Assembly: GCA_035084275.1 (NCBI GenBank)
Contig: CM068752.1
Location: 13,020,001 to 13,084,000, forward strand
Source of the DNA: Hydrolagus colliei
Lineage: Eukaryota
Reading direction: 5' to 3'
DNA: 64,000 nucleotides
Part shown: positions 1-64,000 of the stretch, one piece after another
Layout of the letters: each line of letters starts with the position of its first letter
How positions within the stretch are numbered: position 1 is the first letter of the stretch
The notes under the pieces: model-generated
Seen by the model: only the letters and a program-made list of their open reading frames with translations
Databases searched by the model: none
What the model was told of the DNA's origin: nothing
Position numbers and translations under genes: made by a program

Positions 1-751
1 AGGTCATTTCCCTTTGAAATTAGAATATTGTTTGGAGGAGACAACTAGTCATTCTTGATACTTTTAGATTACCTTCTATCCTGGGTTTTATTGTAAAGAG
101 GCTTACTAGCAATTGCTGGCATAATTTTGTTGTGTTAATACAAACTGCACATTTCACAAGAAAAACCAGGCCGCTGTACTTTGTGGTGCTTTCCATGCAT
201 ACCTACAGAGTACCACAAAAACTCCTGATTAAGGATTATCAATCGATTGGATTTCCTCCCCCAAATTGCTTGTTTTTCTGTTTTATCGCCTCTCCTTTGA
301 GGGGATTGAATAGCTGATATCAGAAGAGATGTGCGGACATTTATTGTATTGAGGTGGGGTAGGAGGATTGTCCTGGGAGCGGAGCAAGACATATTTTGCT
401 CTTACTGTCTATGTACTGTATGTATGTAACCTTGGAAGCTATTTGAATTGAAAGAGAATGTTCTTTGGACCCAGTATGAGTCAATGTGTGTTTCATAGGT
501 CCTTATGACAGCTATTAATGAGCATTGTGTACATTTTGCGAAAAGACCATCAAAACCAAACCTTTTGATTCCTAGTGATTAACCCAGTAGAGTAATTTAA
601 ATAGATATTTGCCCAAGCTTTGGTACCTGTAGTACCAGAGTTTAGTCACCAGGGGGATTACATGAGCCTGCCTTTATCGATACCTATCCCGAATGGCGGC
701 TGCAATGGTGATCATTTGTAATGTTTGTACACCTTGTTGTTTTGCTTGCAG

Positions 752-831
752 GCACAGTGTTTGGAAGCAGAGATAATTTCCACGGGTTAGGATTGTTCAT
801 AGACACGTATCCAAATGATGAGAACACTGAT
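752..831 (+). CDS. lman2: LMAN2 exon (DTYPN lectin loop)
   Basis: ttgcag|GCACAGTG...AACACTGAT|gtgagt; 80 nt. Confidence 0.95.
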
Positions 832-3800
832 GTGAGTATGGGCTGGTATCCCACCTGTTTTTCCTTCCTTTATAGATTCTCTGTGATGTCTACCTCCTTG
901 TTCAAGGTTTTGTGCTTTTAGTTATAATTATAATAATAATTTGACGTAGTACCCTATCACGTCTTTAGGACATCTAAAAGGGCTTCACAGAATACATTGT
1001 AACGTGAGTTGGAAACTTGCCTAACATTTTGCCCTGACCGAGAATCAAACCCGGTCCTCTCACTTGCAAATTTTGTTACGAATGCTTGTTTTTCTTCTCT
1101 TTACTCTTATTTGGGATATTATATGGAAGTGGTAAGAGGAATTAAACAAAGGCTCCATTCCTCAGTTACTCCTGCTGAAGAGTGCACTCAAAGTGAGTGT
1201 GGATTTGGCCTTGGTCTGCAGTTACATTCACTGCTAAGTCTTGCTTCTGAAGTGTAGCCACGAGTGAGGTATTGGAGAGCATCATTTACCTATTGAAGTC
1301 CCCCAGGGAGTCTGTCTCTTCAGGAAAGGGCTTCATATTCTGTTATAGTTCTTTGGAGTCCTTTAGCTCAGTGGTTAGAGCACGCGCCTTACAAACGAGA
1401 GACCTGGGTTTGGTTCCTAGCAGGGCGAAACATTTTCTTACACTGCATGCCTCTGTTTACCTAGCAGGACTGTTTGTTATTGAATTAGTGCATCTCTTTT
1501 CTGGGGAAAATAATTCCTTTTAAAAACAAAATGTGGTCACTCAATCCAAGACTGTTTGTGGGACACTACTGTGTGCAATTTGCTGCCGTGTTTCGCCCAC
1601 AAAATATACAATCAATTCACTTTACATTTTATTCTGTGAAGCGCTTTGAAACATCTCAAAGAGACAATAAGGTGCTATGTCAGGTGCGAGGGTTATTATT
1701 ATTGTTATGATAAATGTTATCACCCTGGCTTAGTTGATGACATTCACGCCTCTTGAATCAGATGATTGTTGATTCAAGACAGTGTTAGAACCTTGAAGTC
1801 GTATCATCCAGGCTGACACTCCGAGGCAGTGCTCGAAAGGCACGACAGCCTGCATTCAAGAGAAGGGAGTTTCTCCCATGACATGGTCAACAGGCCATTT
1901 ACTTCATGGTTGCCAGCGCCTTGGGATGTCCCCCCGAAATGAAAGGCTCTCTATAAATGTGTGGAGTAAGGAAACTTGCCCAGCGTTTCGCTCTGCTGAG
2001 TATCAAACCCGGGTCTCTCTCTTGCGAGGTGAGCATTCTAAACTCTGAGCTACAGGACTCCATAATTCTGAGTTAGTTGATCTTAGCCATTGATGCTACT
2101 GTTAGTCTTTGTGTCCCCTGGGAAGGAAGGAACATATGGACGCACGTAAGCTATAGTGTTTATTCTGACATTTTATTAAATTATGGCAGCTCTTTATCGC
2201 ACTAATCCTATTCTCTTGCCTTTTCTCCAAATCCCCTAGTTACCTGTCGTATCTCCCTTGCCTCAAATTAATTCTCTATCTATTGCCATCTGGTGTAACA
2301 GCTTTACTGAAGAGGGAATTTAATCTGGATCATCCTTAATTAAGGGTAGAGCGAGATGCTTGGTGTTTGAACTCTTTGAAGTGATTTTTAATTATTGTCT
2401 TCTGAATGCAGCGTGCCTTTCCTTACATTTCGGCAATGATTAATAATGGGTCCATGAGTTACGATCATGGCAAGGATGGACGGACATCGGAACTTTCTGG
2501 ATGCTCCTCAGAAATTCGAAATGTGGACCACGATACTTACTTGGCAATTCGATACTCCCGTGGCAGATTAACAGTAAGTGGCTGGGGAGAGGGAGGAGAA
2601 ATGGTTGTTGTGTCTGTGAGCTTGTGCTGCAGCAGGTGTGTTTGAAGAGAACCCAGGTTTGGGGCCATTTTGAAACCTCTAGGGATCAGATGAGTGAATA
2701 AGAGAGAAGAGAGTCGTTGGGTCTGAGAAATCCGTAAAACGTCAGAATAAATTGGGAAAATAAATAGGAAGAAGAGCCTGAGGTGCGAGTTTCACTTAGA
2801 AATAGTAAGAATCTGCAGTTTGAATTGCTTTTTAAGCATCCCACAAACAAGCAAATAGTGGCAGGTGTAGCAATTGTTTTTGTCGTCAAATACAACATCT
2901 ATTTTTGCTCCCAAACAACCATGAGGCTGTTTCCAAAAACAAGCATGAGGTGAATAACTAATGACTGAAAGATTGTTGGCCAGTAACTGGGCAGGCAGTT
3001 TTTAACTGTCTAAACTTTTTAACAGCCTTGTTCCTCCCTACCTCTGTGACCTCCTATCCCCCACCAATCTGCCTGCTCCCCCTGCTCAGCGGGCTCCGGC
3101 CTGCTTCACACTCCCCGACTAGCCCACCCCGCCATTGGTGGGCGGATCTTCAGGCTCTCTGTCTCCACAGACTTCCCTTCGCTCCTTCAAGACCCATCAC
3201 AAGACCCTCCTCTTCGACCGTGCCTTTGGTCACTCCCTACCGTCCCCTCCCTCCACCATTCTCACCAGCTCGGATGCGGATCCCTGACTGTCCAGTGCCT
3301 TAGGACGTCTGACTTGAAAGGCACTATATGAATGTAATTTCTTGTTATCTTATTTTGTACTGTTCATGTCTATTTCAAAATCATGCATTCCTGTTAAGGA
3401 TGCTTGGCATTGAGCTAAGAATAGTTTAAGATGATGGAGCCAGACTTTGAGCATCTTTTGTAACATATACACAATATTCGGATGGATATTTGGAGAGAAA
3501 GTACTGGATACACTGAATAATGCGGGATTCTACTCTGCGGCTTCCTTGTCTATGAATTGAAACTTCAAAATCAGCAGCTGTTCTGAAGCCAAGTGTGATG
3601 ATCAAACAGTTGGAAATGATTGTACGTGATTCTAATTCCTTTAATTTCCCTTTTAAGATGGTGGGCAGGCAGTCTGTCACCAGGTCTCTGCCAATTGTTT
3701 TCTTGGGCCAGTTGCTGAGATTTCCTCCTTGCTCTTCCACTGCCACCTGAAGAGCTGGCTGACCTTTTGTGCCTCTCTAATGGCATGTTTTGATGCTTTA

Positions 3801-6800
3801 CATATCAGGCGTGGAATCACAGTTGGCTCAGCATCCTGGCCACCTGTGCAATGCCATGCAGTTGAACTTTCTGCCAGCTATGAACTGTTTTACTAATCAG
3901 CTGCTAGGGCCAAAGAACCCGGCATTGTGGGAATTCATTCCGTAGTTCAACCTTAGTGAGTATTTTATAAAGGTACGTTTTCTGGAGTTTAGCTTGTGAG
4001 GCAGCATTCTGATTTCTTACTTCCCTTCTTGATACTTGCTTATTTCTTACATTTACACCGCAAGCAGAACTATCGGTGACTTGTCCTCATTGGATTGAAA
4101 TCCTATACTGTTCAGAGTCTCATAGCTAAGTCTTGTCTCCACATTAATTGGGGTATTTGATATCCATTATCGGGCATATTGTTGATATGGAAATCTTGTT
4201 CCAAAATCAGGCCATCACACAAAATACAATGCGTTAAACTAACCATTAGTACTTTGTGGTTACCTATCATTACAGTATCAGGTAGTGCCATGGTCAGTTT
4301 CTTTCACACGCCACATTCGGGGCGTGTGAAAGAACGCCCCCACCCCGCCACAGTACTCCCAACATGCATGAGTCTGTGGATGCAGCCCTTTGTCTGTCTT
4401 TCTGTTTCTCTGTCTCTCTTTCATCTTCATTCTTTCTTGAGTTCTCTGCCTTATTTTTTCTCTTTCTTTCTCTCTCTTGCTTTCTGATCTTCTTGTTCTC
4501 TTCCTTTTCAACCATTCCCATGTTTTATCTCTCTCCTCCCCCACCTTGTATTCTCTCTTTCTCCCTCCCTCCCTCCTTTGTGTTCTCTCTCCCTCATGTT
4601 TTCTCTCTTGTGCTTTTCTCTCTCTCGTGCGTACCTGCTCACTCCCTGTGCACCTGCTCCCCGGTAGGTTATTTACCACAGAGGATAGTAGGGATGGAAA
4701 GGAATAACAGCTGAACCCGATTATGTTCAAAAATGCACTTTTCAGTAGGCGTTGAGTGCAAGAGCGAAAACCCGGGATGAATTACATTCTTTTTCTTTCT
4801 CCTCTCTGAAACTGGGTGCGATTATAGCCCGTGGTGCTGCCAAAGCTGGGCTTAGTTACTTCAGACTAAGGTCCGGCGATATATCGATATATAGCTAAAA
4901 CCCGATATAATTTTCATATCGATACGCCGATGTAGACATTTCGAAAAATCGATATATCGAGGTAAAAAATTGGAATGCGCGCACACTGAACTACAAGACC
5001 CAGAATGCTCATCTCTATACACAATGCACAGACCGAGGTGCAAAGCCGCCATATTGTATTCATAGTCCTCGAATATAATATACAGGGGGTATGCAAGGGG
5101 TGGGGGGGGGAAGAGAGAAGGCTGGGGGAGGGGTGGGAGGGGGAGAGAGACGGCTGGGACGGCGGTGGGGGGGGTGAGAGAGAAGGGGGAGGGGGAAGAG
5201 ACGGCGGGGGGGGGGAAGGGGGGAGAGGGACGGCGGGGGGGGGGAAGGGGGGAGAGAGACGGCTGGGGGGGTTGGGGGGAGAGAGAGATGGCTGGGGTGG
5301 GGGGGGGACACAGCGGTGGGGTGGAAAGGGGGGAGAGAGACGGCGGCGGGGGGTGGGGTGGGGGGAGAGACGGTGTGGATGTGATAATATACAGATAGAT
5401 AGAGATGGGGGGGATGTGAGAGAGACACAGAGAGAGAAAGATATTTACCTCCTGAGGATATAGGCCCCGAACGCGCGCGCACACGTAACGCGCGCGCATG
5501 CGCAGTACGAAAAACCCGGAAATATCGATATTTCGGTATATCTCGATATGAGCCCATCGATATATCTAAATCGGAAAATTTCCATATCGACGGACCCTAC
5601 TCCAGACCAGACCAGGATTCAATCCTGCCACCTTGTGGACTATGTTGACGTTTCATTGTAAGATTGTAATTGGGAGTTCATAAAATCCAACCTGTTTCAC
5701 TCCGCCCTGCCTGGCTTCCTGTGCTGAGCTAATGGCCACCTCTCTGAATCGTCAGGTTAACACTGAGGTCATTTACTGTTGGCTGCATATGTGCAAAACC
5801 AGTGACCTGGAAGATGCCTTTTTTTAAATATACCTTTATACAGTGAATGGCTCCACGTTACAACTGTGTTATAACCAAATTTGCGCTAAAATAATGTTCT
5901 TACTGTAATAATAATTATCCTTGCATTTGATACAGAGCTTTTCACATCTTCTAGATGTTTGAAAGCGCTTCACAGAATACACAGTAAAGTGAATTGACTG
6001 TATATTTGCAGGGGAAATGCTGCAGCCGATTGCACACAACATTGTCCCACAAACAGTCATGGATTGGGTGACCAAATTATTACTTTTTTCATATATTTTA
6101 TTTCGTGAGGAATTATTATTAAGTGTATGGAGGAAGGAAACCTGCCTAATGTTTAACACTGCCTTGAATTGAACCCGGGTCTCTCACTTGCGAGGCGAAT
6201 GCTCTAACCACTGAGCTACAGGATTCCACTACAATACAGTATAAAATTATATTTGTATAGCACCCTTCATGTTGGTTGGATGTGCCAAGGTGCTGGACAG
6301 TCACAGATTTGGACCCGAAAAGTAGAGATGGGTTGTGGTCCGGGATGGTGGAGTAGGAGGGTGGCTGAAGGCGCAGTCAATGAGGAGAGTCTTGGGATGT
6401 GCCTTGAAGGAGGCAAGGGACGGAACGAGGTGAAAGGAATGTGGGATAGAGTTCCAAAGAGTGGGGGTGAATCACTGAAGGCCTCACTGCCGATGGTCGG
6501 ATGTTTAATGTTGCCCTCAGTGCTATCTTTACTCATTTGGGTGTCAGAAAGACTATTGTCTCCATAGCTTATACTTTGTTTCTCATTCTTGCAGGTGATG
6601 ACTGATGTAGAGGATAAAAACGAGTGGAAAGAATGCATTGATATCAGTGGGGTTCGATTGCCAACCGGCTATTATTTTGGGGCTTCCTCAGCCACTGGCG
6701 ATCTATCAGGTAACAAATCCACTTATAAACTTTCTGCACTGTTTTCAAATTGAATGTTTGTGAATAGAGCATTATTTGTGTTCTGCAAAAAGTTGTGTGG

Positions 6801-9800
6801 AATTGCATTTATTGTCGACCTTTTAGGGGTGGGGATGGAGTCTACAGAAAGTAAATTGGAAACTCAGTGTTGAGGATAATCAGAAGAGTGAAAAGCTCTA
6901 TGTAATGCAAGGATTATTATTATTATAGACTAGGGAACGGCGATGTATCGGTTTTTTGATTAAACCCGATATGATTTTCAGATCGGTATGCCGATATGGT
7001 GATTCTAAAAAAACTGTTATATCGAGAGATTCGATTTAAAAAATATACATCGTTATATTTTTAATATCGTTCCTGGCAATATATCAATATTGTTGGTATT
7101 ATCAGTGTAATGCGATCTTTTCCAGCTTACCTTGTCGCCGGCATTGCAACCTCCTAGACCTAGAGCATGGAATGCGCGTACATTCGGTGCGCGCGCACAA
7201 TTAACGGGCGCGCACATCCGATGCGCACGCACACTTTACTGTGTATACTCAACGTGAGTCGTGGCGTCTTAACAAAGTCGCATCGCTGAAAATTGTAGTT
7301 TGAAAATTTACCTTTCTCATCATGGGGAAAAGAAGCCCCGTATGGGACTATTTTGAAAACAATGCAGTCAGTAATGGTGTGTATAGATGTACAGTTTGCA
7401 AGGTCTTGGTTAAGACATCTGATTCGAGCACGAGCAAACTGCGACAACACATTAAGCAGCACCACCCCGCCCAGCACGCTGCCCTCAGAGCGAAATCATT
7501 GTCGACAACAGCAGGAAGTCGAACCAGCGCTTCGGAGAAAGCGACAGGTAGTGGGGCCAGTGCAGCTCAAACAATTCCTGCTTTATTTAAGAGGAGAACA
7601 TTGTACCAGAGAGGGGACAAAAAGTGGCAAAGTATCACGAACGCTGTCACTTTTTGCATAGCAAAGGAGAGCTTGCCAATGGCGAAGGACATTAATTCAG
7701 ACTTCAGACTACATAAAAATAAGTGGCATTTTGTGGCTGTAAATGTTATTTTTGTGTGTGAGAGAGTTAGAAGCCAGATTATCACTGCTTCTGTGTGTGT
7801 CTAGTCAGACACATGTTTGTGAATAGAGCATTATTTGTGTTCTGCAAAAAGTTGTGTGGAATTGCATTTATTGTCGACCTTTTAGGGGTGGGGATGGAGT
7901 CTACGTGTGTGTCTGACTAGACACACACATAGAAGCAGTGATAATCTGGCTTCTAACTCTAACAGTCAGACTGTCTGTCTCTCTCTTTTCTATTGTAATA
8001 GATCTCATTTACACGTGGACATTACATGCTAGTTTCAAGCAAGAAATGGAGGAGAATAAATCTCTAGATTTTGTTTTTGGTGTGTATGTGTTCTATTTTG
8101 TGTTTAGAGATGGAGGGAGAGAAGGAGAGGGGGAAAGTTGGGAGAGAGGAAGAGAGGAGAGGGAGGGAGAGAATGAGAGGGGAAAAGGAGGGAGAGAAGG
8201 AGCGAGGGGAAAGGAGAGAGGGGAGGGAGGGAGGGAGAGAATGAGAGGGGGAAAGTTGGGAGAGAAGGAGAGAGGAAGAGAGAAGAGGGAGGGAGAGAAG
8301 GAGAGGGTGAAAGGAGGGAGAGAAGGAGCGAGGGGAAAGGAGAGGGAGGGAGGGAGCGAAGGAGAGGGGGAAAGGAGTGAGGGGAAAGGAGGGAGAGAAG
8401 GAGAGAGGGGAGGGAGGGAGAGGGGGAAAGTTGGGAGAGGAAGAGAGGAGAGGGAGGGAGAGAGAGAAGGAGAGGGGGAAAGGAGGGAGAGAAGGAGCGA
8501 GGGGAANNNNNNNNNNNNNNNNNNNNNNNNNNNNNNNNNNNNNNNNNNNNNNNNNNNNNNNNNNNNNNNNNNNNNNNNNNNNNNNNNNNNNNNNNNNNNN
8601 NNNNNNNNNNNNNNNNNNNNNNNNNNNNNNNNNNNNNNNNNNNNNNNNNNNNNNNNNNNNNNNNNNNNNNNNNNNNNNNNNNNNGGAGAGAGGAGAGGAG
8701 GGAGAGAAGGAGAGGGGGAGGTAGGGAGCAAACAACATAGTATAATTCAACAGACCTTGACACCAACATTACAAACTTTCTGGACCTAGAGCACGCATTT
8801 CGAAATGTGCGTGCACCGCGACTGCGCGCGCATCGTCAGTGCGGACGCACCGCGACTGAGCGCGCACCATAAATGCGCGAGCGCCATCAATGCATGCACA
8901 CTTCGAATGCACGCGCATGCGCAGTATAAAAACTCGATAGATCGGTTTAAGCAGGTATGAGCAAACCGATATATCCATATCCGGAAAAATCCCATATCGC
9001 CGTTCCCTATTATAGACTAGTCTAGTTTTCTCTTAGTGAGGTGCCGAAAGTAGTGATGTTGCATCTAATCCATTTCAAATTTGTAAAATAATTGACTCGC
9101 CCTAAATACTTTCCTACAAGGTGTGTTTTTAGTTTAAGTACACCAATGATAGAATTACCATGAGAAAGAATTCAGAATAGTTGCTGCATGTGGTTGGAGT
9201 GATACTGTATAATAGGGATTATCAAATGCCTGAATTTTTTTATGAAGAATTATTATTATGGCTAAATTACCCACCATCCAGCTGCAAATTAACCGATTTG
9301 CCAGGTCACTTATTTGAAACGTACCATATATTAATAATGTAATCTATAAATAATGTACATGTTAGGAATAATCCTGCATTTTGTACAGCACTTTTTACAT
9401 CAGGAGCATGTCTTAAAGCGTTTCACAGGATATATTTGTAAAGCAGAGTCACTGAGTAGTGGAAGATGAACGCGACAGTCAATTTCTGCTCAGCAATATC
9501 CCACAAATAGCCATGGAAGTCAATAACTCATTTTACTGTTCATGTTTCTCAGATAACCATGACATAATCTCCATGAAGCTTTACCAACTCACAGTGGAAC
9601 ACACACCAGAGGATGAAAGTATCGACTGGACAAAAATCGAGCCTAGTGTAAACCTCTTGAAATCTCCGAAAGGTGAGAAGTGTTTTTTTTTAGTTTTCGG
9701 GGTGGGGGAGGGGTGAGGGGGTGGTCTAACTTCAGCAACATCAGTGAAGATGTGGTGAAGTATAACAATAAATTGTTTTGGATCAGACATTCCCAAATGC

Positions 9801-12651
9801 TGGAAGACATTGCATATTAGAATTCTGGATTCCTTGCTCCTTGACTTCAATTTCTGTGCATTTCCCCACAGTCACAGATGTTAAATTCACAAGCTCCGTC
9901 CTCTGATACAGGGAGATAGGAGGAGTTCAGGGTGTGTTACATTGCAAGAATAGTTGAGCTACACTTGAAGGGAGAGGTTCACCATTCACCTGTTTCTCAC
10001 TGACGAACAGAATTAGACACAGTGAGGAAATGGCTCCAGGGATGAACAGTGAGTGTTATGAGATATAAGAGGAAATTGATTGAGGATGACTGGCGCAGCA
10101 AGTGTGATCAGAGGAAATGTGGCAAATGGCCATTTCACCCACAAATATACAGTCAATTCACTCTACAGTATATTCCGTGAAGCTCTTTGAGATGTCTAGA
10201 AGATGTGAAAAGAGCTCTATCAAATGCAAGGATTATTATTATTTAAGTGGAGTTCGCATGGTTGCATTTTAAAACTAGATATTACTCCAATTGTGATCTA
10301 ACTAAAGTGTAGCTTTACCATTTGGCTTTTGTATTATATGCTGCTCTTTATGAAACGTGGAATTCCAGTAACTTTCAACAGCTGTAACAAACTGTTGGGA
10401 GGCCGGCCCAGTTGATTCTATAATAACAAGAAAATTAGATTTGGGGAGCGCCTTTCATATCGGGGGAATATCCCAAGGTGGTGGACAGTCAGGGATCAGT
10501 ACCTGAGCATGGGGTGGGGGGGTTGCAGCAGGGTTGTGATGAGGGAGGGTGCGGCTGAAGACAGTCAAATAAGTGGTCTTGATAGAGGCAAGGGAGGGAG
10601 GATTTATAGGGTGGAGTTCCAAAGCGTAGGGGCAGAGGCTGAAAGCCCGGCCACCGATGGTAGGGCAGATTGGGCGGGAGTCATGGAGCAGATCGAAGCT
10701 TGCTGAACGGAGAAGGCAGACAGGTTGATAGGGGATCAGGAAGGGGCAAGGCCATGGGGTTTGAAATTGAATACGAGGATCTTGAATTCGATCCTCTGAG
10801 TGATGGGGAGTTAGTGGAGCCGGGTGAGGATGGGATTGATGGGGTTGCGGAGCCTGGTGTGGGATGCAACTGGATCATACTGCTCTCACGTCTTTTAAAG
10901 TACCATTTAATATATATTTTATTTTAGTGCCTTTGGCTATACAACCATTCCCCTTACCCATTCTGAATGTCGAGTGCCTTGGGATGTCCTCATGATGTGA
11001 AAGGCTCTATATAAAAGTTGACATATTGTGGAGCTCCTGTAGCTCAGTGGTTAGAGCACTTGCCTTACATGAGACCTGTGTTCAAATCCAGGCAGGTCAG
11101 GGCGAAATCTTGGGCAAGTTTCCTTACTCCACACGCCTAATAATAATCCCTCAAAAAAAACACAATAAAAATTGGTCATTTTCAATCCACGGCTGTTTGT
11201 GGGTCACTGCTGTGCACAATTGGCTGCCACGTTTCGCCCACAAATACAGTCAATTCACTTCACAGTATATTCTGTGAAGCGCTTTGAGACGTTGATAAGA
11301 TGTGAAAAGCGCTATATTAAATGCAGTACAGTAAAAGCCCGTTTATTCGGCACGCTCGGGTGGGGGGTGGTTGACGAATTGACTGTGCTGGATAATAAGG
11401 CGGCAAGTTGCCGAAAACCCAACACAAAAAATGTACTTATTTCAAAACATACTATATTAATAATATAATAAATAGTAACAGAATATTGTGTAGCTACTCA
11501 CCAATAAAGATTTCAGCACACTTGGTAAAAAAGCATTTTTTTCCGATCGGTAAAAACCTCCAGGTTCGTAAGTTTAATAAGTGTGCATGCGCACACATTG
11601 CGCGCATAATAATCCCCCACAAAAAACACAATAAAAATTGATATTTTCAATCCACGGCTGTTTGTGGGTCACTACTGTGCACAATTGGCTGCCACGTTTC
11701 GCCCACAAATATACAGTCAGTTCACTTTACAGTATATTCTGTGAAGCTCTTTGAGACGTCGATAAGATGTGAAAACCGCTATGCTTTTGCGCGCATGCAC
11801 AAATTGAGAATACTCGCGATTGCTGGAATGGGGAATTGCCCCGGGAGAGGGTCAAGCAATCCGGTTAATCGGGTCATGGATAAACAGGGTTTTACTGTAT
11901 TATTATATTGGGAATATTGGACAAACTGGTCTATAGTTACTTGACTTAATGCTTTCTCCCTGTGGGAACAGAGACATTGCATGATCATATTTGGGTCAGT
12001 TTTCCCCTTCCCATCCTGACTCACCAGTTACTCCAGTCACCATAAGCAGCACTATCTGCTTTGCAAAGATGTGCAGCAAACAAGAAGTGACATAAGGAGA
12101 TACCTGCAAGTTGGGCTGTTTTTTGAAGCTTGTGAACTTTGCTCAATCATGTCCATCATATCTGAGATTTGATGGATTCCAACCACTGTGTTACAGTCAA
12201 GTTCCACTTCTTTATCCCTTCATCTCGCTTCCTCCCTTTCCTCCTTCGAGGCCGGTCTCAAGATCTTCCTCTTCGACCGTGCCTTCTGCTGTCCTTCTAG
12301 CTCTCCCCCCTTTCCTACTCTCCGTCCCCCTGTCCCTTCCCCCCCTGCTTGGGTCCCGACCTAACGGTTCAGTGCCTTGGGACATCCTCACGACATGAAA
12401 GGCGCTCTATAAATGTAATTTTGTTGTTGTTGTTATTATTCTGCCATTGCACATCTAATTTCTGGATGTATTGTCTTCCTTGTCTTCCAGATAATATAGA
12501 TGATCCCACAGGGAATTTCCGTAGTGGTCCGCTGACTGGCTGGAAGGTTTTCCTGCTGCTGCTCTGTGCCCTCCTTGGAATCGTCGTGTGCGCTGTGGTG
12601 GGGGCTGTGGTTTTCCAGAAACGCCAGGAACGAAACAAAAGATTTTATTGA
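752..12651 (+). CDS. lman2: VIP36 / lectin mannose-binding 2, 5'-partial spliced CDS (last five coding exons)
   Basis: Exons 752-831, 2412-2573, 6595-6709, 9553-9672 and 12491-12651 (80/162/115/120/161 nt), all AG..GT and phase-compatible. They translate to [51 protein letters not shown]...[24 protein letters not shown]...[41 protein letters not shown]. Exon sizes and the KRFY tail match LMAN2 as recalled. Exons 1-3 lie upstream of the window. Confidence 0.96.
2412..2573 (+). CDS. lman2: LMAN2 exon (RAFPYIS...RGRLT)
   Basis: atgcag|CGTGCC...TTAACA|gtaagt; 162 nt. Confidence 0.95.
4867..5599. mobile_element. Non-autonomous hAT-type element (MITE) with G-rich core
   Basis: TIRs TAAGGTCCGGCGATAT / ATATCGACGGACCCTA; 8-bp TSD cttcagac/ctccagac (7/8 match); subterminal (A/C)CGAT repeats. 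Confidence 0.85.
6595..6709 (+). CDS. lman2: LMAN2 exon ([14 protein letters not shown]...TGDLS)
   Basis: ttgcag|GTGATG...CTATCAG|gtaaca; 115 nt. Confidence 0.95.
7322..7804 (+). CDS. Truncated hAT transposase N-terminus (BED zinc finger), 160 aa
   Basis: SPVWDYF...CTVCK...[13 protein letters not shown], then [15 protein letters not shown] typical of Ac/ZBED1-like transposases; no catalytic domain follows. Confidence 0.75.
   Translation: MGKRSPVWDYFENNAVSNGVYRCTVCKVLVKTSDSSTSKLRQHIKQHHPAQHAALRAKSLSTTAGSRTSASEKATGSGASAAQTIPALFKRRTLYQRGDKKWQSITNAVTFCIAKESLPMAKDINSDFRLHKNKWHFVAVNVIFVCERVRSQIITASVCV
8108..8720. repeat. Polypurine GA minisatellite with assembly gap (N 8507-8684)
   Basis: Units like ggagggagagaaggagcgaggggaaa. 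The homologous array at ~39730-40348 has gaps at 39767-39944 and 40146-40306. Confidence 0.95.
9553..9672 (+). CDS. lman2: LMAN2 exon (DNHDIISMK...LKSPK)
   Basis: tctcag|ATAACC...CCGAAAG|gtgaga; 120 nt. Confidence 0.95.
11329..11897. mobile_element. Tigger/pogo-type MITE (CAGTAAAAG family)
   Basis: TA|CAGTAAAAGCCCGTTTAT ... ATAAACAGGGTTTTACTG|TA. Confidence 0.85.
12491..12651 (+). CDS. lman2: LMAN2 last coding exon (TM and KRFY tail)
   Basis: ttccag|ATAATATAG...TTTTATTGA; TGA at 12649-12651. Confidence 0.96.
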
Positions 12652-14002
12652 ACAGAAATTTGGCTGCAGCTACCATTTTAAAAAAAATGAATTTTTTTTT
12701 CTACACAATGGTTTATATGAAAAGTTTATATCTAGAACGGTGTAGAAATTACAGATATTTTCATACGTTTCTATAGACGAGGCAGTGCTTGGGGTAGCGA
12801 ATGCTGCCACACGAAGGGGAGAAAGGTGCAGCCACAATCCCTGATACTCTACACAAGCGCCTCGCATTTCTTTTTTTATTAATGTGTTTGTTGGAAACAG
12901 ATCTGATTTTTATTTTTGGGGGAAACTGTTTCAGCTAAAGATGTTTGCTTTTAATTAGAACCTTTGCCAATGGAGTCCAGCCCTTTTCAGTTCCTGAATG
13001 TACAGCAACCAAACCAGACAGATGTACAATGTACTAGCTAGCATCATACCTTACTATGCATCCTGCTGGATGCATGGAGCCTTTTGATTGTCTGCATCAA
13101 TCTGCCACTTTAAAACTAAACTCAGACTTTGGGATTTGGAGAGGGTAAGATAGAGTTTAAAAATAAAATTTTGTCAGAACACTTGATCTGTACTTTCTAC
13201 AAATCAATTCTTGCTGGTGTCTTTTGAACTGAATTGGATCTACCTGCTCTCAGCTATACCTGTGTTTGCCAAGGAGATCAGTGCCTGGGACTATTTTCAT
13301 TGTAAACAGAAGCTGATGCTTGCATACAGGCTTATGAAATAAAAATGTAGCTCCTTACATACTTCAAATGAGATGTTGGATTTAGTTCCCCTCTGCATAT
13401 TTATGGTGAACACTGAAGATCTTATAACATTATTTTTTAAAAGGGGGAGTATCTCCCAGTGTCTTGCCCAGATATGCCCCAGAATGATAGGTCATTGTCT
13501 TTTTGGGGACTGTTATATGCACAAATTATTGGGTCAGTAACATTCATTATTTCTAAAAAAAAATTCTTAACTAAAAATGCCCCACATCAATTTGCAATTC
13601 ATTGTCTCATACATTCTGGGCACGACCTGATGGAAATAATGTGAATTTAAACTTATGAAGCAACGCGCATACCGTCCAAAATAAACCACTTTCCTCTGCT
13701 GACTTTTAAGATAATTGAACGAATTTGTGAATCCATCTGTCAACTACTATCAGAGTTCAGACATCACTGATTGCCAGTTTATGATGAATTAATATTTGTT
13801 CTTGATTTGCACTACTCTATGGCAAAGGATAATTGCTGGTTCTTCCTATGATTGATTGCTCTAATAACTAGTTCAATTGGACTGTAGGCAGTAGGTTCTA
13901 ATTACTGAGACTCAACAAAGTTACTGTCATGTTTAAATGAGGGGTGTCAAAACGCAAGTTGTATTCGTGTAACATCTTTACAATAATGTAAACTGGAATA
14001 AA
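12652..14002 (+). other. lman2: LMAN2 3' UTR with candidate polyadenylation signals
   Basis: Repeat-free AT-rich stretch after the stop. AATAAA at about 13162, 13338, 13679 and 13997; which one is used cannot be told from sequence. Confidence 0.55.
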
Positions 14003-14399
14003 CCTTGTGTTCTGGGTGCTGGTGTAATTAAAACCTGGTTAATTTATAACCACTATCTGCTGCAAACCTTTTTAATTCTTGCCTGCCTGCCAATGCTGGA
14101 ACCTGTTTCTTTATGCATGACTCTGCTGTTCAGCTTGTGCATTCACATGATTGGTTTGTGTTCAGTGTGGATTTTCCGATGTACCTCGTTAGATTTTTAA
14201 GTCCAGAAGGATATGATCATCCAAGAATTCTGAAAGAATCATAGATATGATTTTTGCTCTGCCTTTTTTTCCAATGTCTTGCCTTGTACCTCACTGGGGT
14301 CTGGTTAGAAGAGACCACCTTGAGAGAGTTTCGGCAGAATGCTTGTCGTAAAATGCATGAATATAAATTAATTTGGTCTCCACCAAAACAAAATAACAA

Positions 14400-14995
14400 T
14401 TCAGATCCTTGTGTACTGACCCCTCAGAATGTTGTAACCTCCCATTCGGATCAATTGAATGCACTCTTCTCCGGTCTCCCCAGCTCCACTATTCAAAAGA
14501 TCCAGCTAATTCAGCACTCCGCAGCCCACATACTGAACCGGACCAAACTCTGTTACTCCAGTCTCACCAGTTCTGGCCAGGCAGGGCCCCCCCGGGTCCC
14601 CATCACTGAATACATTGACTTTGAGGTCCTCAAACTCATTCAAATCCACTCACTCCCAGGCACCTCCCTACCTCTTCAACATCCTCACTCCTCGATCTAC
14701 CCTCCAGTATCTCCACTTGACTGGCACTGGCCACCTGCTTGTCCCTCATACCCTCCACCCCACCATCGGAGGTCGCACTTACAGCCACTAAGCAATGCCC
14801 CCAAACCCTGGAACACACTGACTCGATCCCTTTGCCTTGCCCTCCCCCTTTTAAAGACCCACCTGAAAACCTTCCTCCACCTGCCCCCACCTCTCCCCAT
14901 CCTGTATCGGAATCAGGCTCCATCACTGGAAACACAGTGAGATGCTCTGAGATGCTACCCGGAGTGGAGGACACTATATAAATGCAATTTGTTCT
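14400..14995 (+). mobile_element. Degraded L2 3' fragment (representative of many others)
   Basis: NALFSGLPSSTIQKIQLIQHSAAHIL remnant. Similar ends at ~3020-3345, 6255-6500(-), 10430-10885(-), 12215-12435, 15490-15882, 24676-24938, 32040-32300(-), 34075-34395(-), 50590-50900(-), 62160-62580(-). Confidence 0.75.
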
Positions 14996-16451
14996 CTTCA
15001 CTGTTCCCCTACCAGCTGATGATTCACCCGCTATACCCTCATTCTCTCATCACTTTCAAACACTCCTAAAATTCTGTTGCCTTTCAGCCTTTCACTGCTT
15101 CAATATCGTTTTTAGAAACACTTTCTTTGGTTTGCTTTCGTGAAGTACTGAGAACTCCACCCTCTGCTGCTCGCTTGCTTTCCCATTGTCTTTAAACTAT
15201 TCAAGCTGCCCATCCTACAGGTAAGATCCTGCCAGCAGTTGTTTCTGGCTGGCCACACAAGCGATTTCCCTGAATCTAAAATGCCGGTTATTTTCCCAAC
15301 TCTCAATCACTTGAAAAAGGTCCAGTGCAATTCAGAAGGAAATCTCAATCTGGCTAATCATCCCTTTACTCTTAGAAGCAATACCGGATCACATTTACTT
15401 GGATAAACTGGGCACAGATCCTATAATTGGTCTGGGAACTATCCATCCTGCTGTGTGTTGCAGTGTTTTTCCAGCGTTCAGATAAACTAAAGCCCATTGA
15501 TGCTGCTATAAGCAACTGGTGGAACATTGCTGCATTATTTAATTCAAGATCCTTGTCTTCACTTTCAAGGCGGGCTCTGGCCCACTCCATGTCCCCTGCC
15601 CATGTCATCCTACCATCGGTGACCGGGCTTTCAGCCTCTCTGCCCCCACACTCTGGAACTCCATTCCACAATCCCTTCACCTCGCTTTCTCCCTTTCCTC
15701 CTTTAAGGCCAGTCTCAAGACCTTCCTCTTCGACCGTGCCTTCCGCTGCCCTCCTAACCCTTCCCCCCTTTCCTACTCCTTCCCCCTACCCCTGACACCC
15801 CTCCACATCCACTCGAGTACCGACCTAACTGTTCAGCGCCTTGGGACGTGAAAGGTGCTCTATAAATGTAATTTTGTTGTTGTTATGTGACACTAACCAG
15901 AGCTTTTTAAAAAATGTTTTAAACTTAAGGATCTCATTTGTACAGCTGGAGCATGAGCAGGGTTTTCGGTGGAATATTTTCCAGATCAGACACAAATTAA
16001 AAGGATTATGTTACAAGAATAACAAATGAAATGACTGTGAGAGGACCTAATAATAATCCTTATATATTTAAGAGTCTTATTCAAGCACACCGCTGCCTGG
16101 TGTAAACACTGGAATATGATGAGTCTTTTTAAGGTTGTAGATATTTGACATGTCATGCCTGTGTTGTGATTACTTCCCTGCTGTTAAAGCAGAACCATAG
16201 GTCTGTACTTGTCTTGCTCCTCCTTTTGCAGGTTGGGACATGAGCTCACAAACTGGAGTGCTGGGTTTTGGGGAGGAAGGGAAGAAAGTCAGAGTTGCTT
16301 ATTGCACCTTCGGGAATCAGTGCAGAATTTTGTTTCATTCCCACCTGAAATTGTAAAATGGGACCAGTTCGGCAAGGCTTGAATGTTTGTGGAAAAAATA
16401 ATTGAACCATAAATCACAGAAGCGATTTCTTTTGGGATAAGTATATGGACA

Positions 16452-16776
16452 TTTGTGGAGTCCTGTAGCTCAGTGGTTAGAGCACTTGCCTTACAAGCAT
16501 GAGACCTGTGTTCGAATCCAGGCAGGTCAGGGCAAAACCTTGGGCAAGTTTCCTTACTCCACACGCCTAATATTAATCCCACCCTAAAAAAAAACCACAA
16601 TAATAAAATTGGTAATTTAAATCCACGACATTGTGGAACACTGCTGTGCGCAATTGGCTGCCACGTAAATATTCGCACACAAATATACGGTCAATTCACT
16701 TTACAGTATATTCTGTGAAGCGTTTTGAGACGTCTAGTAGATGTGAAAAGCGCTATATCAAATGCAAGGATTATTA
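16452..16776 (+). mobile_element. tRNA-derived SINE, representative full-length copy
   Basis: A box TAGCTCAGTGG, B box GTTCGAATCC, conserved body and (ATT)n tail. Other copies (approximate): 1355-1706+, 5907-6228-, 11026-11326+, 20447-20745+, 20905-21200-, 23815-24116+, 24971-25276-, 44388-44692-, 49085-49330+, 51198-51450-, plus many fragments. Resembles the dominant elephant-shark SINE from memory. Confidence 0.9.
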
Positions 16777-17861
16777 TACGTCTATTGGAATGGGATTTGG
16801 TTTAATTCTGCTCTGTGGGAAAAATCGCATTCACCACAAATAACAAAATTCTCAGCCAAACCCACAATAAACTTGGTTTAAACGGATGCTAATGTTCAAA
16901 CAAAATATCACCTGATTCCGGAGGTGCTGGGTTTCCTTTGTGTTTCTAAGTAGAACTTTACAGATGATTGAACTGCAGATGATCTTTATTAACACTCACA
17001 TGGAAATGTGAAATAATTGAAACAAGCTGAATTATATGGATAGGAGGTGAAGAGAAGCTGTATTGGGTGGGGAAGGAGGAGCACTGTGATAGTGAGAGAA
17101 TATATGAAGGAGAGAAAAGACTGCTTTGAGGAAGTTCAGGCTGTTCTTGGACCTAATACTGTAATCAAGACAGAAAATTGCTTGAGCACCAACTCCTACC
17201 AGGTCATGAGTTCTGCTCTTTTGACTGACTTTGTTTTAACTTGATGGTGGCTATATGGTACCAGATGGAATGATAAGGCAGTCAGTTATTTTGCCTTGAA
17301 GCAAAGTGTGCGAGTGGCAGAGGAGTTTGCAATGCCTGTATTTTCCCACTTGTTCCCACTATCTGCATTTTGTGTTTGAGATTGTGGTGAGTAATAATAG
17401 TAATAATAAACCTTGGATTTTTGTATTGCACCTTAACACGTTGGAAGGACGTCTCAAAGCGTTCAGTGTAAAGTGAAGTGACTGTGTTCGTACGCAAATA
17501 CAACAGCCATGGACTAAATTACCAATTTTATTTGGGGGTTTGTTGGCTAAGACACTGAAAGAAATTCTCTTCTATTTCTGAATAAATAAAGGGATCTTTA
17601 ACGTCCACCTGAACAAGCAGACGGGGCCAACAAAGTTGGTGGAGATTATAGATAGATTTTATGAGTGACTAAATCTGTGACCTAAATATCTCAGATCTAA
17701 GTGCTCTCAGCTGAAGTCTGATGGATGCTACAATGTAAGAAGTGTTTTTTTAAGGGATTACAAGGCGTGGAAATCATTTCTTACTGTAGATTTGCAACAA
17801 TAGGTTTACTTGTTTCAACTTTGGTTACAGTAGAACCTTGTCACTACATGACACAATGAGT

Positions 17862-18905
17862 AACAACAATAAAATTACATTTATAGAGCGCCTTTCACAT
17901 CAGGAGGCCGTCCCAATGCACTGAACAGTCAGGGGTTGGGACCCGAACATGGGGGATGAGCAGGGTAGTGGGGAGGGAGAAAGGTGGGAGGGTGACAGAA
18001 GGCACGATCGAACAGGAGGGTCTTGAGACCGACCTTGAAGGAGGCTGCGGGATGCAGAGAAGCTGAAAGCCCGGCTACCGATGGTAGGGCAGATCGGGGG
18101 GAGGTTGGGGGGGGACATGGAACAGACCAGAGCCTGCTGAACAGAGGGGACAGGCAGGTTGATAGGGAGTCAGCAAGTCGGAGAGATACGAGGGGGCAAG
18201 GCCTAGATACGAATGGCCTAGAAAGTGAGGACAAGGATCTTGAATTTGATCCTCTGGGAGATGGGGAGCCAATGGAGCCGGGCGAGGGTGGGAGTGATGT
18301 GGCCATGCAGCCGAGTGTGGGAGAGGACGAGCTGCAGAGTTCTAACCACTGAGCTTATGAAGGGAAGAGCTCTGAAGGCCGATGAGAAGGGGGTTTCCAT
18401 AGTCAAGCCTTGATGTGATGAATGCATGGTTGAGGGTTTCAGCAGCCAGAGGGGTGAGGCAGTGGCGGAGTCTGGCAATGTTACGAAGGTAGCGTAAGGC
18501 AGTACTGGCATAAGGCACGGATGTGGGAGAGGAGGGACAGTTCAGGGTCAAACAAGACACCCAGGTTCCTGACTGGCTTCGTGAGATGGAGAGTGCAGCT
18601 GCGGATGCTGACGCTCCAAGCGTCTGAGGTGATGCGAGCCAATCAGGAGGGCCTCAGTCTTGCTGACGTTTAGCTGAAGAAAGTTGTCCCTTGTCCAGGA
18701 CTCGATGTCAGAAAGGCAGGCAGTCAGGACGCTGCTAGTCCTGGAGTTGAGGGTGGAAGCGGAGAGGTAGAGTTGGGTGTCGTCCGCATACATGTGGAAA
18801 TTTACCCCATTATAGGGGGGACATGTGGAAGGTGAAGAGGAGGGGACCAAGGACAGAGCCCTGAGGAAATCCGCACAAGATGGTGTGGGGGCTGGAGGAA
18901 AAACT
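17862..18905 (-). mobile_element. L2/CR1-clade LINE 3' fragment (RT remnant)
   Basis: Minus-strand [41 protein letters not shown]; (TTG)n tail. Confidence 0.9.
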
Positions 18906-19019
18906 GTTGGCAATAATTAAGCATTAATGTAGGGCAGTGTGTCCAGATGGAGCAAGTTCCTGTAGCAAACACATAGAGTGAATTCTCTCACAAACAACCA
19001 TGAATGACCAATTTTATTT

Positions 19020-19240
19020 GGCCATGGACACTGGGAGAAACTCCCTTCGCTTTTCAAATAGTACCAACGGATTTTTAATGTCCACCTGAACAGGCAGACA
19101 GGGTAGTCAGTTTAAAATCTCATCCAATGGATGGCCCGTTTAACAATGCAGCAATCCCCAGCACTGCTTCGAAGTATCATCTTAGACGACATATGTTTCA
19201 TGTTCCGACACGGGGCTTTGAACCCACAGTCTTTTGAGAA
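19020..19240 (-). mobile_element. Old DeuSINE-like fragment
   Basis: Reverse complement of ...gagattttaaact...gtctgcctgttcaggtggacattaaaaatcc...; related pieces at ~1730-1870 (+) and ~17590-17630 (-). Family assigned from memory. Confidence 0.45.
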
Positions 19241-21865
19241 TTTTTGTTGTTTGTGGTGACTGTGGTTTTTCCCCACTGAGCAGAATTAAACCAAATCCCA
19301 TTCCAATAGTTGAGAACTTGCTTATCACTATCCTGAGTGAAGGCTGCTATGTGAGTGCAAGTTAGTGTTGTACGTTTATCTATATTGAGCTTTATTTGGC
19401 ATTCATTAGCCCAGGTTCACACCTTATCAACTGGAATGTTATTGTTGTTGTACCAAGCTCTCTTTGCCTGACCTTTGGTGCCTCCTCTGATTCCGCAGTT
19501 CCCTCTCTCATTTTGGTATTCACCTGTAAACGTAGCAGTTTACATACTTCAGACACTTCTCATTGAAGATATGGAGAGTTCACAATAGGATTCAATAGTA
19601 GCAATTTACTCATTGGCGGTCACTCCAAACATGAAAAACTGCTCTTTGGCACAGGAATCCCACAAATTGACTGTGATAATATTGTAGCTCATAAGCAGGA
19701 TTCCCATTTAGTGTCTGAGTCACTATTAGTGACTATTTACTATCATCATAATTTTATATCCCATTGTACAGAGTGTTTTCAGAAATATTAAACTCATGAG
19801 GTGTTCCCTACAACCAATGCAACCATAGTTGTTTGTAACTGATTTAATTTCCCCCCAACTAAACGTCAAAAAGCCAAGAAAGTAAATGCCCCTCTTTAAA
19901 CTTTGATTTTATTGCAGGAGGATGGGTGGAGTAATTAATTACTACTGAATGTTTGCTGTGCGATTAATTTACACGGTCGACACAAGCTCTTCCCTCTCAC
20001 ATATAGTACTGGACACAATATGCAACTCCAATAAGATAATCGAGGGCACTGTATATAATAATAATCCTTGCATTTGATTAAACGCCTTATCATGTCTTCT
20101 AGACGTCGCAAAGCGCTTCACAGAGTACACTGTTGTCAATTGAGTGACCAAATGTATTGTATATATTATAAATAGATTGCTATACACTGTATATTATTAT
20201 AAATAGAAATTATATACTAGCAATATAAAATAATAATCATTTGGTCATGTCAATCCACGACTGTTTGTGCGCAATTGGTTGCCATGTTTCACCCACCAGA
20301 ACATACCGTCAATTCGCTTTACTGTATATTCTGTAAAGCACTTTGCGATGTATAGAAGGCATGATAAGGTGCTAAATCAAATGCAAGGATTATTATTTTT
20401 GTTGCTAGCGTTTAATTGTTATTATACTTTTAAAATATATATATATTTGTGGAGTCCTATAGCTCAGTGGTTAGAGCACTCGCCTTAGAAGCGTGTAACC
20501 TGTGCTTCGAATCCAGGCAGGTCAGGGCGAATCCTTACTCCACACGCCAACTAATAATCCATCAAAAAAAACTATAATAAATTGGTCATTTCAATCCATG
20601 TTTGTGGGACACTGCTGTGTGTACTTGGCTGCCGTGTTTTGCACACAAATATACACACACAAACTTTACAGTTTATTCTGTGAAGCGCTTTGAGACGTTT
20701 AGAAGACGTGAAAAGCGCTATATGAAATCCAAGGAATATTATTTATTATTAAATTACAGAATAGTTTAAGTCTATTTGAGAAAGAAAAGGCACATCAGTT
20801 GGCTTTACAGAGGTTCCAGTGAAATCAGATGCCGGGATTACCATCATTATTATATTTGCCAGATTAGAATTGTAAATGACAGTGTGTTTTTAATATACTG
20901 TATATATAATAATCCTCGCATTTGATATAGTGCTTTTCACATCTTATCAACGTCCCAAAGCGCTTCACAGAAGATGCTGTAAAGTGAATTGACTGTATAT
21001 TTGTGGGCGAATCGCAGCAGCCAATTGCGCACAGCAGCGTCCCCACAAACAGTCGTGGATTGAAATGACCAATTTTATTATTGTGGTATTTTATGGAGGG
21101 ATTATGATTATTAGGCGTGTGTGTGTGTGTGTGTGTGTGTGTGGAGTAAGGAAACTTGCCCAAGGTTTCGCCCTGACCTGCCTGCCTGGATTCGAACACA
21201 GGTCTCCCCATCTTGGTCTCCCCAGCTATGAGCAGGTTACAGATGGGTTGGAAGTGTGCGCGGGAGAGGCACAGAGGTCGGCTTTGCAAAACTTTGCGTC
21301 GCGTTTTAACGTTTCGTCAGACGCTTCTTTGTCAGAACTCAACAACAAAACACAACCACAAAATGACGACGATAAGAGCGGCCTTCACGCTGTCGGGAGG
21401 ACGGCGCTCGCAAGGCGCTGAACGGTCAGGTCGGTTCCGGCGAACAAACGTCGGCTCGCTCCCCCTTTCTCCGCGGACGCTGCCGCCCGACCCCCCCAAC
21501 CCCCCCCCCCCCGAGCGGCTGAGGCTTACATGTTGATTTTGAAGTCTCTTACACACTTGTGAATGAGATCAGTCTCTACCAACAACAACAACAACAATTT
21601 ACATTTATAGAGCGCCTTTCACGTCGGGACGACGTCCCACTGGGCTGGGGGGCTGGGTGGGGGGGGGGGGCAATCGAGATACATTTCACGGTTTAACTCA
21701 ATCATTCAGTCCCCCCCCCCCCCCCCCCCCCACATACAAAATTATTTGGCATTTTAAACCAATGGGAAAGGGCTGGCTGGCCATCATGTGATCAGAAACG
21801 TGGAGGAGGAGGAGAGGAGAAAAGTTGATTCCAAAGTTGGGGGACAAAGTTTCCTAGAGTTTGTC

Positions 21866-21896
<31 letters not shown>

Positions 21897-22159
21897 GACA
21901 GGGGGTGGGAAAGGAAAGGGTCAGATCAGAGACACACACACACACACACACAGCCATCAGGATCAGCCTCAAAATCAACAGGATTGTACCTGCTGTGTGT
22001 GTGTGTGTGTGTGTGTTTTGATTTGAGTTTGTGGGAGTGTTTGTTTGGCAAGGGAGTGTTGTTGTGAACTGTGTTGGACTGTGGGCTCGTGTGAGTGTGT
22101 TTCAGTGTTGGTGTCCGTGAGTGAGTGTGTGTTGGTGTGTTTGTGTGTGTGTGTGTGTG

Positions 22160-23045
22160 TGAGATAGTGACTGAGTTGGTGAGTGTGTGTTAGTGTGATT
22201 GTGTGTTGGTTTAGTGTGAGTTAGTGAGTGTGTGTGTGTGAGTTAGTGACTTGAGTTAGTGAGTGAGTTAGTGACTGAGTTGGTGAGTGAGTTAGTGACT
22301 GAGTTTGTGTGTGTGTGAGTTAGTGAGTGTGTGTGAGTGTGTGAGTTAGTGACTGAGTTAGTGAGTGTGTGTGAGTTAGTGACTGAGTTAGTGAGTGTGA
22401 GTTAGTGAGTGTGTGTGAGTGTGTGAGTTAGTGACTGAGTTAGTGAGTGTGTGAGTTAGTGACTGAGTTAGTGAGTGTGTGTGAGTTAGTGACTGAGTTA
22501 GTGAGTGTGTGTGAGTTAGTGACTGAGTTAGTGAGTGTGTGAGTTAGTGAGTGTGTGTGAGTTAGTGACTGAGTGTGTGTGTGTGAGTTAGTGACTGAGT
22601 TAGTGTGTGTGTGAGTTAGTGACTGAGTTAGTGTGTGTGTGAGTTAGTGAGTGTGTGTGAGTTAGTGACTGAGTGTGTGTGTGAGTTAGTGACTGAGTTA
22701 GTGTGTGTGTGAGTTAGTGACTGAGTTAGTGTGTGTGTGAGTTAGTGACTGAGTGTGTGTGTGTGAGTTAGTGACTGAGTTAGTGAGTGTGTGTGAGTTG
22801 GTGACTGAGTGTGTGAGTTAGTGACTGAGTTAGTGTGTGTGTGTGTGAGTTAGTGACTGAGTTAGTGAGTGTGTGTGTGAGTTAGTGACTGAGTTAGTGT
22901 GTGTGTGTGTGAGTTAGTGACTGAGTTAGTGAGTGTGTGTGTGAGTTAGTGACTGAGTTAGTGAGTGTGTTAGTGTGATTGTGAGTGTGTTAGTGTGATT
23001 GTGAGTGTGTTAGTGTGATTGTGAGTGTGTTAGTGTGAGTGTGTG
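22160..23045. repeat. Compound minisatellite [GAGTTAGTGACT / GAGTTAGT / (GT)n] array
   Basis: ~900 bp of variant units such as gtgagttagtgactgagttagtgagtgtgt, ending ~50 nt before the acceptor at 23097. Confidence 0.95.
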
Positions 23046-23119
23046 ATTGAGCGCACGTCCCCCCCCTCCCCACCAATCCCTCAGTCCCTCCCCTCAGAAG
23101 TGAACCGTCTTCCACACCC

Positions 23120-23168
23120 ATGGCGACTGAACAAAAACCTCCCAAGCGGAGAGACAGCGAGAGTCTGG
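23120..23168 (+). CDS. pdcd4: PDCD4-like first coding exon ([16 protein letters not shown])
   Basis: cccATGG context, acceptor ccctcag at 23097, donor G|gtaagt; phase 1 matches the next exon. Confidence 0.75.
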
Positions 23169-26100
23169 GTAAGTCACTGGGGGGAACTGAGCAGCCCCTG
23201 GGCTAGGACAGGCAGCAGTGAGGGGGGGGGGGGGGGGGAGAGAAAGCTCCATTCACTCCATTTAATACAGGCAGGTGGGGACCCCCGCTAAACTGCCCTG
23301 TCTTGTCCTCCCCCCTCCCCCCCCCCCCCACCATTTGAATCTATTCAAAGTTTATTTATTATCTTAAAACACACAGTCAATTCTCTTTACAGTATGTGCC
23401 GTGCAGCGGTTTGAGACGCCTTGACGATGTGACCGGGCGCTGTACCAAACGCCGAGGGGATCATTATTTATTATTGTTGTTTTGATTATTATTGTTGAGG
23501 TAACATTACGCGGGCGCTCTCTTTACCCACCGATTGTTTTCGAAGCTTGACCGCGTCGCAGGCCGACGCAAGCTCGCATCGCAAACGTTCGGCTGTAAAG
23601 CCGTTTGATGCGTTGCGTTGGACCGGAGAGACGAGGCAAAGCTCACAACAACAGCAGCAGCAGCAGCAGCAGCAGCACGGAGACAAGGCAATAATATATC
23701 AGTGTTTAATCCTGCACCACACTGGACACCGACCACCTCACTGCTGGTTTAATAAGATGCCCTTTTAATGTGAGAAAAAAGTGAACAGCAAATCCAAAGT
23801 GAACATGTCTGGACTCGTGGGGTCCCGTGGCTCAGCGGTTGGGAGCGCTCGCCTTCAGCCCAACCCAGATGCTTGGGTTGGATTCCAGGTCAGGGCGAAA
23901 CCTTGGGCAAGTTTCCTTACTCCACACGCCTGATAATAATCCTTCAAGAACAAAAAATGGGTCACTTCCATTCACGCCTGTTTGTGGGACACGACTGTGC
24001 GCGATTGGCTGCTGCGTTTCACCCACAAATATCACTTCACAGTATATATTCTGTGAAGCGCTCTGAGGCGTCTGGAAGACGCCGCATCGGACGCGAGGAT
24101 TATTATTGTTGTTGTTGCTCCGAGATTCATGTCTTATTTCACCGTGTGATTGACATTTTAAGCAGATGTAGACATGTGGGAAGAGGCCCATGGGATGTTG
24201 GAGGAGCAGAACAGCTTGATCAACAAGAGAAAAAGGCTAAAATAGACTAACATGGGTGGGTGTGACCCTTCAGGGGAACTGTTAAAAACCACAATCCAAG
24301 TGCACATTGAATCTTTTCCAGGGAGCTTTGTGAATTGTGCAGTTATTCCGCGTGTTCACTGGGCAGACGGCAGCATCTCTTAGGACCTAGGATTTAAAAA
24401 AAAATACATGCCCTCACTTGTTTTTCTCTCTTCGTGCTTTATAAATAAAACTCATGTCCAGCAGAGGGGGTAGTGACTAGCTCTTCCTCCACAGTCAACA
24501 TCCTGAAACACGCCTGGTATGCATGGGGCCACAGACAGCAGAGTTTTGTATAATTTGGACCTGGTTTATACACTAAACCCCACATAACTCGTATCGTTTG
24601 TGAGCATACCGTTAATATGACTCGCGCAAATCAGGAGCCTGCTCCACGACACCCGACCGCCCCGCCCCCATCATTAGTGACCGAGCCTTTCAGCCACTCT
24701 ACCCCCAACCCCTGGAACTCCATCCCGCAGCCCCTCCACCTCGCCTCCTCCCTGGCCTCCTCCAAGTCCCGCTTCAAGACCCTCCTCTTTGACGGTCCCG
24801 TCGGTCACCCAAAATCCCCGCCTTTCCCTCCACCCTCCCCATCCCCTCCCCCAGCTCGGGTCTGAAACAATGACTGTCCAGTGCCTTGGGACGTCCTCCT
24901 GACATGAAAGGCGCTATACAAGTGTCATTTTGTTGTTGTCAAACCTGCACAAGTTCCATATATATCATCATAATAATATAATAATCCTTGCATTTGATAT
25001 AGTGCTTTTCACGTCTTCTAGACATCTCAAAGTGGTTCACAGAAGCGACTGAATTGACTATATATGTGGGCGAAATGTGGCAGCCAATTGCGCACAGCAG
25101 TGTCCCACTAACAGTCGTGGATTGAAAATGAACAATTTTTAAAACTGTTTTGTGGGGGATTATTATTAGGTGTGTGGAGTAAAGAAAGTTGCTCAAGGTT
25201 TCACCCTGCCTGGAATTGAACCTAGGTCTCTCGCTCGTAAGGCGAGAGCTCTAACCACTGAGCTACAGGACTCCACGTAGATGACTTAAAAGTGTAAAGT
25301 TATGTTTGTAACTCGCATTTTGTACGACGCACGTATAACAAATACACGAGTACTAAACTGGTCGATGACATTAAGGAATGGTTTCAAAACGGAACTTTTC
25401 AGACACATCATTTTCCATAACAACCATTTTCACGAGCTTTTCAAACAGTTTTATTATCTGTAAATGTTCTATTTGAATATTCATGGTGCCTTCCTTGATT
25501 TTATTATATTTTTCTTGCAGTGGGGGATGATACAAATGTGTGAATTATTTAACAGTTGGGGGGGGGAGGGGGGGGGGTGAGGGGAGGGGTGGTGGTTGTT
25601 AAGAGTCCTACTTAATTACCTCAGTTATAAAGGGAGATATGTGCAGCCTCATACTTTATACAGCTGTCAATTGGAAGCATACGATTCATCCAGATCAGAC
25701 ATATGGGAGTTTTACTGTACTGCAGTTGGAGAGAACAGCAAGCAGTTGCTTTGGAAACATTGAGGCAGAATGTGATGAAACCATAAATGAGGGTTTCAGC
25801 TGTGTTTGAAAAGATGGGTTGATAGAATAGAATTGGACATTCACTTCTTGCCTGTTTGTCGGACAGTGTTGTGTGCAAATTGGCTGCTGTGTTTGCCCAC
25901 AAAACATGTTATCGCTGCGATTTACAGTATGCCCTGTAAAGCACTTTGGGATATGTTATACCACATGTAAGTATTATTATCATTATTACAAGATGCTACA
26001 TCAAATGCAGGTATTGTTACTAACAATAAGAATTGTCTAGATAAATCAGTCATTAATCTCATGGACAGATTTTATAAATATTATTACCCCCGCAAAAGTG

Positions 26101-29100
26101 ATCCGCCAATCGACAGAAAGCCAGGGTCCTACTTACTGCTAGGTAAACAGAGAGGGGTGTGGAGTAAGGAAACTTACTGAATGTTTTCCCAGGAATCAAA
26201 CCCAGGTCCCTTGCTCACCAGGCGAGTGCTCTAACCACTGAGCTACAGGACTTTGTAATAATAATAATAATCCTTGCGTTTGATATAGCGCACAGCAGTG
26301 TCCTGCAAACAGTTGTGAAATTTGGATGTTAGAGCTTTACCCATTGGGTCTTTAGGGAAACATTTTCGTATTTATTATTTGATAGGCCTAGACAGCGTCA
26401 CCAGGTTCTATTCCCCAGCTTTATCTCAGGGTCACTGAGGCTATTTGTCGTGGCAATACTGCCACCTGGCTGAGGTCCTCTGACTGATCGCTGTTGCATT
26501 CAGTAGCAATGTAACCAACTCAAGTCAATTGGAGCCTCAAGGTAGCTCTTTAAAATGGAGAATGAATCTCTTTCCACCCTTCGGTGATCTGTGGAAATAC
26601 CCATAAAAGAGCTAAACTGTCAATGTGAATAATTGAAGCAGTTTCTAATTATATACCACTTTCCTTATGGGAGGGTTCAGTTCAGTTTGACATAATCCAC
26701 CCAAAGTTCTTTTATCTGTGTCTGGTTGTCACTGCCCAGGAGCGTACACTGTACTATACACAGATCCCTCATGGCCTGTCAAGTGAACTGTCAAGAGAGT
26801 GGGAATGGGAACAGGAATGTGCAGCTGTAGTTACCAAAGCTGCGATGTATTCCGTATCACAGCCGAGACCCAGACCCTGGGCTAATATCCTTGTCATATC
26901 TTCAAACTGAAGGTCAGAGTTTTTGAAACCGCCAGATCGCGGCAATATTTTTAACTGGCTGGCGACATTGTCCTTTATTTTTTTGTTGGACCTAATCCCT
27001 CTTAGACAGAAGAAATAGCACTTCCTGATGTCGAGACATCACTAAAAACGTTCCAATAATTGCTGCCTTATATAGTAACTCTTCTTTTGTAGGTAAACAT
27101 AGTAATTACTTTGTACATACAAATAGGCGAGTGGCGAATAAGCAATTTATTTGGAAGTCAAAAGGCAAAATACAGCACAAGCTGGAAATCTGAAATTAAA
27201 AAAAAACAGAAGTTGCTGGGAACACTCAACAGGTCAGGCAGCATCTATGGAGAGAAGAATGTGAGGTAACGTTTCTGGTCAATGAACGTTTCTGACGCAA
27301 AAGTCAGAAAGGTCAGCGACTTCTGTTTTTATTTGGAGGTTTGTTGTCCAGGCATCTCAAGACATGTCATCAATCAAGAAACATGTTATTTTATCACCAC
27401 TGGTTCAGAGTTTCACCCATAGGATGGCAATTCTGTGCTTTCCCACGACTACAACACTACCGCACTGAAGTTTCAGTCTATACTGTGAGTCCACGTCAGG
27501 GTTGGTCTGAGATTAAACTGGAGGCAATTGTTTGGATGGTGTAGAAGAATCTTTTCTTTATATTTAAACTGCGAGACGTTGAGTGTGTGTCTAAAATGGG
27601 TAAGTACAGGTAGACCTCACTTAACGTTGCTTCAGTGAACGTTGTTTTGTTATTACGTTGCTGATACTAACATTGCGACGTTCGCTATTGTGTGGTTTGT
27701 GTGGAAACAAACTACTTTGGGTAACATGGGTGTGTATAGACGCCGAACGTTCAGTATTCTTGCGTGGGTTCGCTTAATGTCGTTTTGCTTAAAGTCGCAC
27801 TTTCTGCGAACACAACTGCGGCGTTAAGCGAGGACTCAGTGTAATTGGTTTCCCAGCAGTACAATCCATCGCCTTGAGCAGTAGAGAATTCACAACTCAC
27901 ACACATCCTGTTGGGAAATGTTATTTCAATCGGTGGTGTTGATTAATTGGGACGAGTTAATTAGGGAGAGAATTTCAGCAGGCTCGGGCATGCCCTGGCT
28001 TGTTTGATCACGCTGCGCGTGGCATCTCTCTTGATGGTTTGTGCTGCTTTACAGGAGTGGAGGATGGCCCCGAGCCTGGAGCTAAAGCAGAGGCTGAGGC
28101 ACGTCGCGAGAGGGAGCTGCAGGAGGCTCGTCTGGCGGCCAAGGCTAAGAGGAAGCATCGGAAAAGCTCGTCGCGGGATTCGGATCGGGAATCCGGGCGG
28201 GAGTCCTTGTCTGAGAATACAGATGGCACCGTCTCTAAAGGCAAAATGGGAGATAAAAAATCCCGATCTGGGAAAGGCCGGGGGCTTCCGAAAAAAGGTA
28301 ATTTGGTTGGGAATCCACAGCGTGTGGGGTAGGGAGGCAGGTTCTGTGGTATTGAAGGCAAACAGTGTCACTGCACTAACAGCCTACTGCACAGGTTGAC
28401 ACACCCATCCATTGTAGGTCACAGACTGTGAGCATAGGTAACACAAGACTGTATCTGTATCAGGCACTGGTCCTATAACTGAGCTGTAGCTTGGTTCAAA
28501 GGTGACACACTCTCGTCTCTAGGTAAAAAGATTGTGTGTTGCATCGCGGGATGGATTTCCAGAGGTTGGGGGCAGAGTGGCTGAAGGCTCGCCCACAAAT
28601 AAATTTGGTCACTCAATCATTGAATAATTTACACGGTAAATACAAACTCTTCCCTCACACATATAGTACTGGATACAACATGCAACCCTTTCTTGGGATG
28701 TCATCCTGACGTGGAAGGCGCTCTATAAATGTAATTTTGTTGTTGTTTGTTGTTGTTGTATATCCAATGACCAATTGAGTGACCAGATATATTGTATATA
28801 TTGTAAATATATATTGCTATATATGCATATATATATAAACCCAGTAAAAGCCCATTTATCTGGCACGGGACTCGGCCAATGCCAGTTAAAGCGCGTGCCG
28901 GATATTCGGCCAAAAACACCCCAAAAAATAATTTAATTTTTTTTTAAACATACCATATTAATAATAGACTAAATAATAACAGAATATTGTATGGATACTT
29001 ACCAATAAAGCAATAAATATCGATTATAGTCAGCACACAATCACATAGCAAACTTCTACAATGGCTGATGGAAGAGTTTTTTCTTCTTCTTAAAGGGGTG

Positions 29101-29156
29101 CTGTACCGTCGATTTTTCTTCTTTTTTCTTTCTCTCCCTCCTTCCCTCTCTCTCTT

Positions 29157-29198
<42 letters not shown>

Positions 29199-32100
29199 TC
29201 AAGTCAGTCTGGCATCTCAATGGCTCCAAACCCAACCCCCCTTCATTCCTCTCATTTTCCATCTAAATTAATCAACTCACCCCCTCTCTCTCCCCTCTTC
29301 TCTCCCCTCCTCTCTCCCCTCCTCTCTCCCCTCCCCTCTCTCCCCCTCCTCCCTCTTTCTCCCCCCCCCCCCCCCCCCCCCACTCTCTTTCTCCCCCGAA
29401 TCTCTTTCCCTCTCCCCCCCCCCCCCCCCACCCCCTCCCTCCCCAACCTCTCTCTCCCTCTCAAACCAGGAAGTGCAGCATTCAGAGGTAATCCTGCTGT
29501 ACTCTGAGGGAACAAAATGGCAGCACCACCTTCAGGCACTAGTAGCAGCATTACAAAATATTGATACTGATGCATTGTGCCGGATAAGATCCGGTTAATC
29601 GAATGGGAACCTTTTTTTTGAAGTGCTGGTTATACGGAAGTTATGGTTGATCCTTCACGGATAAACCGGCTTTTACTGTATTACTATATATGGAAATTAT
29701 ATACTAGCAATATAAAGCAATACGAATGTGGTTATTTCAATCCATGACTGTTTGCGAGACACTGCTGTGCGCAATTGGCTACTGCGTTTCATCCAAATAA
29801 TATATGGTAAGTTCACTTCATAGTATATTCCGTGAAGCGCTTTGAGACATTTAGAAGGTACAGGCATGCCTCCCCAACCACGGGGGATACGTGATAAGGC
29901 GCTAGTGACATCAAATGTAAGTATTGTTAATATCAATCCCTCCGTTTCGCCTCTTCCCTTTCCTCTTTCAAGGCCGGTTTGAAGACTTTCCTCTTCGATC
30001 GTGCCTTTTGTTCCACCCCGAACTCTTTTACCTCCCCTTCGTGTTTCACCCCTTCCCAAACACTCCCCTCCCAGCTCGGGTCACACGCCTCTTGTTCAGC
30101 GCCTTGGGATGTCCTCCCGATGCTCTATAAATGCAAATATAAATTGTTGTTGTTGTTGTTATTATGTCACTTGGCTTGATTGTGTGGTTTGATGAATGAC
30201 TTAACGAAAGGTGGTCCTGCTGTAAATGTGTTGTTGCAGGAGGTGCTGGTGGCAAAGGTGTGTGGGGGGCTCCGGTTGAGGTCTATGACGTAGAGGAGCC
30301 AGATATCCGGGACCCAAACTATGATGATGATAAACAGGTAATCTTCTCCCCCACCCCCCACTCCCTCCCTGCTCAGTGTGTGGTACTCCCAGAGCACAGG
30401 GTTGGGTGGTGGGTGGGGGGGGGGTGGGGGGGGTCTCACTAGGACTCGCTGTGTGTTGCGCTCCGAGGGCTCTTGTCCTGCTTCCTTGATATATCTGAAA
30501 GTGATACGCTGGATTCCATAGTAATACCTTATATATTCCCTAAAACGCGGATCAGATTCATTGCTCAACTCTGAAACCAATTCCGCCATTAGAGCCCCAA
30601 ACAGACTTCGCTGGGAATACTCAGCAGGTCAGGCAGCAACTAGTAGAGAGGGATAGTGAGTCAACGTTTCAGTTCGATGACTTGCATCAGAACTGATGAA
30701 ATCAGCGCTGTCTGGAAACCTCCCTTTACAGTGATGTCCTGGAGTGCAGTTGGAGTGGGGGCAGTTTAGACGATGGGATTATTGATATCCATTTCATTTA
30801 TAAACGACAGATGCAATTAATTACTGGAATATATTGCATGATTCTACGTTTTGTCATGGCTGTTGCCGCAAAATAGTATTGTAAATTAGTCCTGAATTTC
30901 ACCAAATTTTCCTCAAAATGTGGCTTCCATAATTTTGGTAAATTGGAGGATTATTTGAGGGATCTTCGGGGGTGTGAGCTGGCTCTGAGGTGACCTGGCT
31001 GGCACAGGGAGTGTAGCTGAGGCGTTCTATGTAATGGACTTTGGCGACTGCTATCTAGAGAGAGCAGATCTGCAATGCTCCAGCGCGCTGTTAATGATTG
31101 ACGAATCCTGTGTGATTAATAGGACACATCACTGGGGGAAGGGATTATTCCCATTTGGCTGCTGATAACCTGTGAGCCAAAACTTCTAACAAATAGAGCT
31201 GAACAACCAGCTCACCCCCTCTCAGGAAGCGATAATTTGTAATGGAAATAATGAAGGACCACGTGAGCTCATTCTGCATTTCAGACTCCTGGCTGACAAG
31301 GGATGTGTATTTTTGGTCTCTGGAAGGACTGACGATGATTGTTTGGTTTCAGGGGGAGACTGTGTTTGAGACGGTTGTTCCTGAATTGAATGAAGATGAG
31401 TTTGACAAGGCCGTGACATCGATTATTCAGGAGTACTTTGAGCACGGAGACACAAAGGAAGTGGCTGTAAGTTCATCTTGGTTTGCCACAACCTGAGCCC
31501 AGAATCTCACAGATAGAACAAAGCTGGTTAAAAGTGAATCCAGATTCTATTAGCCAACAAGATGGGCAGAGCGCTTTTTTTTCTGCGCTGGAAATGTCTA
31601 TGGTTTTACTTAAAGGGAATGAAAGACATACAGTGAGAGAGAGAGAGAGAGACAGACACGCACACATGCAGAGGTATCTTTGCTGCAGAATCAATTCAGA
31701 TATTTAAGAGGGAGATAGATACAGAAAGCACGCACACATGCATACAAAGGCACATACATACATGTGCAAAAACAAATCTACATAAGGTAATATGTAATAT
31801 TATGTAATAATAACAACACTTCCATTTGATATGGCGCATTATCACATGTTTGTGACTTGTCAAAGCGCTTCCCAGAATATCCTGCAAAGGAAATTGACTG
31901 TGTATTTGGTAGACATACTTGGGAAATAAGAGACGTAGAGAAAAGGTGGAGAGATGGGATTGAAAGATAAAATTGCCTTGACATAATGCATCTGTGCTGG
32001 TTCCATGTGTTAAATAGTATTGAATGTTTGTGGCCCTGGTACAACGACAACAACAAAATTACACTTAAATAGTGCCCTTCACGTCAGGAGGACGTCCCAA

Positions 32101-35100
32101 GGCGCTGGACAGTCACTGTGTCAGACCCAAGCTGGGGCCGGGGTGGGGAAGGAAAGGTGGGGATCAGGAGTTGCCAATGGAACCATTGAAGAGGAGAGTT
32201 TTGAGGCCGGAATTGAAGGAGGCCAGGGAGGGGGGCGAAGGGACTGCAGGATGGAGTTCCAGAGGCTGGGGGCAGAGTGGCTAAAGGCTCTCAATGGTGG
32301 GGCATTGGAATGCGTGATGTTTCCTGATCTCAGTGCAGTTGCTAACCCTTCCAAACGCTGTCTTATCGTGTTGCAGACCCTCCTGGGGGAGCTGAATCTG
32401 GGCAGCAAGACCAGCCAGGTGCCGTTCCTGTCGGTGTTGATGTCGTTGGAGGGCAAGGCCAGCCACCGGGAGCTGATGTCACAGCTGTTAGCTGATCTGA
32501 CGGGGAGACGATTGAAGGCAGAGCATGTGGCCACCGCCTTCGATAAACTCCTGCGCAATCTGCCTGACCTCATCCTGGACACGCCCGAGGCCCCCCAGGT
32601 ACGTGACAGTCTGTTCTTCGAGGAGAGATGTCCCGGAGGAGATGCGGAAGGCTGATTGCCGGGGTTAGAGGGATGAGCTATAAGGAACGAATGAATACAC
32701 CAGGTTCTTTGGCTTGAAAGGAAGGACATCTCAGAGGAAACCTTATGGAGATAGGTAGATGTAACACAGCTAGTTTAGGACAGAGACAGCAGTTAAGTGT
32801 TTCTTTACACAGAGCAAAATTAGTGTCATGTTATCAGTAGAGGATGTTCAGACCAGTGTGGGGGGAGATAGGAACAAAGCAAAAGGACAAAGGAGCAGTT
32901 GCCTTTGACTCTGCTTTATTCCTTTGTGAAACGCTGTGATCTTGTGCTGCAGATGCTGGGTCAGTTTGTAGCTCGAGCAGTGGCTGACCATGTCCTCACC
33001 ACTGAGTTCCTGGACAGCTATAAAGGGATGGTGGATTGTGAGCATGCCCGGTAAGTTCCTGCACAGTTCAATGAGCCACACGTCAGTGTTGCTTCGCGCA
33101 TCCCTCTGTACCCCTGTCGCATAATAACTCCCTTCACAAAAGACAATAAGAATACGTTGGCCACTTCCATCCACGACTGTTTGTGGGACACTACGGTGTT
33201 GCAACTGGCTGCCAGGTTTCACCCACAAACACAAGTCAATTTACATTACAGTAGATTCAGTGAAACGCTTCGAGACGTCTCAAAGAGGTGATACGGTGCG
33301 ATATCAAGTGCAAGGATTATTATTAATGACCATAATGATGCCGGCCTGGAACGGAGCTCCTTATGTGCTCTTAGACAGTTTTCTTGTCTCCGCCACCTGC
33401 CCCCACGGCTGACTACTGTAAACTGGACGTTGTAAAGCTACAGGCCTGACTTGTGTCCTTTGGTTGGTCACTGACAGCGCAGCGCTGGACCGAGCAGCCC
33501 TGCTGCTGAGCATCAATCGAGGAGTCCGTCTGGACAGTGTCTGGGGAGTTGGAGGTGGCCTCAGACCAGTCAAGCAGCTTGTTAAGGAGGTAAGGCAATG
33601 ATTGTGGAGCACTGGTCTGATCCGATCCAGTACAGCCAGACATTCACACACCTACAATAAATACACTATGTCCAGCTTTTGTGGAATATGTCACAAACAC
33701 AGTCCCCTGCCTCAACTTACAAAGGAAGTCAACATTTCTTTTCATCTTCATTCAAATTGGTCCATCCACCACCACCACCCCCACCCAATTCGAAATTAAT
33801 TAACTATTCATCTTTATATATATATATATATATATTTAATTGCTGCCTTTGCCTCAGTTGGTAATGCTCTCATCTCTGGGCCATTAGATCGTGGCTTTGA
33901 GTTCAGCTCTTAAGCTCCCTCTCTCTACCTCTGCCATTCTCCCAGCCGCCCCTTGCTCCAACCTCAACGCTTTATTTCCGCCCCTCCCCTCCTCCCCACA
34001 ACACTAATGACATTGCTCCCCTGTTTCAGTGGCTGATCCCTGAGCACTGAGACTAACACCAGATACTGTGGTTTCTAGTTACAATACAAAATTACATTCG
34101 TATAGTGCCTTTCATGTCAAGAGGACTCCTAAGGAGCTGGACAGTCAGGAATTCGACCCAAGCTGGGAGTTGGGATCGGGGAGGGTAGGATGGTGGCCAA
34201 AGGCATGGTTGACGAGGAGGGGCTTAAGTCATGCTTTGAAGGAGGCAAGGGAGGGAACCAAGGGATTGTGAGATGGAGTTCCAAAGGGTGGGGTAAAGAG
34301 GCTGAAGGCTTGACCATCGATGGTGAGCTGGGCCGGGTTGGGGACGTGGAGCAGGTGCTCAGCGAGGAGAGGTGGGGTGGGGTGGGAGCAGGTTGATATG
34401 AGTGAGTACAACATTTATCGTGGACTGTGTTTCACAGATGAATCTTCTGCTGAAGGAGTACCTGCTGTCCAAGGACACTGTGGAAGCTGAGCGGTGCCTG
34501 CAGGTTCTCGAGGTTCCACACTTCCACCATGAGCTCGTCTACGAGGTACATTGCGTTTTGCCCACAAAATATACAGTCAATTCACTTTACAGTATATTCT
34601 ATGAAGCGCTTTGAGACATCTAGAATACGTGAAAAGCACTATATCAAAATGGAAGGATTATTATTATTACATTGAGCTGCCCTTTTTACTGCTTATTTAT
34701 TTTGCTCTTTCTTGCCTTGACTGTATAATCCTTTCAAGCACCAATAACAATGTGACTCATTCTGGTGGCTTTCCCATTGCCCTTATGGGTTACCTCATAA
34801 TATGTAATCACCCTTGCACGTTATCATGTCATCGAGGGGTCTTCTAGTGCTTCACAGGATAAACTGGAGTGAAGTATTTTGTGGACAAATGTGGCAGCCA
34901 ATCTGCACAGTGGGTTGTAAAATAATCTACGTATTCATATTTATATAGTGAGAGGCCGTCCCAAGTGAAAGCTGCTCTGCTTGCTTCCCGATCGCTGACG
35001 TGTTTTGTTGCTCTCAGGCTGTCCAGATGGTGCTCGAGTCTTTGAATGACGATGCTTCTGATCTGATCGCCAAACTCTTGAAGATCTTCTGGGAGTCGGG

Positions 35101-38100
35101 ATTTGTGACCCTTGACCAGATGAACCGGGTGAGAGACCTCCCCCCCACCCCCCACATCCCCACCCCTTGATGCATCTCATGTAAAAAGCAAAGGAAATGT
35201 CTTACTGGGATGATCTTACAGGTTCTGTCTTACTGGAACCAAAATGAGAATTCGCACTGTGTACATGAAACAGAAACTCTTCTGTGTCAAACGTTTAGTT
35301 GTTCTGACGACTCAGTGGTTGACTGACTTGTGTTTTTGCTGGAGCAGAGAAGGTTAAGGATCTAATCCAGGTTTTCTCAATTTCAATTGCTGTTTGATGG
35401 AGAGAACGTAACAATATAATAATCCATTCATTTGATACAGTAAAAGCTCGTTTATCCGGCACCCGATCAACTGTAACTTCTGTATAACTGGCATCGCAAA
35501 AAAAGTCTGCATTCGATTAATCGGAATTTATCCGGAAAAATGCATTAAAAATGTAAAAAGCTTTTTAAAGGTTATTTACTGGATATTCGGTCGAATATCC
35601 AGTAAATAACCTTTAACCGGCATTGGCCAGGTCTTGAGGGTGCCGGATAAACGGGCTTTTACTGTACAATACTTTTAATGTTTTCTAGATGCCTCAAGGC
35701 GCTCCATGGCCTCCACGTGCTTCCATGGCCTTGGAGGGCCTTGTGAATGGGAGATACATGTGGTTTATGGAATTCTCTACCCCAAAAGGCTGTAGATTCT
35801 CAGTCCTTGAATATATTCAGGACTGAGATTGATAGATTTCTTATGGAAAAAGGGATTAAGGGATGGCGATAAGGCAGGTAGGTGGAATTAGATTAGAAGA
35901 TCAGCCATGATCTTATTTAATGGCGGGGCAGGCTTGAGGGGCCGAATAGCCAACTCCTGCTCCTAGTTCTTACGTAAATTTAGAACAGCAAAATGAATGA
36001 AAATTGTTAGAAAAGGTAAATACGGTGTTAGACAGTCGGGATAACACCAAGATTGACAACTGCATCTTGAACTGTCGCAGTCTTTGAACAACTACGAACA
36101 CTTTCTCGACAAACCAGAAGAGATAGAAGAAGTTGCCTGATCAAATCTGCATAGCAAGGGACAGTGAAACCACCAGAATATGCTTTAATCCCTCACCATC
36201 AGCACTGTGCAGACATAGATAGAATTAGCAAAGCTACTCTGCTACTGTGAGCTTTCAATCAGACTTGCAGCATTTGAGACGATTGTTGCAGTCTATGAGA
36301 ATCATGGATCGGAATTACTGCTACAGTTGAAATTGGCTATCAAGCAATTACACAACAACCTTGAGACACTGCATTGATGCTAAAGCTCACACACATGCCT
36401 TCACACACATACACACAGATAAACTCACACACGTGCAGACACTCACAAGCTCATGCACATATATTGACACAAACACACACTCAAAATCATACACACACAC
36501 GCGCACACTGAGATATATACTCACACACACACTAACATTCTCATACACACACACTCTCCCCTCTGAGCCAGGGCTGTTATGGCTGTGGTCACATGTGAGA
36601 ATTGACCGCTGTAGACTGGAGGGTGAGTCAGGAACAAACTGGCATAAATTCCAGATTATCACGAGAGGTCAGAGGAATTAAAAAAAAATGTAAACAGTTG
36701 TTAGACTAAGGAATTATTTACTGCAAAAGTCTGTTGAAACCAAGTTGTTAACAAAACCCCCCCACAAAATTACATTTGTAAGTCTGATTGAAAGCTCACA
36801 GTAGCAGAGTAGCTTTGCTAATTCTATCTATGTCTGCACAGCGCCTTTCATGTTGGGAGGACGTCCCAAGGCGTTGGACTGTCAATGTTTCAGATCCAAG
36901 TGGAGTGACGTAGTGGCGGAGTCGGGAAGGCAGAGAGGATCATGATGAGGATCAGAGAGGAGGAGAAAAGACAGTTGAGGATTGAACAAGACACCTAGGT
37001 TCCTGACTGGTGTGGTGGGGTGGTGTGTTTAACCATGGAGGTTGCTGCTGTGAGTGATGTGTGATGTGTGAAGGTGCTGGAGCGAGGCCAATCTGGAGGG
37101 CCCCGGTCTTGTTGACTTTTAACTGCGTTAAGCCATTTATAAGGGAATTTTAGTCAACAACTCGATCGAGGAAAACTAGTACAACAGGAAGACAGAGAGC
37201 AGCCATGAAATTCCACTTATTCCCACCTGGGAGGGCAGGAATCAAGGCCCATAGTGGATGGAATAGTTTGTGCATCATTATGGGAAATGCTGATTTAATG
37301 ACGGACATTATGTTTCTGTAATACACATGCACCTCCACTAGATGGCAGCAGAGAGATGGGCAATGGCCTAATATCCAAAGTGCTATAATTGGAATCCTTT
37401 CTATAGCTTATCACAAAATGTTGTTTTTTGAGGTCTATCTCTAACTGTGCATTTCACTGCCCCGCCCCCCCACTCTCTCTTTCTCTCTTTCTCTCTCTCA
37501 TTCACTATTACCCTGACCATTTGCAATCAGGGCTTCCTCCCACTCCTCGATCTATCCACTGCCTTTGACACAATGGACCACACAATCCTCCTCCTCCACT
37601 TCTCCTCCCACCTCAAACTTCAAGGTTCTGTCAAGGTTGATTGGTTCTGGTCCTACCTCTCACACCGCCGTCACTTTGTCTTCTCCAACGACTTTTCCTC
37701 CAGCCCTCGCACAGTCTCATGCGGTGTTCCTCAGGTCTCTGTCCTTGGCCCCCTCCTCTTCACCCTCTACATGCTCCTCCTCGGCGACATCATCCGCAGA
37801 CATGGGGTAAACTTCCACATGTATGCGGATGACACCCAACTCTACCTTTCCGCTTCCACCCTCAACTCCAGTACTACCGGTGTCCTGACTGCGTGTCTGT
37901 CCGAATTGAGTACTGGATGAGGGACAACTTCCTCCAGCTAAATGTCAACAAGACGAAGACCCTCCTGATTGGCTCACATCAGCGCCTCCGCACCTCAGGC
38001 GCTGGCAACATCAGCATTCAAGGCTGCTCTCCATCTCTCGAAGCCAGTCAGGAATCTGGGCGTCTTCTTTGACCTTGACCTGTACTTCCTCTCCTAAATC

Positions 38101-41100
38101 CGCGCGATGCCCGGTACTGCCTTCCACCACCTCCGCAACATTGCCAGACTCCGCCACTGCCCCACCCCCCCATGCGGCCGAAACACTTGTCCATGCATTC
38201 ATCACATCAAGGCTCGACTACGGGAACTCTGTCCTCATCGGCCTTCCCAGCTCCTCCCTTCACAAGCTGCAGATTATTCAGTACACTGCAGCTTGTGTAC
38301 TCTCCAGCTCTAGGCTTCGCGATCACATCACTCCCACTCTCGCCCATCTCCATTGGCTCCCCATCCCCCAGTGAGGATCACCCTCACTTTCAAGGCCATT
38401 CACGGCCTTGCCCCCGCCTATCTCTCCGACTTGCTGTCTCCTTATCAGCCCTGCCTTCCCACTCTGTTCAGTGGTTTCTTGCCTGCTCCATATTCCCCGC
38501 CCCAACCGCCCTACCATCGGTGGCCGGGCTTTCAGCCTGTCTGTTCCCACACTCTGGAACTCCATCCCGCAATCGCTGCCTCGCTTCCTTCCTTTCCTCC
38601 TTCAAGGCCGGTCTCAAGACCTTCCTCTTCGACCGCGCCTTCTGCTGCCCTCCTAACTCTCCACTAGGGAACGACGATATATCGGTTTTTCGATTAAACC
38701 CGATATGATTTTCAGATCGGTATGCCGATATGGTGATTCTAAAAAAAACGTTATATCGAGAGATTCGATTTTAAAAATATACATCGTTATATTTTTAATA
38801 TCGTTCCTGGCAATATATCAATATTGTTGGTATTATCAGTGTAATGCGATCTTTTCCAGCTTACCTTGTCGCCGGCATTGCAACCTCCTAGACCTAGAGC
38901 ATGGAATGCGCCTACATTCGGTGCGCGCGCACAATTAACGGGCGCGCACATCCGATGCGCGCGCACACTTTACTGTGTATACTCGACGTGAGTCATGGCG
39001 TCTTAACAAAGTCGCATCGCTGAAAATTGTAGTTTGAAAATTTACCTTTCTCATCATGGGGAAAAGAAGCCCCGTCTGGGACTACTTTGAAAACAATGCA
39101 GTCAGTAATGGTGTGTATAGATGTACAGTTTGCAAGTTCTTGGTTAAGACATCTGATTCGAGCACGAGCAACCTGCGACATCACATTAAGCAGCACCACC
39201 CCGCCCAGCACGCTGCCCTCAGAGCGAAATCATTGTCGACAACAGCAGGAAGTCGAACCAGCGCTTCGGAGAAAGCGACAGGTAGTGGGGCCAGTGCAGC
39301 TCAAACAATTCCTGCTTTATTTAAGAGGAGAACATTGTACCAGAGAGGGGACAAAAAGTGGCAAAGTATCACGAACGCTGTCACTTTTTGCATAGCAAAG
39401 GAGAGCTTGCCAATGGCGAAGGACATTAATTCAGACTTCAGACTACATAAAAATAAGTGGCATTTTGTGGCTGTAAGTGTTATTGTTGTGTGTGAGAGAG
39501 TTAGAAGCCAGATTATCACTGCTGTGTGTGTCTGACTAGACACACACATAGAAACAGTGATAATCTGGCTTCTAACTCTAACAGTCAGACTGTCTGTCTC
39601 TCTCTTTTCTATTGTAATAGATCTCATTTACACGTGGACATTACATGCTAGTTTCAAGCAAGAAATGGAGGAGAATAAATCTCTAGATTTTGTTTTTGGT
39701 GTGTGTGTGTTCTATTTTGTGTTTAGAGATGGAGGGAGAGAAGGAGAGGTGGAAAGTTGGGAGAGGNNNNNNNNNNNNNNNNNNNNNNNNNNNNNNNNNN
39801 NNNNNNNNNNNNNNNNNNNNNNNNNNNNNNNNNNNNNNNNNNNNNNNNNNNNNNNNNNNNNNNNNNNNNNNNNNNNNNNNNNNNNNNNNNNNNNNNNNNN
39901 NNNNNNNNNNNNNNNNNNNNNNNNNNNNNNNNNNNNNNNNNNNNGAGGGAGAGAAGGAGCGAGGGGAAAGGAGGGAGAGAAGGAGAGAGGAGAGGGAGGG
40001 AGGGAGAGAAGGAGAGGGGGAAAGGAGGGAGAGAAGGAGCGAGGGGAAAGGAGGGAGAGAAGGAGAGAGGAGAGGGAGGGAGGGAGAGAAGGAGAGGGGG
40101 AAAGGAGGGAGAGAAGGAGCGAGGGGAAAGGAGGGAGAGAGGGAGNNNNNNNNNNNNNNNNNNNNNNNNNNNNNNNNNNNNNNNNNNNNNNNNNNNNNNN
40201 NNNNNNNNNNNNNNNNNNNNNNNNNNNNNNNNNNNNNNNNNNNNNNNNNNNNNNNNNNNNNNNNNNNNNNNNNNNNNNNNNNNNNNNNNNNNNNNNNNNN
40301 NNNNNNAGAAGGAGAGGGGAAAGGAGGGAGAGAAGAAGAGGGGGAGGTAGGGAGCAAACAACATCGTATAATTCAACAGACCTTGACACCAACATTACAA
40401 ACTTTCTGGACCTGGAGCACGCATTTTGAAATGTGTGTGCACCGCGACTGCGCGCGCACCGTCAGTGCGGACGCACCGTCAATGCGCGCGCACCGCGACT
40501 GAGCGCGCACCATAAATGCGCGTGCGCCATCAATGCATGCACACTTCGAATGCATGCGCATGCGCAGTATAAAAACTCGATAGATCGGTTTAAGCAGGTA
40601 TGAGCAAACCGATATATCCATATCCGGAAAAATCCCATATCGCCGTTCCCTACTCTCCACCCTTTCCTACCCTCCGCCCAACTGCCACTACCCCGATCCT
40701 CCTCCCCCCTGCTCGGGTCCCGACCTAACTGTTCAGCACCTTGGGACGTCCTGCCGACGTGAAAGGCGCTCTATAAATGTAATTTTGTTGTTGTTATGCC
40801 TCTCTAACTGTGTGTTTCTTTCTATCTCTGTACGTGTGCGTCTCTGTGCCTGACACAGTGATTGTCCATCGCCTTGGGACGTCCTCCACGTGAAAGGCGC
40901 TATATGAGTGTCATTTTGTTGTTGTGCCTCTCACTCTTTTTCCAAATATATATGTATGTATATGTGTGTGTCTCTAGAAATATGTGTGTGAGAAAGAGAG
41001 AGAGAGAGGCTCCCTGCAGGTTTATTAAGATTGTGATGCTGGAAGCCTTGCGTATCTGTGTGCCACAAACCAACTTCCTGATATTGCAGCCTGACCTGAC

Positions 41101-41903
41101 TGTGCAGAGGAGCTCACTGCTCTTAGCCGGATATCCAACACAGAGATATTTGACATGTGGTTTCTGTGACTATACTTGTGAATGCTTGTCGACCTCTCCG
41201 TGATTTATTTAATCGTCTGGATCTTTTTCTGTTGACGTTTTCTCACTTTGGAATGGGTTTCTCAGGCCTGCAGTTTTACTCGCTCTGCAGTGCCTAACTC
41301 CTGCCTCTTTCCCTCTGTCCGCAGGGATTCACTCGGGTGTTCGAGGCCATGCCCGATATTAGTCTGGACATCCCCAACTGTTACAGCACTCTCGAGAGAT
41401 TTGTGCAGCGTTGTTACAAGGACGGAGTCATAACTAAAGCTCTCCAGGATCAGTGCCCTTCACGGTAAGTTACATCAATAACTATTGTTTGTATTGAATG
41501 TCCAAAGATCAGAAGAATAACTCTCAGTCTCTTCCCTTCTCATCTGTAACAGCTCCTCTGCTGACCCCATTTTTTTTTACCTTTTCCATGGAGTCATTGG
41601 GTGACCGGGGGGGAATTTATTGGGTTCTACTCTGCGGTGAGGGGAGAAGTCCTTTGGAGTGAGTGTGTGTGTGTTGGAGTGGTGGGGGGGTGAAGGGCAG
41701 GTTGATGGAGGGGGCTCTGTATATAGGGGAATGGGTGGGGGTGGAGGGGTTGAATCTGACTGACAAAAACAAGATGGAGTTTTGTTACCCGCACAATTAG
41801 GTATAGAGCTAGTTTTAATTAAACTCTGTTTCCCATTCCCAGGGAGGTGAAGTCGGCTTTGAGTGAAGAGGATGGCGGCAGTGTGCCAATGGCTGCCCAA
41901 TGA
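23120..41903 (+). CDS. pdcd4: Programmed cell death protein 4 family (two MA3 domains), complete spliced CDS, 451 aa; probably a PDCD4 paralog
   Basis: Coding exons 23120-23168, 28055-28297, 30240-30337, 31353-31466, 32377-32598, 32953-33050, 33478-33589, 34438-34545, 35018-35128, 41325-41464 and 41843-41903; total 1356 nt in frame, all GT-AG. Hallmarks: [61 protein letters not shown]. Sizes 114/222/98/108/111/140/61 match the PDCD4 exon structure as recalled. Confidence 0.95.
27607..27841. mobile_element. Short Tigger-type MITE
   Basis: TA|CAGGTAGACCTCACTTAACG ... CGTTAAGCGAGGACTCAGTG|TA. Confidence 0.75.
28055..28297 (+). CDS. pdcd4: PDCD4-like exon ([20 protein letters not shown]...GRGLPKK)
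   Basis: tttacag|GAGTGG...AAAAAAG|gtaatt; 243 nt. Confidence 0.93.
28842..29678. mobile_element. Tigger/pogo-type MITE (CAGTAAAAG family) with C-rich/(CA)n core
   Basis: CAGTAAAAGCCCATTTATC ... GATAAACCGGCTTTTACTG|TA; shares an internal segment (taacagaatattgt...ccaataaag) with 11329-11897. Confidence 0.8.
30240..30337 (+). CDS. pdcd4: PDCD4-like exon (GAGGKGVWG...DPNYDDDKQ)
   Basis: ttgcag|GAGGTG...AAACAG|gtaatc; 98 nt. Confidence 0.95.
31353..31466 (+). CDS. pdcd4: PDCD4-like exon (start of first MA3)
   Basis: tttcag|GGGGAG...GTGGCT|gtaagt; 114 nt. Confidence 0.95.
32377..32598 (+). CDS. pdcd4: PDCD4-like exon (first MA3 core)
   Basis: ttgcag|ACCCTC...CCCCAG|gtacgt; 222 nt. Confidence 0.95.
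32953..33050 (+). CDS. pdcd4: PDCD4-like exon ([13 protein letters not shown]...)
   Basis: ctgcag|ATGCTG...GCCCG|gtaagt; 98 nt. Confidence 0.95.
33478..33589 (+). CDS. pdcd4: PDCD4-like exon (AALDRA...[17 protein letters not shown])
   Basis: tgacag|CGCAGC...AAGGAG|gtaagg; 112 nt. Confidence 0.95.
34438..34545 (+). CDS. pdcd4: PDCD4-like exon (second MA3; [12 protein letters not shown])
   Basis: tcacag|ATGAAT...TACGAG|gtacat; 108 nt. Confidence 0.95.
35018..35128 (+). CDS. pdcd4: PDCD4-like exon (AVQMVLES...DQMNR)
   Basis: tctcag|GCTGTC...AACCGG|gtgaga; 111 nt. Confidence 0.95.
35438..35664. mobile_element. Tigger/pogo-type MITE (CAGTAAAAG family), 227 bp
   Basis: TA|CAGTAAAAGCTCGTTTATCCGGCAC ... 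GTGCCGGATAAACGGGCTTTTACTG|TA. Confidence 0.88.
35720..35975 (+). mobile_element. CR1 LINE 3' end
   Basis: tggaattctctaccc...aggctg...gatagatt...gatcagccatgatctt...gagggccgaat...ctcctgctcct is a typical chondrichthyan CR1 terminus; minus-strand pieces at ~48540-48705 and ~58968-59070. Confidence 0.75.
36205..36841. repeat. 62-bp perfect inverted repeat pair (36205-36266 / 36780-36841)
   Basis: ctgtgcagacatagatagaattagcaaagctactctgctactgtgagctttcaatcagactt and its exact reverse complement. Confidence 0.93.
38665..40652 (+). mobile_element. hAT deletion derivative with BED-finger ORF, copy B (inserted in an L2 within a PDCD4-like intron)
   Basis: Same TIRs (left TAGGGAACGACGAT); perfect 8-bp TSD CTCTCCAC (38657-38664, 40653-40660); near-identical to copy A. 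Confidence 0.95.
39056..39535 (+). CDS. Truncated hAT transposase N-terminus (BED zinc finger), 159 aa
   Basis: Near-identical to 7322-7804 and also open. Confidence 0.75.
   Translation: MGKRSPVWDYFENNAVSNGVYRCTVCKFLVKTSDSSTSNLRHHIKQHHPAQHAALRAKSLSTTAGSRTSASEKATGSGASAAQTIPALFKRRTLYQRGDKKWQSITNAVTFCIAKESLPMAKDINSDFRLHKNKWHFVAVSVIVVCERVRSQIITAVCV
41325..41464 (+). CDS. pdcd4: PDCD4-like exon ([12 protein letters not shown]...CPSR)
   Basis: ccgcag|GGATTC...TTCACG|gtaagt; 140 nt. Confidence 0.95.
41843..41903 (+). CDS. pdcd4: PDCD4-like last coding exon ([19 protein letters not shown])
   Basis: ttcccag|GGAGG...CAATGA; 61 nt, phase 2; SEEDGG aligns with the SEGDGG of PDCD4. Confidence 0.8.
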
Positions 41904-42447
41904 GACACAGACCGCGTTGGACCTGAAGGAGAGGGAACGTTTCAGAATCCCTGGCGTGAACGGTCGCTATTTTGACCGTTGCATTGGTTGCATTTGGGTT
42001 AAAAATTCATCGCCGGATAAGGATGAATTTAAACAGGGAAGGGTGAGGCTAACCGGCTCAGGGTTAATTGCCACAAACTAGGATTGTTGTTATTATTTTG
42101 AAGGCTTGCTTGTGAGGCTTGGTTCTCGGGAGTAGTGGGAATGCTCTGTTTCCTGGGTTGCTCAGTGCTCCCTGTTCCTGACCTGACTTGGGGCTCCCGT
42201 CTAAACAGACACTGACACAGTGTGAAATGCTGCCATTTAGACCAGCCCAACCAACCAAATCTTCAAAATCGTTTATATAAAAAAAAGTTTTTCATTCACA
42301 AGACTTCAATATATTCAACATTGCATAAGGAACGTGAGGTGAATATTGGTACATTTGTAGTCAAATGTAATCCTACAGTATATAACAATCAAGTCTGGGA
42401 TTGGAATTTGAGCCATTTGTTCTGTACTGTATCTTTGTACGGCCTCT

Positions 42448-42453
42448 AATAAA
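42448..42453 (+). terminator. Candidate polyadenylation signal of the PDCD4-like gene
   Basis: First AATAAA after the stop, followed by a T/GT-rich tract; implies a ~560-nt 3' UTR. Confidence 0.6.
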
Positions 42454-42650
42454 GCTTTACGTTTTATGGTGTCTCCCATCTCTTACCTGGTGGCTTTCTC
42501 AGCAACCGCCCAGTATTACAGCACCTGTCGCCTGGTCCATTCATTACCTGCTGCTGTTTTTAGTGCCGGCTGGGGACGGAGAGAAAATACAGCCGATTGC
42601 TTTCAGCACTGCCCCACAAACAGTCGTGGATGGAATGACCAATTTATTAT

Positions 42651-43516
42651 CCCCCGATATACGACACGGTTGCGATCCTGAAAAACACGCAAATCAAAAG
42701 TTTGTAAATCGGTACACGTTTTCCCATGCGGTCCCATTATATAACCTGAGATGCATTATTTTGACAAAAGTTTTGGACCTTAAACCCACTAAAATAACAC
42801 GCATCACACAAAATAACACATAGGCAAGAAGGGGTACTTGGGGTAACTGTACAGTACTGTACTGTAACACTGGCAAACTTTAATACAGTACAGTACTAGT
42901 AAACTTTAATACTGGCAGTGTGAGGGATAGGAAGTAGAAAGTTGATAATCTGGTTGCATCTGTAGCTGTAACACACTTTGAACTTGCCAGTATTTTGTCA
43001 TTATTCTTCTGTACAGTAGCCACCGTCGATCTAGCTAGCCCTAAAGCCCTCCCGATGTCCATAAGTTTTTCGCCAGACGCAATGCGCTTTATCACCACTA
43101 ATTTTGTATCTAAAGTGATGACTTTGCGGGATCTCTTCCCGCTAGCGGTATTACTGCTACTATTTCATTTACTGGTCTCTTTTCTGACATTGTAGAAACA
43201 CGATAGAGGCTGTAAATCGCTCGAAATTGCTGGGGAATTTTCGGAAATACAATAATACTGACCACGCTGTCGCTTCAAAAGAAGCTGGCTTTTAAACAAT
43301 TACATAGCGACATGCTATTGGCCAGTTGAACAGCTTGGATACAGTATACGTACTGCAAATTTACCGCAAAATACTATACTGCGCATGCGCAAAAAATAAG
43401 CTCATTTTTTGCAGTTTAAAATGAAATAAAACATTGTACATCGATAAAAAGGTGTTAAAAAATTATGTTTGTTAAATTGAAATCATGTAGAGATGTCGCA
43501 AATCGGAAGGTACCTG
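42651..43516 (-). mobile_element. Tigger deletion derivative (psq/CENP-B HTH remnant)
   Basis: Minus-strand VIKRIASGEKLMDIGRALGLARSTVATV; right end TACCTG|TA; left end eroded. Confidence 0.8.
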
Positions 43517-46500
43517 TACTAATTTATTTTTATTGTTAATTTTTTGAATTATTACCCCAAATATATAAGTAATCTGCCAATCGAGTACCCACCGAGTTCT
43601 TACCTATTGCCAGGTAAATAGAGGTGTTTACCTGGCAATAGAAGAGTAAGGAAGCTTAGTCACCATTTCGCCCTGCCGGGAATCAAACCTAGGTCTCTCA
43701 CTTGTGAAGCGAGTGCTCTAACCACTCAGCGTCTGGCAGGTGCTGTGTATTATAGTTGTAGCGTCTGCTCTCCACAGTGTGTTGTGTGGTGAGGTGTGCT
43801 GCTGATGGCTGGACTGTGTGTGAAGGTGTGACCAGCACATGTTTGTGCTGAGGTGGCTGATACTATCACTGGGCATTACTGACACTCAAACTCCAGGAAT
43901 CCTCTGAATGGCTGGCTTATGATCATTATATTTCATGGGTGAATATTACAACAACAAAATTACATTTGTATAGCGCCATTCATGGCAGGAGGACGTCCCA
44001 AGACAGTTACTGCTTCAGTCTTAAGCTGAGGACAAGGGGGGAGGGAAGGGGAGATAAAGAGTTGCCGATGGGTCCATCGAAGAGAGTCTTGAGGCGAGAC
44101 TTGAAGGAGGCCATTACTATGAAAACGGGTGAATAAATGTAAGACCTCAATCTGGTTCAATTGGGAGCACTCTCAATGCAACACAATGGGTCGAAAGACT
44201 GTGTTGTTGATTTCCATGATTCTGTGAGAAATGAACAGAAAATATTGTGACTGAGTCACACAGAAGATCCCAGATGCAATTGTTGGAAATTGAGTGACGT
44301 CAAGATTGAACTTGTCTCCTAGTGACATAGGGATTATAGGGAAGAAACGGCCAGCCAAATAGTTGGATCTCCCTGGCCGATATAACAATAACAATTCTGG
44401 CATTTGATACAACGCTTTCCACATCTAGATGTCACAAAACACTTCACAGAATATACTGTAAAATAAATTGACTGTATATTTGTGGGTGAAATGCAGCAGA
44501 CAGTTGGGCACAGCAGCGTCCCACAAACAGTCATGGATAGTAATTGACCAATTTATTATTCTTTGTTTTTCAAGGGATTATTATTAGGTGTGTGGAGAAA
44601 GGAAACGTGCCCAAGGTTTCGCCCTGCCTGGAATCAAACCCAGGTCTCTCACTTGAGAGGCGAATGTTCTATCCTCTGAGCTACAGAACTCCATGTTGTC
44701 TTTATCTCTAATGAATTATATTTCATAAAGATATTTGAGATGTTTAGTTTACATGAAAGAGTATATAAATGCAAGTTATTGTTACTCTACCAATACTAAT
44801 GTGGGCTGTGCTGCTCTGAACTGTTCCATTCCTGTAGCTCTGACAAGGTTATCCTAAACACTGAGTCAGGACACCGGTAGTGCTGGAGTTGAGGGTGGAA
44901 GCGGAAAGGTAGAGTTGGGTGTCATCCTATTGAAATCAAGACCTCCAAAATTTACAGGGTTTTGCCAAAATATACAGTCCATTCACTTTATGGTTTATTC
45001 TGTGAAGTGATTTGGGATGTCTGTAAGACATGAAAAGTGCTTTATCAAACGTAAGAATTATTATCTCCATTAATAATAATAATTATAATACCAATCTTCC
45101 CACTGTTAACTTTTTTTTAACCAGAACTTTTAAGATTGTGGAGCTCCTTCCCCAGTTATCATATCGTCTGAAATCCCACAGACTTTTGCTGTGCACAAAT
45201 TGGCTTTCTGCCACATTCCCCTACACAATATAGTCTATCCACTTCACAGTCCTATAGCTCAGTGGTTAGCGCAAGCACATTGCAAGCTTGGATCCAATCC
45301 AGACAACGCGAAAGCTTGGGCAATATTCATGGGTTCACACGCCTGACAATAAAAGCTTGCCACACAGTGCTTGCAATAGCAAGCTGGATGGTTTCAGTTG
45401 CTTAGACTCTAGCAGTAACTCAAGGCACACTCTTGCTAACCTTGCCTGTTAATCCAGGAGATGAGACAAACTGGGTGCTTCACTCTGGGGAGAGTGTGTG
45501 AATTCCATTCCAGAAATAGGGAAATTTCTTTGTGTAAGTGGAATACATGTGTGGAACTCTAATCTGATTAGCACGGTGATGAGTTTCCACATATAACAAG
45601 CAGCTGGCTGACTAACACATAGTGTCGTGTACTTCCCCTTTCTTTTCAGGATGCTATGCTAAAGGATTATTATTAAACACTAGGAAGTCCCTGCGAAGTT
45701 GTATTTCATTTTGTCTCCACCCACTGCTTTGTTTAATGCCCGTGCTGCTGGTGTTAATAATAATCCTTGCATTTGATATAGTGCTTTTCACGTCTTCTAG
45801 ACGTCCACTTACACACAGAAATTTCCCTGGAACTGAACACGAGGAAGGTACAGTTTACTGAGCTGCCTCTTTTGCAATGTATTGCCATGTATTGATAATA
45901 ATATTGATCCTTGCATTTGATTATTTGCTCCCTCTTTTGCCTGGTTGAAGCCACGACTCAAGAGCTTCCTTTTTGACTCTGCCTTCAGACACCCTCCTAA
46001 ATGCTCTGCCCTCTCTCATCCCAATCCTGCCTCCCACTCTTGGGTCCTCTTCACTGACTGTTCAGCTCATTGGGACGACCTCCTGGAGTGAAAGGCAAAT
46101 GTACAAATGTAGTGTAATTTCTTTTGTTGTGGTTATCAGGTCGTTGAGGCATGTCAAACACTTAACAGAATATGGATTGACTGTATATTTTGTGGGTGAA
46201 ATATGACAGCTAAATGTGTACAGCAGTGTCCCACCAACTTTCGTAGATTTAGTGACCAAATATTATAATTTTATTTATTAATTTGAAGAAATTATTACCC
46301 ATGGAAAGTGATCTGTAATCAACTGACAACCAAATTCCAACTTAATGCTTGGTAAACAAAGGCACATAGAAACTTATCTAAAGTTTTATCTCGGGGTATC
46401 GAACCCGGGTCTTCTCACTTGTTTTATGTAAAGGGAGCATTGGCAATCCAGCTCTGGGGTGAATCATAAAATAATGCTCTTTATTAATCCTTGCATTTGA

Positions 46501-46744
46501 TGCATTGGATGTAACATTTTTCATATCATAAAGATGTCTCAAAGTACTATGAGATATGAAAAATATCTAGAAGACATGAAAAGCGCTCTATAAAATGCAA
46601 AGTTTATTATTATTGTTCTGATTTTAAGGCTGTGCCCCCATAACAGAGTTTTTACCAGAGGGAAGAGTCATTCACTATCTAACCTGTCAATTGAATTGCA
46701 TTCATTATTTTAAATACCTCAAACAAATCACCCCATAATCTCCC

Positions 46745-47350
46745 TAATCTGGACTACGGAAACTCTCTCCTAGTCGGCCTCCCCAGTTCCTCCATTCATA
46801 GGCTGCATCCCATCCAAAACTCTGCAGCCCGTGTACTATCCCACACCCGCCTCCGTGACCACATAACCCCCACCCTCGCCCGTCTCCACTGGCTCCCCAT
46901 CCTCCAGAGGATCGAATTTAAGATCCTCGTCCTCACCTACAAGGCCTTACACGGCCTTGCCCCATCCTACCTAGCCGATCTACTCTCCCCCTACACGCCC
47001 ACCCGGACCCTCCGTTCAACAGAACTTGGCCTGCTCCAAGCCCCCCGCCCGAACCGCCCCACCATCGGAGGCCGGGCCTTCAATTTCTCCGCTCCCACCT
47101 TATGGAATGCCATCCCTCAATCCCTCCGTTTCACCTCTTCCCTTTCTTCTTTCAAGGCCGATTTGAAGACTTTCCTCTTCGATCGTGCCTTTTGTTCCAC
47201 CCCAAACTCTTTTACCTCCCCTTCGTGTTTCACCCCTTCCCAAACACTCCCCTCCCAGCTCGGGTCACACGCCTCTTGTTTAGCGCCTTGGGACGTCCTC
47301 CCGACGTGAAAGGCGCTATATAAATGTAAATTGTTGTTGTTGTTGTTGTT
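46745..47350 (+). mobile_element. Young L2 3' fragment
   Basis: Little-decayed LDYGNS...LHWLP...RIEFKIL; the 3' end is nearly identical to copies at ~29935-30164 (+) and ~53781-54080 (-). Confidence 0.88.
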
Positions 47351-49331
47351 AATCTCAAGGACATCTCAGTCTACCCAGCCATTCATTATTACAAGCTCTT
47401 TTAGCCCAGGTATTAATCAAGGTACTATAACTCACCAATTACTTTCCGAAGAATTGGTGCCTAAAAAATCCCACACTCACTCCAAATGAGGTCTGACATC
47501 TGACGAATCTTTTCTATAACAGGAGAAGCAACTTCTCACTTTGATATTGCAGATCTATCTTGTAAGAACGCTTTATTGCCTGGTGGTGAGTCTGTGAATT
47601 TAGATATAAATTACGTGCTATGCTCATCTGTCCTTCCTCTTGCTTCTCCATTTAGAACATACTCCAAATTGCTGCACTTTTTCTATCCCAAGTTTATTGT
47701 TGCCTTACTCTTTCCAAAGTGGAACCTTAGTGTCTTGTTTAATTCTTCCCACACTCTTTCAAACCCCACATCCATCCAAGAGTCCCTATGATTCGCTCTC
47801 TCTCTTACCTTGTTCAGTGTCCATCTGAAGACCTACCTCTATGACTGCTCTTTCAATTATCCCTCCCCTGTTCAACAACATCAAATTCCTTTATTTGTAC
47901 CTTTCACTTGGGGAGGACATCCCACGGTGCTGAGCAGCACCCTTCGATCCTATCCCTAACTCACTTGTTCAACCAGCAGTGATACACACTTTGCCCTCCC
48001 AATGTGAATGGTGTTATATAAATATAAATCCTATTGTATGTTGAATGATAAACTCCATCTTCCATAGCTAGCCCATTCTCTTAGTATGCAGACTTCTCTG
48101 CAATTTTTTGCCTTCCCTTGACGTAAATTCACATTAGGATTTTCAGGGTGAATTATCCACCATTTTGAGGTGATTCCCCAACCTATACTGTGTTAGCTGA
48201 TCTCTGCTGCGTGGAACTGGCCTCTGAGTGTTCCTGGTTTAAGGATAATCGGTCAGAATCCCTGCTCCTGATGGCTGTCCAGCAATCCGACTGGAGTTGT
48301 GAGGATTAGTTATCAGGATCAGCTGTGCTGCCATCCTACAGTAAAAATAAGATACTGACATTCACTGTCAGGCTTCACATCATAGAATCCTAAAGCATAG
48401 GAGGCCAAGCAGCACATCATGTCTGTGACAGCTCTTTGGAAGATCTACCCAACCATTCCCACTCTCCCGCTCTTTTTCCATACCTCTGCAATTTTCCTTC
48501 TCATTTACCTATCTAATTCCCTTTTGAAAGTTTTTAAAAAATCTTTTTACACCACCCTAAGGCAGTGCATTCCAAACCATAACAACTCTCTGTGTAAAAA
48601 AAAATTCCCTCTGGTTCATTTTCTAATTATCTTAAATCTATGTGCTCGGTTATTGACTAACCTACCAGTGGAAACAGTTTCTCCCTATCTATTCTATTAA
48701 AACATCTACGAAAATACATATGAATAATGATCACTTGGTTGTGGATTCACATGGAAATGGTGTATAGTGAGAAGAAAGTCAGGATGGAGAGTAGGGAGGA
48801 AATTAAAAATGTAATGTTTGATTTATATTGAAAAATAGAATCTTTCAAAAAAATTATATGTACAGTATATATATATCTAATCCCCATTTTGCAAAACTGA
48901 AGTATGAATTTCTCAATACCAAATTCAGACTTGTGTGCCCATAGTTTCAACATTGGTTTCATAATCTGTATCGTAATAGATACATAATTCTTAAATTGTT
49001 GCATTTTTAACACTTTTTTTGGAAACCAATATTTCCTGTAAACGTACAATTTGCATTTTGAAGTTTTGTGGTAAAATGCTTTACATGGAGTACTGTAGCT
49101 CAGTGGTTAGAGCACTCGGCCTTAAAAGTGTGAGATCTGTGTTCATATCTAGGCAGGTCAGGGTGAAATCTTGGGCAAGTTTCCTTACTCCATGCCTAAT
49201 AATAATCCCTCAAAATAAATCATAAAAATTGGTAATTTCAAACAACAACAACAGTTTATGAGACATTGCTGAGCACAATTGGCTGCTTCATTTCACCCAT
49301 ATATATATACAGTCAATTCACTTTACAGTAC

Positions 49332-50216
49332 CAGGTAAACCTCTATTTAGGACGGGGTTGCGTTCCTGAAAAACGGTACTCCGATCGAAACATCCTAAAT
49401 CGAAACGCGGTTTCCCATGCAGTCCCATTATATAACCCGAGATATTTTTCACAAAATGTTCAGACCTTATATCCACTAAATAACATACAAAACACACAAA
49501 ATAACATGCATAGTCAATATGGGGTGCTTGGGGTAATTGTACAGTATTGTACTTTAATACTAGCAAACTTTAACACAGTCCTATGTTTTGATAATCTGCT
49601 TGCACCTGTAGCTGTAATATACCTTGAACTTGCCAGTATATTGTCCTTATTCTGTTTTATAGTAGCCACCGTCGATCTAAAGCCCTCCCGACGTCTGTAC
49701 CTTTTTTGCCAGACTTGTGCGCTTTATCACCTCCAATTTAGTATTTCAAGTGATGATTTGTGGGGTTTCTGGCCTCTAGCGGTATTACCGCTTCTCATTT
49801 CACTTACTGGTCTCTTTTCTGACATTGTAGAAATGCGATAGAGGCTGTAAATCACTTGAAATTGCTGGGGAATTTTCGGAAATACAGTAATACTGACCAC
49901 GCGTGCTGTTGTTTCAAAATCAGCTGCTTTTAAACAATGACGTAGCGACATGCTACTGGCCAGTTCAAACGCTTGGATACACTATACCAGGTGCGAGCAT
50001 GATTTACCTGCGAATACACGATGTACTGTGCGTATGGACAAAAAGGATGCGGCAAAAACGACCGCGATATTCAAAATACATACTGCCCATGCACAGAAAA
50101 GAATGTTGTTCGTTAAAATGAAACCAAGTGTCCATATCGATAAAAAGGTATTAAAAAATGATGTTCGTTCAATCAAAATGTCCTAAATGGAAGTGTCCTA
50201 AATCGAGGCTTACCTG
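49332..50216 (-). mobile_element. Tigger deletion derivative ending ~97 bp before the Siglec-like leader exon
   Basis: CAGGTAAACCTCTATTTAGGAC ... GTCCTAAATCGAGGCTTACCTG; homologous to 42651-43516 and 53247-54705. Confidence 0.85.
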
Positions 50217-50327
50217 TGTATATAGGTGTGTATGGGCTGATTGTCCACGGCCCATCATGCAGGTATCAATGTGTCTGATTGTTTTCCGCTCTTCTCTCCA
50301 CGTTCTCTCCAGGCTGTGATCCACACA

Positions 50328-50379
50328 ATGAGTGCCTCTCACTGCATCCTGGCACTGCAGTTGGTGTGTCTCATCCAGG
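50328..50379 (+). CDS. Siglec-like signal-peptide exon (MSASHCILALQLVCLIQ)
   Basis: Acceptor ctccag at 50312, ATG at 50328, hydrophobic leader, donor G|gtaagg, phase 1. Confidence 0.8.
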
Positions 50380-53300
50380 GTAAGGCTTCACCCTTTACCA
50401 CCATTATCTCTGAGCTATAGATCAATGGTAATCACTAACTATATGTGTGAGCTTTTCACAGGGACCCTTTGTCACCAAGGAACAATGGGCTTTGATCCTC
50501 TTTCCCACAGGGTGAGATTCTGGTCAGGTGAGACACAATAATAATTTCTCTCGCTGCCCTCATGCCGGGTAGTGTCTCAGAGTGCTAGACGGTGGTGGAG
50601 CACAACACAGAGACGGGGGATGAGATAGCAGCCATAGGCAGGTTCGAAGTGGAAGGTCTTCTGGTGCGATCTGAAGAGGCAAAGGAAGGAACAAGGTGGA
50701 GGGATATAGGAAGAGTGTTCCAGAGGTTTGGGGTGGTAATGCACTGGCTTAATGGTGGAACCATTACCCATCTCCCACATGCAACATGTGGGAGATGGAG
50801 CCAGCTGGTAATGGGTTGGAGAGTAAGCAGTTCAGACACTTTGAGAGGTGGCAGGGCATGAAGAGATTTGAAAACAAGTGCGAGGATCTTGAAGTTGTTT
50901 GGCGATATAGGGTGAGTGAAGCTTTGCTAGAACTGGTGCAATGGGTGTATGGAGTTTAGTGCAGGGTTGCAATATGTGGTAACCACATAATGTTGTACTT
51001 GTGTAAATATGAGGACCCAGAACATTTTAGTTCATGGTGTTGAAGGCGTGTCTGCAGCTTCATGTCTTATTGATGAGCCAAATAAACTGTTTAACTTGGT
51101 TTTCTCTGGAGTTGCTTATCGTATCAGAATAAATTCCGCCTCAGGGACATCTCTCCTCTTCCCCACCTCTGGTTCTGAGGACATAATTTGAAACATATAA
51201 TAATAATCCATGCATTTGATATAGCACCTTCCATTTCTTCTGGACGTCTCAAAGCGCTTCACAGATTATACTGTAAAGTGAATTGACTGTATATTTGTGG
51301 GTGAAACGTGGCAGCCATTTACGCACAGCAGTGTCCAACAAACAGTCATGAATTCAGTGACCAAATTTTTTTTTTGGTAAGGATTAGTATTAGGTGTGTG
51401 GCGCAAGGAAACTTGCCCAATATTTCACCCTACCAAGAATTAAACTCAGGTTTCCCATATAACACAATACCGTACAAAACTATAATTGTATAGCACCTTT
51501 CACATCAAATACAGGTACCCCACCCTAACCTCGTCAACCGCGAAACTCACGCATCCATGGTTTGGTAAATGTGACAACCCTTGCAAACCACGGCTTATAA
51601 CCCTTGCTTATCTACGGGTTTTAACACTAACACTCGTGTTTCGCGCTAGGACCCAGTTGCATCAACCAGCCTCATTGTCGCTTCGCGCTAGCGAGCACAA
51701 GAACCCAGTTGTGATGTCGCAATCAACCAGCGACAACGCTTCTCTCTTAGGATTAAGATAAATACAGTAACATGAATTTATTGTCGCTTCTCCGCAGCCT
51801 AGCTAGTAAGTTTGGGAGCATTGACTGCCAGGATCTGCAGATCTCTCTCTCTCTGTAAGTGTATCGTAGGCTGTAGAAGTCTTTCTCTGTATCTCAGGCT
51901 GAAGAGGGATCTTTCTTTCTCTCTCTCTCTCTCTCTCTCTGTGAGTGCATCTTGGACTTTAGAAAGGTTTCTCTCTCACCTTCTCTCTATTTCATCTTCT
52001 CTTCCCCCCACTCCCCGTCCCCCACCCCACCCTCTTCCCCCCACCCCCACCCCCACTCCCCCACCTCTTCCCAACCCCCGCTTCTCTCTCTCACCTTCTC
52101 TCTCTCTCTCTCTCTTCTCTGTCTGTGTGTAGATCAGTCAATCAGTCAGATAGCCTCGCGGATTGCTGCAGATGCACCCAAACTTACTCCCCCTATCCCC
52201 ATGTATGTTATAACTGTATGTGTTTTTTTTGTGTTTAGTTCTGCGAAACGCAAACTTACTCCCCGTATCCCCATGTTTCCCATGGGGCCTTGCATTTTCC
52301 AACCGCGAAAAAACAAACTTACCCCCGCCTATCCCCATGCTTGCTGTAGGGCCCTGTATTTTCCAACTGCGGTTTTACCAAACACGGAGGTTTACAGGAA
52401 CGTATCCCCCATGGTTGGGGAAGGATACCTGTATTACTCAAGTTATGGTTAAAAACTAAGTGAGTTGCAGTGATTCAATCCAGATACTTCTCAGCCCAAG
52501 TTAATTGATTGAGCTACTTGAAACATGTTTTGGGGATTCCGCCTGACACTAGCAGAAACTCATCACCACACCAGTTAGCACTTTAGCTTGCACTGATAAT
52601 AGGAGCTGAGTGGAATGACTCCCTGCCCCCAGTAACTGGTCTGCTCTTCCAAGTCTTGTCAATGAGCCAGACTGGCTGTGCTATCATCAGCAGCCCCTCA
52701 AATACTATGGACTCATCTGGCTCAAGAGCTGGACTTATGAGACCACCATTAAATGATGGTTCATATCTGTAAATGATGGCTCATATCTGTAAATGATGGC
52801 TCATATCTGTACATGATGGCTCATTTAATTGCCAAACAGACCCTTTTACCATCGCCCCACCCCCTGCCCCCCTCTCCCCTCCCCCTTAAAAGAGGATAAT
52901 CACTAGTTGGTCATTCCACACTGACTAGAGCAGGTTTGAGCTCTGACTAAGTGGATTGCAGATACCCACTGTGAGCCACACATCTCAGCTCGAATTATCG
53001 TATTCATGGGGTGGGGAAGGAGGTGATTGTAAGAGGGGTGTCATGTCCTGCCCATGTGTCTGCTCCCCTTCACGGTTGTTGTGTTGCTGTTCCACAATTC
53101 CTGTGTTATGGTGGAATGTCAGGCTTCTGGCAACTTAAATACATTTTGTGTAACTTTACATATTGGCGTAAGTCATGCTGAGGTTTCCAAATCTTTGCAA
53201 AGAAGTGGACAGTACAGAAAGTTACCACCCTGTCAGGTATTACATACAGGCAAGCTCTATTTAGGACGCTTCTATTTAGGACGTTTCGATTGAAGGAACA

Positions 53301-56300
53301 TAATTTTTTAACACCTTTTGATAGGACACCTGGGTTCATTTTAACGAACACATTTTTTTTTGCGCATGCGCAGTACATAGTTTGAATATCGTGGCTGCAT
53401 TTCCGCGTCCTTTGTATCCATACACACAGTCCATAGTGTATTGGCGGGTAAATCCAAACGTTTGAACTGGCCAATAGCATGTCGCTAAGTCATTGTTTAA
53501 AAGCAGCTGATTTTGAAGTGACACCACGCCACGTCAGTATTACAGTAATTTCCAAACATTACCAAGCAACTTCGATCGATTTACAGCCTCTACTGCGATT
53601 CTACCATGTCGGGAGTAGACAGCAGTAAGTGAAATGAGCAGCGGTATTACAGCTGGTGGCAACAGACAAGTCATCACTTTAAATACTAAAGTGGAGGTGA
53701 TAAAGCTCATCGCGACTGGTGAAAAAGGTACAGACGTCGGGAGGGCTTTAGGACTAGCTAGATCGACGGTGGCTACTATAACAACAACAACAACAAATTA
53801 CATTTATAGAGCGCCTTTCACGTCGGGAGGACGTCCCAAGGCGCTGCACAGGAGGCGTGTGACCCGAGCTGAGAGGGGAGTGTTTGGGAAGGGGTGAAAC
53901 ACGAAGGGGAGGTCGAAGAGTTCGGGGTGGAACAAAAGGCACGGTCGAAGAGGAAAGTCTTCAAACCGGCCTTGAAAGAGGAAAGGGAAGAAACGAAATG
54001 GAGGGATTGAGGGATGGCATTCCATAGGGTGGGAGCGGAGAAACTGAAGGCCCGGCCTCCGATGGTGGGGCGGTTCGGGCAGAATAAGGACAATATTCTG
54101 GTTCAAGGTGTGTTACAGCTACAGGTGCAAGCAGATTATCAAAACATAGGAGTGATGTGATGGAAAACATGGAAAGAATGCTGATTGTCTGGATTGAAGA
54201 TCAGATCCAGCGTAATATACCACTCAACATCCTGGTTATCCAAGAGAAAGCAAAATAATTGTTTAGGGAGTTAAATGATCAGAAAGGAGAAGGCTCAACG
54301 GCACCATCTTTCAGTGCTGGCAGAGGGTGGTTTCAAAGGATTAAAATACACTGTGGGCTCCACAACATCAAGATGAGTGGGAAAGCTGCAAGTGCCACTG
54401 TCACTGTCACACTACCAGTATTAAAGTTTGCCAGTAGTGTACTGTATTAAAGTTTGCCAGTATTAAAGTACAATACTGTACAGTTACCCCAAGTACACCT
54501 TCTTGCCTATGTGTGTTAATTTGTGTGTTATGTTGTGTATTCTTGTGTGTTATTTAGTGGGTTTAAGGTGTGAAAATTTTGTGAAAAGAACGCATCTCTG
54601 GTTATATAATGGGACTGCATGGGAAATTGTGTTTCTATTTAGGACATTTTGATGTAGATACAGTTTTTCAGGAACACAACCCCGTCCTAAATAGAGGTTT
54701 ACCTGTATTATTATTATCCCCTGTTAATCAGTAATGGAGTCACATTCAGTCACTCAGTCTGTCTGTCTGTTTCCTCTTCCACAGCTTCTACCGATGATTG
54801 GGGAGTCTCACATCCCAGGTCTGCTGCTGGGTTGGAGGGAGAGTCCGTGATTCTGAAATGTTCATTCAAACACCCTGACCCACCAAATGCACAATATAAT
54901 ATAATCAGCAAATTGTTCAAAGGTACTGCATGCAGTCCATACTCCTTGCTGTCCACGCAGTTGGTGTATAAAAGCAGCCAGCCCCAAAGATACAACAGAA
55001 TAAAATTAACAGGAAATCTGAAAAATAAAAACTGCTCAACTGAGATAAACAACCTCAATAAAGCTGATTCTGGTGACTATTGCTTCAGGTTTGAGATCCA
55101 GGATTTCGATAGTTGGACCGGACAACATCCCATCAATGTCGTGGTGTATGGTAAATATTCCTTCTCACTTCTTGTTACATATTTGACAAACCAGCAGACA
55201 GACAGACAAGTTTGCAGGTGTTTTTATCCAGTATTTACAGGTGCCAATTTTGACCAGGTGCCAATTTTGAACATTGTTTATTTCTGTTTCCTTTTGTTAG
55301 GTCGTCCTGGCAACCCCAATGTCCTCCCAAGTGAAGTGACTGAGGGGATCAGCACCACTTTATCATGTTCCTCCTCTAACATTGATGATCAGGCCAGAGC
55401 CAAGCTGACCTGGGAAGGAATCACTGAGCTGACAAAGCAGGAAACCGTGACTGAGGAAAAACAGTCTGTATCTAACCGGGTCCTCACCAGTTCATTCACT
55501 TTTATCCCCTCATACAGAGATCATCTCAAGCTGATCAAATGTGTGGTCAGTTCTCCAAACTACCAATATTCCAAACAAGGCAACATAACACTTCAGGTAA
55601 AATGTAAGTTATCCATACTGAAGCAGCGTTCAAATGATCCCAAACTGTACAGAAAGTTCTCAAGAGGTTTTGTATTGGCTCTGTTCTACCACCTGACCTG
55701 CCTTTGCCCCTGTTTACCAGTACATGCTTTGACTGAATACCCTCAGGGATATGTCTGACTAGGTGGATGGTAGATACTCAGCTAGAGCCACACATCTCAG
55801 CAGGAATTATTGTAGTGGCCACTGGTACCTCAGGGAGGAGGCTCGAGGTGATGATGTCAACCCACTGACTGGGGCTGGACTCTCCTGATGGTCAGAGCCA
55901 GTGTGGGGGGGGTGGGGGGGTGATTGTAAGAGGGGTGTCATGTCCTGCCCATGTGTCTGCTCCCCTTCACGGTTGTTGTGTTGCTGTTCCACAATTCCTG
56001 TGTTATGGTGGAATGTCAGGCTTCTGGCAACTTAAATACATTTTGTGTAACTTTACATCGTAGCGTATCTCATGCTAAGGTTTCCAAATCTTTGTAAAGA
56101 AGTGGACAGTGCAGAAAGTTACGACCCTGTCATGTATTACATACATCAAGTTCTATTTAGGACATTTCAATCAAAGGAACCTAATTTTAACACCTTTTGA
56201 TTGATATAGGACACTTGGATTTATTTTAATGAACAATTTTTTTTTCTGCGCAGTAGGTATTTTGAACATCATGGTCGCATTTCCGCATCCTTTTGGTCCA

Positions 56301-59300
56301 TATGCACAATACATAGTGTATTCGCGGGTAAATCATGCTCGCACCTGATATAGTGTATCCAAGCGTTTGAACTGGCCAATGACATGTCGCTACGTCAATG
56401 TTTAAAAGCAGCTGATTGTGAAGCGACACCACGCCAGATCAGAATTACTGTATTTCCAAACATTCCCGAGCAACTTCGAGCGATTTAGTACTGCGATTCT
56501 AGCATGTCAGGAGTAGACAGCACTCCTGTAGCAAGCAAATTATGAAAACATAGGAGTGATGTGATGGAAAACATGGAAAGAATGCTGATTGTCTGGATTG
56601 ATGATCAGAACCAGCGTAATATACCACTCAACACCCTGGTTATCCAAGAGAAGGCAAAATCATTGTTTAGGGAGTTAAATGATCAGGAAGGAGAAGGCTC
56701 AACGGCACCATCTTTCAGTGCTAGCAGAGGGTGGCTTCAAAGGTTTAAAAGATGCTGTGGGCTCCACAACATCAAGATGAGTGGGAAAGCTGCAAGTGCC
56801 ACTGTCACTGTCACACTGCCAGTATTAAAGTTTGCCAGTAGTGTACTGTATTAAAGTTTGCTATTATTAAAGTACGATACTGTACAGTTACCCCAAGTAC
56901 ACCGTCTTGCCTATGTGTGTTAATTTGTGTGTTATGTCGTGTATTCTTGTGTGTTATTTAGTGGGTTTAAGGTGTGAAAATTTTGTGAAAAGAACGCATC
57001 TCTGGTTATATAATGGGACTGCATGGGAAATTGCGTTTCTATTTAGGACATTTTGATCTAGATACAGTTTTTCAGGAACACAACCCCGTCCTAAATAGAG
57101 GTTTACCTGTATTATTATTATTATTATTATCGCCTGTTACTCAGTAATGGAGTCACATTCAGTCACTCAGTCTGTCTGTCTGTTTCCTCTTCCACAGCTT
57201 ATGCCGATGATTGGGGAGTCTCGCTTCCCAGGTCTGCTGCTGAGCGAGAGGGAAAGCCTGTGATTCTGAAATGTTCATTCAAACACCCTGACCCACCGAA
57301 TGCACAATATAATATAATCGGCAAATGGTTCAAAGGTTCTCCATGCAATTCTCAAGCGAAGTTGGTATATAAAAGCAGCCAGCCCCAAAGATACAATAGA
57401 ATAAAATTAACAGGAAATCTGAAAAATAAAAACTGCTCAACTGAGATAAACAACCTCAATAAAACTGATTCTGGTGACTATTGCTTCAGGTTTGAGATAC
57501 AGGGTTTCAGAAGTTGGACCGGACAACATCCCATCAATGTCATGGTGTATGGTAAATATTCCTTCTCACTTCTTGTTACATATTTGACAAACCAGCAGAC
57601 TGACAGACAAGTTTGCTGGTGTTTTTATCCAGTATTTACAGGTTCCAATTTTGACCAGGTGCCAATTTTGAACATTGTTTATTTCTGTTTCCTTTTGTTA
57701 GGTCGTCCTGGCAACCCCAATGTCCTCCCAAGTGAAGTGACTGAGGGGATCAGCACCACTTTATCATGTTCCTCCTCTAACATTGATGATCAGGTCAGAG
57801 CCAAGTTGACCTGGGAAGGAATCACTGAGCTGACAAAGCAGGAAACCGTGACTGAGGAAAAACAGTCTGTATCTAACCGGGTCCTCACCAGTTCATTCAC
57901 TTTTATCCCCTCATACAGAGATCATCTCAAGCTGATCAAATGTGTGGTCAGTTCTCCAAACTACCAATATTCCAAACAAGGCAACATAACACTTCAGGTA
58001 AAATGTAAGTTATCCATACTGAAGCAGCGTTCAAATGATCCCAAACTGTACAGACAGTTCTCAAGAGGTTTTGTATTGGCTCCATTCTACCACTTGACCT
58101 GCCTTTGCCCCTGTTTTCCAGTAAATGCCTGCTTTGGATCCAATTCCCTCAGGGATACTGGGCAGCAACATTTTCTTCCCAATGCAACCCTGTAAACTGG
58201 AGGGACTGAACATGCCCAGGAGGAAGCTGGAAGTGTTCAGGCTTGAGAGGATGACACAGAGAGTGTGAATGATGGGTTAAACCAGTCATTGGGGACGGCC
58301 ATTTTGTCCGGCCTAAGACACTCCCGAGGTTAACCACAATAACTGCCCAGTGAAGGAGTGGCACAGACTCCATCCCATTGACATTGGAAGGGAGGGCGAC
58401 TTATTAGTGGTGGCGCTGAGATGATTCAGGAAGAACAGACATTTTACACTCTTGTTTTTTTTAAAAGCTAGAAACCTCTTTAGGGACAGTAAAATGTTAT
58501 TGTGCTCATTTGAAACGCAAAATGCAATCAAAGATGGTGTGATGGTTTTGTCTGAAAAAAGAACCCAAAACAATATTTTAGGATTTACCAAGATGGTAGA
58601 ATATAATAATAATCCTTACATTTGATATTATGCCTGATCACTTTGTTCAGAAGTCTGTAAGTGCTTCACAGAATATATTCTACAATGGATGACTGTGTAT
58701 TTTGCAGTCTAAACGCACCAACCAATTCCACAGCAGTGTCCCGCAAACAGTTTTGGATTGAGTAGCCAAATTGTTATTTTTGGAAGTGATTATTACGCTC
58801 AGAAAGAACAATAGAATATAGGTTTTGAATTATAAAGGGCAATTGGATAATAATAGTCAGAAATTATCTGGGAGTATTCATAGCCACTGCTCCCTTTACC
58901 TGAGCCTTTAGGAGGTGAGCTCCTCCGTCCATCTCCATCACAAGCCTGCAATCTAGGATACACTATCAGAGAATCATAGAATGTTACGGCACAGAAGGAG
59001 GCCATTCAGCCCATCGAGTCTGTGCCGGCTCTTTGACCGAGCAAGTCACTTTTGTTAACCTACCAGTGGAAGATAGAGGTAGAGAAGGGAGTGAGATAGG
59101 AATTGTGAGCTTGGCACAGTGACAGTCTGGTACAAGACAAAAAGAGACACAAACACAACAGAAACTCTCAAAAGTACAGACAGCATCCTGTTGTTCAGAA
59201 CAATATCCAGAAAGGATTCAGGAATCTTTACCTGCGTGGTAAATAATTCACAGGGAAATGATACCTTTGCAGCTGACATCAATGTCATGTGTAAGTATTT

Positions 59301-62300
59301 GACTTTAACGGTTCCTGAGTGGATTATACCATGTTAGAGTGAGAGTTCAATTTGACTGGTCATGAGGCACATCAATAGATCACTGTCACTTGCTAAACTG
59401 TTCAAAATTAAGATTTGTCTACAGTCATCTTCCCAATGATTTCTTGAGTGTAATGTCTTTCAAATTCTCTCTTCCCCAATCCAGCAAGCACTCTTACTCT
59501 TTGTCTCCAGGTGTCTCTTGTGATTGGTCTAAGGAGAGGAGGGAAATGGTTAAAAATCAGGGAAATGTGAAAAATGGGATTTAAATATTTGTTAATTCCC
59601 ACTTACAGATGGACCCAGTGAAGTTAACGTTAGTCACGATGGGCTGAATTACAAGTGTGTCACGGATGCCAACCCTCCAGCAAACATCATTTGGAAACTA
59701 ACTGAATTCAAGACTAACAGAACAACCCAAATCGATGATACTAAGTCTATGAGCAGCCTGGCTATGCATGAATTAGAAGGCTTGTGTGTTTCCTGTCGAG
59801 CTGAGAATAAATATGGTCGTGCACATTCAGAAGCTTACTGCAAACCAAAGCCAAACCAGAGTAAGTAACTTTTCAGAGCTTTTTATCAATCAAGTTAATT
59901 GAACTGCAACAAAAATTATGTAGGTATGTATAATGTATGTATAATATACAATATACTGTATTTAACTGGGCATGAAGCACATCAATAGATCACTGTCACT
60001 TGCTAAACTGCACAAAGTTAAGATTTGTCTAGAGTCATCTTTCCAATGAATTCTTGGGTCTAATGTGTCACAAATTCTCCCTTCCCCAATCCAACAAACA
60101 TCATATCTAGTTGTCTCCATGTGTCTTTGTGGCTCGATTGTTAGCAATCTTGTTCCGGGGTCAGAATGTATGGATTTCATATTATTATTTTAGTTCACAT
60201 TTATGATTGTCAAATCTAGTAATTGCTTTTGCAGACAACCTCAGTGACCATTTTGTACTCATCAAGTTCCCATCAATTGCCCAAAGGGCGACCAACGTAT
60301 CTGGAAGATTATTGGAGTGACACTTCCATCTCCCTTCCAAAAGTGCACACATTCCATTCCAGATACCAGGAAGTTTCCATGGGTAGGAGGAGGCATGCGT
60401 GTGTAGGACTCTCATCTGGGTTAGATAGTAAACATGGAGATGAGTTTTCACATGTGTCAGACACCTGGCTGATCAGAAATAATTTGCGCTTTGGGCAACG
60501 AAAACCATTGACTCCAGTTCACAAAGGAAATCACATCAGTGGTCGCTCCTTATCCCTCACATGGAAGGTGCATCAATAGTAACCTGATGACCTGGACGTT
60601 GGCCATTTTATGCATTTTTGTTATAATATATTTGCCAAGGTTATCAAACTCAGAAGATTGTGTTAATACAATGCTGCCTCATATTAATCTGTAATATATA
60701 TACAGTATATACAATAATCCATAGAATCTTATTGCTAAACAGCTTTGATATAAATACGTTGATCAGAAATATTTGAATATTCATTTTGCAGGTTGGTCAG
60801 CAATATTGCTATTCATGTCTGTCAAAGTCATCTTTGTCCTTCTCTTGATGGTAGCTTGCTGTGTAAAATTCCTAAACCAAAGTAAGTTCTGTCAATCTCT
60901 CTTCTGTGCCAATGTTGTAGTTCCCAGTCCAATATCAGATAAAACCCACACAAACACACTCACTGCACTTCAATTCTGCTCAACCAATGTGGCAGCTCAG
61001 CTTACATTGAGACCTCAGTAATAAACCTCATAATTATTGATAATAATAATCCTTACATTTGTTATAGCTGCCGACAATGTGGGCACTTTTCCCAGTAACA
61101 ATATTATGCCAGAACAAAGTGCAGAATCATCCAAATGAATTGCAGTGATATTTTACTTTCTTGCACGTTGCTTTGTTCCTAGTGCATGGTCAATCTTAAA
61201 CAAAAAGTATCAATCATTTTGTTTTGTATTCCATCAGCGAAACAGATGAAAAATAATTCCCAAGCCGTGGTGATCCATGAATTTCCAACTTCCATTCAGG
61301 TATATTCAGGTCATTTTAATTGTTAAAGAATTGAGGTGGATTCCCTCTCTCAGTGGCTCAGAGTGAAATGCACTGTTTGGTCTATCATAATAATAATCCT
61401 TGCATTTGATATAGCGCTTTTCATATCTTCTAGATGTCTCAAAGCGCTTCACAGAATATACAGAGTGAAATATCAGAGCGAATTGACTGTCACTGAGTCA
61501 AGAGAAAGTCACCCCTTTCCTGTGTTTCCTTGCCATCTGTGATGAATTAGCTGATGTCAGAAGAGCCTTGAGTGGGGAACTCTGATTGTCCTAAGGACTG
61601 GCACGACAATATAATAATTTGCTGTATGTGCCAGGTTTTTTGATAAGCTCTGGCGCTCATTAACGCAAGTGTCCCTTGAGGCTAGATTAGTACAATTTTA
61701 CAGAAGGGAAGTAGATAAGCATCTGAGCAAAGAAAATGTTAAGGGAGAAATAGCTATAAAGTGGGAATAATTTTCAAAACGGGGCAATTTAGAAAAAAGA
61801 GGTAGCGGTGTGACAAGGTTTCAGAGTGCTCAACATGCCTTCTTCATACTTCCCTGTGTAGAAAGATTGTAATTATTATGCTGTTGGCAGGATAACCGGG
61901 TCATTGAGGAGGACAACAATCCCCAGGAAGAGTTTGAGTATGAAAATTGCAAGGTTGGATCGGCATCAGCTCGGGAGGAGCCTGGAGACAATTGGCTGCA
62001 TGATTCCCCCATCCCCAACAAGCGAAAGCATTGTAAAGCAGCCAAACTAAATGAAGAAAGCTTTGTATCGTAACAGAAAGGTGAATCAACAACAACTTGC
62101 TGTCCTTCAATATAGCACGCTTTATGTGGGGCAGTGTCTCAGAGCGCTTAACAGTGACAAAGCCTGGCAATGAGCTTGGGGAGGAAGGATGAGGTGACTA
62201 TAAGCACGGTCAAAGAGGAAGGTCTTCTGTCATGATCTAAAAAGGGGGTGGGAGGGGGCAAGGCATTGGAGAGTTCCAAAGCTTTGGGTGTAAGTGGCTG

Positions 62301-62771
62301 AAAGTGCAGCTGCTGATTCAGAAGGGACGAGCAGGTGGCTAGAGCCAGCCGATCGGAGGCAGCGGGTGGTGGAGTGCAGAGAAAGCAGGTCAGAAAGGTG
62401 AGGAGGTGCCAGAGTGGTGAAGGGATTTATAGAGCAGTGCTAGGATTTTGAAAAGGATCTGTTCTCTGATAGTGAGCCAATGGAGCCTGGCGAGGACTGA
62501 CGTGATGAAGGAATGAGCTTGTGGATAGTGGCGCTGCGGAGACTGATGAGTAGAGTATTGGAATAGTCGATCAGGAGGTGACATCACATCTACATAAATT
62601 CTAACAATCACTCTTTTATGATCAACCAGCTGAGCCAGGGGAGCACTGCATGCAAAAGGAACAAACCCATCTCAGAATGCTGACAGGAAGTTTACTAAAC
62701 AGCCAGAGTCAATGAAACCAGCAGGAGATGATTCAGAACAAATTACTTATTGCAATTTGCAGATAAAATAA
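50328..62771 (+). CDS. Siglec/sialoadhesin-like Ig receptor with duplicated V-C2 cassette, TM lysine and ITIM tail (spliced)
   Basis: Leader 50328-50379; V1 54785-55150; C2a 55301-55603; V2 57198-57551; C2b 57702-58004; damaged Ig exon ~59096-59290; Ig 59609-59860; TM 60792-60881; cytoplasmic 61238-61299, 61891-61953 and ~62676-62771. All extracellular exons are phase 1. V motifs WGVS.P, C-S-F, NCS..I, DSG.YCFRFEI..W resemble the Siglec-1 V-set (WGVSSP...DSGTYNFRFEI...RW, from memory). Confidence 0.85.
51512..52431. mobile_element. Tigger-type MITE with subterminal direct repeats and CT-rich core
   Basis: TA|CAGGTACCCCACCCTAACC ... GGTTGGGGAAGGATACCTG|TA; three aaacttac(t)cccc..tatccccatg units at ~52170-52340; a solo end of this family lies at ~29861-29892. 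Confidence 0.8.
52751..52824. repeat. 20-bp tandem repeat, ~3.7 copies
   Basis: aaatgatggctcatatctgt units. Confidence 0.9.
53247..54705 (+). mobile_element. Tigger deletion derivative (HTH psq and CENP-B HTH, no DDE) interrupted by an L2 3' end
   Basis: TA-flanked CAGG..CTATTTAGGAC TIRs; peptides RQVITLNTKVEVIKLIATGEK and MERMLIVWIEDQ...RGWFQR; L2 insert at ~53781-54080. Confidence 0.88.
54785..55150 (+). CDS. Siglec-like V-set exon, copy 1
   Basis: ccacag|CTTCTACC...GTGTATG|gtaaat; 366 nt open; YCFRFEIQDFDSW. Confidence 0.88.
55301..55603 (+). CDS. Siglec-like C2-set exon, copy 1
   Basis: tgttag|GTCGTC...GTAAAAT|gtaagt; 303 nt; LSCSS..LTWEG..IKCVV. Confidence 0.88.
56144..57109 (+). mobile_element. 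Duplicated Tigger remnant with an additional ~500-bp internal deletion
   Basis: MERMLIVWIDDQNQRNIPL...ASRGWLQRFK; lacks the psq part and the L2 insert seen in unit 1; right TIR intact. Confidence 0.85.
57198..57551 (+). CDS. Siglec-like V-set exon, copy 2
   Basis: ccacag|CTTATGCC...GTGTATG|gtaaat; 354 nt open; IIGKWFKG, YCFRFEIQGFRSW. Confidence 0.9.
57702..58004 (+). CDS. Siglec-like C2-set exon, copy 2
   Basis: 303 nt; differs from copy 1 at 2 nt. Confidence 0.9.
59071..59290 (+). pseudogene. 5'-damaged Ig exon of the Siglec-like gene
   Basis: Frame gives NCELGTVTVWYK...DSGIFTCVVNNSQG...INVM with a good donor (T|gtaagt). There is an in-frame TGA at 59092, no polypyrimidine acceptor, and a CR1 fragment directly upstream. 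Confidence 0.6.
59351..60119 (+). repeat. ~160-bp diverged direct repeats (59351-59509 / 59961-60119) flanking an Ig exon
   Basis: Shared gcacatcaatagatcactgtcacttgctaaactg...aagatttgtcta...caaattctc...cttccccaatcca. Confidence 0.85.
59609..59860 (+). CDS. Siglec-like membrane-proximal Ig exon
   Basis: ttacag|ATGGAC...AACCAGA|gtaagt; 252 nt; YKCVTDANPPANIIW...VSCRAENKYG. Confidence 0.88.
60792..60881 (+). CDS. Siglec-like transmembrane exon with central Lys
   Basis: ttgcag|GTTGG...AACCAAA|gtaagt; WSAILLFMSVKVIFVLLLMVACCVKFLNQ. Confidence 0.88.
61238..61299 (+). CDS. Putative cytoplasmic exon 1 (TKQMKNNSQAVVIHEFPTSIQ)
   Basis: Strong acceptor ttttgttttgtattccatcag, donor CAG|gtatat; phase 1 in, phase 0 out. 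Confidence 0.6.
61891..61953 (+). CDS. Putative cytoplasmic exon 2 (DNRVIEEDNNPQEEFEYENCK)
   Basis: ttggcag acceptor, phase 0, acidic stretch and a YEN motif. The donor (AAG|gttgga) is weak; read-through stops at 62073. Confidence 0.55.
62676..62771 (+). CDS. Putative last exon with ITIM (…DDSEQITYCNLQIK*)
   Basis: Open frame 62634-62771 ending in I-T-Y-C-N-L (62742-62759), then TAA and AATAAA at 62777. The acceptor is uncertain (62675 phase 0, or 62638 phase 2). Confidence 0.55.
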   Translation, partial: NADRKFTKQPESMKPAGDDSEQITYCNLQIK

Positions 62772-64000
62772 GCTTGAATAAAACAGGTTATTTTATGCTT
62801 TCATGAAACTGATTATTTTCCATGATTAACTCCGATGGCAATGACTTGATTTGTTGCTGGCAGCAAAGTTACTGCTTACAGCGTTCCATTCTAATGATGA
62901 TGATAGAAAAAAAGCTTTGCTTCTTTATAGCTTCTGTAATGTCAAAACACAATTAATAACAATATTAATCCTTGCATTTGATATAACGCTTTACATATCT
63001 TCTAGACATCTCAAAGCGCTTCACTGAATATTCTGTAAAGTGAAAGGACTATATTTTGTGCGCGAGAGAAAGGAGAAAGGAAAAATAAATGGTATTAAAA
63101 GATCTGGCATGATCTACTAGATAGCAACAACTTGCATTTATATAGAGCCCTCCATTACAGGGTAGTGACTCGGAATCCTGCTGAACCTATGGAACATTCA
63201 CTCTGAATGACGCACCTGTTTCTACTAACAGTGCACTTGATACAAAAGTCCCGAACATGTCAGAGCAGAGAATTTTGCATGGTGCCAAGATCAGTGACAT
63301 GCTTTTATTAATGTGGGTTGGGGTGGGGGCAGGGGGGTGGGGAGTGTGGTTGGGGAGGAGGGAATCCCTTTCCTGATCAGCAGAATGTCACCCTACCGAC
63401 TGAGTTAAGGAACAATAACATTGATGCTTGGCAAACAGCAGCCACCAGACTAACCACGGAGTAGCAACTTTGTTTATTGTACCTACATGGAGATATTGAG
63501 TCATTGGGAAAGGCATTGTTCACTTACACTGGAAAAAATGAAGGAAGCTCAAAAGAAGATATTACTCAAATCTATACAATTGCAAAGAAATGATAACTAA
63601 TGTTAACCATTAATGTGAGCAAGAAAGGAAATCATTTTTACATTACAACAGTTCTTAGCAGAAAATGTCATTTTAAAAAGCACTTTAATTAGCTAAATTA
63701 TTTCCGCTTTGATATAGTGACAATGCTTTTCGGTGTCTTTGTTGTATGATCGAATATATAACATTGACATTAAATATGTTTTACATGCAGATCATCATCC
63801 CATTTTTGATTGTGTTATTAATTTACTGCTTTAGTTCTTCTGCTTGGTGATTCAGCCATTTTTTGCTAATTCAAAGTAAAGTGGAGTTTTCCTCCTGGTT
63901 ATCCTGATTTATATTCATCCAAACTTTGCCATATTTAAATGAATAGCCTGTTGCTCTTCATAGTTCCGCCAATTTACAATTAATTGTCTGAAGTACTTTG

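Follow-up and report, generated by a model that had tools for sequence, protein, structure and literature searches.

Tandemly duplicated coding units within one gene are put to different uses in the systems described so far. In the exon clusters of Dscam1 and the IIIb/IIIc exons of FGFR2 they form mutually exclusive exon systems. Changes at the membrane and in the tail have their own precedents in Siglec-14, Siglec-16 and the activating KIRs, activating-type paired receptors that are derived from inhibitory ones. In B7-H3 (CD276) a pair of IgV and IgC exons has been duplicated in tandem, and both the 2Ig and the 4Ig isoform have been shown experimentally (PMC3172298). As in the gene described here, adjacent V and C exons are doubled as a unit in a single gene, one leader and one transmembrane (TM) exon enclose a V-C-V-C ectodomain, the duplication is found in particular lineages only, and single- and double-pair products are frame-compatible. 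B7-H3 is, however, a B7 ligand of another Ig family, whereas our gene is of the lectin type and its isoforms are predicted ones; its V copies have also diverged at the presumed sugar-binding site, unlike those of B7-H3. Siglec-12 (Siglec-XII) has two V-set domains (PMC6288428). Together with the multi-V 'Siglec-8/-12-like' predictions in catshark and stingray (XP_038670873.1, XP_059815055.1) it shares with our gene more than one V-set per polypeptide via exon duplication, but its order, like theirs, is V-V(-V)-C2 instead of an alternating V-C2-V-C2.

An alternating V-C2 Siglec architecture is not new, and in this respect the original prediction for the locus overstated its case: predicted (V-C2)n Siglec-like proteins exist in teleost and caecilian annotations. 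Rhinatrema XP_029433169.1 (V-C-V-C-V-C), Paramormyrops XP_072564550.1 (7 units) and Engraulis XP_063065482.1 (about 10) are among the best 150 matches to our V-C2 unit, to which they are 26-31% identical, and they show the same alternation of CD22-type V and C2/I-set domains. All three come from automated annotation only and represent expansions that arose independently in other classes; the caecilian gene, 190 kb long, may be a chimeric model.

The window, that is the whole stretch of DNA analyzed here, covers 64,000 nucleotides of the Hydrolagus colliei genome, and all positions refer to it unless stated otherwise. The gene it contains is a member of the chondrichthyan CD22/MAG/sialoadhesin-type Siglec family. 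That it is one Siglec-like gene is borne out by Pfam (V-set, Ig_CD22 and C2-set_2 matches), by PDB sequence matches to CD22 (2.7e-13), MAG (3.6e-11) and sialoadhesin (4.5e-11), and by an AlphaFold model of V1-C2a (pLDDT 88), whose best 20 Foldseek matches are Siglecs throughout (MAG, CD33, Siglec-10, CD22). V1 aligns to domain 1 of sialoadhesin, CD22 and MAG and keeps the essential Arg; in V2, W6, R98 and W107 align with W2, R97 and W106 of sialoadhesin. V1 and V2 alike have equivalents of these three residues, which contact sialic acid, and all 14 family sequences compared share the Arg. The predicted exon coordinates hold (Table 1): the four Ig exons are open, with lengths that are multiples of 3, intact splice sites and no stops. 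On balance we regard the locus as a holocephalan Siglec gene with a lineage-specific intragenic tandem duplication, which would yield a joint V-C2-V-C2 product by default.

Table 1 Features of the duplicated Siglec gene (window positions)
Feature	Position	Strand	Remarks
Conserved promoter-proximal block and leader exon region	50241..50419	+	Once only in the window
Leader (signal peptide) exon	50328..50379	+	ATG, MSASHCILALQLVCLIQ; donor AGG/gtaagg; ends in phase 1
Duplication unit 1	53007..55750	+	Intron-1 sequence, Tigger-like element, V1, 150-nt intron, C2a, ~150 bp downstream
Non-autonomous pogo/Tigger-like DNA transposon, unit 1	53247..54705	+	Ends ~80 bp before V1 acceptor
V1, Siglec-type V-set exon	54785..55150	+	366 nt, phase 1/1; Pfam V-set 3e-9, Ig_CD22 2.5e-8
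C2a, first C2-set exon	55301..55603	+	303 nt, phase 1/1; Pfam C2-set_2; aligns to CD22/MAG domain 2
Duplication unit 2	55904..58158	+	Same content as unit 1, with V2 and C2b
V2, second V-set exon	57198..57551	+	354 nt, phase 1/1; Pfam V-set 2e-9, Ig_CD22 3e-9
C2b, second C2-set copy	57702..58004	+	Phase 1/1; 2 nt and 1 amino acid away from C2a
D3 remnant (family's third Ig exon)	59128..59290	+	3' part left; donor intact; acceptor and 5' half deleted
Cx, membrane-proximal Ig-like exon	59609..59860	+	252 nt, phase 1/1; GT donor intact, unlike C. milii
TM exon	60792..60881	+	SWSAILLFMSVKVIFVLLLMVACCVKFLNQ; lysine inside span
Cytoplasmic exon 1	61238..61299	+	(T)KQMKNNSQAVVIHEFPTSIQ; phase 1 to 0
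Last coding exon	62630..62683	+	Read from conserved acceptor aaccag/: LSQGSTACKRNKPISEC*; tyrosine-free
ITYCNL, relic of distal ITIM-like motif	62742..62759	+	In frame only via cryptic acceptor 62675/62676
AATAAA polyadenylation signal	62777..62782	+	Conserved in C. milii

The relatives of the gene are the Callorhinchus milii ortholog (XP_042196016.1) and proteins annotated as 'Siglec-13/-14', 'SMP-like' or 'CD22-like' in Heterodontus, Cetorhinus, Scyliorhinus, Mobula and Hemiscyllium. The V-C2 identity to this family is 38-66%, and the exon order is shared: leader, V, C2, D3, Cx, TM, cytoplasmic. Tandem duplication of Ig exons is common among them, with the third domain in 2-4 copies and isoforms differing by one; yet they duplicate this third domain and never the V-C2 pair. 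They also have several ITIM-type tail motifs and lysine-free TM spans, unlike our gene. A region of C. milii (MU249844.1:14051381-14075212 in that assembly) is collinear with the gene at 74-89% nucleotide identity across exons, introns and downstream flank. Both V-C2 pairs map to the single pair of this ortholog, and thus the duplication is specific to the lineage of the window; one pair is also found in a C. milii paralog and in the basking-shark gene.

The two units, delimited by the repeat families D1-D4 and D6 and aligned with MAFFT for per-segment identities, form a true tandem direct repeat of ~2.4-2.9 kb, 89-99% identical by segment and far beyond chance. The breakpoints had been placed in introns, and this is where they lie: the left end within intron 1, the right end just past the C2 exon. 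Each unit includes a Tigger-like element (the second at about 56144-57109) with CENP-B_N and HTH_Tnp_Tc5 fragments and terminal inverted repeats CAGG(C/T)AA..TCTATTTAGGACG, read off the sequence. Upstream of V1, homology to C. milii begins only at 54717, so the element was probably inserted in the lineage of the window before the duplication. A segment of ~2.4-2.8 kb with this element, the V-set exon, the 150-nt intron and the first C2-set exon would then have been copied head-to-tail after the split from Callorhinchus. The duplication is recent, and doubling the outermost two domain exons is an ordinary mode of growth for such genes.

Since then the two pairs have diverged unevenly. Nowhere in the repeat is divergence as high as between V1 and V2 (9%), where 32/354 positions are mismatched, compared with 9/450 for the flanking introns (p=7e-6), while C2a and C2b differ at 2/303 positions (99.3% identical) and noncoding sequence at 4.4% (p=9e-4). 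Amino-acid changes between the V domains are enriched in the start of the A strand, the C-C' loop, where V1 carries a 12-nt insertion, and the F-G segment (11/33 versus 8/84, p=0.004); V1 and V2 thus differ mainly at the predicted sugar-binding face. The excess of synonymous divergence in the V exon (0.14) over that in its flanking introns (0.02) is not accounted for by simple positive selection, and dN/dS between V1 and V2 is 0.58, not above 1. V domains that diverged at the predicted binding face next to nearly identical C2 domains suggest that both pairs are used, as two putative sugar sites of distinct fine specificity.

The membrane-proximal half of the gene has changed as well. The earlier exon picture stands for Cx, which is homologous to a 'YKPxEVNIS...CVSCxAxNKxG' stretch in all family members, but the dead Ig remnant preceding it had been missed. 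In comparison with the C. milii D3 exon, a ~180-nt deletion takes the acceptor and the first ~116 nt; what remains still gives Pfam ig/I-set matches. There is one TM exon only, as had been predicted. Relative to C. milii it shows GGA to AAA (Gly to Lys) and in-frame deletions of 12 and 6 nt. The first cytoplasmic exon, with 80% amino-acid identity to C. milii, has conserved splice sites at both ends. For the last exon, the acceptor and the 3' end of its intron are conserved, but the exon has lost 22 nt at its start and a further 1 nt, which shifts the frame, and a 36-nt deletion has removed the canonical, proximal ITIM, which reads LVYASI in C. milii. The gene end first proposed, 62771, rested on ITYCNL, which is out of frame from the conserved acceptor at 62629/62630.

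The tail is therefore probably short and ITIM-less, and the idea of the same signaling tail for all products becomes doubtful. Within one and the same lineage the third Ig exon died, a lysine arose in the TM span, and deletions that shift the frame cut short the tail exon that had carried the ITIM. The lysine and the truncated tail make it more likely that the receptor is adaptor-coupled or tail-less than that it is inhibitory. A basic residue in the membrane span and an ITIM tail lost by truncation are also found in Siglec-14, Siglec-16 and activating KIRs, although for our gene coupling to an adaptor would be an analogy, no inhibitory partner of matching ectodomain was identified and the tail lesions could equally be decay.

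Decay may also be read more broadly: the duplication would be genuine, but either the gene or one pair in it would have lost its function, with open frames that simply have not been broken yet. Besides the dead D3 exon and the tail, this would fit the C-strand Trp, which is replaced by Leu in V1 alone among the 14 family sequences and invariant in the other 13, so that V1 could be a decaying or always-skipped exon. It would also fit dN/dS values of 0.8-1.0 in V versus C. milii, whose ortholog itself looks like a pseudogene (Cx frameshift, donor lost), and the locus as a whole might be disappearing. A gene in decay is nevertheless hard to reconcile with eight exons whose 1782 nt show zero stops or frameshifts and whose every splice site is intact, or with ectodomain and TM indels versus C. 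milii that are in frame in six cases out of six (6, 12, 9, 3, 12 and 6 nt). The promoter/leader block is conserved above the introns, and similarity between the two C2 exons far exceeds that of noncoding sequence. A lysine in the TM span combined with a shortened tail is also what classically marks an inhibitory receptor that has become an activating one. We consider general decay unlikely and return to a functional gene with both pairs in use.

What would such a gene express? All four of its Ig exons have phase-1 symmetry, the V1-C2a and V2-C2b pairs have the same acceptor and donor sequences to the letter (GT-AG, U2-type) and the introns are ordinary long ones; all four should thus be spliced in by default, and joint inclusion of both pairs would be the null expectation. 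By conserved splice sites the default product, leader-V1-C2-V2-C2-Cx-TM, would have 611 amino acids and hold its two lectin-type domains at unequal distances from the membrane. The prediction listed V1-C2, V2-C2 and V1-C2-V2-C2 as splice products, and judged by exon phases all three do keep the frame. Pair-skipping isoforms may occur, as in 2Ig and 4Ig B7-H3.

It went further in proposing a cassette-choice system for glycan recognition. Under regulated choice, V1-C2 or V2-C2 would be selected by cell type or stimulus, so that the same stalk and tail could carry either of two glycan specificities. Joining the leader to either V exon would give near-identical mature N-termini, the V domains are unlike at the predicted binding face next to near-identical C2 copies, and shark family members have annotated isoforms differing by one duplicated Ig exon (present in one or two copies in Heterodontus). 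Skipping either pair is frame-neutral, which would permit a choice; yet with exon lengths divisible by 3 neither joint inclusion nor the omission of one pair would incur NMD, and the 1594-nt intron between the pairs poses no steric block. Intronic RNA pairing of the docking/selector type is not found inside the transcribed region; the sole inverted repeats are formed with a transposon copy that lies upstream of the leader and is probably untranscribed. Dscam1 and FGFR2 share with our gene the tandemly duplicated alternative units, but none of their features that enforce one of n, nor any other known device for exclusivity, is present. Identical splice sites, a long intron, frame-neutral skipping and the missing RNA pairing together mean that a choice is neither enforced nor biased. 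We find regulated choice unsupported and quite doubtful, and keep to joint inclusion as the default.

The duplication itself could be an artifact if the assembly had set two divergent haplotypes of one V-C2 region in tandem. The units do adjoin and resemble each other, and immune loci may harbor very divergent alleles, but noncoding divergence between the units is 2-11%, ~490 bp (extra in unit 1, at 53.6-54.1 kb) and several smaller indels separate them, and each carries derived substitutions not shared by the other when compared with C. milii (16 and 12). The junction is unique in sequence and without a gap, N runs are absent within 9 kb (the nearest ends at 40306), and ordinary long reads would exceed a unit (2.4-2.9 kb) in length. 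Misassembly is very improbable, and we take the tandem pairs as genomic.

The single leader that had been proposed is likewise confirmed: tblastn and blastn with the gene's own and two C. milii leader/promoter blocks return 50241-50419 alone, and a de novo scan between the pairs (ATG, hydrophobic stretch, phase-1 donor) gave weak chance candidates only, the best of which is also found upstream of pair 1. That pair 2 forms a separate gene, with a promoter and leader of its own and the downstream exons in common with pair 1, is extremely improbable, since the hydrophobic, ATG-started ORF with a phase-1 GT at 55951-56014 belongs to the duplicated unit (copy upstream of pair 1 at 53054-53117), has a weak donor (AAT/GTCAGG) and is not similar to the conserved family leader, and the conserved promoter/leader block is present once. 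This block is 88-89% identical to the leader regions of the C. milii family genes L001 and L003, compared with ~78% for introns, and the leader is conserved throughout the family from sharks to chimaeras, for example as MSASHCMLALLLACLIQG and MSTSHCTLALIAVCLIQG.

Our preferred reading of the locus is that a pair of exons was duplicated recently, and in one lineage, within a fast-evolving Siglec gene. The product is probably a receptor of five domains, two of them lectin-type, whose tail is short and ITIM-less. Rebuilding the gene on the forward strand from a re-reading of window 50-64 kb bore out the layout of the original prediction, one leader followed by two pairs of V-set and C2-set exons (V1-C2a and V2-C2b): the exon coordinates hold, and all four Ig exons are open and in phase 1/1.

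Exons of the rebuilt gene and N runs in the window
Feature	Position	Strand	Remarks
Leader exon	50328-50379	+	ATG; encodes MSASHCILALQLVCLIQ; donor AGG|gtaagg; end phase 1
V1	54785-55150	+	open; phase 1/1; length a multiple of 3
C2a	55301-55603	+	open; phase 1/1; length a multiple of 3
V2	57198-57551	+	open; phase 1/1; length a multiple of 3
C2b	57702-58004	+	open; phase 1/1; length a multiple of 3
Cx (membrane-proximal Ig-like exon)	59609-59860	+	intact
TM (transmembrane exon)	60792-60881	+	sole TM exon of the gene
N run	8507-8684		
N run	39767-39944		
N run	40146-40306		

Each pair lies in one unit of a tandem direct repeat (unit 1, about 53007-55750; unit 2, about 55904-58158), which starts in intron 1 and ends about 150 bp past the C2 exon, in keeping with the intronic breakpoints that had been proposed. 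Their splice sites are identical over the 20 nt before the acceptors and the 8 nt after the donors. The gene was also expected to have no second leader between the pairs and one TM exon, and this is what we find. We ran tblastn and blastn with promoter/leader blocks from the window gene and two Callorhinchus genes; these blocks, like the window leader peptide, match 50241-50419 only. A de novo scan between the pairs for an ATG, a hydrophobic stretch and a phase-1 donor gave weak candidates only, the best of them being part of the repeat and hence also present upstream of pair 1. The two V-C2 introns (55151-55300 and 57552-57701) are both exactly 150 nt long and free of in-frame stops; their retention would insert 50 residues and preserve the frame.

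Which receptors does this gene belong with? The V exons match the Pfam families V-set and Ig_CD22 and the C2 exons match C2-set_2. Among solved structures, the best sequence matches of the V-C2 unit are CD22 d1-d2 (2.7e-13), MAG (3.6e-11) and sialoadhesin (4.5e-11). Along the same lines, an AlphaFold model of V1-C2a (pLDDT 88) has Siglecs as all of its top 20 structural neighbours. The overall layout is that of a Siglec, with a signal peptide, an N-terminal V-set followed by a C2-set, and a TM exon, as in a type I membrane protein. Among proteins, chondrichthyan models annotated as MAG-like, SMP-like, CD22-like or Siglec-13/-14 come nearest, and all share the order leader-V-C2-(third Ig domain, 1 to 4 copies)-Cx-TM-ITIM tail.

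Sialic-acid recognition by Siglecs depends on an essential arginine (R97 in sialoadhesin, R120 in CD22, R118 in MAG), and sialoadhesin contacts the sugar through W2 on the A strand, R97, and W106 on the G strand. V1 and V2 keep the equivalents of all three (W6, R98 and W107 in V2 numbering). The F-strand arginine stands in the motif YCFRFE in both domains, aligned with YNFRFE of sialoadhesin and with the arginines of CD22 and MAG, and is invariant in the 14 sequences of the family alignment. The cysteines of the predicted intra-sheet B-E disulfide are likewise retained: ILKCSF and KNCSTEI align with the cysteines of sialoadhesin, CD22 and CD33, and neither C26 (B strand) nor C84 (E strand) varies within the family. 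The disulfide that in Siglecs joins an extra V cysteine to a third cysteine of domain 2 has no counterpart, the C2 exon having two cysteines only. Two extra V-domain cysteines, one in a PC motif of the C-C' loop and one in a YC motif before the arginine, are specific to the family and may pair with each other. Replacement of the C-strand tryptophan by leucine is found in V1 alone among the 14 sequences.

The membrane-proximal half of the gene also shows changes relative to its ortholog in Callorhinchus milii. The family's third Ig exon (D3) survives as a 3' remnant (59128-59290) with an intact donor, a deletion of about 180 nt having taken the acceptor and the 5' half; an earlier reading of 59067-59290 as a whole, frameshifted exon was dropped on this alignment. 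D3 is independently damaged in C. milii by a 24-nt deletion and a Cys->Tyr change. The TM exon carries in-frame deletions of 12 nt and 6 nt, leaving the span six residues shorter, and a GGA->AAA change has placed a lysine (Gly->Lys) within it. Conservation extends to cytoplasmic exon 1 (61238-61299) with its splice sites, and to the acceptor of the last exon, aaccag| at 62629/30. Compared with C. milii (18690-18888 of the ortholog locus, L003), this last exon has two frameshifting deletions, one of 22 nt where the exon begins and another of 1 nt downstream of it, and a 36-nt deletion has removed the canonical ITIM (LVYASI in C. milii). If the conserved splice sites are used, translation of the tail stops at 62683 after EFPTSIQLSQGSTACKRNKPISEC, and no tyrosine is encoded.

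This tail displaces the predicted end of the gene at ITYCNL (62771), which proves to be a relic in another frame, reached only through a weak cryptic acceptor. Our own first model had joined a 'cy2' exon (61891-61953, or to 62073) to a cryptic acceptor at 62676 that put ITYCNL in frame; it was abandoned because 'cy2' has no C. milii counterpart and the conserved acceptor lies at 62629/30. The stretch 61891-62073 holds an open frame beginning DNRVIEEDNNPQEEFEYENCK with a good acceptor, resembles a cytoplasmic exon and shows a faint likeness to the 'VYENV' region of sharks.

Activating-type receptors that derive from inhibitory ones are usually marked by a lysine in the TM span and a truncated tail. 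The window gene, with its basic TM residue (LLFMSVKVIFVLL) and short ITIM-less tail, resembles such a receptor by analogy, the alternative being decay. Could the gene, or one of its pairs, be dead? The frameshifts of the last exon and the broken D3 are what a decaying gene could look like. All indels against C. milii in the ectodomain and TM exons (6/6) are multiples of three, an argument for continuing selection on ectodomain and membrane anchor, and we consider a dead gene or a dead pair unlikely. As a separate observation, the C. milii ortholog itself looks like a pseudogene in the assembly that contains MU249844.1: its Cx exon (L003 13655-13940) has a frameshifting 1-nt deletion and has lost the donor GT, and the NCBI model XP_042196016.1 is partial.

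How are the two pairs used? The original prediction regarded them as interchangeable cassettes, to be chosen as V1-C2, V2-C2 or both. This part of it gained no support, as none of the known features that enforce a one-of-n choice was found in the sequence. The product with both pairs (VCVC) and the two single-pair products were translated and are all open, leaving no frame or NMD penalty. The intron between C2a and V2, at 1594 nt, is not too short, as steric hindrance would have it; and all sites are GT-AG and the same in both pairs, with no sign of incompatible spliceosome types. A search of the introns for inverted repeats, as docking/selector RNA pairing would use, gave only transposon copies: the sole repeats of at least 40 nt are those between the units and a third copy (49502-50055), which lies upstream of the leader.

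Since no enforcement feature was found, joint inclusion of both pairs is the null expectation, and an mRNA with both pairs is predicted, given that splice sites match between the pairs and exon phases are symmetric. We therefore favour VCVC, with modest confidence, as the main product; occasional skipping of one pair is possible. Regulated choice between the pairs, which no sequence feature supports, appears improbable. A specific version of it would have the pairs alternate by leukocyte type or state (leader->V1-C2a->Cx or leader->V2-C2b->Cx), so that two glycan specificities share one lysine-bearing, adaptor-coupled stalk. It is a shade more doubtful still; if true, alternate use would constitute a minimal single-locus lectin-choice system no more than tens of millions of years old.

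The age of the duplication follows from comparison with C. milii, where MU249844.1:14051381-14075212 runs collinear with the window; the match starts at the leader and continues past the 3' end, with 89% identity in the leader and still 74-83% in introns. This ortholog has a single V-C2 pair, onto which both window pairs map, and the duplication thus postdates the split from Callorhinchus. One pair is also present in a C. milii paralog (L001) and in a gene of the basking shark, Cetorhinus maximus (L002). An MA3-domain open frame (Pfam 6e-7; 32020-32655, forward strand) lies upstream in the window, and an MA3-domain gene likewise sits just upstream of the ortholog in C. milii, which marks the neighbourhood as syntenic.

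The repeat units also carry mobile DNA. A pogo/Tigger-like element, non-autonomous and bearing terminal inverted repeats as well as fragments of CENP-B_N and HTH_Tnp_Tc5, occurs three times. Two copies (53247-54705 and 56144-57109) belong to the duplicated units and sit a short way upstream of the V exons; the third (49502-50217) is inverted, its end 24 bp short of the conserved promoter/leader block. Upstream of V, homology to C. milii starts exactly at the element's end (54705/54717). From this we infer that insertion of the element preceded the duplication, which copied it along with the exons.

Noncoding divergence is 2-11% between the units against about 22% between the species, and an indel of about 490 bp also separates units 1 and 2. 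The N run nearest to the pairs ends at 40306. A real duplication within one gene is very probable, and an assembly artefact, with two haplotypes placed in tandem, is highly improbable.

The two units have not diverged evenly. Upstream, identity rises from 89% (53015-53600) through 94% (54110-54484) to 98% in the last 300 intron nt before V; it is 91% in the V exon (86.6% in its first half), 98% in the V-C2 intron, 99.3% in the C2 exon and 92% downstream. Mismatches are thus more frequent in the V exon (32/354) than in its flanking introns (9/450; p=7e-6), and divergence of the C2 exon lies below that of noncoding sequence (p=9e-4). Between V1 and V2 there are 19 amino-acid replacements, and V1 has an insertion of 4 residues. 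Of the 19, eleven fall, along with the insertion, in the A-strand start, the C-C' loop and the F-G segment, which form the sugar-binding face in the sialoadhesin alignment (11/33 positions against 8/84 elsewhere, p=0.004, for segments picked after the data were seen). This suggests, with segments chosen post hoc, that the changes concentrate at the predicted binding face. Polarised with C. milii, V1 has 16 derived changes plus the insertion and V2 has 12, meaning that both copies have moved.

What drove this difference? Positive selection alone is unsupported: dN/dS between V1 and V2 is 0.58, and synonymous divergence of the V exon is raised too (about 0.14, against 0.02 in the adjoining introns; p=2e-4). 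Gene conversion from a paralog is rejected, with only 6/28 derived states matching the C. milii paralog and no paralog donor found. The best fit, short of proof, is a mosaic history in which introns and C2 were homogenised and V was kept different.

The arrangement had also been put forward as a candidate for an undescribed system. As a gene change, exon-pair duplication is already known from B7-H3, where an intragenic tandem duplication of a V-C exon pair gave V-C-V-C and single-pair isoforms (PMC3172298). The present gene likewise had its exon pair duplicated as one unit with intronic breakpoints, and both pairs share a single leader and a single TM/tail, as in 4Ig-B7-H3. Such duplication is a routine path of Ig-receptor evolution and opens no new class of mechanism. 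Among Siglecs, two V-sets are known from Siglec-12, where one directly follows the other as V-V (PMC6288428).

An exhaustive profile-free search with V2-C2b returned many predicted Siglec-like proteins that contain the whole unit internally. By domain mapping, a caecilian automated model reads V-C-V-C-V-C and may be chimeric, given a gene span of 190 kb; two teleost 'sialoadhesin-like' automated models have 7 to about 10 alternating V-C units, and automated models from catshark and stingray read V-V-V-C. We found no paper describing alternating or multi-V / V-C2 repeat Siglecs like these models, and nothing directly relevant on Siglecs or DAP12 in cartilaginous fish. Members of the chondrichthyan family often have duplicated Ig exons, and isoforms with one copy more or less, but it is the third domain that is affected. 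The basking shark (OZ077456.1), for example, has the third Ig exon in tandem (L002 80871-81155 and 82265-82533), the second copy being frameshifted, and annotated Heterodontus isoforms (P0002/P0003) contain one or two copies of it.

If both V domains bind sialic acids, the gene would provide a basal jawed vertebrate with a naturally occurring tandem-lectin Siglec, whose origin is dated by its absence from the Callorhinchus ortholog. That would make the gene a convenient case for asking how Siglec ectodomains acquire binding sites, how duplicated V domains diverge at the binding face next to unchanged C2 partners, and how an inhibitory receptor may become ITIM-less.

Elsewhere in the window, a zf-BED (hAT-type) open frame occurs in two near-identical copies (7322-8789 and 39056-40429) about 31.7 kb apart. 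Each copy is followed by a Gly/Glu/Arg-rich low-complexity stretch, and all three N runs fall inside these stretches.

Follow-up and report, generated by a model that had tools for sequence, protein, structure and literature searches.

The question raised by this locus is how two neighbouring lectin-type heads came to differ within one gene, and whether the differences bear on what they bind. In the window (the whole 64,000-nt stretch of DNA analysed), a predicted Siglec gene of Hydrolagus colliei, a cartilaginous fish of the chimaera type, carries its putative sialic-acid-binding head (V-set) and first stalk domain (C2-set) twice. The two cassettes lie in tandem units that were delimited with self-BLAST and MAFFT (Table 1), and the alignment of the units has 155 mismatches in 2260 aligned sites. 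A single leader exon, found by tblastn with a shark homolog (P0009) and by direct reading, gives the exon order leader-V-C2, and the V1, C2a, V2 and C2b exons are all of phase 1 by limits read from the sequence. The gene has about 4–5 Ig exons in total.

The closest database relatives are a "myelin-associated glycoprotein-like" protein of Callorhinchus milii (P0002, locus L001) and A0A4W3K8J6 (P0001), which are 57–60% identical in the V domain and 73% in the C2 domain. The homologous Callorhinchus locus, annotated solely as a partial model, has one V-C2 pair only, unlike that of H. colliei, and dS between V1 and V2 is 0.14 as against 0.30–0.37 between the species; the cassette duplication therefore appears to be lineage-specific. 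It is hardly credible that the two units are haplotypes of a single V-C2 pair laid in tandem during assembly. Immune-gene haplotypes can diverge strongly, but the sequence is continuous with no run of N within 12 kb, the unit spans just 2.4 kb and its copies meet head to tail at a clean junction, and the 13–25% divergence, the 494-nt heterology and an 85-nt non-coding indel are far above allelic levels.

Table 1. Positions in the window of the features of the gene and of the blocks of the duplicated units
Feature	Position (strand)	Mismatches, unit A vs. B	Description
Leader exon	50328..50379 (+)		Single, 5' of both cassettes; ATG, hydrophobic signal, phase-1 GT donor
Duplication unit A	52940..55740 (+)		3' part of intron 1, V1, intron, C2a, ~140 nt of next intron
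Identical island	53024..53160 (+)	0/137	137 nt, 100% identical to 55920-56058, within otherwise 13–25% diverged intron
Old-layer intron	53161..53624 (+)	59/434 (13.6%)	5' half of Tigger/pogo transposon remnant
Heterology	53625..54118 (+)	Alignment gap	494 nt, unit A only; internal transposon sequence and nested SINE-like repeat (53780-54080)
Intron just 5' of V1	54119..54784 (+)	22/357 (6.2%) at 54119-54475; 6/309 (1.9%) at 54476-54784	Homogenised
V1 exon	54785..55150 (+)	32/354	366 nt; Siglec V-set head, long C-C' loop; net charge +2; L43 replaces invariant C-strand Trp
V1-C2a intron	55151..55300 (+)	3/150	150 nt
C2a exon	55301..55603 (+)	2/303	One replacement (A/V), one silent; Pfam C2-set_2
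Duplication unit B	55750..58140 (+)		Homology from ~55750 to ~58140; tandem, head to tail, directly adjoining unit A
V2 exon	57198..57551 (+)		354 nt; Siglec V-set head, short (ancestral-length) C-C' loop; net charge +8; derived A'-B patch E15 R16 K19 P20
V2-C2b intron	57552..57701 (+)		
C2b exon	57702..58004 (+)		
Third Ig exon remnant	59127..59300 (+)		3' half; acceptor and first ~113 nt deleted relative to Callorhinchus
Fourth Ig exon	59611..59857 (+)		Intact, phase 1

Sialic-acid site and structure of the two heads

Both V exons match the Pfam V-set (3e-9 and 2e-9) and Ig_CD22 (2e-8 and 3e-9) families and the C2 exon matches C2-set_2, the V-set plus C2-set architecture of Siglecs. The V-set domain at the N terminus of sialoadhesin (Siglec-1; PDB 1QFO, 1ODA) ranked first both in the PDB sequence search (E=1e-11) and in the fold search (TM 0.77–0.82, 31% identity), in agreement with the family assignment made in an earlier, sequence-only reading of this DNA. 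Foldseek matches 1–25 were to sialoadhesin, Siglec-7, MAG, Siglec-8, Siglec-15 and CD33 (TM 0.7–0.8), and the AlphaFold models of V1 (pLDDT 90.9) and V2 (pLDDT 91.5) have the same topology. The likeness is at the level of the domain; sialoadhesin has 17 domains.

The essential Arg of Siglecs lies on strand F in an FRxE motif and pairs with the carboxylate of sialic acid, and aromatic residues of strands A and G (Trp2 and Trp106 of sialoadhesin) flank the sugar. These three residues had been reported as kept in both heads, and alignment bears this out: R101 aligns with Arg97 of sialoadhesin at a position where 72 of the 73 V domains of the family alignment have Arg, and W5 and W110 align with Trp2 and Trp106 (W or F, and Y, W or F, respectively, across the family). 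V1 and V2 are furthermore identical at the equivalents of all published sialoadhesin pocket residues outside the C-C' loop, namely Trp2, Arg97, Arg105, Trp106, Leu107 and Val109 (PMC13086771). Pocket-related differences occur only in the C-C' loop (Tyr44 region) and at positions interleaved with the G-strand contacts, and the changes near the site are second-shell ones, affecting loop length, the residue beside the G-strand Trp (Asp in V1, Arg in V2) and net charge, the last following the acidic-to-basic trend already remarked upon.

C25 and C83 are invariant and F100 stands at the canonical F-strand Cys position, so that an intrasheet B-E disulfide (C25-C83) would take the place of the B-F one, as in sialoadhesin, which also has Phe at this position. 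An interdomain disulfide, joining domain 2 to a Cys that precedes the one of the B strand by five residues (C17 of sialoadhesin), is typical of Siglecs but not decisive for membership. That Cys is absent here, position 20 being Ser in V1, Pro in V2 and Ser or Thr throughout the chondrichthyan clade, and the C2 exon has only the two canonical Cys. The heads instead carry an extra Cys pair, one in the C-C' loop and one in the F strand, which the Callorhinchus relatives share along with the short C-C' loop of V2.

Some changes are located off the site. By Ig topology, four V2-specific changes at 15–20 lie in the A'-B turn, where mammals have the interdomain Cys, and A93T lies in the E-F loop. V1 has uniquely lost an invariant core Trp (L43; Trp in 72 of 73 aligned V domains, comprising 71 relatives, V1 and V2) and V2 has Arg at position 16, which is mostly Leu in the family; as odd substitutions at conserved structural sites, these two count against the explanation favored below. 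The divergence had been described as concentrated on the sialic-acid-binding face. It does lie on the ligand-bearing side of the sheet, but the description was overstated, given the identical pocket equivalents outside the C-C' loop and the changes off the site.

Distribution of differences within the V exons

V1 and V2 differ at approximately 32 aligned nucleotides and by a 12-nt indel (4 codons). On recount, the sequence-only reading was exact for the C2 exons and V-C2 introns, the 4-residue C-C' loop indel, the quoted peptide motifs and the 5 silent codons; its 16 replacement codons were too few, with 20 found (13 outside the C-C' loop). The clustering that it saw in A/A', C-C' and F-G holds, as 20 of 64 protein positions differ in A/A', C, CC', C', F, FG and G compared with 4 of 57 elsewhere (p=0.001, strands assigned from the AlphaFold model). 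The longest identical run between the two proteins is 34 residues (P=0.003).

Three variable patches (N-terminus/A/A'-B; C strand plus C-C' loop; E-F/F-G/G) have a pN of 0.19 and a pS of 0.20, a dN/dS of about 1, whereas in the core pN is 0.006 and pS 0.076 (1 N vs. 3 S changes, p=0.025), clearly indicating that purifying selection acted on the core, as well as on the B-E-D sheet and the two loops BC and C'-D. dN/dS for the whole exon is 0.62 (p=0.36), and neither the whole V nor the patches gave a value significantly above 1, which does not bear out the earlier suggestion of positive selection.

A quite unlikely explanation is that the two heads are partly redundant and drifting, with the clustering reflecting what the fold tolerates and the conversion tracts described below ending around V by chance. 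A patch dN/dS that is near but never above 1 would fit with this, as would the general fast evolution of V in this gene lineage (dN/dS vs. Callorhinchus 0.8–1.0, compared with 0.45–0.5 for C2), the L43 and R16 substitutions, the truncation of the third Ig exon by deletion and the partial Callorhinchus gene model. Against it stand the purifying selection on the V core and the intactness of both exons, whose frames are open, which differ by an in-frame indel, and which have the same splice sites and retain the whole of the sialic-acid triad. In addition, the BC loop and C'-D segment, the most variable parts among the 71 relatives, carry no V1/V2 differences where 6.6 were expected (P=5e-5), so the pattern is not simply one of drifting loops, and the differing positions are not the variable ones of the family (Mann-Whitney p=0.18).

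Mosaic of identity and origin of the divergent block

Divergence between the cassettes is not uniform. The V exon has approximately five times the mismatch rate of its 300-nt flanks (32/354 vs. 11/600, odds ratio 5.3, p=4e-7) and the edges of the divergent block match the exon limits within ~60 nt on each side. Non-coding divergence is itself uneven (0%, 1.9%, 6.2% and 13.6%), and the longest identical run is 248 nt, a length reached in 0 of 10,000 permutations (P<1e-4). This combination is a hallmark of gene conversion and suggests that C2 and its adjacent introns were homogenised between the tandem copies, the 137-nt island probably being a short recent tract. The conversion or import put forward as a caveat in the sequence-only reading is thus better supported than its positive-selection half.

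The old-layer intron is not a CpG artifact, as 12.7% divergence persists without CpG sites. It lies in a Tigger/pogo remnant that encodes CENP-B_N and Tc5 HTH domains, and derived changes relative to a third copy of the element are symmetric (23:23), so neither copy was overwritten by another transposon copy. The 494-nt heterology, whose nested SINE-like repeat has 94% copies at 47047-47347 and 29933-30120 by self-BLAST, forms the boundary of the homogenised zone on its upstream side.

Silent sites in V, which had been suspected of being raised, have diverged at 9.4 of 71.7 sites (pS 0.13), ~7x the level of the flanks (11/600, 0.018; p=7e-5). This level matches the old-layer intron (59/434, p=1.0). 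It exceeds the 6% intron layer by a small margin only (p=0.08), which tells against the reading favored below. The silent excess over the flanks disfavors a recent duplication or last homogenisation, at the 2% level, followed by positive selection on point mutations of the binding face, which we consider very improbable. The flanks at 1.5–2%, the non-conservative, charge-shifting replacements and the V2-lineage changes (11 N : 1 S) would suit such a burst, but selection on replacements is unable to yield a silent excess, dN/dS is 0.62 and the 11:1 ratio does not depart from the neutral expectation (p=0.26).

From the observed mosaic and its statistics, together with the fold and the conserved triad, we lean towards an old duplication within the gene, after which gene conversion acted in patches and left out the V exon. 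A ~2.4-kb unit (end of intron 1, V-set exon, 150-nt intron, first C2 exon and start of the next intron) would have been duplicated in tandem long enough ago for the unconverted intron to reach ~13.6% divergence, roughly half the silent divergence from Callorhinchus. Later conversion between the units would have homogenised the intron just 5' of V (to 6%, then 2%) and the stretch from the V-C2 intron through C2 to ~90 nt beyond (<=2%), bounded upstream by the 494-nt insertion/deletion heterology. The V exon, inside the converted zone, would have kept the silent divergence of the old layer (~13%), with purifying selection holding its core, B-E-D sheet and BC and C'-D loops (pN 0.006), replacements building up at a neutral-like rate (dN/dS ~1) in the three patches and conversion tracts that covered V being removed by selection. 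Because there is no dN/dS excess anywhere, the argument for selection for distinct heads comes only from the position of the conversion tracts.

The same block could also have arisen by import, although we think this unlikely: the whole 54119-55690 zone including V would have been homogenised, and one V exon (more likely V1) then converted ectopically by a third, more diverged Siglec paralog, with tracts ending at the limits of the exon since older paralogs can be aligned in their exons only. Import would account for the fit of the block to the exon within ~60 nt, for silent and replacement changes being raised together and for their dense multi-nucleotide clumps (the A'-B patch, with 7 of 18 nt changed, and the indel-bearing C-C' loop). 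Silent derived changes are also mainly on V1 (~6–8 vs. 1, p=0.04–0.08), although at a dS of ~0.3 an outgroup does not polarise silent sites reliably. A single import cannot account for all of the differences, as derived replacements occur on both copies (derived changes vs. the Callorhinchus outgroup, 16 vs. 12 nt; relative-rate p=0.57), the old-layer intron already provides the 13% divergence needed, and no donor for the V1 or V2 patch was found within the 64-kb window.

Comparison with other Siglecs and possible meaning

Siglec-12 of humans and apes has two V-set domains (PMC6288428), and multi-V Siglec-like predictions exist for catshark, stingray, lungfish and teleosts (P0007, V-V-V-C2; P0005, P0006, P0003, P0004). 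They resemble the present gene in having more than one Siglec-type V-set, but here the repeat unit is V plus C2 and not V alone, and the essential Arg is present in both heads. Conversion in SIGLEC5/14 and SIGLEC11/16 gives near-identical blocks with sharp boundaries (PMC6288428, PMC5701461), and two genes whose tails are opposite thereby retain similar ligand-binding domains, whereas here conversion would act within one gene, with C2 and introns alike and the ligand-binding exon different. Ig1 evolves faster than Ig2 in CD33-related Siglecs (PMC6288428), and V likewise outpaces C2 here, both between cassettes and versus Callorhinchus. The F-G hairpin is also where the two Callorhinchus V sequences are least alike. 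In contrast to CD33-related Siglecs, the present gene is from a cartilaginous fish and is of the conserved Siglec-1/MAG/CD22-like type.

Near-identical stalks and nearby introns combined with heads that differ around an unchanged core are a familiar pattern among immune receptors. The two heads would share one sialic-acid anchor (Trp5, Arg101, Trp110 and the G-strand contact positions); both may be predicted to bind sialic acid, and both are presumably expressed. Elements that set Siglec specificity include the C-C' loop and the G strand (PMC10243309). Given the 4-residue difference in C-C' loop length, Asp versus Arg and a charge of +2 versus +8, V1 and V2 are probably unlike in their avidity or in their fine preference among glycans. 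More tentatively, a single, putatively inhibitory Siglec gene may deploy two working heads, in series or as alternatives, with a shared anchor and subsites of different shape and charge, while selection counters ongoing intragenic conversion. If true, one of the oldest jawed-vertebrate lineages would have an "intragenic paired-specificity" design, with a C-C' loop tethered to the F strand by a predicted clade-specific disulfide right beside the essential Arg.

Two Siglec cassettes within one gene

The V domain of this gene is a Siglec head. Pfam assigned V-set and CD22-type first Ig matches to the V exons, and the top solved relative by sequence was the N-terminal domain of sialoadhesin (E = 1e-11), with W5, R101 and W110 aligning to its Trp2, Arg97 and Trp106. 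AlphaFold models of the two domains were confident (pLDDT 90.9 for V1 and 91.5 for V2) with a common topology, and Foldseek placed sialoadhesin first (TM 0.77–0.82), followed by Siglec-7, MAG, Siglec-8, Siglec-15 and CD33. When V1 and V2 were aligned with 71 relatives, C25, C83, F100 and R101 were found to be invariant or nearly so.

Each V exon is paired with a C2 exon, and as there is one leader exon upstream of both pairs, with third and fourth Ig exons downstream, the two cassettes are intragenic duplicates and not two separate genes. Splice acceptors and donors have the same sequence in both. No further V or C2 exons were found elsewhere in the 64-kb window, and an Rfam scan of 52900–59400 returned no RNA family. 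The nearest database proteins were those of Callorhinchus milii (elephant shark; V 57–60% identical, C2 73%), the homologous locus of which has one V–C2 pair only. An exhaustive search of representative proteins gave no relatives closer than 60% identity, and two Callorhinchus proteins were the sole close matches in protein word-index searches. The duplication postdates the split from Callorhinchus.

Features of the duplicated region and mismatches between the units (divergence blocks in unit A coordinates)
Feature	Position	Strand	Detail	Mismatches
Sole leader exon	50328–50379	+	upstream of both cassettes	
Unit A	~52940–55740	+	head-to-tail with unit B, each ~2.4 kb	
Unit edge, 5'	52940–53023	+		21/84 (25%)
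Identical island	53024–53160	+		0/137 (0%)
Old-layer intron	53161–53624	+		59/434 (13.6%)
494-nt heterology	53625–54118	+	nested SINE-like insertion in unit A, between old layer and homogenised zone	
Intron upstream of V, outer	54119–54475	+		22/357 (6.2%)
Intron upstream of V, inner	54476–54784	+		6/309 (1.9%)
V1 exon	54785–55150	+	phase 1	
V1–C2a intron	55151–55300	+	150 nt	3/150 (2%)
C2a exon	55301–55603	+	phase 1	2/303 (0.7%)
~90 nt beyond C2	55604–55690	+		3/87 (3.4%)
Unit edge, 3'	55691–55735	+		7/45 (16%)
Unit B	~55750–58140	+	head-to-tail with unit A	
V2 exon	57198–57551	+	phase 1	
V2–C2b intron	57552–57701	+	150 nt	
C2b exon	57702–58004	+	phase 1	
Third and fourth Ig exons	~59.1 and ~59.6 kb	+	3' of both cassettes	

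The V–C2 intron is a multiple of three in length with no in-frame stop in either copy, so that a transcript retaining it would stay in frame and gain 50 residues; this is probably chance, as the Callorhinchus counterpart is 134 nt. The intron after C2b contains a short interspersed repeat (58600–58800) with approximately 19 diverged copies (74–85% identity) across the window. The third Ig exon (59066–59300; junction 59121/59127; L001:12829–13000 at the Callorhinchus locus) has a deletion of ~172 nt relative to Callorhinchus, which takes the acceptor and the initial ~113 nt (A–B strands and first Cys). The sole acceptor of the remnant is weak, purine-rich and cryptic, and in phase by chance; the remnant is probably skipped, or the gene partly damaged.

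Placement of the differences between V1 and V2

Recounting reproduced the figures of the sequence-only reading for the C2 exons, the V–C2 introns, the five silent V codons and the four-codon indel of the C–C' loop, while replacement codons in V came to 20, or 13 without that loop, rather than 16. Its claim of non-uniform divergence also held, with 32/354 mismatches in the V exon vs 11/600 in the 300-nt flanks (odds ratio 5.3, p = 4e-7). The longest identical run between the V1 and V2 proteins was 34 residues (P = 0.003). Differing positions made up 20 of 64 in the N-terminus/A/A', C, C–C', C', F, F–G and G elements vs 4 of 57 in the remainder (p = 0.001). Of the ways in which V was partitioned for statistics, all but the strand-based division are post hoc. 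The possibility that the differences fall at the variable positions of the family was rejected (Mann–Whitney p = 0.18), and the BC loop and C'–D segment, the most variable in the relatives, contained none vs 6.6 expected (P = 5e-5). Net charge was +2 for V1 and +8 for V2.

The pocket of sialoadhesin comprises Trp2, Tyr44, Arg97, Arg105, Trp106, Leu107 and Val109 (PMC13086771), and the C–C' loop and G strand are the specificity elements (PMC10243309). By alignment to sialoadhesin, the equivalents here are W5, the C–C' loop, R101, S109, W110, T111 and Q113, and V1 and V2 are the same at every one but the C–C' loop. Differences do occur at positions 106 and 108, which fall in among the G-strand contacts; residue 108 (V1, Asp; V2, Arg) lies two residues from W110, with which it would share a strand side on topological grounds. 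Loop placements (A'–B, C–C', E–F) follow standard V-set topology and the strand limits that DSSP gave for the models. The patch 15–20 was located to the A'–B turn (position 20 is an interdomain Cys in 59/71 relatives), which by V-set topology would be the domain base near C2, away from the sugar site, and A93T to the E–F loop. At codon 43 (54913–54915), V1 has Leu (TTG) in place of the C-strand Trp (TGG) that is invariant in V2 and all 71 relatives, a single-base change at the Ig-fold core that is unique among the 73 aligned V domains (Trp in 72). The claim that the changes concentrate on the sialic-acid-binding face thus holds to about two-thirds: most of them do fall on the sheet that bears the ligand and on its C–C' and F–G elements, yet the primary site has been conserved, and a number of the changes are of a structural or interfacial kind.

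Cys49 (C–C' loop; ~54931–54933) and Cys99 (two residues before the essential Arg; ~55081–55083) of V1 have equivalents in V2. A C–C' loop Cys and an F-strand Cys co-occur in 9/9 sequences of a cartilaginous-fish clade (including P0001 of Callorhinchus, the shark homologue P0009, P0025, P0035, P0036 and P0042) that is without the interdomain Cys of 59 other relatives; because all nine belong to one clade, phylogeny confounds this association (Fisher p = 1e-9). The co-occurrence suggests a clade-specific disulfide, which would anchor the C–C' loop on strand F, next to the binding site. Two Callorhinchus V sequences (P0001 and L001:9707–10051; paralogues or alleles) differ at ~10/113 residues, four of them in the F–G hairpin (PGFDKW vs MNFVIW), which is variable between V1 and V2 too.

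Silent sites and the divergence mosaic

Nei–Gojobori analysis of V1 vs V2 gave pS 0.131 and pN 0.084 (dN/dS 0.62, p = 0.36), with pS 0.014 for C2a vs C2b. The three variable V patches had pS 0.20 and pN 0.19, and the rest of V pS 0.076 and pN 0.006 (p = 0.025). Silent divergence in V was higher than in the flanks (p = 7e-5), marginally higher than the 6% layer (p = 0.08) and not different from the old-layer intron (p = 1.0). V is older than its flanks, and this pattern of silent and replacement divergence means that its excess does not consist of replacements added to a young background. A recent adaptive burst is contradicted by the silent sites and is highly improbable; an assembly artefact, contradicted by both non-coding divergence and indels, is hardly credible.

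The V–C2 intron, C2 and 55604–55690 pooled showed 8/540 mismatches (1.5%), and the longest identical run between the units was 248 nt, a length reached in 0 of 10,000 permutations. The old-layer block belongs to a Tigger/pogo remnant common to both units (Tc5 HTH, E = 1.6e-15; CENP-B_N, E = 2e-6), of which it makes up the 5' half. Inflation of the block's divergence by CpG decay was rejected (12.7% without CpG sites), as was overwriting by another transposon copy, derived changes being 23:23 against a third element copy. Given this symmetry, 13.6% is a fair estimate of divergence since duplication, which would put the age of the duplication at roughly seven times that implied by the homogenised parts; a near-identical C2 and intron do not date a duplication. 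The remnant is internally deleted in both units (53246–54705 and 56151–57109), and two more copies lie upstream on the minus strand (49332–50217 and 42693–43348). The SINE-like insertion of unit A (53780–54080) has 94% copies at 47047–47347 and 29933–30120.

The reading we favour, with a modest degree of confidence, is that the duplication within the gene is old and that later rounds of gene conversion homogenised all around the V exon and not the exon itself. The 2.4-kb unit would have been duplicated long ago, conversion then evening out the surroundings of V, with the 494-nt heterology a plausible barrier to its tracts. Purifying selection would have held the fold, and neutral-like turnover at the ligand-side periphery would have produced a pair of heads that share an anchor but differ in what surrounds it. 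Conversion tracts end ~60 nt or less from both V exon edges, suggesting either that homogenised heads were selected against or that a paralogue, alignable in the exons only, was the source of imported V sequence. Such an import, which fits these tract ends, is rather unlikely; against it, a search of the rest of the window, tolerating 3 mismatches at most, found no donor for the V1 C–C' loop or the V2 A'–B patch. Slightly more doubtful still is relaxed constraint on redundant heads, for which a dN/dS of ~1, L43 and R16, and the damaged third Ig exon speak.

Compared with Callorhinchus, V had a dN/dS of 0.8–1.0 (dS ~0.3) and C2 one of 0.45–0.5, and the head is fast-evolving in this lineage generally. 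With Callorhinchus as a single and distant outgroup, 16 V differences were V1-derived, 12 V2-derived and 5 ambiguous (relative-rate p = 0.57). Among those derived in V1 are the loop insertion, W43L and the majority of silent changes, and the V2-derived are mainly replacements (G15E, L16R, E19K, S20P, D108R); the ratios, ~8 N : 6–8 S vs 11 N : 1 S, differ marginally (p = 0.04–0.08).

Comparison with other Siglecs

In mammalian Siglecs, Ig1 evolves faster than Ig2, duplicates undergo gene conversion and Siglec-12 has a second V-set (PMC6288428, PMC5701461). These and other immune-receptor families have made all the ingredients familiar, from fast-evolving V-sets and V-set duplication to gene conversion in patches. 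What sets the present gene apart is that the repeat comprises V together with C2 inside a single gene, and that the lectin exon has been spared by conversion, not homogenised. Multi-V Siglec-like predictions occur in catshark, stingray, lungfish and teleosts, with 3 to 11 consecutive Siglec-type V domains in P0003–P0007 (anchovy, mormyrid, stingray, lungfish and catshark); our literature search found no paper on these predictions and none describing a Siglec of a cartilaginous fish. If both heads of the Hydrolagus gene are functional and distinct, they would represent a compact natural experiment on the tuning of Siglec fine specificity through the length of the C–C' loop, the residue next to the Trp on the G strand, and the charge of the surface, with the sialic-acid anchor fixed.
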